DNA of 53,412 nucleotides from Nitrospirota bacterium. GTDB lineage: Bacteria > Nitrospirota > JAOUDF01. The DNA is taken from positions 1 through 53,412 of the forward strand of contig JAOUDF010000001.1 of assembly GCA_029859385.1 (NCBI GenBank), given 5' to 3'. The notes beneath the pieces were generated by a model. That model was not told the origin of the DNA and made no database searches. It saw only the letters and a program-made list of their open reading frames with translations. Position numbers and translations under genes: made by a program. Below, piece after piece: positions 1 through 53,412 of the stretch; within the stretch, counting starts at the first letter, position 1; the number at the start of each line of letters is the position of its first letter.

Positions 1-1
1 C

Positions 2-1528
2 AATATACTGTATGACTGGGGCAGGCTGAATGAGGCTGAGGCCAGTTACCGTCGAGCCCTGGAGCTGATACCGGGCTACGCTGTGACTCACAATAACCTG
101 GGCAATTCCTTACAGGGGCTTGGCCGTCTTGACGAGGCTGAAGTTTGTTTCCGGCAGGCAATACTGCTTAAGCCTGATTATCTTGAGGCCCATAATAATC
201 TGGGGAGTGTCCTTAAGGACCTTGGTCGTCTTGACGAAGCCGAGGCGAGCTTCCGTAGAGCACTGCAGATCAATCCCGATTATGCGGATGCCTTCGATAA
301 TATGCTGTTTACTTTAAACTATCAGCCGAACCTGAGTGCTGAAGAGATTTACCGGGTGTATCAGGAGTTCGATGCGACTAGATGCATGCCCTTGCGATCA
401 ACCTGGCGCACTCATCATAATGACAGGAGCCCCGACCGTCGTCTGCGGGTAGGCTATGTCTCTCCCGATTTTCGGCTTCACTCATGTCGCTATTTCCTGG
501 AGCCGCTACTGGCACATCATGACAAGACGCAGGTAGAAGTATACGCTTACGCCGAACTGATCAAGGAAGACCACATGACCGCCCGCTACAAGAACTACGT
601 TGATCACTGGATTCCTACCAAGGGGATGAGTGACGAAGACCTCGCCGAGAGGGTGCGTGCTGACGGCATAGATATTCTGGTCGAGCTGGCGGGTCACACC
701 GCAGCTAACCGCTTGCTCACCTTCGCCCGAAAACCAGCCCCTGTTTCTCTCAGTTGGCTTGGCTACGGCTATACGACAGGAGTCAGCGCAATAGATTACT
801 ATCTCACGGACGAAATAAGCGCGCCGCCGGGCAGCGAAGGGCTTTTCGCCGAAAAACCATGGCGTGTCACTACGCCATCCCATGTGTACCGCCCGACTGA
901 GGGTATGGGAGGAGTCAATAGTCTGCCTGCGCTCCAACGAGGCTATATTACCTTTGGTACTTTGACTCGTTCCGTACGGGTCAACCATCGCACAATACGG
1001 GCATGGGCGGCAATCCTTAATGCGGTGCCCAATTCACGGTTTATCATGGACAGCGCGAACTTCAGTGACCCCATAACACAGGAACGGATGGCGCTGCGTT
1101 TTGCACAATACGGCATTACCCGTAACCGTCTGGAAATCGGGTTTCACAGCCCGCCGTGGGATACCTTACGCAGTATGGACATTGGCCTGGACTGCTTCCC
1201 ACATAATTCAGGCACTACCCTCTATGAAACCATCTATATGGGTGTACCCTACATCACGCTGGCGGAGCGACCGTCGGTCGGGCGCCTTGGCAGCAGCATA
1301 CTGCATGGGGTTGGGCATCCGGAATGGATAGCTAAGGATGAAGATGAATATGTAACAAAGGCTGTTGAGTTGGCAAGCGACGTCCACCGACTGGCAAAGA
1401 TACGCTCTTCCTTGCGAGGCCAGATGGAATTGAGTCCATTAAGAGATGAGGAGGGGTTTACGCGCAAGATGGAAGATGTGTATCGAAAGATGTGGAGAAT
1501 ATGGTGTGAAAGGGGTGATCATTCATGA
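2..1528 (+). CDS. TPR-repeat protein fused to a GT41/SPINDLY-like glycosyltransferase domain (5' end cut by window edge)
   Basis: The frame stays open from base 2 through the track start at 83 ([34 protein letters not shown]...), so the gene is 5'-truncated. It has repeated 34-aa TPR units ([11 protein letters not shown]....PDY.EAHNNLG). The C-terminal ~380 aa has GT41-type blocks ([49 protein letters not shown]). Confidence 0.8.
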
Positions 1529-2292
1529 AGGCAGTTATTCTCGCAGGCGGCCTCGGTACCAGGATCAGCGAAGAAACCCACCTTAAACCCAAGCCGATGA
1601 TTGAGGTCGGCGGCAAGCCCATCCTCTGGCATATTATGAAAACCTATTCCACTCACGGTATCAACGACTTCATCATCTGCTGCGGCTACAAAGGGTATGT
1701 GATCAAGGAGTATTTCGCCAACTATTTTCTCCACATGTCGGATGTCACTTTTGATATGTCTTCCAACAAGATGGAGGTGCACCATAACAGCGTTGAGCCG
1801 TGGCGGGTTACGCTGGTGGACACCGGCGAGAATACCCTGACCGGAGGTCGGCTCAAGCGAGTAAGAGAATATCTCGATGATGAAGATTTCTGTTTCACCT
1901 ACGGCGATGGCGTGAGTGATGTCGATATCAAGAAACTGGTCGCCTTTCACAAGAAACAGGGAACTCTGGCTACTCTTACCGCTGTGCAGCCGCCCGGCCG
2001 ATACGGAGCGCTGAACATCGAGGAGAAAAGAGTTGTCAGTTTCCTGGAGAAACCCCAGGGCGATGGCGGCTGGATAAACGGCGGCTACTTTGTCCTTTCT
2101 CCCAAGGTTATCGACTACATCAAGGGAGATGCCACTCCGTGGGAGCTGGAGCCGCTTCAGCGGCTTGCGAAGGAGAAGAACCTTTCGCCGTATCTGCATA
2201 AAGGGTTCTGGCATCCCATGGATACGCTGCGCGACAAGAATTATCTCGAAGAATTATGGGCGTCAGGCAATGCGCCGTGGCAAATATGGTGA
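1525..2292 (+). CDS. rfbF: glucose-1-phosphate cytidylyltransferase (CDP-glucose synthase)
   Basis: N-terminus [38 protein letters not shown] (GGxGTR nucleotidyltransferase signature). The 255-aa length and overall pattern are typical of RfbF/DdhA. ATGA overlap with the upstream stop. Confidence 0.9.
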
Positions 2293-2302
2293 GAGTCCGG
2301 TG

Positions 2303-3367
2303 ATGAATCCTGAATTCTGGAAAGGGAAACGGGTACTGATCACTGGCCACACAGGTTTTAAAGGGGGGTGGCTCTCCCTGTGGCTCCAGCGTGTTGGCGC
2401 GGAGGTCATTGGTTATGCCCTCGAACCACCGACAACACCAAACCTCTTTGACGCTGCATCCGTAGCTCAAGGCATGACATCAGTCCACGGAGACGTCCGC
2501 AACCTGGATCATCTCGCATCAACACTGATCAAGCACAAACCAGAAATAGTCTTCCACATGGCGGCCCAGTCACTGGTGCGGACCTCATACGATGAGCCGG
2601 TCGAAACATATGCCGTCAACGTCATGGGAACGGTGAACCTTCTTGAAGCGGTGCGGCAATATGGAGGCATCCGCGTTGTCATCAACGTCACCAGCGACAA
2701 GTGTTACGAAAACAGTGGACTCGATCGGGGATATAGTGAAGATGATCCTATGGGCGGCTATGATCCGTACTCCAGCAGCAAAGGATGCGCCGAACTTGTA
2801 ACCGCCGCTTATCGTCGGTCTTTCTTTCATGACAACAGTACGGCCGTCGCCAGCGTCCGGGCAGGGAACGTTATCGGCGGAGGCGATTGGGCCGACTACA
2901 GGTTGCTACCTGACATAATGAAGGCCCTTATGAACGGTCAGGTAGTAAAGATACGGAACCCCCATTCAGTCAGGCCCTGGCAGCATGTACTGGAGCCCTT
3001 GAACGGCTATCTCTGTTTGGCAGAGCGGCTGTGGGAAGATGGGCGACGATTTGCTGATGGATGGAACTTTGGCCCCGCTGACGAGGATGCACGTCCGGTA
3101 TCATGGATCGTGGAAAGGGCGACAGCCCTCTGGGGAGAGGCCACGCTGTGGGAACAGGATGGTATACCGCAGCCGCACGAAGCGCATACCTTGCGGCTTG
3201 ATAGCGCCAAGGCCAGGAATCTCCTGGGGTGGTCGCCCGAGCTTGATCTTGCCGAGGCACTGGAATGGACGGTTCATTGGTATAAGCAGTTTCAACGGGA
3301 CAAGTCTTCAGTACGGCTAATCACTGAAGAGCAGATCGACAGGTTTCTGGCAAAGGGGAACTCATGA
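2303..3367 (+). CDS. rfbG: CDP-glucose 4,6-dehydratase
   Basis: Extended-SDR pattern: VLITGHTGFKGGWLSLWL Rossmann motif, TSDKCYEN, YSSSKGCAEL (YxxxK). ATG 2303 was chosen because the track ORF start (2090) lies inside rfbF in another frame. Confidence 0.88.
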   Translation: MNPEFWKGKRVLITGHTGFKGGWLSLWLQRVGAEVIGYALEPPTTPNLFDAASVAQGMTSVHGDVRNLDHLASTLIKHKPEIVFHMAAQSLVRTSYDEPVETYAVNVMGTVNLLEAVRQYGGIRVVINVTSDKCYENSGLDRGYSEDDPMGGYDPYSSSKGCAELVTAAYRRSFFHDNSTAVASVRAGNVIGGGDWADYRLLPDIMKALMNGQVVKIRNPHSVRPWQHVLEPLNGYLCLAERLWEDGRRFADGWNFGPADEDARPVSWIVERATALWGEATLWEQDGIPQPHEAHTLRLDSAKARNLLGWSPELDLAEALEWTVHWYKQFQRDKSSVRLITEEQIDRFLAKGNS

Positions 3368-4599
3368 AAGCTCCGACATGCCGGTTTTGCGGAACACCGC
3401 TGACTCATACCTTTGTGGATCTCGGCATGTCGCCGCTCTCCAATTCCTATCTGTGTTCCGAGGATTTGGGACAGATGGAGCCGTTCTATCCTCTTCATGC
3501 CCGCGTGTGCGACCAGTGCTGGCTGGTGCAACTCGAAGAATTCGAGAGCCCGCAGACCATCTTCAGCGACTATGCTTATTTCTCTTCATGGTCCGATACG
3601 TGGCTTGCCCACGCCCGCGCATATACCGAACAGATGATCAGCCGGTTCGGCTTTAACCAATCCAGTCAAATAGTGGAGATCGCCAGTAACGATGGTTATC
3701 TCCTGCGTAACTTCAAGGAGAAGGGGATACCGGTGCTTGGTATCGAACCCGCCGCCAACGTGGCGAAGGTGGCTGAAGAGGCGGGGATCCCCACGCTGGT
3801 AAAGTTCTTCGGCACGGAGACAGCGCGGGAGCTTGCCGCGAAGGGCAGGCAGGCCGACCTGTTGTTGGGGAACAATGTTCTTGCCCATGTGCCGGACATC
3901 AACGACTTTGTGGCAGGGATGAAGATACTGCTGAAGCCGGGCGGCATAATTACCATGGAGTTCCCCCATCTGCTGCAATTGATGGACAAGAACCAGTTCG
4001 ACACCATTTATCATGAGCACTTTTTCTATCTCTCCTTCACTACCGTTCAAAGGATTTTTGCGAAGCACGGTCTGACACTGTTCGATGTAGATGAGTTGTC
4101 CACTCACGGTGGTTCGCTGCGTATCTATGCATGTCACACGGAGAACGGTAATCTCCCGGTTTCAGCAACCGTTGAGAGACTTGTTAACAGTGAGGTCGAG
4201 GCCGGGCTGACGCAACTTGAAGCGTACGGAGGTTTCTCCGAAAGGGTCAGAGAAACCAAGCGCCGATTGCTGGAGTTTCTGATTCAGGCAAAGAGAGAGG
4301 GAAAGAGCATCGTTGGCTACGGCGCTCCAGCCAAAGGGAATACCCTGCTCAACTATTGCGGTATCCGCACCGACTTTATTGACTATACCGTCGATAGAAG
4401 TACATATAAGCAGGGGCGTTTCCTCCCCGGCACGCATATACCGATTTATCATCCGGATCGGGTACGAGAGACAAAGCCTGATTACCTCCTGATCCTGCCG
4501 TGGAATATCAAGGATGAAATTATGGGGCAGATGGCACACATAAAGGACTGGGGCGGAAAGTTTGTCATCCCCATACCCGGCGTAGAGGTGGTCCAATGA
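3364..4599 (+). CDS. NDP-hexose C-methyltransferase family protein (N-terminal Zn-ribbon + class I SAM MTase + C-methyltransferase C-domain)
   Basis: CRFCGTPL...CDQCWLVQL cysteine pairs at the N-terminus. SAM-binding IVEIASNDGYLL. Length and layout match TylCIII-like sugar C-methyltransferases. ATGA overlap with rfbG. Confidence 0.75.
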   Translation: MKAPTCRFCGTPLTHTFVDLGMSPLSNSYLCSEDLGQMEPFYPLHARVCDQCWLVQLEEFESPQTIFSDYAYFSSWSDTWLAHARAYTEQMISRFGFNQSSQIVEIASNDGYLLRNFKEKGIPVLGIEPAANVAKVAEEAGIPTLVKFFGTETARELAAKGRQADLLLGNNVLAHVPDINDFVAGMKILLKPGGIITMEFPHLLQLMDKNQFDTIYHEHFFYLSFTTVQRIFAKHGLTLFDVDELSTHGGSLRIYACHTENGNLPVSATVERLVNSEVEAGLTQLEAYGGFSERVRETKRRLLEFLIQAKREGKSIVGYGAPAKGNTLLNYCGIRTDFIDYTVDRSTYKQGRFLPGTHIPIYHPDRVRETKPDYLLILPWNIKDEIMGQMAHIKDWGGKFVIPIPGVEVVQ

Positions 4600-5141
4600 A
4601 GTTTATGGAGACCATGCTGAAAGGGGTGTGGGTTATTGATCTTGAACCCATTGAGGACGAGAGAGGATTCTTTGCCCGGAGTTGGTGCGCAAAGGAGTTT
4701 GAGGAGCATGGACTCAACCCGCGCTTGGCGCAGTGCAATATCTCCTTCAATCTGAAGAAGGGAACAATCCGGGGGATGCATTATCAGGCGGCTCCTTTTG
4801 AAGAGGTCAAGCTTGTGCGATGTATCAGAGGAGCCATATTCGATGTCGTCATCGACTTGAGACCGGATTCTCCAACGTATACGCAGTGGGTCGGGGTCGA
4901 GCTTACCGAAGAAAACAGGAAAGCGCTTTACGTGCCTGAAAAATTCGCCCACGGCTTTCAGACACTGATTGACAATACCGAGGTCTTTTATCAGATGTCT
5001 GAGTTTTATCATCCTGACTGTGCGCGCGGCGTACGGTGGGATGATTCGGTGTTCGGGATAGAGTGGCCGGACCAGATATCACGAATTGTTTCACCGCAAG
5101 ACAGTAATTTCCCCTCTTTTGTCGAGGATGAGCCTTTATGA
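4596..5141 (+). CDS. NDP-4-keto-6-deoxyhexose 3,5-epimerase (RmlC-like cupin)
   Basis: ERGFFARSW, IRGMHYQ, KLVRCIRGAIFDVVIDLRPDSPTY, YVPEKFAHGFQTL: the classic RmlC block order. ATGA overlap upstream. Confidence 0.85.
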   Translation: MKFMETMLKGVWVIDLEPIEDERGFFARSWCAKEFEEHGLNPRLAQCNISFNLKKGTIRGMHYQAAPFEEVKLVRCIRGAIFDVVIDLRPDSPTYTQWVGVELTEENRKALYVPEKFAHGFQTLIDNTEVFYQMSEFYHPDCARGVRWDDSVFGIEWPDQISRIVSPQDSNFPSFVEDEPL

Positions 5142-5911
5142 ATATCGCGCTTTTTGCAGCCGGGAATGTGGGGTACGAAGTCGCTCGCGTCTTTGGAGAT
5201 AACAATGTAGAGCCCCTTTGCCTTGTCCTGGATTCAAAGGCATCCAGCGAAATGAAAGGCAAAATCATCGAGGCTGCAAAGGTGCCTGAGGACCGTGTCT
5301 ACTACAGCGACGAGCTCTACAGCAAAGAAATACTGAATACCCTTGAGAAGATGCGCCCGGATCTCATCATCCTTTGCTGGTGGCCGTACATTATAAAGGA
5401 GCCCCTTATAAGCCTGCCCCGTCACGGCTGTCTCAACTTTCACCCCAGTCTCCTGCCAAACAACAGGGGTAAGCACTATAATTTCTGGGCACTCGTCGAA
5501 GAAGCCCCATTCGGTGTGACGCTGCATTTTGTCGATGAGGGGGTTGATACGGGCGACATTGCCTTCCAATCTCGGATTGAAACTACATGGGAAGACACTG
5601 GTGAAACCTTGTACTATAAGGCACAGCAGGAAATTGTCCGTCTGTTCAAGGATAATTTCAGCCGAATCGTGAACGGAGATATCCCGAGGACACCACAGAA
5701 CCATGAGGAAGGCAGCTTTCACAGAGCAAGCGAGCTTGACCCGGCTTCTGAAATAGTTCTCGATAGCCATTGCCGTGCCCGTAATCTTTTGAATATGATC
5801 CGTGCGCGGACATTTCCGCCTCATCCGGCGGCATGGTTTGTAGAGAACGGTTCACGGTATGAAGTGAGAATTGAGATTAAAAAAATCGATTCAGGGGGCT
5901 CAGATGGATGA
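5138..5911 (+). CDS. formyltransferase-family protein (candidate sugar N-formyltransferase)
   Basis: Formyl_trans_N-type core: GCLNFHPSLLPNNRG (Asn/His) followed by VDEGVDTGDI (Asp). No tRNA-binding C-domain length. Embedded in the sugar operon next to an aminotransferase. Confidence 0.7.
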   Translation: MNIALFAAGNVGYEVARVFGDNNVEPLCLVLDSKASSEMKGKIIEAAKVPEDRVYYSDELYSKEILNTLEKMRPDLIILCWWPYIIKEPLISLPRHGCLNFHPSLLPNNRGKHYNFWALVEEAPFGVTLHFVDEGVDTGDIAFQSRIETTWEDTGETLYYKAQQEIVRLFKDNFSRIVNGDIPRTPQNHEEGSFHRASELDPASEIVLDSHCRARNLLNMIRARTFPPHPAAWFVENGSRYEVRIEIKKIDSGGSDG

Positions 5912-6632
5912 ATTTGAGAAGCGAAATGCCGACATGATACGGGGGATGGCTTCAGATACCGATTTGAAAAGGAAAAGCCATGAGTGGTTCATGGCCGGCT
6001 CGCGATACGAATATTCTTACCACTTTACCTGGCTGGGCCGCCCTATAATTCAGTTCCCTCAGGATATAGTGGCTCTGCAGGAGATAATCTGGAGCGTAAA
6101 ACCCGATTTGATCATAGAAACGGGTATAGCCCGCGGCGGCTCCCTGATTTTTTCGGCGTCAATGCTGGAGTTGCTGGGCGGCGACGGAGAAGTAATAGGT
6201 ATCGACATCGACATCAGGGAACATAACCGTCGCGAAATAGAGAAGCATCCTCTCTTCAAGCGAATAACAATGCTTGAGGGATCTTCCATCGACGACGCTA
6301 TGGCCAAAAGAATATATGAGCTCGCAAAAGGTCGGACACGAATTCTGGTTATCCTCGATTCAAACCACACTCACGAGCATGTGCTTAGAGAGCTGGAGTT
6401 ATATTCTCCACTTGTGGCGAAAGATAGCTATCTTGTGGTTTTTGACACTATTGTGGAAGAGATGCCCGATGATTTTTTCCCGAACAGACCGTGGGGACGG
6501 GGAAACAACCCGAAGACCGCCGTGCGGGAATTCCTTAAGAAGAACGACCGCTTTGAAATAGATAGTGAGTTCGAAAACAAGCTTCTCATTACCGTGGCTC
6601 CAAGTGGCTATCTGCGCTGCGTGAAGGACTGA
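5904..6632 (+). CDS. CmcI/cephalosporin-hydroxylase-family class I methyltransferase (sugar O-methyltransferase candidate)
   Basis: YSYHFTWLGRPIIQFPQDIVALQEIIWSVKPDLIIETGIARGGSLIF matches the CmcI-family pattern. ATG 5904 overlaps the upstream stop by 8 nt (the track start 5871 is further inside the upstream gene). Confidence 0.75.
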   Translation: MDEFEKRNADMIRGMASDTDLKRKSHEWFMAGSRYEYSYHFTWLGRPIIQFPQDIVALQEIIWSVKPDLIIETGIARGGSLIFSASMLELLGGDGEVIGIDIDIREHNRREIEKHPLFKRITMLEGSSIDDAMAKRIYELAKGRTRILVILDSNHTHEHVLRELELYSPLVAKDSYLVVFDTIVEEMPDDFFPNRPWGRGNNPKTAVREFLKKNDRFEIDSEFENKLLITVAPSGYLRCVKD

Positions 6633-6637
6633 CGCCG

Positions 6638-7768
6638 ATGGAAAAATTACCCGTCTTTGTGCCGCACATTCATGTTGATACGCTCAAACACCTGACCGAT
6701 GCCCTCCATGTGGGCTGGCTGGGAATGGGGGCCACCACCAAGGAGTTTGAAGAAAGAATTGCTGCCTATCTCGATCTATCGGACCGTTTTGTCGCTACTA
6801 CAAATACCGGGACTTCGGCGCTGCATATCGCCCTGTTGGCGGCAGGGGTCGGCTCTGGCGATGAAGTGATAACCCCGTCATTCAACTATGTGGCCGACCA
6901 CCAGGCCATCCGCATGACCGGCGCCGACGTGGTCATGTGCGACATCCGCGAAGACAATCTCGGCATCGATTGCGAGAAGGCCGAGCAGCTGATAAGCGAG
7001 AGGACAAAGGCGATCATCCCGTTGCACTTCGCCGGGATACCCTGCGACCAGGACGGCGTATATCGCCTTGCGCAAAAATACAACCTGCGCGTAATAGAAG
7101 ACGGTTGTCATGCCTTCGGCTCTTCAATCGGCGGCCGGAAGATCGGGAGTTACGGCGATATAACCTGTTTCAGTTTTGACCCGGTCAAGATAATTACCTC
7201 CATAGACGGTGGTTGCGTCGTGGTAAACAGCCGGGAAGAACTGGAGCAGCTTCACCGGCTGCGCCTGCTGGGCGTGGACAAGGACACGACCGAGCGATAC
7301 AAGAACAGCCGGGCCTGGGACTACGATGTGGTGAGTGAGGGGTACAGATATCACCTTACCAATATCATGGCCAGCGTCGGGATATCTCAGCTCAAGCGAA
7401 TAGACGAGTTTGTTAATAGCCGGCGCCGGGTTTGCCGGGCATATAGCGAAGCATTCAAGGATATAGACGGACTCAAAGTCCCCGAGTCCGATTTCGACGG
7501 GGTCTCTCCATTTATCTACAGCCTGCGGGTCCTTGGCGGCGAGCGGGAAGCCCTCATCGAACACATGCGTCAACGTGACATTGACGTGGGCATTCATTTC
7601 GTGCCGGTTCACCGGCATACCTATTTTGCCAATGCCCGCCGCGGCGACATGGAAGTGACTGAAAGGGTCGTAAAACAGGTGTTGACCCTGCCGCTGCATT
7701 CCAATATGAAGCCGGACTTTGTAGAGCGGGTAATTGACGGTGTATGCGGATTTTTCAAGGTTTTGTGA
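6638..7768 (+). CDS. DegT/DnrJ/EryC1/StrS-family PLP-dependent sugar aminotransferase
   Basis: TNTGTSALHIALLAAGVGSGDEVITPSFNYVA, CFSFDPVKIITSIDGG (PLP-lysine region), 376 aa. Confidence 0.88.
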   Translation: MEKLPVFVPHIHVDTLKHLTDALHVGWLGMGATTKEFEERIAAYLDLSDRFVATTNTGTSALHIALLAAGVGSGDEVITPSFNYVADHQAIRMTGADVVMCDIREDNLGIDCEKAEQLISERTKAIIPLHFAGIPCDQDGVYRLAQKYNLRVIEDGCHAFGSSIGGRKIGSYGDITCFSFDPVKIITSIDGGCVVVNSREELEQLHRLRLLGVDKDTTERYKNSRAWDYDVVSEGYRYHLTNIMASVGISQLKRIDEFVNSRRRVCRAYSEAFKDIDGLKVPESDFDGVSPFIYSLRVLGGEREALIEHMRQRDIDVGIHFVPVHRHTYFANARRGDMEVTERVVKQVLTLPLHSNMKPDFVERVIDGVCGFFKVL

Positions 7769-7815
7769 CGAGAATGCTTATGGGAAAAGGTTTTCCAGGG
7801 TAATTTTGCCGGCTC

Positions 7816-7842
7816 TCAAGTTTTAATATTTACAACCGATAA
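7816..7842 (+). promoter_or_regulatory. sigma-28 (FliA) promoter upstream of fliD
   Basis: TCAAGTTT-N11-ACCGATAA compared with the consensus TAAAGTTT-N11-GCCGATAA. Exact 11-nt spacer. Lies 43 nt upstream of the fliD ATG. Confidence 0.65.
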
Positions 7843-7884
7843 ATGTAGTAAGCCTAATGCTAACCCTTTACTGGAAGGTTTGAA

Positions 7885-9870
7885 ATGGCAGGTGTAGGTT
7901 CAGCGGCAAGTTCGCTCGATATAAACAACATCGTCTCGCAGCTCATGCAGGTTGAGAGTCGCAGAAAAACATTGCTCCAGCGCGACGAAGCTTCCTATCA
8001 GGTAAAGCTTTCTGCCGTGGGAAGCTTGTCGTCGTCGATGTCTTCTTTTCAAGCTGCTCTTAACAGTTTGAAAAATGCATCTAATTTCCAGTCTATCAGG
8101 GCAACCTCGGGAGATAATGCGGTCCTGACCGCGACCGCTTCGTCATCTGCCGCTCCAGGCACTTACAGCCTTGAAGTGACGCAGTTGGCCAAGGCCAACA
8201 TGCTCGCCTCATCGGCCCATACCGATACCACCTCCGCCATTGCCACGGGAACCCTTACCATCAAGGTGGGTGCGGGGGCGGCAAAAGATGTCACCATTGA
8301 TACCTCCAACAACACGCTGGCGGGCATTAGAGATGCCATCAACAAGGCGGGTGCCGACGTTACCGCCTCGATCATTAACGATGGCTCCGGCTATAAGCTG
8401 ATCATGACAGCTAACAAGATGGGTGATGCAAATGATATAAAGGTTACCGTTACCGGTGATAGCGTGGGGACAGACACTGACGCGGACGGGCTTTCAAGCC
8501 TGATGTACGATCCGGTCGGTACTAAAAACATGACCGAGATACAGGCCGCGAAGTCCGCGATCTTAAAAATGGGGTCAGGGCTTTCAGCGATGGAGATTAC
8601 AAAGGACTCCAACACTGTCACCGATGTAATTCAGGGTGTTACGCTGAACCTTCTCAAGGAACAGGTAGGTACGCCGGTCAGTATTACCGTGACCAATGAT
8701 ACCAGCGTGGTAAACGCCAATATCACCAAGTTCGTTGGGGAGTTCAACAAGCTGGTCAAGTCCCTCAAGGATATAGGGGGATATGACCCGACAACCAAGA
8801 AGAGCGGCCCCCTTGCCGGCGATGGCATGATACGCCAGGTGGAGTCTCAGATAAGGAGTGTCATCGCTGCTACCATTCCGGGGCTGTCCGGCGGAGTTAA
8901 TTCCCTCTCGCAGATTGGTATAACTACGCAAACGGACGGTACCTTGTCGATAAACAGCACCAAGCTCAGTGCGGCGCTGTCCAACAATTTCAACGATATT
9001 GTAAAGCTCTTTGCAACGGCGGGGACCGCGACCGACGCGAATATCAGCATGTCGTCATCTACCAGCAAAACAATTGCAGGGAGCTATGCGGTCAACATTA
9101 CCCAGGCGGCGACCCAGGGCAAGTTTGTTGGTGGCAACATAAGTGCCGGGATTCCGCTGGCAATCAGCGCGGGTTCCAATGATGCTTTAGCCCTCTCCAT
9201 AAACGGTATTGCCGGCTCAATAACCCTGTCCGCCGGCACCTACAACTCGGGCGCTGACCTGGCGGCGGAGCTGCAATCGAAGATAAATGGCGTCTCGGCC
9301 TTCAGTGCGGCAGGGATAAGCGCGACGGTCTCTTATGATACCGGAACCGGCAAGCTTACTATCACCTCCAGCACATATGGGTCGGAGTCAAAGATAAGCG
9401 GTATAATCGGTAATGCCGCGACCGACCTCGGGTTTGATGTTGGGACAAGCACCGATGGTGTTGATGTGGCCGGTACTATCGGCGGTCACTCGGCAACGGG
9501 CTCGGGGCAGAAGCTGACCGGCGGTGCCGGAACGGCGGTAGAAGGCCTTACCCTTACCATATTGGGGAGCGCAACGGGAGACAGAGGGACTTTTAGCTTC
9601 TCTACCGGGGTAGCTGAAACCATATTGGCCAAAATGGATGTATGGCTCGATTCGAGCAGCGGGGTCATAAAATCCAAGACCGACAGCCTGAACTCAACTA
9701 TCAAGCGCATTCAGAATGCCACTGAGCAGGAAGATGCAAGGCTTCTGGCGAGAGAGAAGACCCTGAGGGCACAATTTATCACCCTCCAGCAGACCCTTGA
9801 CAGGCTGAACAGCGTCGGAACCTTCCTTACCAATCAGAGTGCCGGACTCGAAAACCTCATTAAAGGGTAA
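7885..9870 (+). CDS. fliD: flagellar filament cap protein FliD (hook-associated protein 2)
   Basis: N-terminal LDINNIVSQLMQVESRRKTLLQ and C-terminal coiled-coil (LRAQFITLQQTLDRLNSVGTFLTNQ) are typical of FliD. Thr/Ser/Gly-rich middle. Sits next to flagellin. Confidence 0.88.
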   Translation: MAGVGSAASSLDINNIVSQLMQVESRRKTLLQRDEASYQVKLSAVGSLSSSMSSFQAALNSLKNASNFQSIRATSGDNAVLTATASSSAAPGTYSLEVTQLAKANMLASSAHTDTTSAIATGTLTIKVGAGAAKDVTIDTSNNTLAGIRDAINKAGADVTASIINDGSGYKLIMTANKMGDANDIKVTVTGDSVGTDTDADGLSSLMYDPVGTKNMTEIQAAKSAILKMGSGLSAMEITKDSNTVTDVIQGVTLNLLKEQVGTPVSITVTNDTSVVNANITKFVGEFNKLVKSLKDIGGYDPTTKKSGPLAGDGMIRQVESQIRSVIAATIPGLSGGVNSLSQIGITTQTDGTLSINSTKLSAALSNNFNDIVKLFATAGTATDANISMSSSTSKTIAGSYAVNITQAATQGKFVGGNISAGIPLAISAGSNDALALSINGIAGSITLSAGTYNSGADLAAELQSKINGVSAFSAAGISATVSYDTGTGKLTITSSTYGSESKISGIIGNAATDLGFDVGTSTDGVDVAGTIGGHSATGSGQKLTGGAGTAVEGLTLTILGSATGDRGTFSFSTGVAETILAKMDVWLDSSSGVIKSKTDSLNSTIKRIQNATEQEDARLLAREKTLRAQFITLQQTLDRLNSVGTFLTNQSAGLENLIKG

Positions 9871-9882
9871 TAAAAGAATCCC

Positions 9883-10251
9883 ATGACCGGCATCTTCTCC
9901 GAAAAACGACAGGCGCTCGAAACGCTACTGCATGAGATGGAAAATCTCAAGGGCGCAGTTTGTGACGGACTCTTTGAGGATGTCGATGCAATTACTGTGC
10001 GGCAGGCGGAGATTATTGAAAAAGTTACAGCGCTTGACCGAAAGCATGAAAAGGCCGACGGCCGGGAAAAGTGCTCAGGGGAACTGGCGGAGGAGTTGAA
10101 AGAGTTGCTGGGTCGAATCGCTGAGATTAACAACGGCCTGATTGCTGAATTAACAAAGCGGTCCCGGGATATCCAGCAGGAACTCGGCGGCTTGCACCGG
10201 GGAGCGGATGCAGCCGCAGGATATCGGAAACAGGCCGGTGCCAAGATTTGA
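9883..10251 (+). CDS. small helical protein, possibly a FlgN/FliT-like flagellar export chaperone
   Basis: 122 aa, all-helical and acidic, located between fliD and fliC. Only loose resemblance to the FlgN pattern (N-terminal L..LL.E...L, C-terminal N..N..L..). Weak ribosome-binding site. Confidence 0.35.
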   Translation: MTGIFSEKRQALETLLHEMENLKGAVCDGLFEDVDAITVRQAEIIEKVTALDRKHEKADGREKCSGELAEELKELLGRIAEINNGLIAELTKRSRDIQQELGGLHRGADAAAGYRKQAGAKI

Positions 10252-10270
10252 CAGCCGGCCTGGCAGATTT

Positions 10271-10287
10271 TGGCAGCGTACTGGCAA
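10271..10287 (+). promoter_or_regulatory. candidate sigma-54 (-24/-12) promoter upstream of fliC
   Basis: TGGCAG-CGTAC-TGGCA has GG and GC at the canonical spacing of TGGCAC-N5-TTGCA, with two mismatches. It is part of a TGGCA x3 periodic array (10261, 10271, 10282). Confidence 0.3.
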
Positions 10288-10308
10288 ACTTTGACATCGC
10301 TTTTAGGC

Positions 10309-10335
10309 TTAAGTTTCCACCGAACGATCCGATAC
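10309..10335 (+). promoter_or_regulatory. sigma-28 (FliA) promoter of flagellin gene
   Basis: TTAAGTTT-N11-TCCGATAC compared with TAAAGTTT-N11-GCCGATAA. Exact spacer. Leaves a ~170-nt leader before fliC. Confidence 0.6.
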
Positions 10336-10468
10336 ATGAATTAACAGACTGAACAGGTCCATAAACCAATTAACTGGAAAGGAGGTTTAGGGAAGCAGAA
10401 AGCAGGAATCACAAGGGGCAAGGGTCTCCCCCAAATGACTCGCCAATCAACAGTTTCACTTCATAACC

Positions 10469-10507
10469 GGGCAAGGAAGCCCAAAACCAACAATCAAGGA
10501 GGATTGT
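10469..10507 (+). promoter_or_regulatory. two GGA-in-loop hairpins in the fliC leader (CsrA-type binding-site architecture); the second sequesters the Shine-Dalgarno
   Basis: GGGC-AAGGAA-GCCC (10469-10482) and ACAATC-AAGGAG-GATTGT (10490-10507). The ATG is at 10509, so the SD AAGGAGG sits in the loop and 3' stem of hairpin 2. Confidence 0.5.
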
Positions 10508-10508
10508 C

Positions 10509-12059
10509 ATGGCTCTCGGAATTAACACCAACATTGCATCATTAATCGCCCAGAGGAACCTTACCACTTCCGCTGACAAGCTGTCAGTTGCGGTACAGCG
10601 TCTTTCTTCGGGTCTTCGTATCAACAGCGCCAAGGACGACGCCGCCGGTCTGGGTATCTCTGAAAGGATGACCACTCAGATCAGGGGTCTCGACCAGGCC
10701 GCCCGTAACTCCAACGACGGTGTGTCGCTGGCGCAGACGGGTGAAGGCGCTCTGGCTGAGATTTCCAACAACCTGCAGCGTATCAGGGAACTGGCCGTAC
10801 AGGCCGCCAACTCTACCAACAGTGCCAGCGACCGCGCCGCCCTGGACGCCGAAGTCCAGCAGCGTATCGCTGAAATCGACCGTACCGCTTCCACTGCATC
10901 GTTCAACAACCAGAAGATCCTCGACGGTAACTTTGGTAGCGCTACCTTCCAGGTTGGCGCCAATGTCGGCGAAACCATCAGCGTTGCCCTTTCTACCAGT
11001 ATGCGCACCACGGCGATTGGCAAAACGGCGGATTACGTGAATGGTTCAACCCAGTACGTTTCAACTAAAGCAGTTGGTCAGCAGGGTACGGGCGTGGATG
11101 TCGCCAATGCCCTTGCTACCAGTGATCTCACTATTCAGATTGGTAGCGAAACTGCTGTTGCCGTACCGGCGTCCTCCGGTTATGCCGGTTCCGGCCAGGG
11201 CCAGGGTGCTACGAGTGCCTATGCCAAGGTCGCGGCGATCAATGCTGCCGGTGTCGGTGGCCTTACCGCTACCGCGGATACCACGGTTCTATTTGATTTC
11301 GTGGCAGTAACCGATACTGCTTCGGATTATACCTTAAACGTTAATGGTCAGGCGATCTACTCAGCCTATACTACCGCTATTAGCGGTTCCGACATGGCTA
11401 CGGCGATCAATACCAATTCATCCGCCACAGGGGTGACGGCGAGCTTTGACAGCGCCAATAACCGCATGACCCTGACTGCTACGGATGGCCGTAATATTAC
11501 GGTAAGCCAGACTACCGGCTTGGCGGACGCGGGCCTCGGGCAGGGTTTGACGACGACCAGCGCAGGTCTTAACAACACCAGCAACGACGCCAAAACTGCG
11601 ATCACTGTGACATCGGCTGCGGCGGTTTCAAACACCTTTGGTGGCACTATCCGCCTGACCGCTGCAAACTCCATAACACTGAGTGGAGCTAATGAAGCTT
11701 ATATCGGTTATGCTGACAACAGCTCGATGGCTCTCGGCAGCTCGGCTCTCAACTCAGCTTCGGTTACAACCGTGTCGAATGCCAATACGACTATTACCAA
11801 GGTCGATGCGGCAATCAACTCGGTTAATACGCTGCGCGGTACCTTCGGTTCTATCCAGAACCGTTTTGCATCGGTTGTCGCGAGCTTGATGTCGATGTCG
11901 GAGAACCTGTCAGCTGCCCGGAGCCGTATCCTTGATGCGGACTTCGCCGCGGAGACAGCATCCCTGACCAAGGCGTCAATCGCGCAGCAGGCCGGTGTGG
12001 CCATGCTTGCCCAGGCCAATGCCCTGCCGCAGCAGGTATTGTCCCTTCTGAGGGGCTAA
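10509..12059 (+). CDS. fliC: flagellin
   Basis: Canonical N-terminus [18 protein letters not shown]...[23 protein letters not shown] and C-terminus IQNRF...[42 protein letters not shown]. Ser/Thr/Ala-rich variable middle. Confidence 0.97.
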
Positions 12060-12109
12060 CAGGATTCAGGTAAGCGGGGACGGGCGATAAGCCCGTCCCT
12101 GTAATCCTG
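12060..12109 (+). terminator. strong stem-loop immediately after fliC (possible attenuating terminator or mRNA stabiliser; no U-tract)
   Basis: GGGACGGGC-GATAA-GCCCGTCCC perfect 9-bp stem (12077-12099), nested in an outer CAGGATT/AATCCTG pairing (12060-12066 / 12103-12109). Not followed by a T-run. Confidence 0.4.
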
Positions 12110-12122
12110 AGGGGAGGCGTAT

Positions 12123-12524
12123 ATGACTACTATACCGCCATTAACTATAAAACCTGTTAACCCGGAGACTGCTTCGGCGAGTCCTTCACCAGCCAAAGGC
12201 AAGGCTGCCCCGGTTCAAAAGGTCCCTGCGGTGACCCAAGGGCAGACGCAGAAGGCACAGGAAGGGCAAAAACCTGAAGTTACGGTCGACACCCAGCGGA
12301 TGACCGAGGAGTTGAACAGGATCATCGAGAAGCTGGGGGTGGAACTCTCTTTCTCGGTTGACCACGACCTTGATGTGGTGGTTGCCAAGATTACAAAGGC
12401 CGGATCAGACGAAGTTATCCGTCAGATCCCGTCCGAAGAGATGCTCGATCTTGCCAGGAGATTAAAGGAGATGGAGGCGCGTGGAGATTCAAAAGGCGCG
12501 CTGCTTGACAGTCTCCAGGGGTAA
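12123..12524 (+). CDS. flaG: FlaG-family flagellar protein
   Basis: The C-terminal half (EELNRIIEKLGVELSFSVDHDLDVVVAKITKAGSDEVIRQIPSEEMLDLARRL) matches the FlaG pattern. Positioned between fliC and fliS. Confidence 0.8.
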   Translation: MTTIPPLTIKPVNPETASASPSPAKGKAAPVQKVPAVTQGQTQKAQEGQKPEVTVDTQRMTEELNRIIEKLGVELSFSVDHDLDVVVAKITKAGSDEVIRQIPSEEMLDLARRLKEMEARGDSKGALLDSLQG

Positions 12525-12692
12525 GTGTTCCGGACCTCTTTTAAGGTGAGAAGCGTGGCGTGGCATGATATGCGCCGCGCGACACCGGGTACGATACACG
12601 GGGTGTATCCGGACGATGGGTTGAAATTGCATGACAAGCGTGAGCAATCGCGCGGTTTTACTAAAACATCAGCCAGCCGATATGAGGCGATT

Positions 12693-13124
12693 ATGATAAA
12701 CGCACAGATCAACAAGTATCAAAACATGGGGGTAACGACGGCCAGCAAGGAGATGCTCATCCTTCTGGCGTACGAAGGTGCCATACGGTTTCTGAACGAG
12801 GCCCGGATGCATATAGAGAAGGGCAACGTCGCGCAAAAGTGCGAAAGGATCTCCCGCACCATGGCCATTATCGAGGAACTGTCTTCTTCGCTGAACATGG
12901 AGCAGGGCGGCGAGATCGCCCAGAACCTGAGGTCGCTCTATGAATATATGCTGATTCGCTTGCCCGAGGCCAACCTCAACTCGGATGTGAAGATTCTGCA
13001 TGAGGTGTCTTCTCTTCTGCAACAGCTCCATGAAGGATGGTCCGAGGCGATGGCCAAAGCCGCCGCCCCGGCCCCGGAAGTGAAGAAAGTCGCCTCGGCT
13101 CCCTTGGCCTATGTCCACGGGTAA
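12693..13124 (+). CDS. fliS: flagellin-specific export chaperone FliS
   Basis: MINAQINKYQNMGVTTASKEMLILLAYEGAIRFLNEA...LYEYM is typical FliS. ATG 12693 has GAGG 5 nt upstream. The track start at 12525 adds an unlikely 56-aa extension. Confidence 0.85.
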   Translation: MINAQINKYQNMGVTTASKEMLILLAYEGAIRFLNEARMHIEKGNVAQKCERISRTMAIIEELSSSLNMEQGGEIAQNLRSLYEYMLIRLPEANLNSDVKILHEVSSLLQQLHEGWSEAMAKAAAPAPEVKKVASAPLAYVHG

Positions 13125-13187
13125 CCGGCGGTATCAGCTTTAAAGGCGGCGGTTTGGAGCCGCCTGTTGTTGACGCGGGATGGCATT

Positions 13188-13445
13188 ATGAAGATTACTC
13201 AGTCCCAGGCAATGAACATTGTCAGGACGTATAACAAGCAGTTGCGAGTTGGCTCCATGGGGCAGGCCGAGGCCGGCGCCCCCCAGGACAAGGTATCGCT
13301 CTCCGCCGAAGCGAAGAGGCTGGGGAATGGTGTGCCGACTCCTCTTGCCGCGGACAAACCTGCTCCCAATGCGTCGCAGTCGGTTGAGACGCAGGTAAAA
13401 TCCCACACTGACTTCACTGTACAAAGAAATCTGCCGTTTGATTGA
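13188..13445 (+). CDS. FlgM-like small protein (N-terminal half resembles anti-sigma-28 FlgM; C-terminal half does not)
   Basis: MKITQSQ...PQDKVSLSAEAKRL parallels Bacillus FlgM (MKINQFG...PQDKIEISSQAKEM, from memory). The C-terminal sigma-28-binding helices are not recognisable. Confidence 0.4.
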   Translation: MKITQSQAMNIVRTYNKQLRVGSMGQAEAGAPQDKVSLSAEAKRLGNGVPTPLAADKPAPNASQSVETQVKSHTDFTVQRNLPFD

Positions 13446-13616
13446 TTTGTTGCGGACCTCCTGCTTTTCAATACATTCAGTCGGTTGATATCGGGCAATT
13501 TTTTCCCTCTTCTTTCTTTCCCCACCAGTGACCCGTCGCGGGTCTCATCGTTGAATCTCATTGTAAAACAAGACAAAATCGCCATTTCGCCAGTTGCGTA
13601 AATGCCGTGCCGTCAT

Positions 13617-13633
13617 TGGCAACATGCTTGCAT
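13617..13633 (+). promoter_or_regulatory. sigma-54 (RpoN) promoter upstream of flhB operon
   Basis: TGGCAA-CATGC-TTGCAT, a near-perfect match to TGGCAC-N5-TTGCA with correct spacing. About 190 nt upstream of the flhB start. Confidence 0.65.
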
Positions 13634-13659
13634 AAGTGACTATCGATGGTTTCAAATCG

Positions 13660-13736
13660 TCACACCGGTGAAAACCGGTGTCCAGAGGTTTTCTGGTTGG
13701 ATGTAAAGACTGGATTCCGGCTTTCGCCGGAATGAC
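13660..13736 (-). repeat. REP-like bipartite palindromic element, copy 1 (inverted relative to copies at 42737 and 43869)
   Basis: TCACACCGGTGAAAACCGGTGTCCAG ... CTGGATTCCGGCTTTCGCCGGAATGAC is the reverse complement of the element at 42737-42812. Each half is itself a hairpin. Confidence 0.85.
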
Positions 13737-13821
13737 GATAAATGGTCGCCCTGATTTTTGCCGTCACTATTCAGGTAGATAGGTTGAATAGTGACAGCGC
13801 AGCATGAACTGAGGTGCCTAC

Positions 13822-14937
13822 GTGGCTGAAGACGATCAGGAACGGACAGAACGCGCAACCGATAAGAAGCGGGAAGAGGCCCGAAAAAAGGGGCAGGTCG
13901 CCCGCAGCCAGGAGGTCCTCTCGGCGCTGGTGCTTTTCGGCGGCATGATGACGCTCTATTTCATGGGTGCCTATATCGTGCATCAGATGGCGAGTTACAT
14001 GAAGCCCGCGCTTGTTCAGTCCACCAGTCTTCATCTGAACCAGGCCAATGTTTACGGTCTTCTTATCAAGCACCTGTCGAACCTGCTTTACATGCTGATT
14101 CCGCTGTGGCTGGTGGTGATCATGCTGGGAGTGGCGGGCAACATCATGCAGGTGGGGGTCAGCTTCTCCAGCGAGGTGCTTTCTCCGAAGTTCGAGAGGC
14201 TCGACCCGATAAAGGGGCTGAAGAACATCTTCTCGGTCCGCACGCTGATGGAGGCGGCCAAATCGCTGCTCAAGGTGGGATTTCTTGCCTACGCCTCGTG
14301 GTGGCTCATCAAAAAGCAGATTGCCGAGTTCCCGGCGCTTACCCATCTCAGTGTGTGGGACATCCTTGTCTACACCGGGAAGTTTTCCTTCAGGCTCTTT
14401 CTGGTGCTGGGCGTGGTGATGGTCGCCATTGCGGTGATCGATTATGCCATCCAGAAGTATAATTTTGAAAAGAGCATCCGGATGACCAAAAAAGAGATCA
14501 GGGACGAGATGAAGGAGAGCGAGGGCGACCCGCAGGTGAAGGCCAGGATTCGTTCGCTGCAGCGGGAGATGGCGAAAAAGCGTATGATGCAGGAGGTCCC
14601 CAAGGCCGATGTGGTAATCACCAACCCGACCCACTTCGCCATCGCCATCAAGTACGACCCTCTCTCCATGGCGGCGCCGCAGGTGGTTGCCAAGGGGACG
14701 GAGCTGATCGCCCAGAAAATAAAGGAGATCGCAAAGGAGCACAAGGTTCCGGTGGTCGAAAACAAGCCCCTTGCTCAGACGCTTTACAAAACAGTCGAGA
14801 TAGGCCAGTTTATCCCGCCTAACCTCTTCCAGGCGGTGGCGGAGGTGCTGGCCTATGTGTACAAGCTTAAAAAGAAGATACCGGGGAATCTGGGCAGGCA
14901 GAGAGTCATCCCTTCCCCGCGCCCGGCTACCTATTGA
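13822..14937 (+). CDS. flhB: flagellar type III export protein FlhB
   Basis: N-terminus (GTG start) AEDDQERTERATDKKREEARKKGQVARSQEV. NPTH autocleavage site (VVITNPTHFAIAIKY). Four TM segments. Confidence 0.93.
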   Translation: MAEDDQERTERATDKKREEARKKGQVARSQEVLSALVLFGGMMTLYFMGAYIVHQMASYMKPALVQSTSLHLNQANVYGLLIKHLSNLLYMLIPLWLVVIMLGVAGNIMQVGVSFSSEVLSPKFERLDPIKGLKNIFSVRTLMEAAKSLLKVGFLAYASWWLIKKQIAEFPALTHLSVWDILVYTGKFSFRLFLVLGVVMVAIAVIDYAIQKYNFEKSIRMTKKEIRDEMKESEGDPQVKARIRSLQREMAKKRMMQEVPKADVVITNPTHFAIAIKYDPLSMAAPQVVAKGTELIAQKIKEIAKEHKVPVVENKPLAQTLYKTVEIGQFIPPNLFQAVAEVLAYVYKLKKKIPGNLGRQRVIPSPRPATY

Positions 14938-14952
14938 TAAAAGGACTACTCT

Positions 14953-17040
14953 ATGGCTGACACCGGCACTGCCGCACTGCCCTCGCTGAAAAGGGCCAAC
15001 TTCGACATCTATCTGGCATTTGCCGTGGTGGGAATTCTGCTGGTCATGCTTGTCCCGCTCCCGCCGCTGCTGCTGGACATCTTCCTCTCCATCTCGATTA
15101 CGCTCTCGCTGATCATCATCCTGGTCTCCATGTATGTGGTACGTCCGCTGGAGTTCTCGGTCTTCCCGTCGCTGCTTCTCATCGTGACCCTCTACCGGCT
15201 GGCCCTGAACGTGGCGTCCACCCGTCTTATCCTGCTGAAGGGTAATGAAGGGCCGTCGGCGGCGGGACACGTGATCCAGTCCTTCGGCCAGTTCGTGGTA
15301 GGGGGCGAGCTGGTGGTCGGGGCGATCATGTTCCTGATCCTCGTCGTTATCAACTTTGTGGTTATTACCAAGGGCGCGGGCCGTATCTCGGAAGTGGCGG
15401 CCCGCTTCACCCTCGACGCCATGCCCGGCAAGCAGATGGCCATTGACGCCGACCTTAACGCCGGCCTTATTTCCGACACCGAGGCCAGGAACCGCCGGAA
15501 GGAGATCGCCCGGGAGGCGGACTTCTACGGCGCCATGGACGGTGCCAGCAAGTTTGTGCGCGGCGATGCCATTGCGGCGGTGATCATCACCTTCATCAAC
15601 ATACTGGGCGGCCTTGCCATAGGCGTGCTGCAGAAGGGGATGGATATCGGGGCGGCGGCGCACACCTATACGCTGTTGACGGTGGGCGAAGGGCTGGTCG
15701 CCCAGATACCGGCGCTGATCGTGTCGACGGCGGCGGGTATGATCGTCACCCGGGCGGCCTCCGACTCCAATCTCGGCTCGGAGATCGCCAGGCAGGTGCT
15801 TGTCGACCCGCGGGTCTTGGCCTCGACGGCGGGGATTCTCACCTTCTTCGGCTTGATCCCCGGCCTTCCGCACCTCGCCTTTTTCTCGCTCGCGGCGGTG
15901 ACGGGCGGCGCGGCCTATATGATAACCCAGGCGAAAAAGACCGTCCCCGCCGAGGCGGAGGAGGTTGAAGCGGCGCCGGCCAAGCCTGAAGAACCGGAGG
16001 TGGTACATTCTCTCCTTGCCGTCGACGCGCTGGAGATAGAGGTGGGATACGGGCTTATCTCCCTGGTGGATACCAGCCAGGGCGGCGACCTGCTGGAGAG
16101 GATCAAGTCGATCCGCCGCCAGTGCGCCCTGGAGTTGGGTATCGTCATTCCGCCCATACGAATACGGGACAACCTGCAATTAAAGCCGAACCAGTACTCG
16201 ATCCTCATCAAGGGGGTAGAGGTGGCGGGCGGCGAGGTGATGCCCAATTACTATCTGGCCATGAACCCGGGTACTGCCGAGGGAAGGCTGGAAGGGGTGG
16301 AGACCAAGGAGCCTGCGTTCGGACTGCCGGCGGTATGGATCGACGAGCGGAGCAGGGAGCGGGCATCGGTGCTCGGCTATACGGTGGTTGACCCGTCGAC
16401 GGTAGCGGCGACGCACCTCACGGAGGTTATCAAGAGCAGTGCCGCCGACCTTCTCGGACGGCAGGATGTGCAGGGGCTTCTCGACAACCTGGCCAGGAAC
16501 TATCCGAAGGTGGTGGAGGAACTGGTACCGAACTACCTGACACTGGGCGGGGTCCAGAAGGTGCTCCAGAACCTGCTCCGCGAACGGGTGTCGATCCGCG
16601 ACCTCCTGAGCATCCTCGAGGCCCTGGCCGATGCCGCATCCTTCACCAAGGACCTCGACGCCCTTACGGAATACACGCGCCAGTCAATCGGACGGAGTAT
16701 CTGCAAGCAGTACCAGGGACCGGACGGCAAGATTTATCTCTTTACCTTCGACCCCGAACTGGAGGGTACCATCGGCGAGGCCATCCACTCGTCGGACCAG
16801 GGGTCTTACCTGGCCCTGGAGCCCAAGCTGGCACAGCGTATGATCAGGGCTTTATCGGCTGCGTCTGAAAATGCTGTTTCCGCGGGGCACCAACCAGTGC
16901 TATTATGTTCTCCACGGACAAGGCCCCATGTAAGGAGGCTTGTGGAGCGCTTCATCCCTGCGCTGGCGGTACTCTCTCACAGTGAGATACCCCAGAACAT
17001 AGATATAAACATAACGGAGGTGGTTGGTCTTGCAGATTAA
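14953..17040 (+). CDS. flhA: flagellar type III export gate protein FlhA
   Basis: FHIPEP signature region (VVINFVVITKGAGRISEVAARFTLDAMPGKQMAIDADLNAG), 695 aa, with the C-terminal cytoplasmic domain pattern. Confidence 0.95.
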   Translation: MADTGTAALPSLKRANFDIYLAFAVVGILLVMLVPLPPLLLDIFLSISITLSLIIILVSMYVVRPLEFSVFPSLLLIVTLYRLALNVASTRLILLKGNEGPSAAGHVIQSFGQFVVGGELVVGAIMFLILVVINFVVITKGAGRISEVAARFTLDAMPGKQMAIDADLNAGLISDTEARNRRKEIAREADFYGAMDGASKFVRGDAIAAVIITFINILGGLAIGVLQKGMDIGAAAHTYTLLTVGEGLVAQIPALIVSTAAGMIVTRAASDSNLGSEIARQVLVDPRVLASTAGILTFFGLIPGLPHLAFFSLAAVTGGAAYMITQAKKTVPAEAEEVEAAPAKPEEPEVVHSLLAVDALEIEVGYGLISLVDTSQGGDLLERIKSIRRQCALELGIVIPPIRIRDNLQLKPNQYSILIKGVEVAGGEVMPNYYLAMNPGTAEGRLEGVETKEPAFGLPAVWIDERSRERASVLGYTVVDPSTVAATHLTEVIKSSAADLLGRQDVQGLLDNLARNYPKVVEELVPNYLTLGGVQKVLQNLLRERVSIRDLLSILEALADAASFTKDLDALTEYTRQSIGRSICKQYQGPDGKIYLFTFDPELEGTIGEAIHSSDQGSYLALEPKLAQRMIRALSAASENAVSAGHQPVLLCSPRTRPHVRRLVERFIPALAVLSHSEIPQNIDINITEVVGLAD

Positions 17041-18256
17041 GCGGTACGAAGTTGACAATATCCAGGAGGCAATGAAGCAGATCAAGGTGGAGATGGGGCC
17101 CGATGCGGTGATCCTCTCCACGAGGCGCGTCCGGCGGACGGGCGGCAAATACGGCCTGCTCGGGAAATCGGTCCTCGAGGTGGTGGCGGCTATTGACGGT
17201 ATTCCACCGGGACTGGCCGGTGATGGAGCAATTCCCGAGCCGGTCATGCGCGGTCAGACCGTGGATACCCGTATCCATGACGACCTCGACGACCTGCGTG
17301 ATGCCATCCGCAAGGCTGGTGCGGGCGGAAGGTCTGAGGAAAAAGGGGATAACGGCAAAAGCGGCGACGGGTTGAAGGTCTTCCAGAAGGATATTGCCGA
17401 GATCAAGGGGATTATCTATTCCATGGCGGCCCAGAACCGGATCAACCGGCTGTCGACGGGCAACGGTGTTCTCTTCAAGGTATTTGCCTATCTGAAGAAT
17501 GTGGACATGGAGGAGAGTCTCGCCCTGGACCTGGTGGAACGCTACGCCGCTACCGTGCCCGACACCGGTGCACTGGACGAGAAGTCAGCGGCTGCCGGGA
17601 TACGGGACCTGATCATCCAGGACCTGACCGACTGCACCGGAGAAGGGGATGGCGGCAATAACGCAAGGGTCGTTGCCCTCATTGGCCCTACCGGCGTGGG
17701 CAAGACGACTACCATTGCAAAGCTGGCGGCCAGGAGCGCCATCAAGGACAAGGAAAAGGTGGCGATGATCACCATCGACACCTACCGGATCGCCGCCGTG
17801 GAGCAGCTGAAGACCTATGCAAAGATCATCGGCGTGCCTGTCGAGGTTGTCCAGACCCCCGAGGAGCTGACCCGGGCGCTGAAAAAGCACAAGGCCATGG
17901 ACCGCATCTACATCGACACCATCGGACAGAGCCAGAAGGACCTCGAGCAGATGCAGGAGCTCAAAGGCTTTTTCAACCATCGGGACGAAGTGCGGATCAA
18001 CCTTGTCCTCTCCGCGACGACGAAGAACAAGGACATGATGAACATTATCGAGAACTTCGGCCAGGTCCCCTTCAACGGCATCATCTTCTCAAAGATCGAT
18101 GAAAGCAACGACTTCGGAACCCTCTACAACGGGCTGCTCTGGACCCGGCGTCCGATCTCCTTCCTTACCACCGGCCAGAATGTGCCGGACGACATCGAAA
18201 CAGGGAGTTGCGAGCGGGTCGCCGACTTGCTTCTGCGACAACTGGTGACACAATGA
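17024..18256 (+). CDS. flhF: flagellar SRP-type GTPase FlhF
   Basis: N-terminus (V)LQIKRYEVDNIQEAMKQIKVEMGPDAVILS. G1 motif GPTGVGKTTT, DTIGQS, then a TKIDE-like SKIDES. The start is TTG 17024 or TTG 17030 (GGAGG at 17016-17020). Overlaps the flhA end. Confidence 0.9.
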   Translation: MVLQIKRYEVDNIQEAMKQIKVEMGPDAVILSTRRVRRTGGKYGLLGKSVLEVVAAIDGIPPGLAGDGAIPEPVMRGQTVDTRIHDDLDDLRDAIRKAGAGGRSEEKGDNGKSGDGLKVFQKDIAEIKGIIYSMAAQNRINRLSTGNGVLFKVFAYLKNVDMEESLALDLVERYAATVPDTGALDEKSAAAGIRDLIIQDLTDCTGEGDGGNNARVVALIGPTGVGKTTTIAKLAARSAIKDKEKVAMITIDTYRIAAVEQLKTYAKIIGVPVEVVQTPEELTRALKKHKAMDRIYIDTIGQSQKDLEQMQELKGFFNHRDEVRINLVLSATTKNKDMMNIIENFGQVPFNGIIFSKIDESNDFGTLYNGLLWTRRPISFLTTGQNVPDDIETGSCERVADLLLRQLVTQ

Positions 18257-19152
18257 CGCATGATCAGGCTTCCGACCTTCGGCGACTGGCGGAGCAGGCC
18301 TTCAGCCGGGAGAAGGCCCGTCCGGCCCGCGGCGCTTCATGCCGGATGATCGCCGTTACCAGCGGCAAGGGCGGCGTCGGCAAGTCTAATGTCATCCTCA
18401 ACACGGCCTGCGCCCTCTCGCAGCTGGGCAAGAAGGTGCTGGTGTTCGACGCCGATTTCGGTCTCGCCAACATCGACGTTCTGGCGGGGATTACGGTACG
18501 CTCTACCATCGCCAACGTGGTAAGCGGGGAGAGCAGCATCTCTGAAATCCTTGTCGACGGCCCCTTCGGGATAAAGATCGTGCCCGCCAGTTCAGGTCTG
18601 CAGGAAATGGCCGATATGTCCGTCAGTGACAGGGAATCGCTCATAGAGAGCATGTCGACCCTCGATTGGGACGGAGATTTTATCCTCATCGACACGGGCG
18701 CGGGGATCGCCGCTAATGTGGTCGATATCCTGCTGGCAGTCCCCGAGGTAATTGTGGTAACATTACCGGAGCCGACAGCAATTACCGATGCCTATGCCGT
18801 CATCAAGGTCCTGAGCCAGAAAGGGGCCGGCGCCAGAATAAGGCTGTTGGTGAACAGGGCCAATAACCCGCAGGAAGGGGCCGATACGTTTGACAGGCTT
18901 CAGCGGGTGGTAAAGCGGTTTCTCCCCATTGAGATAGAATATATGGGGTATGTGGCATCCGACGACCGCCTTGTCGAGGCGGTCATGCGGCAGACGCCCT
19001 TAATGGAGGCATTCCCACGGTCCGCGGCTGCCCACTGCTTCAATGACCTTGCCCGTAAAATAGCCAACCTTCCGGTGGAAGAGCGATCTACCGGCGGGTT
19101 CCAGCAGTTTTGGAGAAATTTTCTCAGAGGAAACGGAAAGGCCAGGCTCTGA
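18253..19152 (+). CDS. flhG: MinD/ParA-type ATPase FlhG (FleN)
   Basis: Deviant Walker A TSGKGGVGKSN. MinD-like body. ATG 18253 overlaps the flhF stop (ATGA). The track start 18208 is inside flhF. Confidence 0.88.
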   Translation: MTHDQASDLRRLAEQAFSREKARPARGASCRMIAVTSGKGGVGKSNVILNTACALSQLGKKVLVFDADFGLANIDVLAGITVRSTIANVVSGESSISEILVDGPFGIKIVPASSGLQEMADMSVSDRESLIESMSTLDWDGDFILIDTGAGIAANVVDILLAVPEVIVVTLPEPTAITDAYAVIKVLSQKGAGARIRLLVNRANNPQEGADTFDRLQRVVKRFLPIEIEYMGYVASDDRLVEAVMRQTPLMEAFPRSAAAHCFNDLARKIANLPVEERSTGGFQQFWRNFLRGNGKARL

Positions 19153-19235
19153 CTTCCGCCGTCTCCGGCATCTCCGCGGAGGGTACCGGCAAAATTTGCC
19201 CGGCGGACCGGCCCTTTCCGGAAAGGAGACTCACA

Positions 19236-20084
19236 ATGGAAGTAGGATCCCCCAATATTCAGGATATTCTCTCAAAGGTCGGTGATCTGCCCGCCATGCC
19301 CCAGATTGCGGCAAAGGTGAGCGAGATGATCAGCGACCCCAATTCATCTCCCCGCTCAATGCAAACGGTCATTCAGGCCGATCCCGCCCTCTCCGCCAAG
19401 ATCCTCAAAATGGCCAATTCGGCCTTCTACGGCGGCAGAAAAAGCGCCACTATCGTCGAGGCGATCATGGTGCTGGGATACGAAACCCTCAAGACCCTGG
19501 TTATCGCCAGCTCCACGGAGGCAATTTTTGCCAAAGGGGGGCGGGCGTCGCTGAAAGAGACCCTTCTCTGGGAGCATTCACTGGGGTGTGCCCTGGGAGC
19601 GAGGTTGATCTCCGACAAGCTGAAATTCCCTGGAAAAGAAAAGGCTTTTCTCTGCGGACTTCTGCACGATATCGGCAAAACCATCCTCAGCCAGCGCATG
19701 CCGCAGGCCTACGACCAGATCATCCAGCGGGTATACGAAGAGGGTGTGGAGGGGGTGGCTCTGGAGCGCCAGGCCTTCGGTTTCGACCATACTGAGATCG
19801 GCATGGCCGTTGCCGCCAAGTGGAACTTCCCTTCGGAGCTCCAGGAGGCGATAAGGCTTCACCATGCCCCTGAAAATGCAACGGAAAACCCCACCCTGGC
19901 CGCTATAGTGGCCTTTTCCAATGCCCTCTGCATAAGGGCAGGGATAGGTCCGGAGAGCCGGGACGATCTGGGACCAATTGGAGAGAAGGCAATGGGGATT
20001 CTCCAGATTCAGGATGCCAACCTTGAGCTCTGGGTATTAGAATTGCAAGAAATATTGACAGAGCAGAAGATTTTCTTCAAATAG
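19236..20084 (+). CDS. HDOD-domain signalling protein
   Basis: LPAMPQIAAKVSEMISDPNSSPRSMQTVIQADPALSAKILKMANSAFYG and GLLHDIGK are typical HDOD. ATG 19236 is preceded by AGGAG. Confidence 0.82.
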   Translation: MEVGSPNIQDILSKVGDLPAMPQIAAKVSEMISDPNSSPRSMQTVIQADPALSAKILKMANSAFYGGRKSATIVEAIMVLGYETLKTLVIASSTEAIFAKGGRASLKETLLWEHSLGCALGARLISDKLKFPGKEKAFLCGLLHDIGKTILSQRMPQAYDQIIQRVYEEGVEGVALERQAFGFDHTEIGMAVAAKWNFPSELQEAIRLHHAPENATENPTLAAIVAFSNALCIRAGIGPESRDDLGPIGEKAMGILQIQDANLELWVLELQEILTEQKIFFK

Positions 20085-20219
20085 CGCCGTTTTTCATGTA
20101 TTGACGGCCCTGCTCATGGACGAGGCAGATCTAAACATTATACCGGATAGCGGGCAAAAATTGCCGGTCACAGGATGGTGAAGATCATGGGAAAAAACCT
20201 CAGGACGGGAGGGCAGGAC

Positions 20220-20993
20220 ATGTTGGCCACTACACACCATACGGAAACTCATTACACATTCGATCCCGAACAGCGTGAGCGACTGATCCTGGAGCATGCT
20301 CCGATGATCAAGTATATCGCCAACAGGATCGCAGCCCGCCTTCCTTCCCATGTTGATGTGGACGACCTTATAAATTCAGGGGTTATCGGCCTGATCGACG
20401 CCCTCGAAAAATTCGACCCCAGCCGGGGGATAAAATTCAAGTCATATGCCGAATCCCGTATCCGGGGAGCCATTCTCGACAACCTCCGTTCGCTGGACTG
20501 GGTATCCCGTTCAGTGCGGCGCAAGTCGAGGCTGCTCGAACAGACCTTCTCGGAGCTGGAAAAAAAGCTCGGCAGGCCTGCCACTGAAGAAGAGGTGGCC
20601 GAGGTTATGGGGGTGGAGCTCGAGGAGCTTCTCAAGATTATGGGTGAGGTCAATAGTGTCTCCCTCGTTTATCTCGACGAGGTGCTCAACGACGACTCCG
20701 GCGACAAGGAGCAGACCCTCGCTGAATATCTCAGTAATCCCGACGAGGAAGACCCCTATTCGCTTCTGGCGACGCAGGAGATAAAGGAATCTCTCGTGGA
20801 GGGTATCGACGCCCTGCCCGAGAAGGAGCGGCTTGTTCTTTCGCTCTATTACTATGAGGAGCTGACGATGAAGGAGATCGGCAAGGTGCTTGACGTGACC
20901 GAGTCGCGGGTCTCCCAGCTCCATACCCAGGCGATTCTTCGGTTGAGAGGCAAGCTCTCGCCTGCTTTCGGGGAGACGCCCGGAGAAAAGTAG
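20220..20993 (+). CDS. fliA: flagellar sigma factor sigma-28 (FliA)
   Basis: Region 2 (INSGVIGLIDALEKFDPSRGIKFKSYAESRIRGAILDNLR) and region 4 HTH (LTMKEIGKVLDVTESRVSQLHTQAILRLR). ATG 20220 has GGGAGGG upstream. Alternative ATG at 20175. Confidence 0.9.
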   Translation: MLATTHHTETHYTFDPEQRERLILEHAPMIKYIANRIAARLPSHVDVDDLINSGVIGLIDALEKFDPSRGIKFKSYAESRIRGAILDNLRSLDWVSRSVRRKSRLLEQTFSELEKKLGRPATEEEVAEVMGVELEELLKIMGEVNSVSLVYLDEVLNDDSGDKEQTLAEYLSNPDEEDPYSLLATQEIKESLVEGIDALPEKERLVLSLYYYEELTMKEIGKVLDVTESRVSQLHTQAILRLRGKLSPAFGETPGEK

Positions 20994-20997
20994 TGCC

Positions 20998-21321
20998 ATG
21001 ATAAACCCGATTGACCCTTTTGTTCTGGCCGGACAGATAGCCGCCAGCGAGAAGGTGCAGGAAATGCACCAGCATCAGGCTGCGGTTCAGCAAAAGAACC
21101 TTGCGCAGCAGGTCAAGGAGGATGCCAGCCATAAGCAGGCAAGCGTTTCCGCCAAGACCCCCGCGGAAGAGATCGTAGTGAAAGATGAAGCCGGCAAGCA
21201 TGACAAGGACAAGCGTTCCCACCACGGGGATCATGGCGGTCATGATGAGGATAAAGGCAATAAGGCCTCGGCGGACATCCCCGAAGTGGAAGAGGGTAGG
21301 ATCATCGATATAAAAATCTAG
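20998..21321 (+). CDS. hypothetical small protein, Gln/Lys/His-rich (HHGDHGGHDED)
   Basis: 107-aa ORF starting 4 nt after the fliA stop. Likely disordered and charged, with no recognisable family. Confidence 0.45.
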   Translation: MINPIDPFVLAGQIAASEKVQEMHQHQAAVQQKNLAQQVKEDASHKQASVSAKTPAEEIVVKDEAGKHDKDKRSHHGDHGGHDEDKGNKASADIPEVEEGRIIDIKI

Positions 21322-21332
21322 GCGATACGACT

Positions 21333-21824
21333 ATGCTCAATCTCTCGACGGAATCTATAGTTATCATTGTATCTTTCCTGGTCAACCTGGCGGTCATCGC
21401 CATGCTTGTGCTCCATGTGGCAAGGGATGGCAAGATAAGCAGGTTTGAAAAACAGGGAAAGCTTGACGAGGAGGGTCTCAAGTCGCTGGTGGCCCATCTG
21501 GAAGACCTGATAATAGAATGTGAACGGGTCTCCAAGGATATGTGCGACCGCCTTTCCGGCAAGGAGGCAGATTGCAAGGACCTTCTCCGGCGCATGGAGC
21601 TGAAGAAAGAAGCAATTATTGCCCAGTATGCAGGGCTTCGTAATCGGGCCTCTCTGGGGAACAATGATAATATGGATATGCTCTTCGATGAGGAAGTCGA
21701 AATCAGCGATGCGGAAAGGGTCAGAACCCTCGCCGAGTCGGGTCTTTCTCAGGCGGAAATTGCGCATCGATTGCAGATACCGGCGGGAGAAGTGAAGCTT
21801 ATGCTCAGTCTGCAACAGCAGTGA
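21333..21824 (+). CDS. membrane-anchored protein with C-terminal HTH-like tail, DUF2802-like (flagellar-locus associated)
   Basis: One N-terminal TM (IVIIVSFLVNLAVIAMLVL), a coiled-coil middle, and the tail LAESGLSQAEIAHRLQIPAGEVKLMLSL. This resembles the DUF2802 tail found downstream of fliA in other flagellar loci (from memory). Confidence 0.5.
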   Translation: MLNLSTESIVIIVSFLVNLAVIAMLVLHVARDGKISRFEKQGKLDEEGLKSLVAHLEDLIIECERVSKDMCDRLSGKEADCKDLLRRMELKKEAIIAQYAGLRNRASLGNNDNMDMLFDEEVEISDAERVRTLAESGLSQAEIAHRLQIPAGEVKLMLSLQQQ

Positions 21825-21848
21825 ATCTCTGCGATCTCTGAATAATAG

Positions 21849-22904
21849 ATGCGGCTTATACGACTCTCCAACCTAAAAACCGGCATGATTGCCGGATCAA
21901 ACCAGTATGACAGCGCGGGTAACTGTATCCTGCGATGCGGTCAGACTATCGGAAAATCCCACCAGAAAAAACTCGCCGAACTCGGACTGGCTGAGATATA
22001 TGTCAAGAAGAAAAATGACGAGGACCGTCATGACAATATTTTCAGCGACGACCTCTATGGAGAGGCCCAGGGTATTTTCGGGGAGGTTGCCCAGGGGATA
22101 CTCTCTCATGCCCATGGCGAACGGATCGATGCCTCCCTTGAAAAAATAGAAGGCATTGTCGGGAAGTTTGCTGATGCACTTCAGGCGAACGGCAAAACCT
22201 TTATCTCCTATCTCCCTCAAAACCCTGCCCGTGATTACTTGTCCTTCCACAGCATCAATGTCTGCCTTTATTCATTACTGGCAGGCATGGAGCTTGGCTT
22301 AGACCGTGAAGAGCTCATCGGCATGGGGGTTGGCGCCTTTCTTCATGACATCGGGCTCGTGTTTCTGGAGCAGGAGCTCTATTCCAGGGAGGATGAGTTT
22401 GCCCGGCAGGAAATAATGGAGCACTCCTGGCGCGGATATGAGTTGTTCAAGCGCAGTTCGCGTATGCGGCTGGAGTCGCTCTATGTGATCCTCCAGCACC
22501 ATGAAAGGTTTGACGGGAGTGGATACCCCCAGGGGCTTCAGGGGACTGCGATACCCGAGGTATGCCGGGTTGTCGCCGTCGCCGACTGTTACGACGCTCT
22601 CACGACGAGCCGCTGTTACCGCCCTCGGGTTTTGCCGTCGGAGGCGGTGCAGTATGTCCGGAATTCGGCGGCCGCCGGTTTTGACCAGACAGTAACCGCG
22701 GCGTTGTTCAGAAATATCTCTCTCTATCCCGTAGGGCTCCATGTTACCTTGAATAACGGTGCCTCGGGATATGTGGTATCGGCCAATCCCGGTCACCCGT
22801 CGAGGCCGGTAGTCAGGGTGGGTACGGAGAGAAAGTTTGTTGAGTACGATTTGAGTCGGGAATATGCGCTCTTCATCGAGCGTGCGGAGGTGGACGGAGA
22901 ATGA
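21849..22904 (+). CDS. HD-GYP domain protein (c-di-GMP phosphodiesterase type), catalytic motifs intact
   Basis: FHSINV...GAFLHDIGL (HD at 22344-22349)...MEHSWRG...LQHHERFDGSGYPQGL...VADCYDALTTSR. 351 aa. Confidence 0.85.
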   Translation: MRLIRLSNLKTGMIAGSNQYDSAGNCILRCGQTIGKSHQKKLAELGLAEIYVKKKNDEDRHDNIFSDDLYGEAQGIFGEVAQGILSHAHGERIDASLEKIEGIVGKFADALQANGKTFISYLPQNPARDYLSFHSINVCLYSLLAGMELGLDREELIGMGVGAFLHDIGLVFLEQELYSREDEFARQEIMEHSWRGYELFKRSSRMRLESLYVILQHHERFDGSGYPQGLQGTAIPEVCRVVAVADCYDALTTSRCYRPRVLPSEAVQYVRNSAAAGFDQTVTAALFRNISLYPVGLHVTLNNGASGYVVSANPGHPSRPVVRVGTERKFVEYDLSREYALFIERAEVDGE

Positions 22905-23956
22905 TCCGGTTTGTGCGGACATGCCATATACAGGAAGGGGATATGCTGGCACTGCCGGTGGAGAGTGCTTCCGGCACTATTTTGCTCGCCCCGGGCGTGG
23001 AGCTGAATGCGTACTACGTTGAGCGCCTCGAATCGATGGGCTTCTTCGAGGTCTATGTCACCGACGGCGATATCCCTGATCTGAACGAATATCAGATAGT
23101 CAGTCCGGAAACCCGTCGACTCATGCTTTCCCTGAGCAGAAGGGTCTACGACGGATTTCAGAAAACCTCTCATCGGAAGGTTTTCAGTTTTCGCGAGTCG
23201 GAACTGGAACGGGCCATGGAAAGGCTCCTGGCCGAGGTGAAGAAAAACCGGCGCAAGGTGGTCGGTTTCGCTGACGTGAAGTCGGTCGACGAATATATTT
23301 ATCACCATGCGGTCAACGTCAGCATTTACGCCCTCCTGGTCGGGTTGGAGTTGAAATATACCCACGATATGCTGATAGACCTGGGGATAGGCGCAATGCT
23401 TCTCGATGTAGGGAAGATGCTCATGTCCAGATACCTCCTCGAGAAAAAGGAGTTTTACACGTCGGAAGAATACGGCGAAATGAAGGAGCATACCTCACGG
23501 GGCTTTGACTTCCTGAGCGGAAACAGGTCGCTCAAGGCATCGGTTATCACTTTGCAGCACCACGAGCGTATTGACGGGTCCGGCTACCCCCGAGGGCTGA
23601 CGGGGGACCGTATCCATAATTACGCCAAGATCGTGGGCATCGCCGATGTCTATGACGCCCTCACCTCAAACACGACCTTCAGGAAGAGAATCCTCCCGTG
23701 CAAAGCGGTGGAATACCTGCAGAATGAAGGTCGCGACCAGTTTGACCCACTCCTGCTTAAGCACTTTACAAGCCATATTGCCCTTTATCCCATAGGGGTG
23801 CAGGTTGAACTGAGCAACGGAGCTGAAGGTGTGGTCACCGGTTATGCGAAAGAGGACGGCAGGACCATTGTCACCCTTGTAGGAGAACACGCCGCCATGG
23901 GGGCGATCACGCTGGATGAACAACGAAGGATATTTATCCGTAACGTCAAATGGTGA
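22901..23956 (+). CDS. HD-GYP domain paralogue with the HD dyad changed to LD (probably degenerate or sensor)
   Basis: HHAVNV...GAMLLDVGK (Leu-Asp at 23402-23407 where His-Asp is expected)...KEHTSRG...LQHHERIDGSGYPRGL...IADVYDALTS. Also 351 aa. ATGA overlap with the upstream paralogue. Confidence 0.85.
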   Translation: MIRFVRTCHIQEGDMLALPVESASGTILLAPGVELNAYYVERLESMGFFEVYVTDGDIPDLNEYQIVSPETRRLMLSLSRRVYDGFQKTSHRKVFSFRESELERAMERLLAEVKKNRRKVVGFADVKSVDEYIYHHAVNVSIYALLVGLELKYTHDMLIDLGIGAMLLDVGKMLMSRYLLEKKEFYTSEEYGEMKEHTSRGFDFLSGNRSLKASVITLQHHERIDGSGYPRGLTGDRIHNYAKIVGIADVYDALTSNTTFRKRILPCKAVEYLQNEGRDQFDPLLLKHFTSHIALYPIGVQVELSNGAEGVVTGYAKEDGRTIVTLVGEHAAMGAITLDEQRRIFIRNVKW

Positions 23957-23962
23957 GAGGAA

Positions 23963-25555
23963 GTGCCCATGACTGAGATTCTTCGGGCAGGCCTGCTTAA
24001 TATTCTTGGCGAACTTGGCGGTAAAAAGGGACTCCAGGGCCTCAAGGTCGGCGATATCCTTGCGGCTACCGTGCTGGAAAAGTCGACCGGCGAGGTCCTC
24101 CTGAGCCTGAAAGGGGAAAAGATCGCCGCGAGGAGCGAGGTGGCCCTCTCTGTTGGCGACCGTATCTTCCTGAAGGTGGAAGACCTCTCCGGAAAGGTCG
24201 TGCTGAAGGTTGTGGGAGGAGAGGCTTCGGGGCCGCGGCAGGCCGGAGACCTCATACGAGAGAGGGCTCCGCAGGCGATGAACGTTGGCGGAGACTACTC
24301 GGAGCTACGGGGTGCGTTAAAGGAACTTTTGCAAAAATCGCCCGCACTCAGGGAAGGGTCTCTCGGCGCCCTCCTCGGCCAGCTGGAACAACTGTTGCCG
24401 GAAGAAGGGGCGTCGCCGGCAAAACTCAAGGCCTTTGTGGAGAATTCGGGTATATTCTACGAGCGTAAGCTGGCCGCCTCCTTCGGCAAGGAAACTGGTG
24501 CTCCGCCGTCTTCCGGTCTCCCAACCGACCTGAAGTCGCTTATCCTTGAAGCGAAGGTTCTGGCCAGAAATGCCATGGAGTCTCATCCTGCCCTTCAGCA
24601 GGACATCGGCAGGTTTATTGATGTTTCTGAAAAAGTTTTGAAGCAGGCCGAGGTGGCCCGCCCCGACACAGCTCCACCTGTCAGGGAAGGGGCCCAGACT
24701 ACTCCGCGGGGCGGCATTACGATGCAGGAGGGGGAAGGTGCGAAGGGTGGTTTCACGAGGCAGGCGGCGGCAGACTTTTCCGACCTCCGGATAGTAGTCT
24801 CACACCTGCTTGAAAAGGCCCCGGCCCTCAAGAATGGTCCTCTCGGGGAACTCCTGGTCCGCCTGGAGCAGGCTATGTCACAGGAGGAGACCCCGACAGG
24901 AAAGCCTGAGGCCCTGACAGGAAAGCCTGAAGCCCCTGTGAAAAGCGAAAATATCTCCGCGGCGCAACAAAGGGGCGTGATGGCAAGAGAAGCGGAGCCG
25001 GGGCTGCCGGCGACCGACCTCAAGGCACTGATCCTCGACGCCAAGGAATCGGCCAAAGCGGTGCTGGAGCGTAATCCTGGCCTTCGGGGAGAGTTGGACC
25101 GGTTCCTCGATGTCTCCGAAAGGGTGCTCAGGAATACGGAAATTGTCCAGCTGGCCAACAGCCTGACACCCGCATCGCAGAATGCCTTCTGGGTTGTCCT
25201 GCCTTACGGTGAAGGCGACAAGACCGGCTCGGTGGAATGGGAAATGCATCAGGGCAGCGATATCGAAGGTGTGGAGAACCAGTCTTTTTCCCTCACGTTT
25301 AACCTGAGCGGACTGGGGCATCTCAAGGTTGACGGTCTCCTGTCCGGTGGCAGGCTTAACTGCCATTTCTGGGGCGCCGATGAAGAGAAGGCCCGCTTCA
25401 TGGAAGACCATCTCGCGGAGTTCTCCCGCTCCGCTGAAGCAGGTGGTGTGACTGTAGGCAGCCTGGCCTGCGGAGTTAGCCGGGACAGCGGGGGGAGTCA
25501 TCTGCACCGGGTCATGACGAGCTCCGGAACCAGGCTGGTCGACCGGCGCGCATAA
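23963..25555 (+). CDS. FliK-like protein (C-terminal flagellar hook-length-control-type domain) with an internally duplicated N-terminal region
   Basis: The C-terminal FSLTFNLSGLGHLKVDGLLSGGRLNCHFWGADEEKARFMEDHLAEFSRSAEAGGVTVGSL follows the FliK C-domain pattern (L.L.P..LG.l.v.l....l...f.a.....r..le..l..L...l...G). Start is GTG 23963 or ATG 23969. Confidence 0.5.
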   Translation: MPMTEILRAGLLNILGELGGKKGLQGLKVGDILAATVLEKSTGEVLLSLKGEKIAARSEVALSVGDRIFLKVEDLSGKVVLKVVGGEASGPRQAGDLIRERAPQAMNVGGDYSELRGALKELLQKSPALREGSLGALLGQLEQLLPEEGASPAKLKAFVENSGIFYERKLAASFGKETGAPPSSGLPTDLKSLILEAKVLARNAMESHPALQQDIGRFIDVSEKVLKQAEVARPDTAPPVREGAQTTPRGGITMQEGEGAKGGFTRQAAADFSDLRIVVSHLLEKAPALKNGPLGELLVRLEQAMSQEETPTGKPEALTGKPEAPVKSENISAAQQRGVMAREAEPGLPATDLKALILDAKESAKAVLERNPGLRGELDRFLDVSERVLRNTEIVQLANSLTPASQNAFWVVLPYGEGDKTGSVEWEMHQGSDIEGVENQSFSLTFNLSGLGHLKVDGLLSGGRLNCHFWGADEEKARFMEDHLAEFSRSAEAGGVTVGSLACGVSRDSGGSHLHRVMTSSGTRLVDRRA

Positions 25556-25564
25556 GGAGAGAGG

Positions 25565-27082
25565 ATGTCCGAAACGGAGAAGATTCTTATTCTCGAACAG
25601 GACGAAGAACTGGCATCCGCGATTGCGGAAAGTCTTTCCGCCGAAGGCTTGTCTGCCGACATCTTGCAGGTTGCCTCCCTCGCCTCAAATGCCTATCCGG
25701 TGGAAGGGCATGAGTACGACCTGCTCGTCGTTGATCTCGACGGCAACGAAAATATCCTTGGTTTCTACGAAAAATTCCGTACTTTCAACCCCAATGCGGC
25801 GATCATTGTTACTGCCTCCTCACCCAACCTTGAATCGGCGGTCCGCTGTCTCAAGGGGGGGGCATACGACTATCTTACCAAGCCGATCCTTCCGGAAACC
25901 GTGGTCCAGTCGGCCAGAAACGCCCTTGAGAACAGAAAGCTTTTTATCAACATCATCAATTTATCGGAGGAGCTCAAGGAAGCCAATTCGCTTCTTGCCA
26001 AACAGAAGGACGAGATCGAAAGGGAGAAAAACCTCCTTGACCGCCTTCTGACGGAGTCGAACCTGGCCAGTGATACCCGCAAGCTGGCATCGCTCGTTAT
26101 CAACCGTGAGAGGCTCATCGAGGAGTTTTTTTCGCTTTTGGGGAGCTTTACTTCCTACGATGCTGCGGCCCTTATCCTCTGCTCGGGAAGCAAGCCGTTT
26201 CTCGTGATTGACGAGAAGAAGGCCCTCAGTGAAGAGGATATCCAGCAGATAAGGGAGATCATGCTCAGCGGCGCCGGCATAGGCCCCCGCGTAGAAGGCC
26301 GGGAGATAGAATCCTTCGAAAGGGAAAGCAGTGAGAGCAGCCGCAAGGCCGCCATCACCTATCGTCAGCTTATACCGCTGATGATCAACGACGAATTTCT
26401 CGGCAGCATTGCGGTATTCAGTTCGAAGAAGACGCAGTTTTCCAGCAACGTCAAGAACCTGCTGCGCATGATGGCGGCCGAGTTTGCCATGGTCGCCAAG
26501 CTCTTCTCCCTCTACGAAGAAAACAAGATGCTCTCCGTTACCGACGGGCTCACCAAGATATTCAACAACCGCTATTTCCAGGAGATGCTTGCCCGCGATT
26601 TCGACAGGATAAAGCGGTACAACGGGCGGCTCTCCCTTCTTCTCCTGGACGTGGACAACTTCAAGTCGATCAATGACACTTACGGTCATCAGCAGGGGGA
26701 CATCATCCTTATCGAGCTTGCCCAGCTCCTCAAAAAGAATACGCGAAAATCCGACCTGGTCGCCCGCTACGGAGGCGAAGAGTTTGTGGTGGTCATGCCC
26801 GAGACCGACGCCGAGCGAGGGGTATTCCTGGCCGAGACGCTCAGGAAGAAGGTAGCGGAACACTGCTTCTCGGGTCAGGGGAGCTGCAGAAAGGTTACCG
26901 TCAGCATCGGTATTTCGGAAATCGAGGATAACATGCGGGACCAGTTCGAGCTGATAGGACGGGCGGACCAGGCGTTGTACCGGGCGAAGCGGACAGGAAA
27001 GAACAAGGTCTGTCTCTCTCATGGGGAGAGGATCATCGACGACCCGCTGCTGGGGGCCGCCCAGCAACACCTCTCTCTCTAA
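25565..27082 (+). CDS. response-regulator receiver + coiled coil/GAF-like + GGDEF diguanylate cyclase
   Basis: REC domain (ILILEQDEE...DLLVVDLDG...YDYLTKP). GGDEF domain with active-site RYGGEEFVVVMPE and an I-site RKSD five residues upstream. Confidence 0.88.
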   Translation: MSETEKILILEQDEELASAIAESLSAEGLSADILQVASLASNAYPVEGHEYDLLVVDLDGNENILGFYEKFRTFNPNAAIIVTASSPNLESAVRCLKGGAYDYLTKPILPETVVQSARNALENRKLFINIINLSEELKEANSLLAKQKDEIEREKNLLDRLLTESNLASDTRKLASLVINRERLIEEFFSLLGSFTSYDAAALILCSGSKPFLVIDEKKALSEEDIQQIREIMLSGAGIGPRVEGREIESFERESSESSRKAAITYRQLIPLMINDEFLGSIAVFSSKKTQFSSNVKNLLRMMAAEFAMVAKLFSLYEENKMLSVTDGLTKIFNNRYFQEMLARDFDRIKRYNGRLSLLLLDVDNFKSINDTYGHQQGDIILIELAQLLKKNTRKSDLVARYGGEEFVVVMPETDAERGVFLAETLRKKVAEHCFSGQGSCRKVTVSIGISEIEDNMRDQFELIGRADQALYRAKRTGKNKVCLSHGERIIDDPLLGAAQQHLSL

Positions 27083-27102
27083 TCGATTGTTTGATCGAGA
27101 AG

Positions 27103-27142
27103 CCCGGGTACCGCTAAAAATAGTGCGGTCCCGGGTTTTTTT
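27103..27142 (+). terminator. rho-independent terminator after the GGDEF gene
   Basis: CCCGGGTACCGC-loop-GCGGTCCCGGG (one bulge) followed by TTTTTTT. Confidence 0.75.
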
Positions 27143-27190
27143 GTCTGGTATACTGTCGCTGTAAGAGCACTGAATTGAAAAGAGGGGCGG

Positions 27191-27625
27191 ATGCGATTGA
27201 GGCGCAATGTTCGAGGCATTGTATCATCAACCCTTTCCGGGGAGCCCCGGTTTCTTCTTCTTTTGGCCCGAAAAGGGTACTGGCAGTGCCCTAACGGCGG
27301 GATGGACGACGGAGAAAGCGAAGTCCAGGCGCTCATCCGCGAGATAGCTGAGGAAACCGGGCTGCTCAGGGTGAAGGTACTGGAGGAGACGCGGACTACC
27401 CGAGAGTACGACGCAGAGCGCCACGGCGAGCCGATCCATGTGATGCTGGCGGCCTACCTGGTCGAGGCTGACATGGCCGAGACCGTTACCATCGGCAACT
27501 CTGAAGACCGGCACCTCGAGTCGCGCTGGGTGGCCTACGATGAGGCGCTGACCATGCTCAACCGGTATCCCGAGCAGCGGCCGGTCTTTGAAGAGGTGTG
27601 TAAAAAGGGTGGGCTGGTTCGTTAG
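27191..27625 (+). CDS. NUDIX hydrolase
   Basis: Nudix box GGMDDGESEVQALIREIAEETGL (Gx5Ex7REUxEExGU). Confidence 0.85.
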   Translation: MRLRRNVRGIVSSTLSGEPRFLLLLARKGYWQCPNGGMDDGESEVQALIREIAEETGLLRVKVLEETRTTREYDAERHGEPIHVMLAAYLVEADMAETVTIGNSEDRHLESRWVAYDEALTMLNRYPEQRPVFEEVCKKGGLVR

Positions 27626-27670
27626 AGTGAGCAGGTTTACAGGTCCCCTATGGATGGTTGAAAGGGAAAT

Positions 27671-29461
27671 ATGCCGCAACTGAGAGCAACCCTCCCCGAA
27701 TGGAACCTCGATGATCTCTACCGGTCACTGGACGACCCGGCGATAGAGACCGATCTTGCCGAGGCGCTGCGGCGTGCCGAAGGGTTTGAAAAGGCCTTTC
27801 GCGGCCGGATTACCGATGCATCCATCGCCCCCGATACCCTTCATGAGGCCCTCGGCGAACTCGAATTTATCCACGAACTGAAAGACAGGCTCCTCTCCTA
27901 TGCCTACCTCCTCTTTGCCGGGGACACATCGAACCCGCGGCACGGCGCCTTCATGCAGAAGGTGCAGGAGCGATGCACCGCCATCAACCGGCATCTTATC
28001 TTCTTCGAATTGGAATGGATAAACCTTGCCGATGACAGGGCGTCTCTGCTTATCAAGGATCCGCTTCTCGACCGCTATCGCCATTATCTCGAAAATGAAC
28101 GGCGCTACAGGCCGCATCGGCTGTCGGAGGGCGAAGAGACCATTCTCGGCGACAAGGCGGATACCGGCAAGAATGCCTTCGTGCGTCTCTTTGAGGAACA
28201 GCTTAGCGGGATAAGCCTTTCCCTTGAAACGGGGGGAGAGAGTCGTAAGACGAGCATGGAAGAGGCCCTTTCCCTCCTTTACGACGCCGACAGGGAGATG
28301 CGCGCATCGGCGGCCAAGGCGATAACCGCGGGCCTCAAGGAAAACAGCCGGGTACTGAGCTATATCTTCAACGTCCTGGTCCAGGACCATGCCAGCGACG
28401 ACAGGTTGCGTTCATTCCCCGATCCGATGAGTTCCCGGCACATGGCCAACGAGATAGACGGAGGGACCGTGCGGGTGCTTCTGGACTGCTGCCGGAGCAA
28501 CTACACGCTGGTTGCCCGTTATTACGCCCTCAAGCGACGTATTCTCGGCCTCGATCGCGTCTACGACTATGATCGCTATGCGCCGGTAGCAGCCGACACG
28601 AAAGCCTTCGGTTTCGAGGAGGCGCGGGAGACGGTCCTTTCGTCGTTCTCCCGTTTCTCGCCCGACATGGCGGCGACAGCGAAACAGTTCTTCGACAAGC
28701 GCTGGATCGATGCCGCCCTTCGGCCGGGAAAGCGCGGTGGCGCATTTTCCCATCCGGTTGTCCCGTCGGTGCATCCCTATATCCTTGTCAATTACACCGG
28801 CCGGCAGCGCGACGTCATGACCCTGGCCCACGAACTGGGGCACGGTGTTCACCAGTGCCTGGCGGCAAAACAGGGGTATTTTCACAGCCAGACGCCGCTG
28901 ACCACCGCCGAGATGGCGTCGGTCTTCGGCGAGATGCTGGTCTTCCATTCACTCAAGGAACGGGAGACCGATCCAAAGGCGCGGCTGGCCCTTCTCTGCG
29001 GAAAGATCGAGGACACCATCGCCACGGTGTTTCGACAGGTCGCCCTCACTACCTTCGAAGAAGCCCTGCACAGGGCGCGACGGGAAGAAGGGGAACTGCC
29101 GCCGGACCGGATCAACGGGCTCTGGCTGGAGGCCAACCGGGCCATGTTCGGCGATTCGGTGGCGCTTACCGACGACTACTCCTGCTGGTGGCTCTACATA
29201 TCCCACTTTATCCACGCCCCGTTCTACTGCTACGCCTATGCCTTCGGCGAACTGCTGGTAATGGCCCTCTATCGGCGCTACCTCGAAGAAGGGGCCCCCT
29301 TTGTCCCCCGCTATCTCGCACTACTGGAGTCGGGCGGCCGCGACTCCCCCGACAGGCTCCTGAACAGCATTGGCGTGAATATCCTCGACCCCGGTTTTTG
29401 GCAGGGAGGGGTGGATATCATCGCTAAAATGGTGGCAGAGGCGGAACAGCTGGCTCAATAG
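27671..29461 (+). CDS. pepF: M3B-family oligoendopeptidase F
   Basis: 596 aa. Zinc motif TLAHELGHGVH, and the overall PepF pattern (WNLDDLY near the N-terminus). Confidence 0.88.
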   Translation: MPQLRATLPEWNLDDLYRSLDDPAIETDLAEALRRAEGFEKAFRGRITDASIAPDTLHEALGELEFIHELKDRLLSYAYLLFAGDTSNPRHGAFMQKVQERCTAINRHLIFFELEWINLADDRASLLIKDPLLDRYRHYLENERRYRPHRLSEGEETILGDKADTGKNAFVRLFEEQLSGISLSLETGGESRKTSMEEALSLLYDADREMRASAAKAITAGLKENSRVLSYIFNVLVQDHASDDRLRSFPDPMSSRHMANEIDGGTVRVLLDCCRSNYTLVARYYALKRRILGLDRVYDYDRYAPVAADTKAFGFEEARETVLSSFSRFSPDMAATAKQFFDKRWIDAALRPGKRGGAFSHPVVPSVHPYILVNYTGRQRDVMTLAHELGHGVHQCLAAKQGYFHSQTPLTTAEMASVFGEMLVFHSLKERETDPKARLALLCGKIEDTIATVFRQVALTTFEEALHRARREEGELPPDRINGLWLEANRAMFGDSVALTDDYSCWWLYISHFIHAPFYCYAYAFGELLVMALYRRYLEEGAPFVPRYLALLESGGRDSPDRLLNSIGVNILDPGFWQGGVDIIAKMVAEAEQLAQ

Positions 29462-29475
29462 CAAGGGCCAGGGGC

Positions 29476-29548
29476 GTAAGGGACCTAAGCGACGCAAGGA
29501 ACCAAGTCCCTTGTCCCTTTCGGCCTTTGCGTCCCTTTTGTCCCTTAC
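29476..29548. repeat. long imperfect palindrome built from GTCCCTT/AAGGGAC units just after the pepF stop
   Basis: GTAAGGGAC (29476-29484) pairs with GTCCCTTAC (29540-29548). The inner arms ..AAGCGACGCAAGG.. / ..CCTTTGCGTCCCTT.. are largely complementary. No U-tract. Confidence 0.5.
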
Positions 29549-29745
29549 CTTCAGCGTGTCCTCTGACCCATCAAACCCCTTGAAATTATTTCCCCATTGT
29601 GGTATTGTCCCCGCTGCTTTTTCCGCATGGGGCGGAAATACATCACACACATCTCCGGATTCCGGCGCAGGTGCCCGTCAGAGGCGGGTTTCGCCGGGAG
29701 ATGAAGGAGATGGAGGCAAAAACCGTAAAAGGGAGGTAACGCAGT

Positions 29746-30534
29746 ATGGCAGCAATCAAGATGAATGAACTTCTCGAGGCGGGTGTCCATTTCGGTCACC
29801 AGGCCAAGAGGTGGAACCCCAAGATGAAGAAGTATATCTTCGGGGAGCGCAACGGAATCTACATCGTTGACCTGAAGAAGACCCTCCGGAAGTTCAAGGA
29901 GGCCAGCGAGTTTGTGGCCGACGTCGCGGCGCAGGGCAAGCCGGTGCTGTTCGTTGGCACCAAGAAGCAGGCCCAGGACACCATCGCCGAGGAGGCGAAG
30001 CGGTGCAACATGTACTACGTCAATGCCCGCTGGCTGGGCGGCATGCTCACCAACTTCAGCACCATCAAGAAGAGCATCAACAAGCTGAAAAACTACGAAA
30101 AGATGCGCGATGACGGGACCTTCAGCGTGCTTACCAAGAAGGAAGTCGCGAAGATCAACAAGGAAATGGAAGTGCTGGAGAGAAATCTCAACGGCATCAA
30201 GAACATGTCGGCCCTTCCCGGCGCCATCTTTGTCGTCGATCCGCGCAAGGAAAAGATTGCCGTGGCCGAAGCCAACACGCTGGGAATTCCGGTGGTGGCC
30301 GTGGTCGATACCAACTGTGACCCCGACTGCATCGACTATGTAATCCCCGGTAACGATGACGCCATCCGGGCTATCAAGCTCCTTACCTCTCGCATTGCCG
30401 ACAGCGTTGCCGAGGGTCAGGCCAAGGCCGGCACGGCGAAGCCCTCGACAACCACTGCCGATATCGCGGCCGAGCTGATTGCATCGGCGGAAGAGCCCGC
30501 GGGCGAGGCTGAAGAAGAAAACGTAGAGGCCTAA
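29746..30534 (+). CDS. rpsB: 30S ribosomal protein S2
   Basis: [35 protein letters not shown] is a canonical S2 N-terminus. Confidence 0.97.
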
Positions 30535-30663
30535 GCCTTACGGTTTACAAGCATATTCCGGAAGACCCGCTCTTCGGGTTTTAAATCACGATAGATATTA
30601 ACCTGGAGAGGGACCCTGTCATGAAGATCGTCAGGGTTCCTCTTTTTTTTGGAGGTACGGTAG

Positions 30664-31560
30664 ATGTCAGTTTCAGCTGCAGTGGTAAAAGAGCTTCGGG
30701 ACAAGACCGGGGCAGGCATGATGGATTGCAAGAAGGCGCTTGCCGAGACCAATGGCGACCTGGAAAAGGCTATCGATTTTCTCCGCCAGAAAGGGTTGGC
30801 GGCGGCCGCCAAGAAGGCGGACCGGGTAGCCGCTGAAGGCGTGGCGGCAGTGGTACTGAGCGATGCGGGCACGGAAGGCGTGGTCCTCGAGCTCAACTGC
30901 GAGACCGACTTCGTCGCCAAGACCGACGAGTACAGGCAGATCGCCGAGACACTGGCAAAGAAGGCCCTGGAGAGCAAGGCTGCCTCTGTTGATGCCCTGC
31001 TGAATACCGCTGCCGGTGACGGCAAGACAGTGGGCGACATCGTAAAAGAGGCGGTGGCCAAGATGGGAGAAAACATCCAGGTGCGCCGTTTCGAGCGGGC
31101 GACCGGTGATGTCCTCGCCGCGTATATCCACGGTGGCGGCAAGATCGGCGTGCTGGTTTCCGGCAAGGGACCTGCTACCGATGCGGCAAGGAATGCGCTG
31201 AAGGATGTGGCGATGCAGGTGGCAGCAGCCCGTCCGCTGGCGGTTGTCCGCGAGGATATAGCGCAGGATGTACTGATCCGCGAGAAGGAGATCTTCTCGG
31301 CGCAGGCGGCCGAATCGGGCAAGCCGGCGAATATCATCGAGAAGATGGTGGAAGGCCGCATTCAGAAGTTCTATGCCGAGTCGTGCCTTGTGGAGCAGGT
31401 CTACATCAAGGATCCTGCCGGCAAGCAGACAGTGGCAGCCTACCTCAAGTCCGTTGACGCTGGTCTTGCCGTGACCGGCTTCACCAGGTTCGAGGTCGGC
31501 GAAGGGATTCAGAAGAAGGAGACCGATTTCGCGGCCGAGGTTCAGGCACAACTTGCCTGA
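30664..31560 (+). CDS. tsf: translation elongation factor Ts
   Basis: VKELRDKTGAGMMDCKKALAETNGDLEKAIDFLRQKG (UBA-like N-domain) and ELNCETDFVAK. Confidence 0.97.
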   Translation: MSVSAAVVKELRDKTGAGMMDCKKALAETNGDLEKAIDFLRQKGLAAAAKKADRVAAEGVAAVVLSDAGTEGVVLELNCETDFVAKTDEYRQIAETLAKKALESKAASVDALLNTAAGDGKTVGDIVKEAVAKMGENIQVRRFERATGDVLAAYIHGGGKIGVLVSGKGPATDAARNALKDVAMQVAAARPLAVVREDIAQDVLIREKEIFSAQAAESGKPANIIEKMVEGRIQKFYAESCLVEQVYIKDPAGKQTVAAYLKSVDAGLAVTGFTRFEVGEGIQKKETDFAAEVQAQLA

Positions 31561-31625
31561 TTTTCGGTTGGGTCCCCCTTGTAGCCGTATCTGACATTTG
31601 ATTGAACTTACTGGGAGAGGTCTAT

Positions 31626-32345
31626 ATGGCGCCGGCATATAAAAGGGTACTGCTGAAGCTTTCGGGCGAGGCATTGATGGGGGACATGGGGTATGGCATC
31701 GATCCCGAGATCGTGGGAAGCCTGGCCGATGAGATCAGGGAAGTCCAGTCCCTCGGGATCGAAATAGCCGTCGTCATCGGCGGCGGCAACATCTTCCGCG
31801 GGATCGCCGGGAGCGCCAAGGGGATGGAGCGGGCGTCCGCCGACTACATGGGGATGCTCGCCACCGTGCTCAATGCACTGGCCCTCCAGAATGCCCTGGA
31901 GCAGCGGCAGGTGTTTACCCGGGTGCAGTCGGCCATCGAGATGAGAGAGCTGGCCGAGCCGTATATCCGGCGCAGGGCGGTCCGTCATCTCGAAAAGAAA
32001 CGGGTCGTCATCTTTGCTGCGGGCACCGGCAACCCTTACTTCACCACCGATACTGCCGCAGCCCTGAGGGCCATGGAGATCGGGGCCCAGGTAATCCTGA
32101 AGGGGACCAAGGTCGATGGCGTGTACGACGCCGACCCGGTAACCAACCCCCAGGCAGTCCGCTACGACAGCGTCGACTATATGGAGGTGCTGGCCAAGGG
32201 GCTCAAGGTGATGGATGCCACCGCCATATCGCTCTGCATGGACAACAAGCTCCCCATAATCGTTTACAGCTTGAAGGAAAACGGTAATTTCAAGCGTATT
32301 GTGGAGGGCGAGAGAATAGGAACGCTGGTAGGAGGAAAACGATGA
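31626..32345 (+). CDS. pyrH: UMP kinase
   Basis: [15 protein letters not shown]...[11 protein letters not shown]...[20 protein letters not shown] 31626 has GGGAGAGG upstream (the track start at 31602 is TTG). Confidence 0.95.
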
Positions 32346-32902
32346 CCACCGCTGAGGTGAAGGCTAAAGCCACGACACAGATGGACGGGGCAATCGATGC
32401 CCTGCGCAGGGAGTTTGCCACATTGCGGACAGGGAGGGCGTCTACGGCACTGCTCGACGGCATTCAGGTCGATTATTACGATGTGCTGACCCCTCTCCCC
32501 CAGGTGGCTACCCTTACCACGCCCGACAGCCGGACCCTCGCGATCCAGCCGTGGGAATCGCGGATCATCCCCGATATCGAAAAGGCGATCCTCAAGTCGG
32601 GCCTCGGTCTTACCCCATCCAACGACGGCAAACTCATCAGGATCGTCATCCCTTCCCTTACCGAGGAACGGCGTAAGGAACTGGTAAAGTTGGCCAAGAA
32701 AATGGCCGAAGAGTCAAAGGTCGCCGTCAGAAACATCCGGCGCGACAGGAACGAAGACATCAAAAAACTTGAAAAGGAAAAGACGATTACGGAGGATGAC
32801 TGTCGTCGAGTCCTTGACGAGATCCAGAAGCTTACCGACGACCATGTCCGGCGTATCGACGAGGTGTTTTCTCACAAGGAAAAGGAAATAATGGAGGTGT
32901 AG
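32342..32902 (+). CDS. frr: ribosome recycling factor
   Basis: [19 protein letters not shown]...[31 protein letters not shown] overlap with pyrH. Confidence 0.96.
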
Positions 32903-32966
32903 CCCGCGTTGCTTCGCCTCCATCGACCTTCCTCTCCTTCCCGAGGTTGCCAAGGAAGGTGATCCA

Positions 32967-33665
32967 TTGAAATATCTAGGAAACCTGCTTCTGCTTTCCC
33001 TCCCGTTTTTCGCGGCATGCGCCGCCCTTGACGCCCCTGATCAACCCTCCGTGGACCCGGCCCCGATACAGGCATCAAAAAACCAGAAATTGTCTTTTCA
33101 GGACAGGTTGGAGATGGCGGAGGCGTATGACCGGCACGGCCTTTCCGACAAGGCTTATGAAGAGTACAAGACGGCCCTGTCTCTGGAGCCGGATAATGAA
33201 AAAGTATTGGTTGCGCTGGTAAGAAACGCCAGCAACACTACGAGGTACGAAGAGGCGGAGACCTATTGCCGGAGGGCCCTGGAGCTCAACCCCCGTCAAC
33301 AGGAGATGCTTTATTATCAGGGATGGCTGTCGGTAAAGCTCAGAGAGGATTATGGCGCAGCCCAGGCTTCCATTGACAGGGCCATTGAGATGGCTACGCT
33401 GAAGAAGCCGTTTTTCATGCAGACAAAGGGGCTGTTTCTTGTCGAGGAAGGACGGAATGAGGAGGCGGCCGCCATATTCAGGGCGGCAATCACCGAGGCC
33501 GACAGAACACAAATGCCGGACAAGGAGCGCGCATACCTGAAGCTGAGCCTGTACAAAAATCTGGGGCGTGCCTTAAGAAAGATGGGACGGGAAGACGAGG
33601 CTCAGGAGGCCCTTACCCATGCCTATGGTATTGCAAACAGTCTTGGGGTTAGTTCGATAGATTGA
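32967..33665 (+). CDS. TPR-repeat lipoprotein (first gene of the secretion-machine cluster)
   Basis: Signal/lipobox MKYLGNLLLLSLPFFAAC (TTG start), followed by TPR-like helical repeats (AYEEYKTALSLEPDNEK, AETYCRRALELNPRQ). Confidence 0.65.
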   Translation: MKYLGNLLLLSLPFFAACAALDAPDQPSVDPAPIQASKNQKLSFQDRLEMAEAYDRHGLSDKAYEEYKTALSLEPDNEKVLVALVRNASNTTRYEEAETYCRRALELNPRQQEMLYYQGWLSVKLREDYGAAQASIDRAIEMATLKKPFFMQTKGLFLVEEGRNEEAAAIFRAAITEADRTQMPDKERAYLKLSLYKNLGRALRKMGREDEAQEALTHAYGIANSLGVSSID

Positions 33666-33740
33666 CATTGGCGGCAGCAGTTGATTTTGCCCTGCTGTTG
33701 TGCGATATTTCTTTTATTTATCGGGTGTTGCGGAGGGTGA

Positions 33741-34952
33741 ATGCCTCGTTATTTCTGCAAGCTTGGGCGTCCTGACGGGAGGATTGAGGAGCAGGTCATA
33801 GAGGCGATCGATGCCGACTCCCTCCGGATGAGCCTTGAAGACAAGGGGTTTCTTGTCCTGAGCTTTCGTGAAAAGGGCGGTCTCCCCCTGCACCTCGACG
33901 AACTGCTTTTAAAGAAAGGGGTAAGCTCCAAGGAATTTCTGGTCTACAACCAGGAGTTCATCACCCTTGTAAGGGCGGGGATGCCTATCGTCAATGCCCT
34001 TGACGTGGTTTCGCGCAGGGTTGCCAACAAGCATTTCAAGGCGGTCCTCGACGAGATGAAAAAAGAGATCAGGGCCGGGCTTGCCCTCTCCGATGCGGCC
34101 TCGCGCCACCCCTCGATATTCCCCGATCTTTATGTGGCAACCGTCAGGTCGGGAGAGAAGAGCGGCGACCTGGTAGTGGTCCTGGGGCGCTACGTGCGCT
34201 ATCTGAAAAGGTTGATCGCCCTGCGCCGCAAGGTGTTGAGCGCCATGACCTACCCGGTCTTTCTGCTTTTGATACTGGGTGCGCTCCTTGCCTTCCTTCT
34301 TCTGTATCTGGTGCCGACCTTCTCCGGCATCTACGCCGATTTCAAAGGCGACCTGCCGCTGGCAACGAAGATCCTTATCACGACCACTCAGGCAGGAAAG
34401 GCTTTTGCCCTGCCGATCATACTGGCGCTGATATCCTTGGTAGTTGCGGCAGTACTCTGGTACAGGACCGATAAGGGACGCCTGTTCTTCGATTCGGCGA
34501 AGTTGCGGGTACCTTTTCTCGGGTCGGTGCTGGAGCTTTATGCCGTCTCCCAGTTTACCCGTACCCTTGGCTCGCTGCTGGGGGGCGGTGTGCCGCCGGT
34601 AGGCGCCCTCGATATGGCATCGGCTTCGATCCCCAACCGGGCGCTTTCCGCAAAATTGATCGAGGCGGTCTCCCGGGTGCGGGAAGGGGGGAGTATCTCC
34701 GCGGCGCTGGAGAAGACCGGTGTAGTCCCCGAGATGACGGTACGGATGATCGAAGTCGGCGAATCATCGGGAGCGCTCGAGGACATGCTGGGCGAGATCT
34801 CCGATTTTTACGAGGATGAGATCGAGACGAAGCTCTCGACGCTTACTTCCCTGATCGAACCGGTGCTCCTCCTTTTCATGGGAATCGTCATAGGGGGGAT
34901 TGTGGTTGTAATGTATCTGCCGATATTTAATCTGGCGGGGACAGTACGTTAA
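33741..34952 (+). CDS. gspF: T2SS/T4P inner-membrane platform protein (GspF/PilC family)
   Basis: 403 aa. Duplicated T2SSF repeats (FTRTLGSLLGGGVPPVGALD, EPVLLLFMGIVIGGIVVVMYLPIFNL) and three TM segments. Confidence 0.88.
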   Translation: MPRYFCKLGRPDGRIEEQVIEAIDADSLRMSLEDKGFLVLSFREKGGLPLHLDELLLKKGVSSKEFLVYNQEFITLVRAGMPIVNALDVVSRRVANKHFKAVLDEMKKEIRAGLALSDAASRHPSIFPDLYVATVRSGEKSGDLVVVLGRYVRYLKRLIALRRKVLSAMTYPVFLLLILGALLAFLLLYLVPTFSGIYADFKGDLPLATKILITTTQAGKAFALPIILALISLVVAAVLWYRTDKGRLFFDSAKLRVPFLGSVLELYAVSQFTRTLGSLLGGGVPPVGALDMASASIPNRALSAKLIEAVSRVREGGSISAALEKTGVVPEMTVRMIEVGESSGALEDMLGEISDFYEDEIETKLSTLTSLIEPVLLLFMGIVIGGIVVVMYLPIFNLAGTVR

Positions 34953-34965
34953 TCGACGGAAGCAG

Positions 34966-36666
34966 ATGATGAAGAAAAAGCTTGCTGAAATCCTGGAAGA
35001 GATGGGCTTCATCGATGCCGACCAGATGAGAGGGCTGCTCCCCCTCGCTGAGGAAGCGGGCAAGAAGCTTGGGACGCTCCTGCTTGAAAAAGGGGTGGTG
35101 ACCGATGTCCAGCTGGCCCAGGCACTGGCGGCCCAGCGGGGGATGCGTTACCTCGACCTGACCGGTTTCCGGATATCGCCGGTCTTCTTCGAGTCGATAC
35201 CGGTGGATATCATGTACCGCTACCAGTTCGTCCCCTGCGAGGAGAAAGACGGACGGCTTATCGTGGCCATCGCCGACCCGGGCGACCTCTTCAGGATGGA
35301 CGAGCTGGAGGTCCTGCTGGAGATGCCGGTCGATTTCGTGGTCTCCACGGCGCGGGAGATCGGCGAGACGCTGAAGCGAAGCGAGGGGACCCAGGCGATC
35401 CTCAAGGAGGTGTCGGAGGACTTCGTCATCGGCGCAGCCGCCGAGGACGAGGAAACGGTCCTCGCTGAGGATCTGATCAAGGGTACCAGCCCCATCATCA
35501 AGCTGGTGGACACCATCGTCCTCAACGCGATCCAGAAGCGGGCCAGCGATATTCATATAGAGGCGACCGACAAGGGGGTAATCGTTAAATACCGTATCGA
35601 CGGCGTCCTCTACAATGCCATGGACCCCATCGACTCCCAGCACCACCGCACCATCGTCTCCCGCATCAAGGTCATGTCCGAACTCGATATCGCCGAGACG
35701 CGGATCCCGCAGGACGGCCGCTTCAAGGTCCGGCTCAAGAACAAGGGGATCGACTGCCGTGTCTCCATACTGCCCAGCGTCTTCGGCGAGGACGTGGTCA
35801 TCCGTATCCTCGACAAGGAATACCTGATGACCGAGTTCGCGCAGCTCAAACTGGAGCCGCTCGGCTTCGACGAGGAGGACCTGCGCAAGTTCAGGAAGAG
35901 CATCCTTGAGCCCTACGGCATGGTGTTGGTGACCGGCCCTACGGGAAGCGGCAAGACCACGACGCTCTACGCCGCCATCTCGGAGATATATACGGACGAG
36001 GACAAGATCATCACCATCGAAGACCCGGTGGAATACCAGTTGCGGGGCATTCTGCAGATACCGGTCAACGAGAAGAAGGGGCTTACCTTTGCGAGGGGAC
36101 TGCGCTCCATCCTCCGCCACGACCCCGACAAGATCATGGTGGGAGAAATCCGCGACCCCGAAACGGCCCAGATAGCCGTCCAGTCGGCCCTTACCGGTCA
36201 CCTCGTCTTTACCACGGTGCATGCCAACAATGCCTTTGACGTCATCGGCCGCTTCACCAACATGGGGATCGAGCCGTACAATTTTGTCTCGTGCCTTAAC
36301 TGCATCCTGGCCCAGCGTCTGGTGCGTTCGATCTGCCTCAACTGCAAGACGACGGTGGAACATCCCGAACAGGTTTTTGTCGATGCCGGCCTGGACTACA
36401 ACAACTACCGGGACCATCCTTTCTATGAGGGCAAGGGGTGTGTCGAGTGCAACTGGACGGGGTACAAGGGGCGGCAGGCCATTACCGAATTTCTCGACCT
36501 TTCCGACCGCATCCGCGAACTGATCCTCGACAAGCGGCCGTCGTCGGAGATCCGTCGCATTGCCGTGGAAGAGGGGATGACGTCTCTGAGGGCTTCGGCA
36601 GTGAGAAAGGTGCTGGCGGGGATTACTACCATCAAGGAAATCAACAGGGTCACCTTCGTTGAATAG
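34966..36666 (+). CDS. gspE: T2SS/T4P assembly ATPase (GspE/PilB/MshE family) with N-terminal MshEN-type domain
   Basis: Walker A VTGPTGSGKTTT, Asp box, Walker B MVGEIRD, tetracysteine CLNCKT...CVECNWTGYKGR. N-terminus KLGTLLLEKGVVTDVQLAQALAAQ. Confidence 0.92.
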   Translation: MMKKKLAEILEEMGFIDADQMRGLLPLAEEAGKKLGTLLLEKGVVTDVQLAQALAAQRGMRYLDLTGFRISPVFFESIPVDIMYRYQFVPCEEKDGRLIVAIADPGDLFRMDELEVLLEMPVDFVVSTAREIGETLKRSEGTQAILKEVSEDFVIGAAAEDEETVLAEDLIKGTSPIIKLVDTIVLNAIQKRASDIHIEATDKGVIVKYRIDGVLYNAMDPIDSQHHRTIVSRIKVMSELDIAETRIPQDGRFKVRLKNKGIDCRVSILPSVFGEDVVIRILDKEYLMTEFAQLKLEPLGFDEEDLRKFRKSILEPYGMVLVTGPTGSGKTTTLYAAISEIYTDEDKIITIEDPVEYQLRGILQIPVNEKKGLTFARGLRSILRHDPDKIMVGEIRDPETAQIAVQSALTGHLVFTTVHANNAFDVIGRFTNMGIEPYNFVSCLNCILAQRLVRSICLNCKTTVEHPEQVFVDAGLDYNNYRDHPFYEGKGCVECNWTGYKGRQAITEFLDLSDRIRELILDKRPSSEIRRIAVEEGMTSLRASAVRKVLAGITTIKEINRVTFVE

Positions 36667-36704
36667 TCGATAATGTTGCCATACGGGAGATAACGGGTTT
36701 CGCT

Positions 36705-37661
36705 ATGATCTTTTTTTCTTCGACGGCGCCATCGGTGGGCATTGAAGTTACTGCCACCTCCCTCAGGGGGGTACGGTTGGCTGCAAAGGGGCGGCAACGG
36801 GTGGTGGCGGCCAGGGCCTTCGTGGACCTGCCGTCCGGCCTGGTTACCGGGACCTTCAGCCGACCGAACGTAGCCGACGGCGCTCTTTTCCGGGAGCACC
36901 TGGCGCGTCTTTGCACCAATCTCGGTGCCGGACAGGACAGGGTAGCTCTTGCCCTTCCCGATGCCGCGGCCAGGGTGCATCTTATGGCCTTTGAGACCCT
37001 CCCGCGCAAGGAGAGTGAGCTGCGGGATATTATCGTCTGGCGGCTCAAGCGGGACAACCTCCTGCCCTTTGAACCCGAGGAGGCCCGCGTCGTCTATCAG
37101 ATCATGGGCGGCGAGAAGGCCAAAGGGGAGATTCCCGTATTGGCGTCGATCATGAGACGTGATGTGCTTGAGCAGTATGTCTCTCTGTGCCAGGAGGCCT
37201 CGCTGGAGCCGATGACGGTGGATATCGCGTCGTTTCAGGGCGCCAATTTCTTCCACGACGAGATGCGGCGGCATGTCCCCGGCAGTGAAACCAGGGCGCT
37301 TGTTCAGTGTGAGGAAAAGCGGGCCAGCCTCATGGTCTTCGATGGTGATATCCTTGTCTTTTTCCGTTCCAAGGAGACGGGGGCGGGGACGGAAGGGGCT
37401 GCCGATGCCGTAATGGCAACATTGCAGTCGTCGCTGCACTATTACAATGAGCAGCGGAAGAATGAAAAGCCGATTGCGGCGTATTGTATTGCCGGCCATG
37501 AAAAGAGGATGGACTGGTGCGGGTGGCTGCGAAATGAACCCGGAGTCCGCCTGATCTCGCTGGATGCGGAAAAGTGCGTGGAGCGGGAGGCTGGCGTTTC
37601 GGAAGACCGGTCCGGTGAATACTGCGCGGCGACAGGGGCGGCGCTGGGGAACAGGGGATAG
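36705..37661 (+). CDS. PilM-like actin-fold assembly protein
   Basis: 318 aa. N-terminus VGIEVTATSLRGVRLA. Position directly before PilN/PilO-like genes. Weak but consistent PilM/GspL-cytoplasmic-domain pattern. Confidence 0.6.
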   Translation: MIFFSSTAPSVGIEVTATSLRGVRLAAKGRQRVVAARAFVDLPSGLVTGTFSRPNVADGALFREHLARLCTNLGAGQDRVALALPDAAARVHLMAFETLPRKESELRDIIVWRLKRDNLLPFEPEEARVVYQIMGGEKAKGEIPVLASIMRRDVLEQYVSLCQEASLEPMTVDIASFQGANFFHDEMRRHVPGSETRALVQCEEKRASLMVFDGDILVFFRSKETGAGTEGAADAVMATLQSSLHYYNEQRKNEKPIAAYCIAGHEKRMDWCGWLRNEPGVRLISLDAEKCVEREAGVSEDRSGEYCAATGAALGNRG

Positions 37662-37675
37662 GCAGGGGAGCCCGG

Positions 37676-38266
37676 ATGAGATTTCAGACCAATTTTCTGA
37701 GAGAACGGGAACAGCAGACAAGGAGGGCAGGTACGGCGCTCTCCGTGGTGTTGGTGGTTCTTGTCCTGATCTTTCTCGCCAATATCGTCATGTACTTCAC
37801 CTATCGGGACAGGGCGGGCGAGGCGAGCAAGCAGGAAGCCCTTCTCGAAAACCAGATACGGCAGTATGAGCAGGAGGTGAAGGCGGGGCCGGACCGAGCA
37901 TTCCTCGCCCGTTTCAAGGGGGAGGTGGCTTTTGCCAATTCGCTCATTCTCAGAAAGAGTTTTTCATGGACCAGCCTGCTGGGCCGGATCGAGAAGGCCG
38001 TGCCCAAGGGCATATCCGTGACGAAGATTGCGCCGGATTTCAAGACCATCGAGGGTAAGGAGGAGGAAGAGGTCGTCATGCTGTCCGGCACGGCGCGGTC
38101 GCTGGAGGCCTTGACAGGGCTCATTATCAACCTTGAGGATTCGGTGCATTTCCGGGAGGTGTTTCTCCTGAACCAGTCCTTAAGAGACGACAAAAGCGGA
38201 CGCGAGCTGATTGCCTTCGATATCCGTATGCAGTACCTCCCCGGCGGCGAGGAGGGCGGCGAATGA
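37676..38266 (+). CDS. PilN-like bitopic inner-membrane protein
   Basis: N-terminus INFL-like (FQTNFLRERE), a single TM (ALSVVLVVLVLIFLANIVMYF), then a coiled coil. 196 aa. Confidence 0.6.
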   Translation: MRFQTNFLREREQQTRRAGTALSVVLVVLVLIFLANIVMYFTYRDRAGEASKQEALLENQIRQYEQEVKAGPDRAFLARFKGEVAFANSLILRKSFSWTSLLGRIEKAVPKGISVTKIAPDFKTIEGKEEEEVVMLSGTARSLEALTGLIINLEDSVHFREVFLLNQSLRDDKSGRELIAFDIRMQYLPGGEEGGE

Positions 38267-38862
38267 AATTTTTTCTCCAAAAAGAGCGCAAGCTTGTGAT
38301 GGCGACCATCGCCCTCGCCGTGGTGAACCTGTTGTTTTACCTCGCGCTGGTCTATCCGATGCAGAGCATGGTCCACAACAAGGAAGACGACTATAGCCGT
38401 GAGCGGCAGCGTCTGGTGGACCTCAGAAATCAGGCGGCACTGGCAAAAACGGTGGTGGAGAGCAAGGCGGCGCTTGCCGAATTGTGGGAGCGGTTGCCCG
38501 AGAAGGATGATCTGCCGGCGTTCATAGGCAGCTTCCACGCCCTTGCGAAGGAGTACGACCTGAGGATTCCTACGGTAAAGTACGAGCCTAAAAAGGAGAA
38601 GGGGGAGGTAATGACCAGTCTCTTCATTACCTTGCCGGTGACGGGGAATTATCCCGATATCCGCGGTTTTATCCAGGACATGGAGTTGTCCGACAGGCTG
38701 ATCATGCTCGAGAATATCGGGATTTCCGCGTCGGGCAGCGACGGCGGTGGAGGCACCCAGCTTCAATTGACCATGACGACCTATATCAGGCCCGCGATCA
38801 TGCCGGAGTTTACGGTGCCGATGCCTGCCGAACAACAGGAAAGAACGAGAGGCAGAAGGTGA
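38263..38862 (+). CDS. PilO/GspM-like bitopic inner-membrane protein
   Basis: Single TM (ATIALAVVNLLFYLALVYP), a coiled coil, then a ferredoxin-like tail (LFITLPVTGNYPDIRGFIQDMELSDRLIMLENI). ATGA overlap upstream. Confidence 0.6.
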   Translation: MKFFLQKERKLVMATIALAVVNLLFYLALVYPMQSMVHNKEDDYSRERQRLVDLRNQAALAKTVVESKAALAELWERLPEKDDLPAFIGSFHALAKEYDLRIPTVKYEPKKEKGEVMTSLFITLPVTGNYPDIRGFIQDMELSDRLIMLENIGISASGSDGGGGTQLQLTMTTYIRPAIMPEFTVPMPAEQQERTRGRR

Positions 38863-39440
38863 GAGGAAAACAGCTGCTCTTTAGCGCACTTCTGGTAATG
38901 CTGTTGGGGCTGGCTGCCTACCGCTTCTATTCCCCTGATATGCCTGCGGGCGTTTTGAGGGCTCCGGCGGAAGGGAGGCGGGCTGCCGCAGACCTCAAGG
39001 ATTATACGGTGAGGATCGATCTTTTGCGGGTGGCCCGGGAGGAATTGGCGGATGGGGTCGTCAATATCTTTGCTTCCATTTCCCGATCGGGTGGGTCGAA
39101 AGGCGAAAAGGCGGGGGCAAAAGGGGCCGATGAAGTAAAGCCCCCCGCTCCGTCCGAACAGCCGGCGGTACAGCTTCCGCCGCCTCCTCCGCCGAAGACG
39201 CCGGAGCAGCTGGCCGCCGAGCGGTCGGTGCAGGAACTGGAGCGTTTTCGCTTCCTCGGGTTTGTGCGAAAGGGCGACGGCAGGAGCCTGTTTCTGGGCC
39301 GGGGCGACGAACTGCTCGTGGTGGGAGAGACGGAGAAGGTAAAAGGGCTTTACAATATCAAGCTTATGGGCAAGGATTACCTGATCCTGGCGGACCCGGC
39401 AACCGGGGTGGAAAAAAGGATCGAATTGACAGGGAAGTAG
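38859..39440 (+). CDS. PilP/GspC-like protein (N-terminal anchor, Pro-rich linker, C-terminal beta domain)
   Basis: GTG start overlapping the upstream stop. TM LLFSALLVMLLGLAAY, PPPPPPKTPEQ linker, FRFLGFVRKGDGRSLFLGRGDELLVV tail. Sits directly before the secretin. Confidence 0.45.
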   Translation: MRGKQLLFSALLVMLLGLAAYRFYSPDMPAGVLRAPAEGRRAAADLKDYTVRIDLLRVAREELADGVVNIFASISRSGGSKGEKAGAKGADEVKPPAPSEQPAVQLPPPPPPKTPEQLAAERSVQELERFRFLGFVRKGDGRSLFLGRGDELLVVGETEKVKGLYNIKLMGKDYLILADPATGVEKRIELTGK

Positions 39441-39502
39441 GAAAATCCTTATCCTGTAACGATGGCATTGAGAAGATTGCGAAATCATGGTGAGGAGGCG
39501 TA

Positions 39503-42238
39503 ATGGGCGCTTTTAAGCGGGTGGGAGTATTGCTGGCGATGCTGGCGGCATTGGCCGGATGCGGTACCTCCCGGGTCGTCGAACGGGGAGAGACCTACCT
39601 TCAGAACCAGCAGTGGGACCTGGCGTGGGCGGAATACAAGGATGCCTACCAGCGAGACCCATCGAACAAGACTTACCGGGCGGGATACGAGCGCGCAACC
39701 ATCGAGGCCACCAACCTTCATCTGAGGCAGGGGGCGGAAGCCCTTCGTCAGGGCCGGTTTGAAGAGGCGATCGAAGAACTGAAGAAGGGGCTGATGGTCT
39801 CTCCGGCCCATGAAGGGATGCAGACTGCCATGAGGGAGGCCCTGGCGAAGAAGGAGGCCAGGGAGCGCTATGCAACGGGAAGGTCCCTCGCCGACGGCGG
39901 CAGGCTCAAGGACGCGATGAGGGAGCTGAAGAAGGCCTCGGAACTTGATCCTGACTACCAGGAACCCGGGAAGCTGATCGGGCAGATAGAGGATGTTCTT
40001 TCGAAAGAGAAGTCCGAAGATCCGCTGACCCTGGCATCGGACAAGCCCATTACCCTCAACTTCAAGAATACCAATGTTAGGGACGCCTTCGAACTGCTGG
40101 CCAAGATGGCCAGCATCAACGTCCTCTTCGATGAAGAGGTGCGGTCGCAACAGGTAACGGTCTTTGCCAAGGACATCACCTTCAAGCAGGCCCTCCGGCT
40201 CCTCCTTTCGACCAACAAGCTTATTATGAAGCGGGTGACGCGGGATACCATCATCATCATCCCGAAGAACCGGGCCAAGATAGACCAGTATCAGGACCTT
40301 CAGATCCGCACCTTCTACCTCAACAATATCGAGGCGAAGGATATGGTCAATATCCTCAGGACCATGCTGGAGACCAAGAAGATACTGATCAATGCCAAGA
40401 GCAATACGATCATCCTGCGGGACTCCCCGGAGAAGCTGAAGCTGGCGGAGAAGATCATCGAGGCCAACGACCGCGCCGATGCGGAGATCATGCTCGACGT
40501 GGAAATACTGGAAGTCGGCCGCACCGACACCTACAAGTCGGGCATAAAGCTGGGTTCCACGACTCCTGCGGCGGCAACCTGGATCAAGGATTCGGTGGGG
40601 ACCATAGGGACTACAGGCATCGACCTGTTTACCCTGAAAAATCTTGGACCTGAGTCGTTCCTCTTTGTTCTGCCCAGCCTTACCATCGACCTGCTCAAGA
40701 CTAATTCCAACGCCAAGACCCTGGCCAATCCCAAGCTGCGGGTCATCCACAAGAAGCCCGCCAAGATACTCATAGGCCAGAGGGTGCCGATCCAGGTCTC
40801 GACGACCACAACCTCCGCAGGCACCTCGTCGGGGACGACCTCGTCGAACTTTGAATACAAGGACGTTGGTATCAAGCTCAATGTGGAGCCCGATGTCCAT
40901 CTCAACAACGAGATCACCATGAAGCTGGGCCTCGAGGTGAGCACCCTGGGGAACCTTGTGGAGTTCGGCGGCGGTTCCAAGCAGTATATCTTCGGTACCC
41001 GCAGTGCCGACACGGTGGTACAGCTCCGGGATGGAGAGACCACCATCATTGGCGGCCTTATACAGGATGACGAGAGAAAGACGGGGAACCGCATCCCCGG
41101 CCTTGCCGATGCACCGGTGGTCGGGCGGATGTTCGCGGCACGGGATGATGAGACGGTCAAGACCGATATCCTCATGTCGATCACTCCGCATCTGGTGAGG
41201 AGGATGGAGCTGCCCAGTGTCGACGTCCAGTCGTTCTGGTCGGGGACCGACGACTCCTACGATACCGAGCCGGTCTTCTACTTTGACGACGAGGTCGAGA
41301 TTCCCGATGATGCACCGGCTGGCGCGCCGACGGTCAAGATGCCCGGCAAGACCCCGGCACAGGCTCCTCCGACGCCGATGCCCGCTCCCACGCTTCTTCC
41401 CGCTCCGGCCGTGAAGCCCCAGGCAGCTCCGGCGCCTGCCGCCCCGGTTACGCAACCGGCCCCGGCTCCTGCACCGCTGGCCCCTGTTCGTCCCGAGCCT
41501 GTTCCTGCACCGGCGCCCGCTCCAGCTCCCGCACCCGCTCCAGCCGCGCCTGCTGCTCCCGAGCCTGTAAAGGCCCCGGAGCCGCCGTCTCAGCCGACCT
41601 CTGCCGTCGAGGAACCGGAACCGGCCCCGCCGGCAGTTGAGGAAGTTCAGCCTGTAGCAAAGGCGGCAGCTCCCGCCCCCCAACCCCAACTGGTGGCGCC
41701 TGCTCCTGCTCCTCAATCGGTACCCGTACCAGCTCCCGCGCCTGTGCCCGCTCCTCAGGTACCGGCAGTTCCCGTGACTGCACCGTTGCCAACGGCAGAG
41801 GCAGCGACCCCGCTGTCGCTCTCCCTGGCGAGCATAGGGGTCAAGCCGAACAGTATCCAGATGACTGCCGGGGCCTCGGTAGGGGTTGAGATCACCGCGG
41901 CTGACGTGAAGAACCTTGCCCTTGCGGATATCTCCGTGACCTACGACCCCGAGGTCGCCTCTTTCCAGAATATTACCGAAGGGGGATTTCTCAGGAGCGA
42001 CGGCAAGCCGACCTCCTTCCTTTTTTCCGTAAACAGCAAGGCCGGAAAGGTAGATATTTCCCTCAGCCGGGTGGGAATGGAAAAAGGGGTGAACGGTGCG
42101 GGGACGCTGGCATTCCTGGTGTTTCAGGGGAAAAAGGCAGGCGATTCAACGATAAACCTGAAAGTCAACAAGCTGCAGAATGCAGACCGGGGTAACCTCG
42201 ACCACAAGGTGGTCAATGCCAGCCTGACGGTAAAGTAG
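39503..42238 (+). CDS. secretin lipoprotein with N-terminal TPR region, secretin core, long Pro/Ala linker and C-terminal cohesin-like domain
   Basis: Lipobox LAALAGC. TPR-like N-terminus. Secretin_N (ITLNFKNTNVRDAFELLAKMASINVLFDEEV). Secretin core (VLANPKLRVIHKKPAKILIGQRVP...TTIIGGLIQDDE...IPGLADAPVVGRMF). PA-rich 41306-41810. Cohesin-like 41811-42235 (ISVTYDPEVASF...GTLAFLVFQGKKAGDSTINL). Confidence 0.85.
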   Translation: MGAFKRVGVLLAMLAALAGCGTSRVVERGETYLQNQQWDLAWAEYKDAYQRDPSNKTYRAGYERATIEATNLHLRQGAEALRQGRFEEAIEELKKGLMVSPAHEGMQTAMREALAKKEARERYATGRSLADGGRLKDAMRELKKASELDPDYQEPGKLIGQIEDVLSKEKSEDPLTLASDKPITLNFKNTNVRDAFELLAKMASINVLFDEEVRSQQVTVFAKDITFKQALRLLLSTNKLIMKRVTRDTIIIIPKNRAKIDQYQDLQIRTFYLNNIEAKDMVNILRTMLETKKILINAKSNTIILRDSPEKLKLAEKIIEANDRADAEIMLDVEILEVGRTDTYKSGIKLGSTTPAAATWIKDSVGTIGTTGIDLFTLKNLGPESFLFVLPSLTIDLLKTNSNAKTLANPKLRVIHKKPAKILIGQRVPIQVSTTTTSAGTSSGTTSSNFEYKDVGIKLNVEPDVHLNNEITMKLGLEVSTLGNLVEFGGGSKQYIFGTRSADTVVQLRDGETTIIGGLIQDDERKTGNRIPGLADAPVVGRMFAARDDETVKTDILMSITPHLVRRMELPSVDVQSFWSGTDDSYDTEPVFYFDDEVEIPDDAPAGAPTVKMPGKTPAQAPPTPMPAPTLLPAPAVKPQAAPAPAAPVTQPAPAPAPLAPVRPEPVPAPAPAPAPAPAPAAPAAPEPVKAPEPPSQPTSAVEEPEPAPPAVEEVQPVAKAAAPAPQPQLVAPAPAPQSVPVPAPAPVPAPQVPAVPVTAPLPTAEAATPLSLSLASIGVKPNSIQMTAGASVGVEITAADVKNLALADISVTYDPEVASFQNITEGGFLRSDGKPTSFLFSVNSKAGKVDISLSRVGMEKGVNGAGTLAFLVFQGKKAGDSTINLKVNKLQNADRGNLDHKVVNASLTVK

Positions 42239-42245
42239 GCCGAAA

Positions 42246-42716
42246 ATGGAGAGGACCGGAATCAGCCGCAACAGCGGGCTGACGCTTATCGAACTGGTGG
42301 TCGTCGTGGCGGTGCTGAGTATCCTGGCCGCCGTTGCGCTGCCGGTGGCCAAGGCCACGGTAAAGCGGACCAAGGAGATAGAGCTGCGCCGCACCTTGCG
42401 GGAGATGCGCACCGCCATCGACGAGTACAAGAAGTTCTACGATGAAAAGAAGATTTCCCAGATTTCGGGCGGCACCGGCTATCCCAAGGACCTCGATACG
42501 CTGGTGCAGGGTGTGGACATTGTGGGACAGGTGAATCTGAAGAAGAAGTTTCTCAGAAGGATCCCGCCCGATCCCATAACCGGTACGACCGAGTGGGGGA
42601 TGCGGTCGTACGCCGATGCCCCCGACTCAACGGCATGGGGGGGGGAGGATGTCTATGACATCTACACCACCAGCGAGGAAACGGCCCTGGACGGCTCACA
42701 GTACAATACATGGTAA
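42246..42716 (+). CDS. GspG-like pseudopilin (prepilin-type N-terminal cleavage/methylation domain)
   Basis: SG|LTLIELVVVVAVLSILAAVALP prepilin signature with Glu5. Downstream YPKDLDTLV...IPPDPITG resembles the GspG body. Confidence 0.82.
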   Translation: MERTGISRNSGLTLIELVVVVAVLSILAAVALPVAKATVKRTKEIELRRTLREMRTAIDEYKKFYDEKKISQISGGTGYPKDLDTLVQGVDIVGQVNLKKKFLRRIPPDPITGTTEWGMRSYADAPDSTAWGGEDVYDIYTTSEETALDGSQYNTW

Positions 42717-42736
42717 TGCTCTGGACGCGATCGGTT

Positions 42737-42812
42737 GTCATTCCGGCGAAAGCCGGAATCCAGCCTTCCCGAGTATCACAAGGCTACTGGACACCGGTTT
42801 TCACCGGTGTGA
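42737..42812 (+). repeat. REP-like bipartite palindromic element, copy 2
   Basis: GTCATTCCGGCGAAAGCCGGAATCCAG (42737-42763) ... CTGGACACCGGTTTTCACCGGTGTGA (42787-42812), in the gap between the two pseudopilin genes. Confidence 0.85.
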
Positions 42813-42836
42813 CGTCTTTTACGAAACTATATTGAT

Positions 42837-43223
42837 ATGACACCATTAAATAAAAACCAGCGCGGTTTTACGCTTCTCGAACTGATGATCGTCATCGCCA
42901 TCGTGGGTATTCTGGTGACGCTGGCCGTCCCCAGTTTCAGGACGGCGACGATAAAGGCTCGCGAGGCGGTCCTCAAGGAAGACCTCTACGTCATAAGGAG
43001 CGTCATCGACCAGTATTACGCCGATAATGGCACCTATCCCCCCACTCTCCAGGACCTTGTGGCCAAACAGTACCTCAGAAGCATTCCCATTGACCCGTTT
43101 ACCTCGTCTGCAAGCACGTGGGAGGAGGTCATCGATACGGCGGCGGAAACGTCCGGGGTGTTCGATGTCAAGAGCGGCTCGGACAAGGTCGGTCTCAATG
43201 GCGTACCCTACAGGGAATGGTAG
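42837..43223 (+). CDS. GspG-like pseudopilin 2
   Basis: QRG|FTLLELMIVIAIVGILVTLAVPSF with Glu5. YYADNGTYPPTLQDLV..YLRSIPIDPF is classic GspG-like. Confidence 0.85.
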   Translation: MTPLNKNQRGFTLLELMIVIAIVGILVTLAVPSFRTATIKAREAVLKEDLYVIRSVIDQYYADNGTYPPTLQDLVAKQYLRSIPIDPFTSSASTWEEVIDTAAETSGVFDVKSGSDKVGLNGVPYREW

Positions 43224-43809
43224 GCCGGGGCGTCTGCCCTGGATTTCATATCTCAAATTTCATACCTCAGATTTTTGCCTGGACAATCGCGGCTTCACCT
43301 TTGTCGCGCTGGCCGTCATCATCTTCATCATGGGGATATCCCTCCTCGCGGTAAGGCCCACCTGGACCGTGATCATGAAGATAGAGAAGGAGCAGGAGCT
43401 TCTCTATGTCGGAAAGGCGTTCAAGGATGCCATAAAGCGCTATCATGATGCCGGCCCACCCAACAACAAGACATTGCCTGCGCGCCTGGAAGACCTCCTC
43501 AGCGATCCCCGTTCACCAAGCGCGAAAAAATATCTGCGGAAGATATATCGCGACCCCATGACGGGCGAGGACGACTGGGTCGTGGTGATGGACGGGGCCC
43601 AGCGCATAAGGGGTATCCACAGCCGCAGCGAGGAGGAGCCCTTCAAGCAGGACCACTTCCCCGACGAATTTCAGCAGTTTGCCAACAAGAAGAAATACAG
43701 CGAGTGGGTGTTCGAGTATAATCCCGTGCCGGCCGGGACAACGACCGGCCAGGGTCAGTCGACGGCTACCGGAAATCTGACCACGCAAACCTCTCCCTCA
43801 TCGCAGTAA
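43198..43809 (+). CDS. atypical pseudopilin-like protein (prepilin-like hydrophobic N-terminus but no Glu5; start uncertain)
   Basis: NRG|FTFVALAVIIFIMGISLLAV, then ...YHDAGPPNNKTLPARLEDLL...YLRKIYRDPMTG (GspG-like body). The only in-frame ATG before the TM is 43198 (26-nt overlap with the upstream gene). CTG 43279 is an alternative. Confidence 0.55.
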   Translation: MAYPTGNGRPGRLPWISYLKFHTSDFCLDNRGFTFVALAVIIFIMGISLLAVRPTWTVIMKIEKEQELLYVGKAFKDAIKRYHDAGPPNNKTLPARLEDLLSDPRSPSAKKYLRKIYRDPMTGEDDWVVVMDGAQRIRGIHSRSEEEPFKQDHFPDEFQQFANKKKYSEWVFEYNPVPAGTTTGQGQSTATGNLTTQTSPSSQ

Positions 43810-43868
43810 TCACGGCGGAATCCACTTTCTCAAGAAGTTATAGTTTCATATCTCCCAAAGGGAGTTCT

Positions 43869-43895
43869 GTCATTCCGGCGAAAGCCGGAATCCAG
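43869..43895 (+). repeat. REP-like element, copy 3 (first half only; second half degenerate)
   Basis: GTCATTCCGGCGAAAGCCGGAATCCAG is identical to 42737-42763. The downstream half does not match. Confidence 0.8.
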
Positions 43896-43986
43896 TCTTC
43901 TTGTCTAACTGCTGGGTCATAGGATATCGGTTTGCGCTGATGTCGCGGCCTTTTGCGGGGACGAGAAGATTTGTCGAAAAAAGTTC

Positions 43987-44014
43987 TTGACTCCGATTGC
44001 CCCCATTCTTTAAT
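43987..44014 (+). promoter_or_regulatory. candidate sigma-70 promoter for the RHS gene
   Basis: TTGACT-16 nt-TTTAAT, about 190 nt upstream of ATG 44204. Confidence 0.3.
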
Positions 44015-44099
44015 CTGCCCGTTAACTTTGCTTAACGCTTTGGTCCGGTAGCTCAACCACACAAACAGAGGTACGATTGTTTATAACTTCAGGTGGATA

Positions 44100-44177
44100 G
44101 GCTGAAGACTGAAGGTTGAAGGAAAACCGCGTGCTTTCAGGTTCTAGCCTTCAGTCTTCGGCCTTCAGCCTTCAGCC
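44100..44177. repeat. inverted array of CCTTCAG/CTGAAGG heptamers forming a hairpin in the RHS leader
   Basis: GGCTGAAGACTGAAGGTTGAAGG (44100-44122) compared with GCCTTCAGTCTTCGGCCTTCAGCCTTCAGCC (44147-44177). A 12-bp perfect pairing GAAGACTGAAGG/CCTTCAGTCTTC. Confidence 0.6.
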
Positions 44178-44203
44178 TGACCTAACCCCCCGCGAGGTCC
44201 GCT

Positions 44204-47200
44204 ATGCTCCAACGCTCAGCATTCCGGAAGTCCCTGCTTGTAACTGTCTCATCATTCGTTCTTCTGGCATCGACCGCTTTCGCCGACGTAGCACCCGTAA
44301 CCGTCTCTTCCGTCCAGTCCTCCGCCAACACCGGCGCGGCGGCCACCAGCATACCCATCGACGTGCCTCCGGGGCGCAAAGGCATTCAGCCGAATCTCGC
44401 GCTTACCTATAATTCCAACAGCCCCAACGGCTGGCTTGGGGTGGGGTGGAGCCTCGACATGGGCGCCATTCAGCGGTCCACCAAGCGGGGGGTCAGCTAT
44501 AGCGCTAACGACTATGTTTTTACCTCGGGCGGTGGTTCGTCTGAACTTGTGGCGCGTGGGGATTGGGGCAGCAACTACTACGGCGCGAAGAGCGAAGGGG
44601 CGTTTTCGAAATACTATTACGATTCATCCACCGGCGGCTGGGTCGTTACCACCAAAGACGGCACCAAGTACTACTACGGCACGACCGCTGCGTCACGGCA
44701 GGACAGCGCGCTTGGCGTGTTCAAGTGGAGCCTCGACAAGGTGGTGGATACCAACGGCAACTACATGACGGTGAGTTACTGGAAGGACCAGGGGGAGATA
44801 TACCTCGACCGGATTGATTACACGGGGAATGGTGGGGTAAGCCCGACGAATTATGTGAAGTTTTATCGAGAGGCGAGGACTGATGCGCCAGCCATGTATG
44901 GAAGTGGCTCTAGCGTCAAAACTGCCTATCGCTTGAAGACAATTGATATTGTGGCGAGTGGAAGCAGGGTACACGTCACTACGTTGTCATATGTAAATAG
45001 CGGGACATCAAATGTTTCTCTCCTGCTTGGTGTGCAGCATTTCGGTGAAGATGCAACAATAGATGCAGGCGGTACGGTAACAAGTGGTTCTTCCTTGCCG
45101 GCGACAAGCGTTGCAAATCACACCGCTGTCAATGGTTCATACACTGGTTGGAAGTTTCCCTATATTCTCAGGTCGGTCTGCTCGCCATATGTGGGGGATT
45201 TTAATGGTGATGGTAAAGCTGATGTATTAAGAGCGTGTGATGATCCTAATGATAACTATGTATTCCTCTCAACTGGCACTGGCATTACACCCGGCTGGCC
45301 GTTTAATTATAATCTTCGGGCGTCCAGCGTGCCTTATCTAGGTGATTTTAACGGTGATGGGAAAACTGATGTTCTAAGGGTCCATGACAATCCGGCATAC
45401 AACTATGTGTTTCTTTCGACAGGCAGCGGGTTTGATCTCACGCTCAACTGGCCGTTTAATTATAATTTGAAAACAGGCTGTGAAGGTCGCCTGGGTGATT
45501 TCAACGGAGACGGTAAGACAGATGTGCTGCGGGCTTGCGACAATGCAGCTTCAAATTATGTATTTTTGTCCACAGGCAGCAGCTTTGTTGAAGGCTGGCC
45601 GTTTGGCTATAATCTTCGGGCAGCCAGCGTGCCTTATCTAGGTGATTTTAACGGTGATGGGAAAACTGATGTTCTAAGGGTGCATGACAATCCTGCGTAC
45701 AATTATGTGTTTCTTTCAACGGGCAGCGGGTTCGATCTCACGCTCAACTGGCCGTTTAATTATAATATGAAAACAGGCTGTGAAGGTCATTTGGGTGATT
45801 TCAACGGAGACGGCAAGACGGATGTGCTCAGGGCTTGCGACAATGCAGCTTCAAATTATGTATTTTTGTCCTCGGGCAGCCGCTTTATTGAAGGCTGGCC
45901 GTTTAATTATAATCTTCGGGCGTCCAGCGTGCCGTACCTGGGTGACTTCAACGGAGATGGAAAGACGGATGTTTTGCGTGCACATGACAATCCTGCATAC
46001 AACTATGTGTTTCTTTCAACGGGCAACGGGTTTGATCTTTCGCTCAATTGGTCGTTCAATCGTGATATTAAAACAACCTGTCTTCCGTATTTAGGTGATT
46101 TCAATGGTGAGGGTAAGGTTGATGTACTTAGGGCTTGCGCTAATGCATGGTTGAATGATGTCTGGTTGTCAACACCATCTGTAACAGACTTAATCTCCAC
46201 CCTCACCAACGGCCAAGGCGCCACCACCACCATCACCTATAAGCCTTCATCGTCCTACACCAACGGCCTGCTCCCCTTCATCGTCCAGACCGTGCAATCC
46301 ATCGCTGTCAACGACGGCAACGGCAACACCTCCACCACCAACTACACCTATTCCGGCGGCCAGTACGACCCCACCGACCGCGAGTTCCGCGGCTTCAGTT
46401 ACGTAAAGGCCACCGCGCCCAACGGCGCCACCACCGAGACCTGGTTCAAGCAGGACGCAGTATACAAGGGGCTGCCCTACGACCAGATCGTCAAGGACTC
46501 ATCGGGCAACACCTACAGCCGCACGGTGAACAGCTATCTCTCAACCACGCCCTACACCGGCGTCAGTTTCCCGTATCTTTCCCAGCGTGATGACTACGTT
46601 TACGACGGCGGCACGACCTACAAGCGCCTCACCACCGGCTTCACCTACGACAGCTACGGCAACCTCACCCGCAAGTACCACTACGGCGATGCGGCCGTAT
46701 CCGGCGACGAGCGGGACGAGAACACCGAGTATAGCTACGACACCGCCAACTGGATCGTCTCACTACCCAGCCACAGCTGGGTGCTCGACTCCGGCGGGGT
46801 AAAGAAGGCCGAAGGCTGGTTTGCCTATGATGTAAAAGGCAACCTCCTCACCGAGACCCGCTGGTTAAGCGGCGGCGCCAATCCGGTGACCACCTACACC
46901 TACGACAGCTACGGCAACCGCGCAACGGTGAAGGACGCCAAAAACAATACCACCACCATCGCCTACGACACCGTTGCCCAGACCTACCCTGTAACCATCA
47001 CCAATGCCCTGGGGCATTCGGCCACCAAGACCTATGATTACCGCTACGGCAAGCCCCTCACCGAGACCGACGCCAACGGCAACAGCACGTCGTACACCTA
47101 CGACGTCTTCGGCCGGGCAACCAGGGTCACCGGCCCGCTGGATTCCGGCTCCACCTACGGTACCGTGACTTACTCCTACGATAACTTCGGCACCGTCGGC

Positions 47201-49912
47201 AGCCAGAGGGTAACCACCTACGCCACCGAGCAGAGCGGAACATCAAACGTCATCTGGAGCGAGAGCTACTTCGACGGCCTCGGCCGCACCTTCAAGACCC
47301 GCAAAGAAGGCCCCGACAGCAAGGTAATCGTAAGCCAGAATACCTTTGACCAGCGCGGCCTCGTCACCGCCAAGTCGCTGCCCTACTTCGAAGGGCAGGA
47401 GACCGCCCGCTGGACCACCTTTACCTACGACGCCGTAGGCCGGGCAACCCGGGCCACCAATCCCGACGCCACCTATGCCACCACCGCCTACGACAAAGGC
47501 CGCACCACCATCATCAACGCCAACGGTCAGCAGAAGGTGGAAGAGAAAGACGTCTACGGCAGGCTGGTAAAGGTGGAGGAGTATAACGGCGGCTCGCTCT
47601 ACGCCACCACCAATTACCAGTACGACGTAATGGGTAACCTCAGAGGCACCACCGACGCCAAGGGCAACCAGAGCGTCATCAACTACGACACCCTGGGCAG
47701 AAAGACCTCCATGAACGACCCCGACATGGGAAGCTGGACCTACGCCTACGATGCCAACGGCAACCTCACCACCCAGACCGACGCCAAGGGCCAGACCATC
47801 ACCTTTGCCTACGACGCGCTCAATCGCATAACCCTTAAGGATTACCCCGCCGGGGCCGGTACCGACGCCGTCTACACCTACGACGAAACCACCTCCACCA
47901 ACGGCAAGGGCAGGCTCACCACCCTCACCGACGCATCCGGAACCAGCAAGTACTGGTACGACGCCATGGGCCGGGCCACCAAAAGCACCCGCACCATCGA
48001 CAGCGTAGCCTACACCACCGAGACCACCTACGACGCCCTGTCGCGCATCACCAGCGTCAAGTACCCCGACAACGAGACCGTCACCTACAGCTACGACACC
48101 GGCGGCAACCTCTCACAGATAGGGAGCTACGGCACCTACGCAGGCTACAACGCCCTCGGCCAGGCAAGCACCATCACCTACGCCAACGGCGTCACCACCA
48201 CCTACCAGTATCTCAGCACCAACAACCGACTCTACAGCATCACCACGGGCATCGGTACCCGGGGGCTCATGAACACCAGCTACGCTTACGACAACGTCGG
48301 CAACATCCTCGGCATCACCGACTACCTCGACAGCGGCAGAAACCAGACCTTCGGCTACGACCACCTCAACCGCCTCACCCAGGCCGCCAGCACCGCCTAC
48401 GGCACGCTAAGCTATGGGTATAACGAGATCGGCAACATGACCGCCAAGGAAGGGGTAATCTACACCTATCCCGCAAACGGCAGCGCCCGGCCCCACGCCG
48501 TCACCGCCACCTCCGACGGCAAGAGCTACGCCTACGACAACAACGGCAACATGACCACCGACGGCCTGCGGACCATCGCCTACGACTACGACAACATGCC
48601 GTCGTCCGTAACCCTTGGCGCAACCACCACCAGCTTCGTCTACGACGCCTCGGGCCAGCGGGTAAAGAAGATCACGCCGACCGCCACCACCGTCTACGTC
48701 GGCAAGCTCTACGAGTGCGTGGGTACAAGCTGCACCAAGTACATAATGGCAAACGGCAACAAGCTGGCGTGGAAGAACAGCGCGGGCACCTTCTACTACC
48801 ATCAGGACCACCTGGGCTCCAGCCGGGTCATCACCGACGCCAGCGGCACCAAGGCCGAGGAGATCACCTACCTGCCCTACGGCGCCACCCTCACCGACAG
48901 CGGCAACGGCACGGTATCGGTGGAGCACCGCTTCACCTCGCAGGCGTACGATGCCGAGACGGGGCTTTACTACTACAATGCGAGGTACTACAATCCGGGG
49001 CTGGGGAGGTTTGTGAGTGCGGATAGTATTGTGCCCGACCCTGAAGACCCGCAGGCGTTTAACCGGTACAGCTATACGCTGAACAACCCGGTGATTTATA
49101 CTGATCCGACGGGGAATGCGACTGAGTTCTACGCGACGGTTTCGCAGACAGCTTATAGTGGTTCGAGTATCTCGATCAGTTCAAGCTCGTCTTGGTTCTA
49201 TACCCCGAGCTTTTACAGGCCTGCACCGGCACCTGCAACGAAGCCAGCCCCAAAACCAGCACCAGCGCCTGCGCGGAGCAGTAACGTTGCAAGCACTGTC
49301 GGGAACAGCTATAGTAATTTCTCTCTGCCGACGCCGGTTGTAAATTCGATAAGCGGCCTTGTAAATAATGTGCTCATTCCTGTCGGGAGCGCGGTTATTC
49401 CGGGCTGGGGCGCCTATGACGAGTTTTCGGAAGGCAATTACCTTTATGGCCTGTTCTCCCTTGGAACAGATCTGCCTATATTTAAGCCGGCAAAGTGGCT
49501 AGTAAAAGGTGCAGGTGCTGTCGGGGATGCAATAAAGGGCGCAAATAGGTTTGCGACTCGGCCAGGTGAGGCCGTATTCTGGTCAGGCATTCGGAATGGT
49601 GATGTAGCCGCTTCAAAATGGGTTGCTCAACACGGAGGCGCAACCCTTGAGACAACAGTGGCTGCTCGCGGAATCGAATTACCCGTTTGGGATCCGAGTA
49701 GTCCAACGGTAGTTGACGCTTGGCGACAGGCGTCTAAGACCTTTGCGACTGGGGCGAGTGGGAATGTACGCGTCCTACAGACAGATTATGTCCGCATAAA
49801 TTCGGCGTGGGCAGAGGTTGAGTTTCCTGCGCTTAAAGCCAATCCGAACGTGACCTCAATTAGAGCGGTAAACCCGGAGACCGGCGTGGAGACGTTGTTA
49901 TGGTCGAAGTAA
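44204..49912 (+). CDS. Sec-signal SpvB-N / FG-GAP beta-propeller / TcdB-mid / RHS-repeat polymorphic toxin (Tc-toxin B-C fusion-like) with divergent C-terminal cargo
   Basis: Signal peptide MLQRSAFRKSLLVTVSSFVLLASTAFA|DV. SpvB-type GIQPNLALTYNSNSPNGWLGVGWSLDMGAIQRS. Seven GDFNGDGKTDVLR blades. TcdB-mid type YSGGQYDPTDREFRGFSYV. Dozens of YD repeats (YTYDSYGN, YAYDANGNLT). RHS core ARYYNPGLGRFVSADS...NPVIYTDPTGN. Confidence 0.93.
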   Translation: MLQRSAFRKSLLVTVSSFVLLASTAFADVAPVTVSSVQSSANTGAAATSIPIDVPPGRKGIQPNLALTYNSNSPNGWLGVGWSLDMGAIQRSTKRGVSYSANDYVFTSGGGSSELVARGDWGSNYYGAKSEGAFSKYYYDSSTGGWVVTTKDGTKYYYGTTAASRQDSALGVFKWSLDKVVDTNGNYMTVSYWKDQGEIYLDRIDYTGNGGVSPTNYVKFYREARTDAPAMYGSGSSVKTAYRLKTIDIVASGSRVHVTTLSYVNSGTSNVSLLLGVQHFGEDATIDAGGTVTSGSSLPATSVANHTAVNGSYTGWKFPYILRSVCSPYVGDFNGDGKADVLRACDDPNDNYVFLSTGTGITPGWPFNYNLRASSVPYLGDFNGDGKTDVLRVHDNPAYNYVFLSTGSGFDLTLNWPFNYNLKTGCEGRLGDFNGDGKTDVLRACDNAASNYVFLSTGSSFVEGWPFGYNLRAASVPYLGDFNGDGKTDVLRVHDNPAYNYVFLSTGSGFDLTLNWPFNYNMKTGCEGHLGDFNGDGKTDVLRACDNAASNYVFLSSGSRFIEGWPFNYNLRASSVPYLGDFNGDGKTDVLRAHDNPAYNYVFLSTGNGFDLSLNWSFNRDIKTTCLPYLGDFNGEGKVDVLRACANAWLNDVWLSTPSVTDLISTLTNGQGATTTITYKPSSSYTNGLLPFIVQTVQSIAVNDGNGNTSTTNYTYSGGQYDPTDREFRGFSYVKATAPNGATTETWFKQDAVYKGLPYDQIVKDSSGNTYSRTVNSYLSTTPYTGVSFPYLSQRDDYVYDGGTTYKRLTTGFTYDSYGNLTRKYHYGDAAVSGDERDENTEYSYDTANWIVSLPSHSWVLDSGGVKKAEGWFAYDVKGNLLTETRWLSGGANPVTTYTYDSYGNRATVKDAKNNTTTIAYDTVAQTYPVTITNALGHSATKTYDYRYGKPLTETDANGNSTSYTYDVFGRATRVTGPLDSGSTYGTVTYSYDNFGTVGSQRVTTYATEQSGTSNVIWSESYFDGLGRTFKTRKEGPDSKVIVSQNTFDQRGLVTAKSLPYFEGQETARWTTFTYDAVGRATRATNPDATYATTAYDKGRTTIINANGQQKVEEKDVYGRLVKVEEYNGGSLYATTNYQYDVMGNLRGTTDAKGNQSVINYDTLGRKTSMNDPDMGSWTYAYDANGNLTTQTDAKGQTITFAYDALNRITLKDYPAGAGTDAVYTYDETTSTNGKGRLTTLTDASGTSKYWYDAMGRATKSTRTIDSVAYTTETTYDALSRITSVKYPDNETVTYSYDTGGNLSQIGSYGTYAGYNALGQASTITYANGVTTTYQYLSTNNRLYSITTGIGTRGLMNTSYAYDNVGNILGITDYLDSGRNQTFGYDHLNRLTQAASTAYGTLSYGYNEIGNMTAKEGVIYTYPANGSARPHAVTATSDGKSYAYDNNGNMTTDGLRTIAYDYDNMPSSVTLGATTTSFVYDASGQRVKKITPTATTVYVGKLYECVGTSCTKYIMANGNKLAWKNSAGTFYYHQDHLGSSRVITDASGTKAEEITYLPYGATLTDSGNGTVSVEHRFTSQAYDAETGLYYYNARYYNPGLGRFVSADSIVPDPEDPQAFNRYSYTLNNPVIYTDPTGNATEFYATVSQTAYSGSSISISSSSSWFYTPSFYRPAPAPATKPAPKPAPAPARSSNVASTVGNSYSNFSLPTPVVNSISGLVNNVLIPVGSAVIPGWGAYDEFSEGNYLYGLFSLGTDLPIFKPAKWLVKGAGAVGDAIKGANRFATRPGEAVFWSGIRNGDVAASKWVAQHGGATLETTVAARGIELPVWDPSSPTVVDAWRQASKTFATGASGNVRVLQTDYVRINSAWAEVEFPALKANPNVTSIRAVNPETGVETLLWSK
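45293..46130 (+). repeat. in-frame 300-bp tandem DNA repeat (two propeller blades per unit), about 2.8 units, inside the RHS gene
   Basis: GGCTGGCCGTTT... restarts at 45293, 45593 and 45893 (exact 300-nt period). Units 1 and 2 differ at roughly one position in twelve by eye. The region is visibly more AT-rich than the flanking YD-repeat DNA. Confidence 0.85.
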
Positions 49913-50217
49913 ATAGTTTGAAATCACCTCAACTTGTTGAAGCTATCGTCGTTTGGACAGGTTGGGGCAGGGCTCAGATGCCGAGTCGTGATGATGCGCG
50001 GCTGGTAGATCATTTCGGCGCGGATGTTGCGACCAAACTGCTGCCGATAATCAAGGCATTGGAGGACGATTTTTATTCGTCCAACGCGCGATTTATTGCG
50101 AGCGATATTGCGGAAATGGAGAAACTGGCGGCGGCGCAATTTAGGCAGAAACAGCCGGAAGTCGCCGAAGAAATCGTTAAAGCTTTTTCGTGGTGCTATA
50201 CTTTTGACTTCAGGTAG
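49900..50217 (+). CDS. candidate cognate immunity protein of the RHS C-terminal toxin
   Basis: 105-aa ORF whose ATG (49900) overlaps the toxin's last 13 nt. GGAGAC lies ~7 nt upstream. Soluble and helical, with no family recognised. Position is typical of polymorphic-toxin immunity genes. Confidence 0.55.
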   Translation: MVEVNSLKSPQLVEAIVVWTGWGRAQMPSRDDARLVDHFGADVATKLLPIIKALEDDFYSSNARFIASDIAEMEKLAAAQFRQKQPEVAEEIVKAFSWCYTFDFR

Positions 50218-50403
50218 GGGGTGGCTATGGGAGGTCTCTGGGAAGGCTCTGGGGTCACCCATTAGGTGCCCCCTGTCAAGAGCACAAATTACCACTGTAG
50301 CCAGGCAGGAAGTCAATGGGGACGTTGTTACCGAATGACACTAACTCTTGACATCCAGCCAAGGGAGTTGTAGATTCGGCCCATGCCACGCCAAGCCGGC
50401 TCT

Positions 50404-51450
50404 GGGGTCAATTCTTTATTATTGACAAAACCGTCTGCTGAAAGATTTATAGAGCCATGTCCCGTCCCTTGAGAATCCAGTATCCCGGTGCAGTCTATCA
50501 CGTCACCTGCCGCGGCAACGAACGGAAGGACATCTTCCGCGACGACGCCGACCGGGAGCGGTTTGTGTCGCTATTGGAGCAGTCTGCGGAGATATACTCG
50601 GTGACGGTGTACGCCTATGTGCTGATGACGAACCATTTTCATCTGCTGGTGGAGACGCCGCTGGGCAACCTTGGTGAATTCATGCGGCGGTTCAATATCA
50701 GCTATACGGGGTACTTCAACCGTCGGCACGGCCGGGTGGGGCATTTGTACCAGGGGCGCTACACAAGCCTTTTGGTGGACAAGGATGAATACCTGACGAC
50801 GGTGTCGCGGTATATCCATCTGAACCCGGTGCGGACAAAGGTATGGAGCGGCAAGACGGTGGAAGAGAAAGCCTCTTTCCTTGACGGCTACCAATGGAGC
50901 AGCCTGCCGGGGTATTGCGAGAAGAAGAAGCGAGAGAAGTTTATCGATTACGCGCTTGTGCTTGAGCCCTACGGGGGAGACAGTGCCGGCGCCCGACGCC
51001 GGTATCGGGATGCGCTGCTGGGCGAGATATCGTCGCCGCAGGAGTTGAAGAAGCAGGTGGTGGGGCAGAGCATCCTTGGGGGCGATGAGTTTGTCCGCTG
51101 GGTGAAGGAAAAGCTTGGCGATCGGGGCGCCGACCGGGAATGCCCGCCACTGCGGGCGGTGGTGTCATATAACGCACAGGATGAAATACTTGCGGCCGTG
51201 GCGTCGGCGACCGGCAAGACGATAGGGCAGATAAAGTCCGATCGGGGTGTTGTACGTCAGATAGCCATGGAGCTTTTGGCGCGGGTTGGGGGCCTCAAGG
51301 GCAAGGAGATAGGCGAACTCTTGGGGGTTGACTACAGCACGGTAAGCGTGGGGCGAAAGCGGCTGCGGGACACACTAGCGAGCGACAGGGCGGCAAAGCG
51401 GCTTTTGGAGAGGGTTGAGGGGACTTTGTCAATAATAAAGAATTGACCCC
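50404..51450 (+). mobile_element. Y1-transposase unit bracketed by perfect 26-bp inverted repeats (RAYT/REP-like arrangement)
   Basis: GGGGTCAATTCTTTATTATTGACAAA (50404-50429) is the exact reverse complement of TTTGTCAATAATAAAGAATTGACCCC (51425-51450). Each copy is itself a GTCAAT-N8-ATTGAC hairpin. The right copy overlaps the transposase stop codon. Confidence 0.7.
50457..51446 (+). CDS. IS200/RAYT-like HUH (Y1) transposase with C-terminal DnaA-C-like HTH domain
   Basis: YHVTCRGNERKDIF, HUH motif MTNHFHLLVETP, catalytic-Tyr region VSRYIHLNPVR. The C-terminal ILAAVASATGKTIGQIKSD...ELLGVDYSTVSVGRKRL resembles the DnaA domain IV HTH. Confidence 0.8.
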   Translation: MSRPLRIQYPGAVYHVTCRGNERKDIFRDDADRERFVSLLEQSAEIYSVTVYAYVLMTNHFHLLVETPLGNLGEFMRRFNISYTGYFNRRHGRVGHLYQGRYTSLLVDKDEYLTTVSRYIHLNPVRTKVWSGKTVEEKASFLDGYQWSSLPGYCEKKKREKFIDYALVLEPYGGDSAGARRRYRDALLGEISSPQELKKQVVGQSILGGDEFVRWVKEKLGDRGADRECPPLRAVVSYNAQDEILAAVASATGKTIGQIKSDRGVVRQIAMELLARVGGLKGKEIGELLGVDYSTVSVGRKRLRDTLASDRAAKRLLERVEGTLSIIKN

Positions 51451-51535
51451 CCGTGGGGGGCCCCCTATGGAGGACCCCCAGCATAGGGAGTATATTTTAC
51501 TTGCTCCCACTTTGGGAGCATGGTAAGGTTTGCCT

Positions 51536-51829
51536 ATGCGAATTATAGCCCGGAAGGCCTTGAGAGAGTTCTGGTCGCTGCACTCAGACGCCGAGCAGCC
51601 ATTGAGGGCATGGTATGAAGATGCAAGGCATGCTGAATGGGAAACCCCGTCGGACATCAAGGCTGCCTATCGCAATGCCAGTATTGTTGGCAACAACAGG
51701 GTTGTGTTCAATATTAAAGGTAACACTTACCGCCTTGTCGTCGCGGTGAACTATGCTGTGGGTGTGGTTTATATCCGCTTCGTTGGCACGCATCAGGAAT
51801 ACGACAGGATTGACGCTGCGATTGTTTAG
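51536..51829 (+). CDS. higB: type II toxin HigB-family mRNA interferase
   Basis: MRIIARKALREFW...AWYEDARHAEWETPSDIKAAYRNASIVGNNRVVFNIKGNTYRLVVAVNY...VYIRFVGTHQEYDRI is the HigB (toxin-first) family pattern. Confidence 0.8.
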   Translation: MRIIARKALREFWSLHSDAEQPLRAWYEDARHAEWETPSDIKAAYRNASIVGNNRVVFNIKGNTYRLVVAVNYAVGVVYIRFVGTHQEYDRIDAAIV

Positions 51830-51843
51830 GATGGAGAAACAAG

Positions 51844-52218
51844 ATGCTGAAAATTAAACCAATCAGGACTTCAAAGGACCATGAGGCGGCGCTTGCCGAG
51901 ATTGATCGGCTGTTTAGCGCTACGCCGGGCACACCGGACGGAGATCGTCTGGAGATACTGATAACGCTGGTTGAGGCCTATGAGGAGAAGAACCAGCCTG
52001 TTCTCCCCCCCGATCCTGTCGAAGCAATACTGTACCATATGGAGAGCCGGGGTCTTACAAGAAGCGACCTCGAACCTTATATCGGCAGCAGGGCCAGGGT
52101 CTCGGAGGTGTTAAACCGCAGACGCCCGCTTTCCATTGAAATGATCCGACGCCTGCATCAAGGATTGGGTATCCCACTGGAATCTCTGATTCAGCCGTAT
52201 CAACTGAAGGCGGCGTGA
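51844..52218 (+). CDS. higA: HigA-family antitoxin (C-terminal XRE-type HTH)
   Basis: KPIRTSKDHEAALAEIDRLF...PDGDRLEILITLVEAYEE and the C-terminal HTH LTRSDLEPYIGSRARVSEVLNRRRPLSIEMIRRL. Starts 14 nt after higB. Confidence 0.8.
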   Translation: MLKIKPIRTSKDHEAALAEIDRLFSATPGTPDGDRLEILITLVEAYEEKNQPVLPPDPVEAILYHMESRGLTRSDLEPYIGSRARVSEVLNRRRPLSIEMIRRLHQGLGIPLESLIQPYQLKAA

Positions 52219-52276
52219 CTATCCAGGAAAACTCCACGCCTGAACCTTGTCGTTCATATAGAAAGCCCCTGTTCTA

Positions 52277-53412
52277 TTGCGAAATATAACCCTTAAAAAG
52301 AACGAAGAACGCCGCGTCCTCGGTGGTCATCCGTGGATATTCAGCAATGAGATTGCCGATGGCCTGAAGCAGATCGCGCCGGGCGAAGTTGTGGAGATAT
52401 ACGACTGGCGCGGCCGATTTGTGGGGAGGGGGTATGCCAACCCCCGGTCGCTCATTGCGGTAAGGATACTGAGCCGCGACCGGGCCACGGCAATAGGTCG
52501 GGATTTTTTCCGGCAGCGGCTGGAAGAGGCCCTTGCCTATCGACGTCGCGTGGCGCCTGGCGAAACCGCGTATCGCCTGGTATTCGGAGAGGGTGACTTT
52601 CTGCCGGGACTTATCATCGACCGCTACGGCGATTATCTGGTGATCCAGAGCCTTACCGCCGGCATGGAGCAGTGGCTGGAGGTGATCGCCGATATCCTCG
52701 AAGAGCTTCTTTCGCCTGTTGCCATTATCCTTCGGAACGATGCATCGGTGCGAGAGCTGGAGGGGATGCCGCAGGAGAAAAGGGTCTTGAGGGGCACGCT
52801 TGAAGGGCCGGTGGAGATACGGGAAGGGGGGCTGCGGCTTCGGGTGAATCTGCTGGAAGGGCAGAAGACCGGCTTCTTTCTCGACCAGCGGGAGAACCGG
52901 TTTGTGCTGGAGAAGGAAAGCCGGGGGCTGCGCGTGCTGGACTGCTTTACCTATGTGGGTGCATGGGCTCTACATGCCGCCCTTGGGGGTGCGACAGAGG
53001 TGATCGGGCTGGATGCCTCGGCCCGGGCGGTGGAGGATGCCACGGCCAACGCGGCGCTGAACGGTCTGGAGAACATCTGCCGGTTTGGCCGGGCGGATGT
53101 CTTTGATGAGCTGCCCCGTCTTGCAGCGGCCGGGGAGAAGTTCGATTGCGTGGTCCTCGACCCCCCTGCCTTTGTAAAGAGCAAGGCCAAGATAAAGGAG
53201 GCGGTGAAAGGGTACCGCGAAATAAACCTCCGGGGGCTCAAGCTTATTGAACCCGGTGGCCTGCTTGTTACCTGTTCATGTTCCTATCATATTGACAGAA
53301 GCACCTTTCTCGCTATCATAGCCGATGCCGCCGCCGATGCGGGGCGACGTCTCCGTCTCGTGGAATGCAGATCGCAAGGGCGGGACCACCCGGTAAACCC
53401 GGCGGTGCCGGA
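52277..53412 (+). CDS. RlmI/RlmK-type SAM-dependent rRNA (cytosine-C5) methyltransferase with PUA-like N-domain (3' end cut by window edge)
   Basis: Own translation from TTG 52277 (an in-frame TAG lies at 52259): LRNITLKKNEERRVLGGHPWIFSNEI...GFFLDQRENR...VLDCFTYVGAWALHAA...VVLDPPAFVKSK...LLVTCSCSYHI. The frame is open to the last base. Not in the supplied ORF track because it lacks a stop. Confidence 0.8.
   Translation, partial: MRNITLKKNEERRVLGGHPWIFSNEIADGLKQIAPGEVVEIYDWRGRFVGRGYANPRSLIAVRILSRDRATAIGRDFFRQRLEEALAYRRRVAPGETAYRLVFGEGDFLPGLIIDRYGDYLVIQSLTAGMEQWLEVIADILEELLSPVAIILRNDASVRELEGMPQEKRVLRGTLEGPVEIREGGLRLRVNLLEGQKTGFFLDQRENRFVLEKESRGLRVLDCFTYVGAWALHAALGGATEVIGLDASARAVEDATANAALNGLENICRFGRADVFDELPRLAAAGEKFDCVVLDPPAFVKSKAKIKEAVKGYREINLRGLKLIEPGGLLVTCSCSYHIDRSTFLAIIADAAADAGRRLRLVECRSQGRDHPVNPAVP

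Follow-up and report, generated by a model that had tools for sequence, protein, structure and literature searches.

The window analysed here, a 53,412-nt stretch of DNA, encodes a lipoprotein secretin in which a low-complexity Pro/Ala spacer links the secretin core to a C-terminal module with the cohesin fold. That a genuine cohesin is fused to a genuine secretin in this protein we regard as close to certain, and our computations show the fusion to be an old family trait found across several phyla. The open reading frame (39503-42238, + strand, 911 aa) begins with ATG, contains no internal stop and comprises the following parts:

39503..39562, + strand: signal peptide MGAFKRVGVLLAMLAALAGC with lipobox L-A-G-C (residues 17-20, Cys20), as in a 'liposecretin'
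39563..40027, + strand: TPR-like helical-repeat domain, residues 21-175 (Pfam TPR_2, TPR_11 and TPR_14 above cut-off)
40028..41227, + strand: N0/STN and Secretin_N periplasmic domains and outer-membrane secretin core, residues 176-575 (Pfam)
41228..41302, + strand: post-core acidic/aromatic segment of 25 aa, QSFWSGTDDSYDTEPVFYFDDEVEI, at the place where other secretins have the S-domain
41303..41827, + strand: Pro/Ala-rich spacer of 175 aa, residues 601-775 (P 0.34, A 0.27)
41828..42238, + strand: C-terminal cohesin of 136 aa, residues 776-911, with the stop codon (Pfam, AF2, Foldseek); coding nucleotides without the stop are 41828-42235

The secretin part of the protein was readily recognized by Pfam, with STN at residues 205-255 (E 1.5e-8), Secretin_N at 269-326 (E 1e-11) and Secretin (PF00263) at 398-566 (E 5e-41), all above cut-off, so that a secretin core is preceded by N0/STN and N1-type Secretin_N domains. 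Its best PDB sequence matches, at E 1e-24 to 1e-16, are PilQ and the T2SS secretins of the GspD/XcpQ type. The whole protein falls below the NCBIfam cut-offs for GspD (TIGR02517, 172.4 bits vs 351), PilQ (TIGR02515, 149.2 vs 284) and MshL (109.7 vs 250), and by these scores it is a distinct secretin subfamily. The first-pass annotation, made from the letters of the window, had the core ending at '...SITPHLVRRMELPS', near residue 575, and the linker at 41306-41810; both agree with our delineation, the latter interval corresponding to residues 602-770 within the spacer. Neither Pfam nor NCBIfam matched an S-domain family past the core, where the 25-aa segment, the spacer and the cohesin alone are present. 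The segment itself has no Pfam match, and its F, W, S, G, T, E, D, P and F residues are near-invariant in the family alignment.

At the opposite end of the protein, the combination of a signal peptide with a lipobox Cys at the predicted mature, acylated N-terminus marks a putative liposecretin, and this Cys is invariant across 79 aligned family members. In this respect the protein is similar to HxcQ of Pseudomonas aeruginosa, a T2SS secretin that has an N-terminal lipid anchor and needs no separate pilotin or S-domain, but it differs in carrying both a TPR domain and a cohesin, neither of which is known to us in HxcQ. The previously suggested fusion of a TPR region to the secretin was borne out by the Pfam matches and by an AF2 model of helical repeats (pLDDT 91.9), whose eight helices include two of 27-28 residues. 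Foldseek returned generic TPR matches only, with poor superposition (TM 0.25-0.4). The TPR pilotins of the type IV pilus, PilF, PilW and Tgl, are likewise lipid-anchored TPR modules associated with a secretin, but the TPR domain of the window protein is fused to its secretin and scores far under the NCBIfam cut-offs (Tgl E 0.0023, 17.3 bits against 225; PilW E 0.006, 16.1 bits against 154), and PilF and PilW are absent from its best 50 Foldseek matches. The idea of a fused PilF/PilW/Tgl pilotin thus found no support in the Foldseek and NCBIfam comparisons and serves as a loose analogy only.

The C-terminal module had been proposed to be of the cohesin type, an identity that profile scores, the modelled fold and conservation in the family all support and that lies far beyond chance. 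The tail alone matched Pfam Cohesin (PF00963) with 37.7 bits (E 2.9e-9), above the gathering threshold of 24.1, and the full protein scored 33.4 bits. The AF2 model (pLDDT 93.7, 9-10 strands) is a flattened nine-stranded beta-sandwich of the jelly-roll kind, and all of its best 50 Foldseek matches in the PDB were cohesins (E 5e-12 to 7.5e-8), with TM mostly 0.7-0.83 and 0.57 for two cohesin-like modules of Clostridium perfringens. The non-cellulosomal cohesin 2xdh of A. fulgidus is among these 50; to it and to type I cellulosomal cohesins the modelled nine-strand sandwich compares at TM 0.77-0.83, and the type I signature 'vG..v....n...l.g....l.YDP.vl' is common to the family tails. Searching the PDB by sequence with this one tail gave nothing of use (best E 0.32), and a profile of the family tails matched PDB cohesins by sequence (best E 4.5e-7). 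Even for divergent tails of Acidobacteriota and Geobacter, Pfam Cohesin was the sole match, at 21.8-29.2 bits around the same threshold. The closest relatives of the module outside secretins are multi-cohesin, T9SS-sorted scaffoldin-like proteins. Contrary to a cellulosomal scaffoldin, the window protein has one cohesin and, according to the Pfam scan, no CBM, SLH or dockerin; contrary to the type I cohesins, this single copy belongs to a diderm outer-membrane channel, is probably periplasmic and has no dockerin genes found nearby.

When only the tail was used as query, a word-indexed homolog search yielded one fragment; tails were instead extracted from full-length matches and by an exhaustive profile search. 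The ortholog survey proposed in the first-pass annotation gave a clear outcome: the cohesin is kept in frame in 120/120 best homologs, at ~40% identity, and in ~75 of the 82 fetched loci, which come from Nitrospirota, Geobacteraceae/Desulfuromonadales and Acidobacteriota. The same layout is common to hundreds of relatives, which are uncultured bacteria. Both the TPR and the cohesin ends of the protein are highly conserved. The spacer varies from 51 to 208 aa across the family (typically 60-70 aa, median 67) without conserved sequence, and among the 120 best homologs only the window protein and four others (P0001-P0004) share its length and Pro content. Hence the supposed peculiarity of this one gene does not hold for the cohesin tail, a family-wide property of several phyla, and does hold, at the level of a small clade, for the ~170-aa Pro/Ala linker. 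The reading of this linker as long and flexible was also correct: P+A reaches 0.61 against 0.12 in the remaining protein, and large hydrophobic residues account for 10 of its 175 positions.

The window derives from a metagenome assembly, and its clade departs from the family at 18 positions with at least 90% conservation elsewhere, the remaining secretin being visibly unchanged; an assembly or frameshift error, or a functionless relic of a decaying fusion, has therefore to be considered. The spacer DNA contains two short repeat arrays only (scores 30-43) and is not a perfect tandem repeat, and so is no product of slippage or misassembly. The reading frame is uninterrupted, the in-frame layout is seen again in every one of the 120 best homologs and in assemblies made independently, and each locus tested has zero stops between core and cohesin. 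Within the window clade the cohesin is 64-88% identical, indicating purifying selection, and it models with the high pLDDT given above. The artefact or frameshifted fusion that had been named as an alternative is effectively refuted.

Conservation is unevenly distributed over the module. Mean entropy is 0.07-0.62 for beta3, beta5, beta6 and the beta6-7 loop (numbered by strand order in the predicted model), as opposed to 1.5-1.9 for beta1, beta2 and beta9. Conservation of beta5 (TSFLFSNN) is ~99% at each of its eight residues, so that residues pointing outward must be constrained as well. On this model, beta3, beta5 and beta6 would belong to the canonical dockerin-binding sheet. The conserved blocks of beta5 and beta6, TSFLFSNN and TVDIYMTRIGDVGG, are specific to the secretin-cohesin family, are absent from cellulosomal cohesins and fail to align with them, so that something other than a canonical dockerin may be the ligand.

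The secretin gene lies within a cassette of secretion genes:

33741-34952, + strand: GspF-like platform protein (Pfam T2SSF, E 3e-60)
34966-36666, + strand: GspE-like ATPase (Pfam T2SSE, E 7e-129, and MshEN)
36705..39440, + strand: PilM-, PilN- and PilO-like proteins and the PulP-like protein (Pfam PilM_2, PilN, PilO)
38859-39440, + strand: the PulP-like protein, with TM anchor, Pro-rich linker and C-terminal beta domain, at a position conserved in relatives; no Pfam match
42246-42716, 42837-43223 and 43198-43809, + strand: three GspG-like pseudopilins (Pfam N_methyl, weak T2SSG)

Queries with the three pseudopilins matched 3' of the secretin in 79/82, 78/82 and 59/82 loci (tblastn, E<=1e-5), the paralogous queries falling on one shared gene at loci with fewer pseudopilin genes. 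The order F-E-M-N-O-P-Q-G-G-G equals pulF-E-M-N-O-P-Q-pulG-oxpG of Geobacteraceae (Pfam assignments compared with Table S4 of PMC3543383), with a lipoprotein Q present and without GspC, GspL or GspH-K, and a matching cassette was found at loci L002, L019 and L021. The Geobacteraceae Pul/OxpG system has been described as an 'atypical' T2SS and its PulQ as a 'secretin lipoprotein' (PMC3543383; Mehta et al. 2006; Aklujkar et al. 2012). Homologs from Geobacter and Geobacteraceae MAGs align with the window secretin over the full length and have a Pfam-positive cohesin tail behind a Pro/Ala/Thr-rich spacer of 130-180 aa; the identity is only 33%, however, and unlike Geobacteraceae the window has no OmpB-like multicopper oxidase, none being detected by the Pfam scan of its genes or in the gene listing of the contig flanks. 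According to citing papers, the Pul system is necessary for export of the multicopper oxidase OmpB (Mehta 2006), an outer-surface protein (Qian 2007), and in Geobacter the Pul/OxpG system has a genetic phenotype, the loss of both OmpB export and Fe(III)/Mn(IV) oxide reduction. The literature searched contained nothing relevant on the pairing of secretin and cohesin or on GSU1778 and mentions no cohesin on Geobacteraceae PulQ; relative to that literature the layout is new.

In the solved secretins GspD, PulD and InvG the end of the core lies outside the barrel on the periplasmic side, just beneath the outer membrane. By analogy the tail of the window protein would be periplasmic, and each of the 12-15 subunits per channel would have one cohesin hanging in the periplasm from a flexible tether; the 175-aa tether of the window clade could in principle reach across most of the periplasm. 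We tentatively favour, at somewhat less than an even chance, a cohesin that serves for docking in the periplasm while tied to the channel, where the cohesins would concentrate or hold a partner protein. The most likely partner would be an exported protein with a dockerin-like or other cognate tag, recognized by the conserved beta3/beta5/beta6 face, the one that cellulosomal cohesins use for the Ca2+-dependent binding of dockerins. The variable length of the spacer and its lack of conserved sequence are what one would expect of a flexible leash, not of a rigid strut. The first-pass annotation had suggested, as a candidate function, that the channel tethers a substrate, a surface protein or a matrix component.

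Were the tail instead outside the cell, the cohesin could anchor secreted dockerin-tagged proteins by the pore, in the manner of a one-cohesin, cellulosome-like 'mini-scaffoldin' that keeps metal oxidoreductases or Fn3-dockerin proteins loosely on the outer surface. Such display is distinctly unlikely in our judgement, although several observations speak for it. The nearest non-secretin cohesins, being T9SS-sorted, are surface proteins, and the spacer resembles the Pro/Ala- or Pro/Thr-rich linkers typical of surface scaffoldins. Cohesin-dockerin pairs are typically very tight, which favours permanent anchoring over a transient hand-off of substrate in the periplasm and in this regard counts against the docking proposal. 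The outer-surface location described for OmpB, an export of Geobacter Pul, points in the same direction (Qian 2007, as represented in a citing paper). These observations are opposed by the periplasmic location of the C-terminus and the S-domain on the barrel wall in solved secretins, by the lack of an evident outer-membrane route for a folded 136-aa domain, by the shortness of the usual 60-70 aa spacer for a path through the channel and by the failure to find a local dockerin.

A different explanation is that the cohesins find their partner within the machine, be it a neighbouring subunit, PulP, each other or the TPR ring, which must likewise lie at the periphery of the barrel, and form an outer collar that stabilizes, spaces or anchors the secretin in place of the S-domain/pilotin clamp. 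In GspD, PulD and OutD the N0/N1/secretin core is likewise followed by a C-terminal extension past the barrel that is a protein-binding element, as is predicted for the window protein. There the extension is the S-domain, a short helical peptide that staples the subunits together and binds a pilotin, a small lipoprotein chaperone such as PulS or AspS; in the window family it consists of the 25-aa segment, the 51-208 aa spacer and the 136-aa beta-sandwich. The cohesin thus sits where the S-domain would, the protein bears highly conserved interaction modules at both ends, the local searches revealed no external partner encoded nearby, and the common 60-70 aa spacer is fairly short and would keep the cohesin near the barrel. 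A fixed collar is nevertheless hard to reconcile with four-fold variation of the spacer, up to 208 aa and Pro/Ala-rich in the window clade, or with the 18 substitutions of that clade in an otherwise visibly unchanged secretin. Moreover, at five Nitrospirota loci the secretins align from the N-terminus through the entire core and have no cohesin; one clade of otherwise full-length secretins has thus lost it, and it is not needed for building the channel. We consider this structural role possible though rather unlikely. Under the docking reading favoured above, the secretin is probably self-piloting by virtue of its N-terminal lipid anchor, possibly with help from the TPR region; this would explain the missing pilotin-binding S-domain and a C-terminus free to gain another module. 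Other secretins require a pilotin (PMC12475490), and HxcQ provides the precedent for a self-piloted liposecretin (Viarre 2009, as cited in PMC12475490).

A carbohydrate-binding role, in which the module would resemble a CBM and either tie the secretin to peptidoglycan, as a stand-in for the AMIN domains of PilQ, or guide and hold exopolysaccharide as part of a polymer-secreting secretin, appears very improbable. Pfam places Cohesin with carbohydrate-binding beta-sandwich families, and the Pfam scan detected no AMIN or other peptidoglycan-binding domain in the protein; yet every sequence and fold match is a cohesin and none a CBM, and we know of no cohesin domains that bind glycans. The Pro/Ala spacer could traverse the peptidoglycan layer, and recent work implicates secretins in the secretion of exopolymers (PMC12475490), but no polysaccharide synthesis genes are conserved beside the cassette.

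The search for a partner of the proposed docking module covered the window, its flanks and the related loci. Strict and loose regular expressions for the paired Ca-loop motif of dockerins found none in the 53-kb window, their matches being the FG-GAP loops of an RHS protein only, and none in the ±10 kb around the secretin at the related loci fetched. Pfam scans of essentially all window genes, and the listing of the flanks on the readable part of the 94.8-kb contig, showed no Dockerin family, and when cohesin-bearing and cohesin-less loci are compared, no family of neighbouring genes varies with the cohesin. The giant RHS protein adjoining the pseudopilins, which by eye shows an apparent Sec-type signal peptide in its translation, was rejected as the cognate substrate: RHS genes are nearby in 1/82 loci, and comparison with L002 identifies RHS, a transposase and a toxin-antitoxin pair as an ~8.5 kb insertion. 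Pelobacter Pul-2 likewise has an RHS neighbour (PMC3543383). In Geobacter, genome annotation includes Fn3-dockerin proteins with expression during Fe(III) reduction (PMC6199725), which are possible partners in that one lineage. The main text of that paper suggests that OmpB itself carries a dockerin; this was rejected, as its supplement puts the dockerin on separate Fn3-dockerin proteins and lists the laccase/cupredoxin/Fn3 (OmpB-like) entries without dockerin annotation. That these searches found no dockerin, that no local gene family follows the cohesin and that the OmpB-like entries lack a dockerin annotation all count against the docking proposal. In its most specific form, the secretin would be its own substrate receptor, with a ring of cohesins reading a modular exoprotein tag, dockerin-like or new, and recruiting its bearer to the T2SS channel or retaining it after export; this we put forward as a speculation that is doubtful at present.

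The choice of folded substrates by the T2SS is a long-standing open problem, for which a linear signal has never been found, and a secretin family with a docking domain kept across at least three phyla offers a testable handle on it. The family includes Geobacter, with its genetic Pul/OxpG phenotype, and the Mn-oxidising Manganitrophaceae. If the substrate-receptor reading were true, the tag would be the first portable, domain-encoded targeting or retention signal in type II secretion, and diderm metal cyclers (Geobacter, Manganitrophus and their relatives) would have a cellulosome-type docking pair at work in their envelope. If the machine itself supplied the partner, this would define a novel means of bracing or piloting a secretin, in which a TPR domain with a lipid anchor at the N-terminus and a cohesin at the C-terminus replace the S-domain and pilotin. 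In addition, the known range of cohesins is widened from monoderm and archaeal cell-surface scaffolds to an outer-membrane channel. As to the organism itself, its FlhA is at most 65% identical to that of any named MAG, and it represents a deep lineage.

The secretin is encoded by a single, uninterrupted open reading frame (39503..42238, + strand) of 911 amino acids, which comprises the following segments:

Residues ~27-152: TPR repeats (Pfam)
Residues 205-255: STN/N0 domain (Pfam)
Residues 269-326: Secretin_N domain (Pfam)
Residues 398-566: secretin domain (Pfam, E 5e-41)
Residues 576-600: acidic/aromatic segment of 25 aa between core and spacer
Residues 601-775 (nt 41303-41827): Pro/Ala spacer of 175 aa, 34% Pro and 27% Ala
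Residues 783-903: Cohesin domain (Pfam PF00963, 33.4 bits in the whole protein)

The linker coordinates of the first-pass annotation, 41306-41810, are accurate and correspond to residues 602-770. The combined Pro and Ala fraction reaches 0.61 in the spacer versus 0.12 in the remainder of the secretin. Since the codons of the spacer DNA are varied and its tandem arrays are just two, short and weak, the spacer is not a product of slippage or assembly. The NCBIfam scores of the secretin lie well under the curated cut-offs for GspD, PilQ and MshL, which sets it apart as a separate subfamily, characterized by a spacer and cohesin in place of the pilotin-binding S-domain and by a TPR-lipoprotein N-terminus.

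The C-terminal module had been recognized as cohesin-like from its residue pattern, and both sequence and fold bear this out. The isolated tail matched Pfam Cohesin PF00963 with 37.7 bits (E 2.9e-9; gathering cut-off 24.1 bits), and a sequence profile built from 18 family tails matched cohesins of the PDB (best E 4.5e-7), with the signature 'vG..v.....n...l.g....l.YDP.vl' common to both groups. The AlphaFold2 model of the tail, obtained after alignment with 96 family members, is all-beta (mean pLDDT 93.7, pTM 0.84). Each of its best 50 Foldseek matches in the PDB was a cohesin (E 5e-12 to 7.5e-8, mostly TM 0.7-0.83), including C. acetobutylicum CohA2, C. thermocellum CipA cohesins (1aoh, 1ohz) and the non-cellulosomal cohesin 2xdh of Archaeoglobus fulgidus. 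The tail is a genuine, selectively maintained cohesin.

The secretin-cohesin layout is not unique to the window. With the full protein as query, 773 relatives were recovered at E<=1e-10. Precomputed Pfam annotation gives Secretin, Cohesin and TPR for most of the top 120, and BLASTP detected the C-terminal module in every one of these 120 (E 1e-19 to 1e-78, mostly ~40% identity). Among species-representative genomes the family is carried by Nitrospirota (Nitrospiria, Manganitrophaceae; <=47% identity), by Geobacteraceae/Desulfuromonadales (~33% identity) and by many Thermoanaerobaculia and other Acidobacteriota (28-34% identity). A cohesin-bearing secretin of PulQ type is encoded, e.g., in CP114561.1 (Manganitrophus), OY970371.1 and Geobacter isolates. 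With the window cohesin as tblastn query the tail was matched in 20 of 82 related loci, while nearly all of the others still have tails of 220-360 aa, and in six divergent tails sampled Pfam Cohesin was the sole match (21.8-29.2 bits). Core and cohesin share one frame with zero stops between them in every locus where both parts were detected. The proposal that a frameshift or fusion artefact had joined the tail to the secretin accordingly fails, as the window reading frame is uninterrupted and the in-frame architecture recurs in relatives, and we assign it a practically negligible probability.

The cohesin is absent from five Nitrospirota loci (L005, L010-L013), whose secretins can be aligned over the N-terminal part and the entire core and terminate in a Pro-rich tail of 52-88 aa. 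Given this distribution across phyla together with the five cohesin-less loci, the tail is an old feature of the secretin family that spans phyla and has been lost now and then. The five loci also amount to a set of natural deletions against which the role of the cohesin could be probed by comparison. The cohesin being family-wide, the distinctive trait of the window secretin is its spacer: the median length in the family is 67 aa, and spacers of 167-208 aa with 26-31% Pro occur only in the window and its four closest homologs (P0001-P0004, 61-89% identity). Homologs of Geobacter type have independently long spacers, rich in Pro, Ala and Thr (106-176 aa).

The combination of Secretin and Cohesin is already present in the automatic Pfam annotation of hundreds of database entries. 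In the literature searched we found no mention of a cohesin on a secretin and no discussion of GSU1778, presumably the locus tag of PulQ, the lipoprotein secretin, in G. sulfurreducens. The secretin cohesin is conserved and can be studied experimentally through Geobacter; for the secretion field it comes as a surprise, with direct relevance to the way in which type II secretion system (T2SS) channels engage cargo.

The N-terminus consists of a signal peptide with an L-A-G-C lipobox, the Cys of which is invariant in 79 aligned sequences, identifying the protein as a predicted liposecretin, like the self-piloted HxcQ (Viarre 2009, as cited in PMC12475490). It is reasonable that a lipid anchor, possibly helped by the TPR region, would make a pilotin-binding S-domain unnecessary. 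The N-terminal TPR region proposed in the first-pass annotation was confirmed by the Pfam repeats and by a model with pLDDT 91.9 and eight helices, two of them of 27-28 residues. Foldseek with this model returned generic TPR matches only (TM 0.25-0.4), with neither PilF nor PilW in the top 50, and the NCBIfam matches to Tgl and PilW were far under cut-off; a fused PilF-type pilotin therefore stands as an analogy only. The domain (39563-40027) has two unusually long helices and superposes poorly on canonical TPR proteins; it may form an elongated strut that links the lipid anchor to the N0 ring below.

The secretin is gene 7 of a co-directional secretion cassette, located downstream of rpsB-tsf-pyrH-frr:

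From 33741: GspF-like protein, gene 1 (Pfam)
From 34966: GspE-like ATPase, gene 2 (Pfam)
36705-38862: PilM-, PilN- and PilO-like proteins, genes 3-5 (Pfam)
38859-39440: unannotated protein with membrane anchor, Pro-rich linker and C-terminal beta domain, gene 6
42246-43809: three GspG-like (major-type) pseudopilins, directly after the secretin

The second and third pseudopilin reading frames overlap (42837-43223 and 43198-43809). GspC, GspL and the minor pseudopilins GspH/I/J/K are absent from the cassette, the platform of which is PilM/N/O/P-like. The same gene order, pulF-E-M-N-O-P-Q('secretin lipoprotein')-pulG-oxpG, has been tabulated for the Pul cassettes of Pelobacter and Geobacteraceae (Aklujkar et al., PMC3543383, Table S4). 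PMC3543383, citing Mehta et al. 2006 (the paper on the 'atypical type II secretion system'), states that G. sulfurreducens depends on Pul both to secrete the multicopper oxidase OmpB and to reduce Fe(III) and Mn(IV) oxides. The cassette is the same in the related loci L002, L019 and L021. The window protein, part of a Pul-type T2SS, is a self-contained liposecretin and bears its cohesin on a low-complexity tether. Genes of PilM/N/O/P type precede the secretin in the window and in L001, L002, L018, L019 and L021 (its relatives and Geobacter-type loci); in L006-L017 (Manganitrophaceae, Nitrospiria) other gene families (~308 aa and ~266 aa) are found upstream. Directly upstream of gspF lies a separate TPR protein of 232 aa (32967-33665), for which tblastn (E<=1e-5) detected no counterpart in the 82 related loci.

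Conservation per strand was evaluated on 116 family tails outside the window's clade (the window and its four closest homologs), with the strand order taken from the predicted model. Entropy was lowest in beta5 (TSFLFSNN, 0.07), followed by the beta6-7 loop (0.18), beta6 (0.39) and beta3 (0.62), and high (1.5-1.9) in the variable strands beta1, beta2 and beta9. In cellulosomal cohesins dockerins are bound by the 8-3-6-5 sheet, three strands of which would be beta3, beta5 and beta6 under the predicted strand mapping. As every beta5 residue is conserved, the outward-facing side chains are constrained too, which points to a binding surface beyond a mere folded core. In a profile comparison the conserved blocks of the family did not align to cellulosomal cohesins; they are family-specific, and the ligand may therefore be other than a textbook dockerin. 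Binding of glycan or peptidoglycan by the module appears very improbable. The window's clade departs from the consensus at 18 of the positions conserved at >=90%, many on the beta3/5/6 face, and these changes coincide with its long spacer.

In an exhaustive HMMER search with the tail profile, 9,699 cluster representatives passed E<=1e-3 and 2,242 passed E<=1e-10. The best single-domain scores belonged to secretins, and the highest summed scores to multi-cohesin proteins (3-12 repeats) from candidate phyla, Desantisbacteria among them; several of these proteins carry T9SS sorting tails. By sequence, the nearest non-secretin relatives look like surface scaffoldin-like proteins of uncultured diderm lineages. 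The multi-cohesin entries P0122-P0130, from metagenome-assembled genomes (MAGs), e.g., Candidatus Desantisbacteria, often have, besides their tandem cohesins, a CarboxypepD_reg domain and a C-terminal tail for T9SS sorting.

In solved secretins the chain exits the core at the periplasmic side of the barrel wall, so that 12-15 cohesins per channel would hang in the periplasm directly beneath the outer membrane. The four-fold variation in spacer length, the unconserved spacer sequence and the ability of a clade to lose the domain suggest an accessory, flexibly tethered docking site rather than a fixed structural element. The same spacer variation and domain loss speak against a self-bracing collar, in which the cohesins would contact the TPR ring, neighbouring subunits or PulP, and which we regard as rather unlikely. 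Tentatively, we favour a docking role, with a partner protein caught or retained at the channel by the cohesin; the most plausible partner would be an exoprotein that bears a cognate, dockerin-like module. Surface display, with the one-cohesin anchor truly outside the cell, would suit the tightness with which cohesins and dockerins typically bind and also the reported surface location of OmpB; being at odds with secretin topology, it is improbable.

Dockerins were not found by motif scans and Pfam scans of nearly all genes in the window, in the flanking parts of its 94.8-kb ENA metagenome contig, or within 10 kb on either side of the secretin gene in those related loci that were fetched; nor did any neighbouring gene family follow the cohesin in its presence or absence. 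In the supplement of Wilmoth et al. (PMC6199725) the dockerin is placed on separate Fn3-dockerin proteins (WP_014551707.1 of G. sulfurreducens and WP_039644186.1 of G. soli), and its table lists no dockerin for OmpB-like laccase/cupredoxin/Fn3 entries, at odds with the main text, which reads as if OmpB bore a dockerin. Expressed Fn3-dockerin proteins are thus annotated in one or more lineages whose PulQ carries a cohesin.

The giant RHS/SpvB/TcdB/FG-GAP protein (44204-49912) was considered as a substrate because Pelobacter Pul-2 also adjoins an RHS gene (PMC3543383); it was rejected as a conserved one, with RHS nearby in only 1 of 82 loci. In the close relative L002, the pseudopilins are followed directly by the genes that lie 3' of this region in the window's contig, identifying 44204-52218 as an insertion of ~8.5 kb. 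Besides the 1902-aa SpvB/FG-GAP/TcdB_midN/RHS-repeat protein, the insertion carries an ORF of 105 aa that may encode an immunity protein, an IS200-like Y1 transposase to which an HTH tail is attached, and a toxin-antitoxin pair composed of HigB and an HTH protein. The N-terminus of the RHS protein, MLQRSAFRKSLLVTVSSFVLLASTAFA, is Sec-signal-like by eye, and its C-terminal ~250 aa, after a Pro/Ala linker, gave a weak, sub-cut-off ADP-ribosyl-cyclase-like match (E 0.0018). A Sec-exported Rhs/Tc-like toxin has no obvious export route in a diderm; its placement beside a T2SS is intriguing and not conserved.

Compared with named MAGs (Deltaproteobacteria, Nitrospinota, Nitrospirae), the FlhA of the window organism reaches 65% identity at most. 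The stretch 21849-27082, which separates the flagellar genes from the secretion cassette, encodes a tandem pair of HD-GYP-type (HD_5) proteins, one FliK-like protein and a diguanylate cyclase of the response-regulator type, which suggests c-di-GMP control of motility. Amid flgK/L, fliD, flagellin, flaG and fliS, a sugar-modification island (83-7768, with the upstream locus L084) encodes a TPR-GT41 glycosyltransferase, nucleotidyl transferase, 4,6-dehydratase, C-methyltransferase, 3,5-epimerase, N-formyltransferase, CmcI-type O-methyltransferase and DegT aminotransferase, and probably serves to glycosylate flagellin with a deoxy-amino sugar that is formylated and methylated.

Follow-up and report, generated by a model that had tools for sequence, protein, structure and literature searches.

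A probable ARC-type NADase toxin domain and an overlapping candidate immunity gene in an RHS polymorphic-toxin locus from a Nitrospirota bacterium

Two JBC papers of 2025, each of which also lists RHS fusions, report structures of ARC toxins together with their NAD(P)+ hydrolysis (PMC12356396, PMC12605009). They supersede the view, expressed in an earlier note on the DNA studied here, that such toxins were only computationally predicted; the companion remark that no RHS-borne ARC had been characterised experimentally still appears to be true. In Tac1-Tci1 of Streptococcus parasanguinis the toxin is of the LXG/T7SSb type (Colautti, Kim & Whitney, JBC 2025, PMC12356396; PDB 9OUF), and ARCtox-ARCimm (PANA_2924/2923) of Pantoea ananatis is a PAAR/T6SS pair (Martinkus et al., JBC 2025, PMC12605009; PDB 9RO8). 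Imm74 is the immunity family of the published ARC pairs and the only one validated for ARC toxins, and at a near-identical Pantoea locus the 75-aa immunity gene is annotated as Imm74.

Here we describe a related locus in a window of 53,412 nucleotides, the whole stretch of Nitrospirota DNA analysed. Its 1902-aa protein matches by exact look-up the public record MDH4098986.1 from a Nitrospirota MAG, the sole annotation of which is 'FG-GAP-like repeat-containing protein' (Table 1). We propose, at a probability of about 0.85, that the 3' end of this RHS polymorphic-toxin gene constitutes a two-gene toxin/immunity module, comprising a toxin that depletes NAD(P)+ and an overlapping inhibitor. Homology, fold, active-site conservation and synteny rest on the data presented here; we infer the enzymatic activity and its product, autoproteolysis, binding by the candidate immunity protein, the route of delivery and the target.

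Table 1. Features of the RHS gene and of the overlapping ORF, in window coordinates
Feature	Position	Strand	Basis
Polymorphic-toxin gene, 1902 aa	44204..49912	+	ORF list, exact look-up, Pfam/NCBIfam architecture
Probable Sec signal peptide, MLQRSAFRKSLLVTVSSFVLLASTAFA followed by DVAP	44204..44284	+	boundary set by eye
SpvB / TcB N-terminal domain, residues 41-196	44324..44791	+	PF03534 E=9.6e-20
FG-GAP beta-propeller region, approximate bounds	45150..46060	+	PF13517 E=9.6e-35, PF01839 E=4.7e-15
TcdB middle/N-terminal domain, residues 630-755	46091..46468	+	PF12256 E=3.1e-24
YD/RHS-repeat shell	46469..48868	+	PF05593, 10 stretches, E=1.1e-38; TIGR01643, NF041261
RHS repeat-associated core	48869..49117	+	TIGR03696, residues 1556-1637, 75.8 bits vs cut-off 32.5
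Pre-toxin linker, residues 1639-1778	49118..49537	+	composition, hydropathy; no family match (Pfam, NCBIfam)
ARC (CD38-like) toxin domain, residues 1779-1902, ~125 aa	49538..49909	+	phmmer, model, Foldseek, residue mapping, 57 homologues
Active-site W1793	49580-82	+	residue mapping to Tac1
Active-site E1816	49649-51	+	= Tac1 E516, CD38 E146 (mapping; PMC12356396)
Active-site W1829	49688-90	+	residue mapping to Tac1
Active-site W1840	49721-23	+	residue mapping to Tac1
Active-site S1844	49733-35	+	residue mapping to Tac1
Active-site R1864	49793-95	+	residue mapping to Tac1
Active-site E1873	49820-22	+	= Tac1 E573, CD38 E226 (mapping; PMC12356396)
Candidate immunity gene for this toxin, coding for 105 aa predicted to form six helices	49900..50217	+	synteny, model

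Analysis of the amino acid sequence indicated that the C-terminal domain is a member of the bacterial ARC toxin (Tac1/ARCtox) family: phmmer aligned query residues 32-151 of 153 with Tac1/9OUF at E=3e-25 and with ARCtox/9RO8 at E=1.8e-19, a resemblance that, as judged from sequence, is far beyond chance. The AlphaFold2 model (pLDDT 91.1, pTM 0.85) has the two-lobed minimal CD38 core fold, and the ARC/CD38 assignment of the earlier note was borne out by Foldseek, which returned 9OUF (TM 0.85) and 9RO8 (TM 0.81), both at rmsd 1.9 A, and after them, at E~1e-4, about 50 entries of Aplysia cyclase and CD38. That note had also pointed to the Rib_hydrolayse family, whose metazoan-centred Pfam model (PF02267) is not decisive alone: the tail, for which it was the sole hit in the Pfam and NCBIfam scans, scores 19.4 bits (E=7.3e-4) against a gathering threshold of 25 bits, over ~50 residues (profile positions 132-184 of 241), although several close homologues carry a precomputed PF02267 match. 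We therefore class the domain as a bacterial ARC toxin of the ARC superfamily and, by the threshold of Pfam itself, not as a member of PF02267. PADLOC gave no match and no link to an anti-phage defence system.

Tac1 and the window domain share the minimal CD38-core fold (38% identical over 126 columns), all seven of the active-site residues that were probed, and a second Glu that favours ADPR over cADPR; in both cases the domain is cargo at the C-terminus of a polymorphic toxin and a small gene follows downstream. They differ in carrier (LXG/T7SSb of a Gram-positive organism versus a Sec-signal RHS cocoon of Nitrospirota), in partner (Imm74 versus an unrelated 105-aa helical protein) and in a short 'GIGG' insertion after the FWSG strand, which Tac1 has and the window domain lacks. 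ARCtox has the same fold and the same W/E/W/E catalytic set, but differs from the window protein in that a prePAAR/TMD/PAAR spike, together with an EagR chaperone, serves for its delivery. The metazoan ADP-ribosyl cyclases (Aplysia cyclase and human CD38/BST1; PF02267), which serve in signalling and not in toxicity, have the same two-lobed core and arrange their catalytic Glu and Trp residues alike; they are, however, ~250 aa long as against ~125 aa and possess disulfide-rich extra helices that the window domain lacks, and the TM-score normalised to the metazoan target is only ~0.33.

The carrier itself resembles the RHS and TcB-TcC cocoons (for example Photorhabdus TcdB2-TccC3 and T6SS Rhs effectors), with which it shares SpvB, the FG-GAP propeller, TcdB_midN, the YD-repeat shell and an Rhs-associated core that ends in a DPxG motif before a variable cargo. 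It departs from them in its cargo, an ARC NADase where theirs is an ADP-ribosyltransferase or nuclease, and in a probable N-terminal Sec signal, suggested by positive charge, a hydrophobic core (19-residue Kyte-Doolittle maximum 1.88) and an AFA motif. SpvB (PF03534), FG-GAP (PF13517/PF01839) and TcdB_midN (PF12256) all score above cut-off and precede the RHS shell, as in the BC component of Tc toxins, and the FG-GAP region is made up of near-identical tandem repeats in which GDFNGDGKTDVLR blocks recur in the translation. As is typical of RHS polymorphic toxins, YD repeats and the Rhs-associated core are followed directly, after the DPxG motif, by the variable C-terminal domain. The core closes with DPTGN (49103-49117, residues 1634-1638), probably the autoproteolytic release point of the cargo, as expected from knowledge of RHS and TcC proteins, and exactly 264 aa follow, as the earlier note had counted. 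The linker runs from a Ser-rich stretch through a Pro/Ala linker, the previously reported PAPAPATKPAPKPAPAPA segment, which lies at 49220-49273, to a Gly-rich stretch whose moderate hydrophobicity is highest near residue 1725; its sequence varies between loci, with Gly/Ala-rich hydrophobic stretches recurring in the same place. A transmembrane helix in this linker was considered and rejected, the 19-residue Kyte-Doolittle maximum of 1.41 being too low. The lower GC content described for the tail (0.537) and the 105-aa ORF (0.491) relative to the YD-repeat shell (46201-49117, 0.61) is real, but within this gene the FG-GAP part has an even lower value, 0.463, so that uneven GC is not peculiar to the toxin/ORF cassette. 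Nothing informative came from scanning the surroundings of the gene ends for promoters and terminators.

The architecture bears on the question of which cells are attacked. SpvB, an FG-GAP propeller, TcdB_midN and RHS together make up the TcB-TcC architecture of the insecticidal Tc toxins, and ARCtox is toxic to yeast too, which would suit the same enzyme being aimed by a Tc-toxin-like BC cocoon at a eukaryote (protist, fungus or invertebrate) and not at a rival bacterium. We regard this as unlikely, as a TcA-sized gene is absent from the 53-kb window (the largest other ORF has 911 aa; a TcA gene may lie farther away) and the same cassette is found on many different RHS proteins of free-living soil and water bacteria. 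The cassette also sits on unrelated carriers, such as a 4168-aa RCC1-repeat/RHS-core protein, in agreement with the swapped toxin/immunity module suggested by the earlier note. Rhs_assc_core scores above cut-off in the window protein and in 15 of 20 other cassette carriers tested, and RHS is thus the main vehicle within this ARC subclade. T6SS genes, PAAR and VgrG were absent from the 53-kb window. The neighbours of the gene are T2SS/T4P-like genes, a transposase and HigBA; the secretin of the T2SS/T4P-like system bears a cohesin domain. As a less likely addition to the proposal, a BC-type cocoon with a Sec signal and neither TcA nor T6SS might use this adjacent system.

The 105-aa ORF begins ahead of the RHS stop codon, giving the 13-nt overlap that had been noted, and is preceded by GGAG 8 nt 5' of its ATG. 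In a genome scan with an alignment trimmed to the toxin domain, a homologue lay immediately downstream of the ARC toxin in all 23 related loci, mostly with the same 13-nt overlap; this linkage, which accords with the immunity candidate proposed earlier, spans at least eight phyla, the taxa including Deltaproteobacteria, Acidobacteriota, Chloroflexi, Actinomycetota, Verrucomicrobiota, Planctomycetota and Gammaproteobacteria. It holds alike for RHS carriers, for a carrier that contains LysM and for a short form that stands alone. On the strength of synteny, we believe that the 105-aa protein most likely protects the producer. It might instead be a chaperone, an adaptor, a secretion helper for the cargo or a co-toxin, given that its family has no relative among the known immunity families and that the immunity role rests on synteny. 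Such roles strike us as rather improbable, since the ORF occupies the canonical immunity position and follows the toxin domain whatever the carrier, since the producer of a cytoplasmic NADase needs an inhibitor, and since some copies of the family stand alone, as immunity genes usually do, one such copy lying in a row of small ORFs.

An immunity role for the 105-aa protein would place it in a family distinct from Imm74. The family comprises at least 526 clusters. The ORF had no match in Pfam or NCBIfam at E<=1, 30 of its members had none there at E<=10, and its profile had none among PDB sequences (best E 0.83). The predicted structure is confident and all-helical (pLDDT 93.4), but Foldseek found no fold match in the PDB, the best hits being globin-like helical bundles at E 1.2 and TM<0.3, and tblastn against plasmids returned nothing. 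Assignment to Imm74 was rejected, as hhalign against three PGAP-annotated Imm74 proteins gave a probability of 0.2%; Imm74 proteins, the family of Tci1 and ARCimm, are 75-82 aa long, whereas the window ORF encodes an all-helical 105 aa. We would give even odds that the protein is the first known member of a hitherto undescribed family of immunity proteins against ARC NADase toxins, unrelated to Imm74, with no solved-structure match, locked to one ARC subclade by the 13-nt translationally coupled overlap and travelling mostly on RHS carriers. If it is a true immunity family, at least two independent inhibitor solutions exist for ARC toxins. Colautti et al. modelled an unnamed non-Imm74 partner for a Duganella T6SS ARC toxin (Fig. 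S3, PMC12356396), which may be the same protein.

With respect to catalysis, all seven Tac1 active-site residues probed by mutagenesis are identical in the window domain, and mutating them in Tac1 reduced or abolished NAD(P)+ hydrolysis (PMC12356396, text and supplement). By residue mapping the seven are also identical in ARCtox, of which W273, E299, W323 and E356 are all conserved here. Among homologues each of the seven is invariant or at least 90% conserved; in a set of 57, E1873 is invariant and E1816 conserved in at least 90%. The blocks listed in the earlier note are present, namely ATLETT (49640-49657), LPVWD (49679-49693), AWRQ...VLQ (49718-49780), SAWAEVEFPAL (49802-49834) and AVFWSG (49571-49588), the last of which had been started one codon late, at the V codon 49574; the two Glu codons singled out there do encode E1816 and E1873, homologues of Tac1 E516 and E573. 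Hydrolysis of NAD(P)+ to ADP-ribose and nicotinamide is what is predicted for the domain, although identity to the characterised ARC enzymes is only 31-38%, and kinetics and the cADPR/ADPR ratio could for that reason differ.

Tac1 E516A releases cADPR, while Glu-bearing enzymes yield ADPR (PMC12356396), and Nac1, a natural Ala variant at the Tac1-E516 position, releases cADPR. Bacterial ARC enzymes of the Nac1 type exist, with Sec signals, and several short homologues with signal-like N-termini occur in the toxin-domain alignment; the window domain could accordingly be, like the non-toxic Nac1, a cyclase that makes cADPR and serves in signalling or outside the cell, and not an NAD-depleting toxin. 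This is very improbable in our opinion, as Nac1 combines its Ala with the lack of an immunity gene, whereas the window protein has Glu (E1816) and places the domain behind an RHS core with a strictly linked downstream partner. A ribonuclease, as suggested by the depositors' molecule name for 9OUF_A ('Ribonuclease'), can be set aside, since the 9OUF paper reports NAD(P)+ hydrolysis at ~12,000 per minute and contains no experiments on RNase activity (PMC12356396), and the entry is titled 'ADP-ribosyl hydrolase'; the rejected label looks like a carried-over genome annotation.

Returning to the NAD(P)+-depleting toxin and its inhibitor, we envisage that the 1902-aa protein would be exported by Sec, and that the YD-repeat shell, capped by the SpvB, FG-GAP propeller and TcdB-mid domains, would enclose the C-terminal cargo. 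The RHS-associated core would probably cut after DPTGN, giving a fragment of ~264 aa composed of a flexible, partly hydrophobic linker and the ~125-aa ARC domain. In the target cytoplasm, NAD+ or NADP+ would bind the cleft between the helical and beta-sheet lobes, with E1873 as the presumptive essential catalytic Glu and W1793 and W1840 positioning the substrate, and the presence of the second Glu (E1816) would cause the cyclic intermediate to be hydrolysed and not released. The net conversion of NAD(P)+ to ADP-ribose(-2'-phosphate) and nicotinamide would deplete the cofactor and stop growth. Translational coupling would yield the overlapping 105-aa helical protein, whose most likely mode of action is to bind the toxin, probably across the cleft of the active site, leaving the producer and its kin protected.

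The toxin kind is already known, and the modest new element is the undescribed candidate immunity family. Even so, the locus extends the ARC NADase toxin family, experimentally defined in 2025, to Nitrospirota and to a TcB/TcC-style RHS carrier with a probable Sec signal, the toxin identity of which is missed by a public annotation that records FG-GAP-like repeats only. The 105-aa family may serve as a marker for ARC cassettes and for orphan immunity islands in metagenomes, and its member described here, a probable inhibitor with a confident predicted fold and no solved relative, could be a structural target for learning how CD38-like active sites are blocked.

The tail of the RHS protein ends in a domain whose best matches among PDB sequences, 9OUF_A (E=3e-25) and 9RO8_A (E=1.8e-19), both span its whole length, and this direct search settles the assignment to the ADP-ribosyl cyclase (ARC) family. 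The Pfam Rib_hydrolayse profile, at 19.4 bits over ~50 residues, does not reach its cut-off of 25 and on its own is inconclusive. Residues 1770-1902 were modelled with AlphaFold2 on the basis of 57 homologues (pLDDT 91.1), and Foldseek matched the model first to 9OUF (TM 0.85, rmsd 1.9 Å), then to 9RO8 (TM 0.81), followed by ~50 entries of Aplysia cyclase and human CD38 (E~1e-4, query-normalised TM ~0.6). The ARC/CD38 fold that the earlier note had proposed from ordered motif blocks is thus borne out. Every block is found in the tail, the two named Glu codons (E1816 and E1873) are correct, and the sole slip is a coordinate 3 nt off for the AVFWSG block, which is itself present. We consider its observation confirmed and its interpretation supported.

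The closest match, 9OUF, is the structure of Tac1, which forms the C-terminal domain of an LXG/T7SSb toxin from Streptococcus parasanguinis (PMC12356396), and 9RO8 is ARCtox of Pantoea ananatis. Two JBC papers of 2025 showed that both hydrolyse NAD+ and NADP+, yielding ADP-ribose(-phosphate) and nicotinamide, that each is toxic in E. coli, and that in each case the protein encoded by the next gene downstream neutralises it (PMC12356396, PMC12605009). 'Ribonuclease', the name under which the 9OUF molecule was deposited, is no more than a label. Tac1 is an NAD(P)+ hydrolase turning over ~12,000 NAD(P)+ per minute, with no RNase activity reported (PMC12356396). All seven Tac1 residues mutated by Whitney's group, W490, E516, W529, W540, S544, R564 and E573 (PMC12356396), are identical both in the RHS protein (W1793, E1816, W1829, W1840, S1844, R1864 and E1873) and in ARCtox; among homologues E1873 is invariant and E1816 at least 90% conserved. 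Since cADPR is released by Tac1 E516A and by Nac1, a natural Ala variant, and ADPR by the Glu-bearing enzymes (PMC12356396), E1816 predicts an NAD(P)+-depleting hydrolase rather than a cADPR-producing cyclase. Judged from homology, fold and residue conservation, we put the probability of an NAD(P)+-hydrolysing mechanism at roughly 85%.

Features of the RHS-ARC locus and its surroundings
Feature	Position	Strand	Basis or remark
T2SS/T4P-like cluster	33741-43809	+	
Secretin, 911 aa	39503-42238	+	
RHS protein, 1902 aa	44204-49912	+	ORF list
Probable signal peptide	N-terminus of RHS protein		
SpvB	residues 41-196		Pfam
FG-GAP propeller	~45150-46060	+	Pfam; between SpvB and TcdB_midN
TcdB_midN	residues 630-755		Pfam
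RHS/YD repeats, ~10	after TcdB_midN		Pfam, NCBIfam
RHS repeat-associated core	residues 1556-1637		TIGR03696, 75.8 bits vs cut-off 32.5; ends in DPTGN
DPTGN	49103-49117	+	
Candidate immunity gene, 105 aa	49900-50217	+	overlaps toxin stop by 13 nt; GGAG 8 nt 5' of ATG
IS200-like transposase and HigB/HigA pair	50457-52218	+	

Exactly 264 residues follow DPTGN, in the order of a Ser-rich stretch, a PAPAPATKPAPKPAPAPA linker, a Gly-rich, moderately hydrophobic stretch in which no clear membrane helix is seen (19-residue Kyte-Doolittle maximum 1.41) and a globular domain of ~125 aa. The segment linking RHS core to ARC domain shows no sequence conservation between loci, although Gly/Ala-rich hydrophobic stretches are often found there. 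As the earlier note had observed, GC is lower in the tail (0.537) and the downstream ORF (0.491) than in the RHS core; the YD-repeat shell stands at 0.61, and the FG-GAP segment of the same gene lies below all of these (0.463). That propeller consists of near-identical tandem units of ~100 aa with a repeated '...LGDFNGDGKTDVLRVHDNPAYNYVFLSTGSGFDLTLNWPFNYN...', and its GC of 0.46, much below the remainder of the RHS gene (0.59-0.61), hints that the segment was recently duplicated internally or has an origin of its own. The public record of this Nitrospirota MAG protein, MDH4098986.1, names it only 'FG-GAP-like repeat-containing protein', which is a problem of annotation for an RHS-ARC protein.

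The linkage between toxin and 105-aa ORF is very tight. Taking one genome per species, a homologue of the ORF lies directly downstream of the ARC domain in 23/23 loci bearing a domain of this subclade, distributed over Deltaproteobacteria, Acidobacteriota, Chloroflexi, Actinomycetota (including the isolate Demequina subtropica), Verrucomicrobiota, Planctomycetota, Moraxellaceae and Rhodanobacteraceae. The 13-nt overlap with the toxin stop described in the earlier note is present in the sequence (49900-49912) and recurs at exactly this length in most of the related loci (L001-L027) across phyla, the ATG sitting four codons ahead of the toxin stop, which implies that the junction is kept and translationally coupled. 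In locus L001 the cassette terminates a 4168-aa protein that combines RCC1 repeats and an RHS core, its toxin and ORF being 62% and 66% identical to those of the window. Short stand-alone ARC proteins of the subclade (~150-260 aa; P0008, P0014, P0020, P0024; L008 5812-6662; L021 5638-6665) have a hydrophobic, signal-like N-terminus in place of the large carrier, and at the two genome loci, L008 and L021, the candidate immunity homologue still follows. Solitary copies of the ORF occur in L004 and L006; in L004 (3371-6742) seven small ORFs, of 161, 161, 154, 153, 110, 99 and 117 aa, follow one another on one strand with the homologue among them. None matches Pfam and no toxin gene was called in the row, which looks like an orphan immunity-gene island.

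The ORF is recorded as OEV28_00225, "hypothetical protein"; neither it nor 30 relatives matched Pfam or NCBIfam, and no PDB sequence matched the family. Its model (pLDDT 93.4) has six helices, and the best Foldseek match reached only E=1.2. The immunity proteins of the published ARC pairs are Imm74 members (PMC12356396, PMC12605009), and PGAP-annotated Imm74 genes of 75-82 aa lie downstream at Pantoea PAAR-ARC, Paraburkholderia CdiA-ARC and Massilia loci. When profiles of the 105-aa family and of the Imm74 proteins of these three loci were compared, the probability was 0.2%, and the ORF therefore represents a different family. According to Colautti et al. (PMC12356396), the partner of certain T6SS-linked ARC toxins is not Imm74, a case modelled for a Duganella protein, and that partner may belong to the 105-aa family. 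The 105-aa family numbers at least 526 representatives at 50% identity and, at 90% identity, at least 259 clusters, every one carrying the label "hypothetical"; a tblastn search of plasmid sequences found no member. In a minority of members (P0219, P0223, P0229, P0257, P0265, P0323, P0354) the 105-aa domain is C-terminal in proteins of 187-315 aa, which could reflect fusion, tandem immunity domains or wrongly called start codons.

In 15/20 cassette carriers an Rhs_assc_core domain that exceeds its cut-off precedes the ARC domain, and thus RHS is the usual vehicle of this subclade. RHS was already given among ARC carriers in each paper (PMC12356396, PMC12605009), and no characterisation of an RHS-borne ARC toxin was found in the later literature. 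Neither T6SS, PAAR or VgrG genes nor an ORF of TcA size occur within the 53-kb window. The stretch directly 5' of the RHS gene holds a T2SS/T4P-like cluster in the same orientation, with GspF, a GspE/MshE-N ATPase, PilM, a secretin and three pseudopilins; the secretin unusually has TPR repeats at its N-terminus and a cohesin domain at its C-terminus, joined by a long Pro/Ala-rich linker. Directly 3' of the candidate immunity gene lie an IS200-like Y1 transposase (329 aa, DnaA_C-type HTH) and a HigB/HigA toxin-antitoxin pair, which would fit with this end of the locus being mobile or variable.

The fold, mechanism and toxicity of the ARC toxin family were established in 2025 (PMC12356396, PMC12605009). 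The toxin described here is a member of that family which is carried by an RHS protein and comes from a phylum new to the family, Nitrospirota; what is modestly new is the unnamed candidate immunity family that accompanies it.
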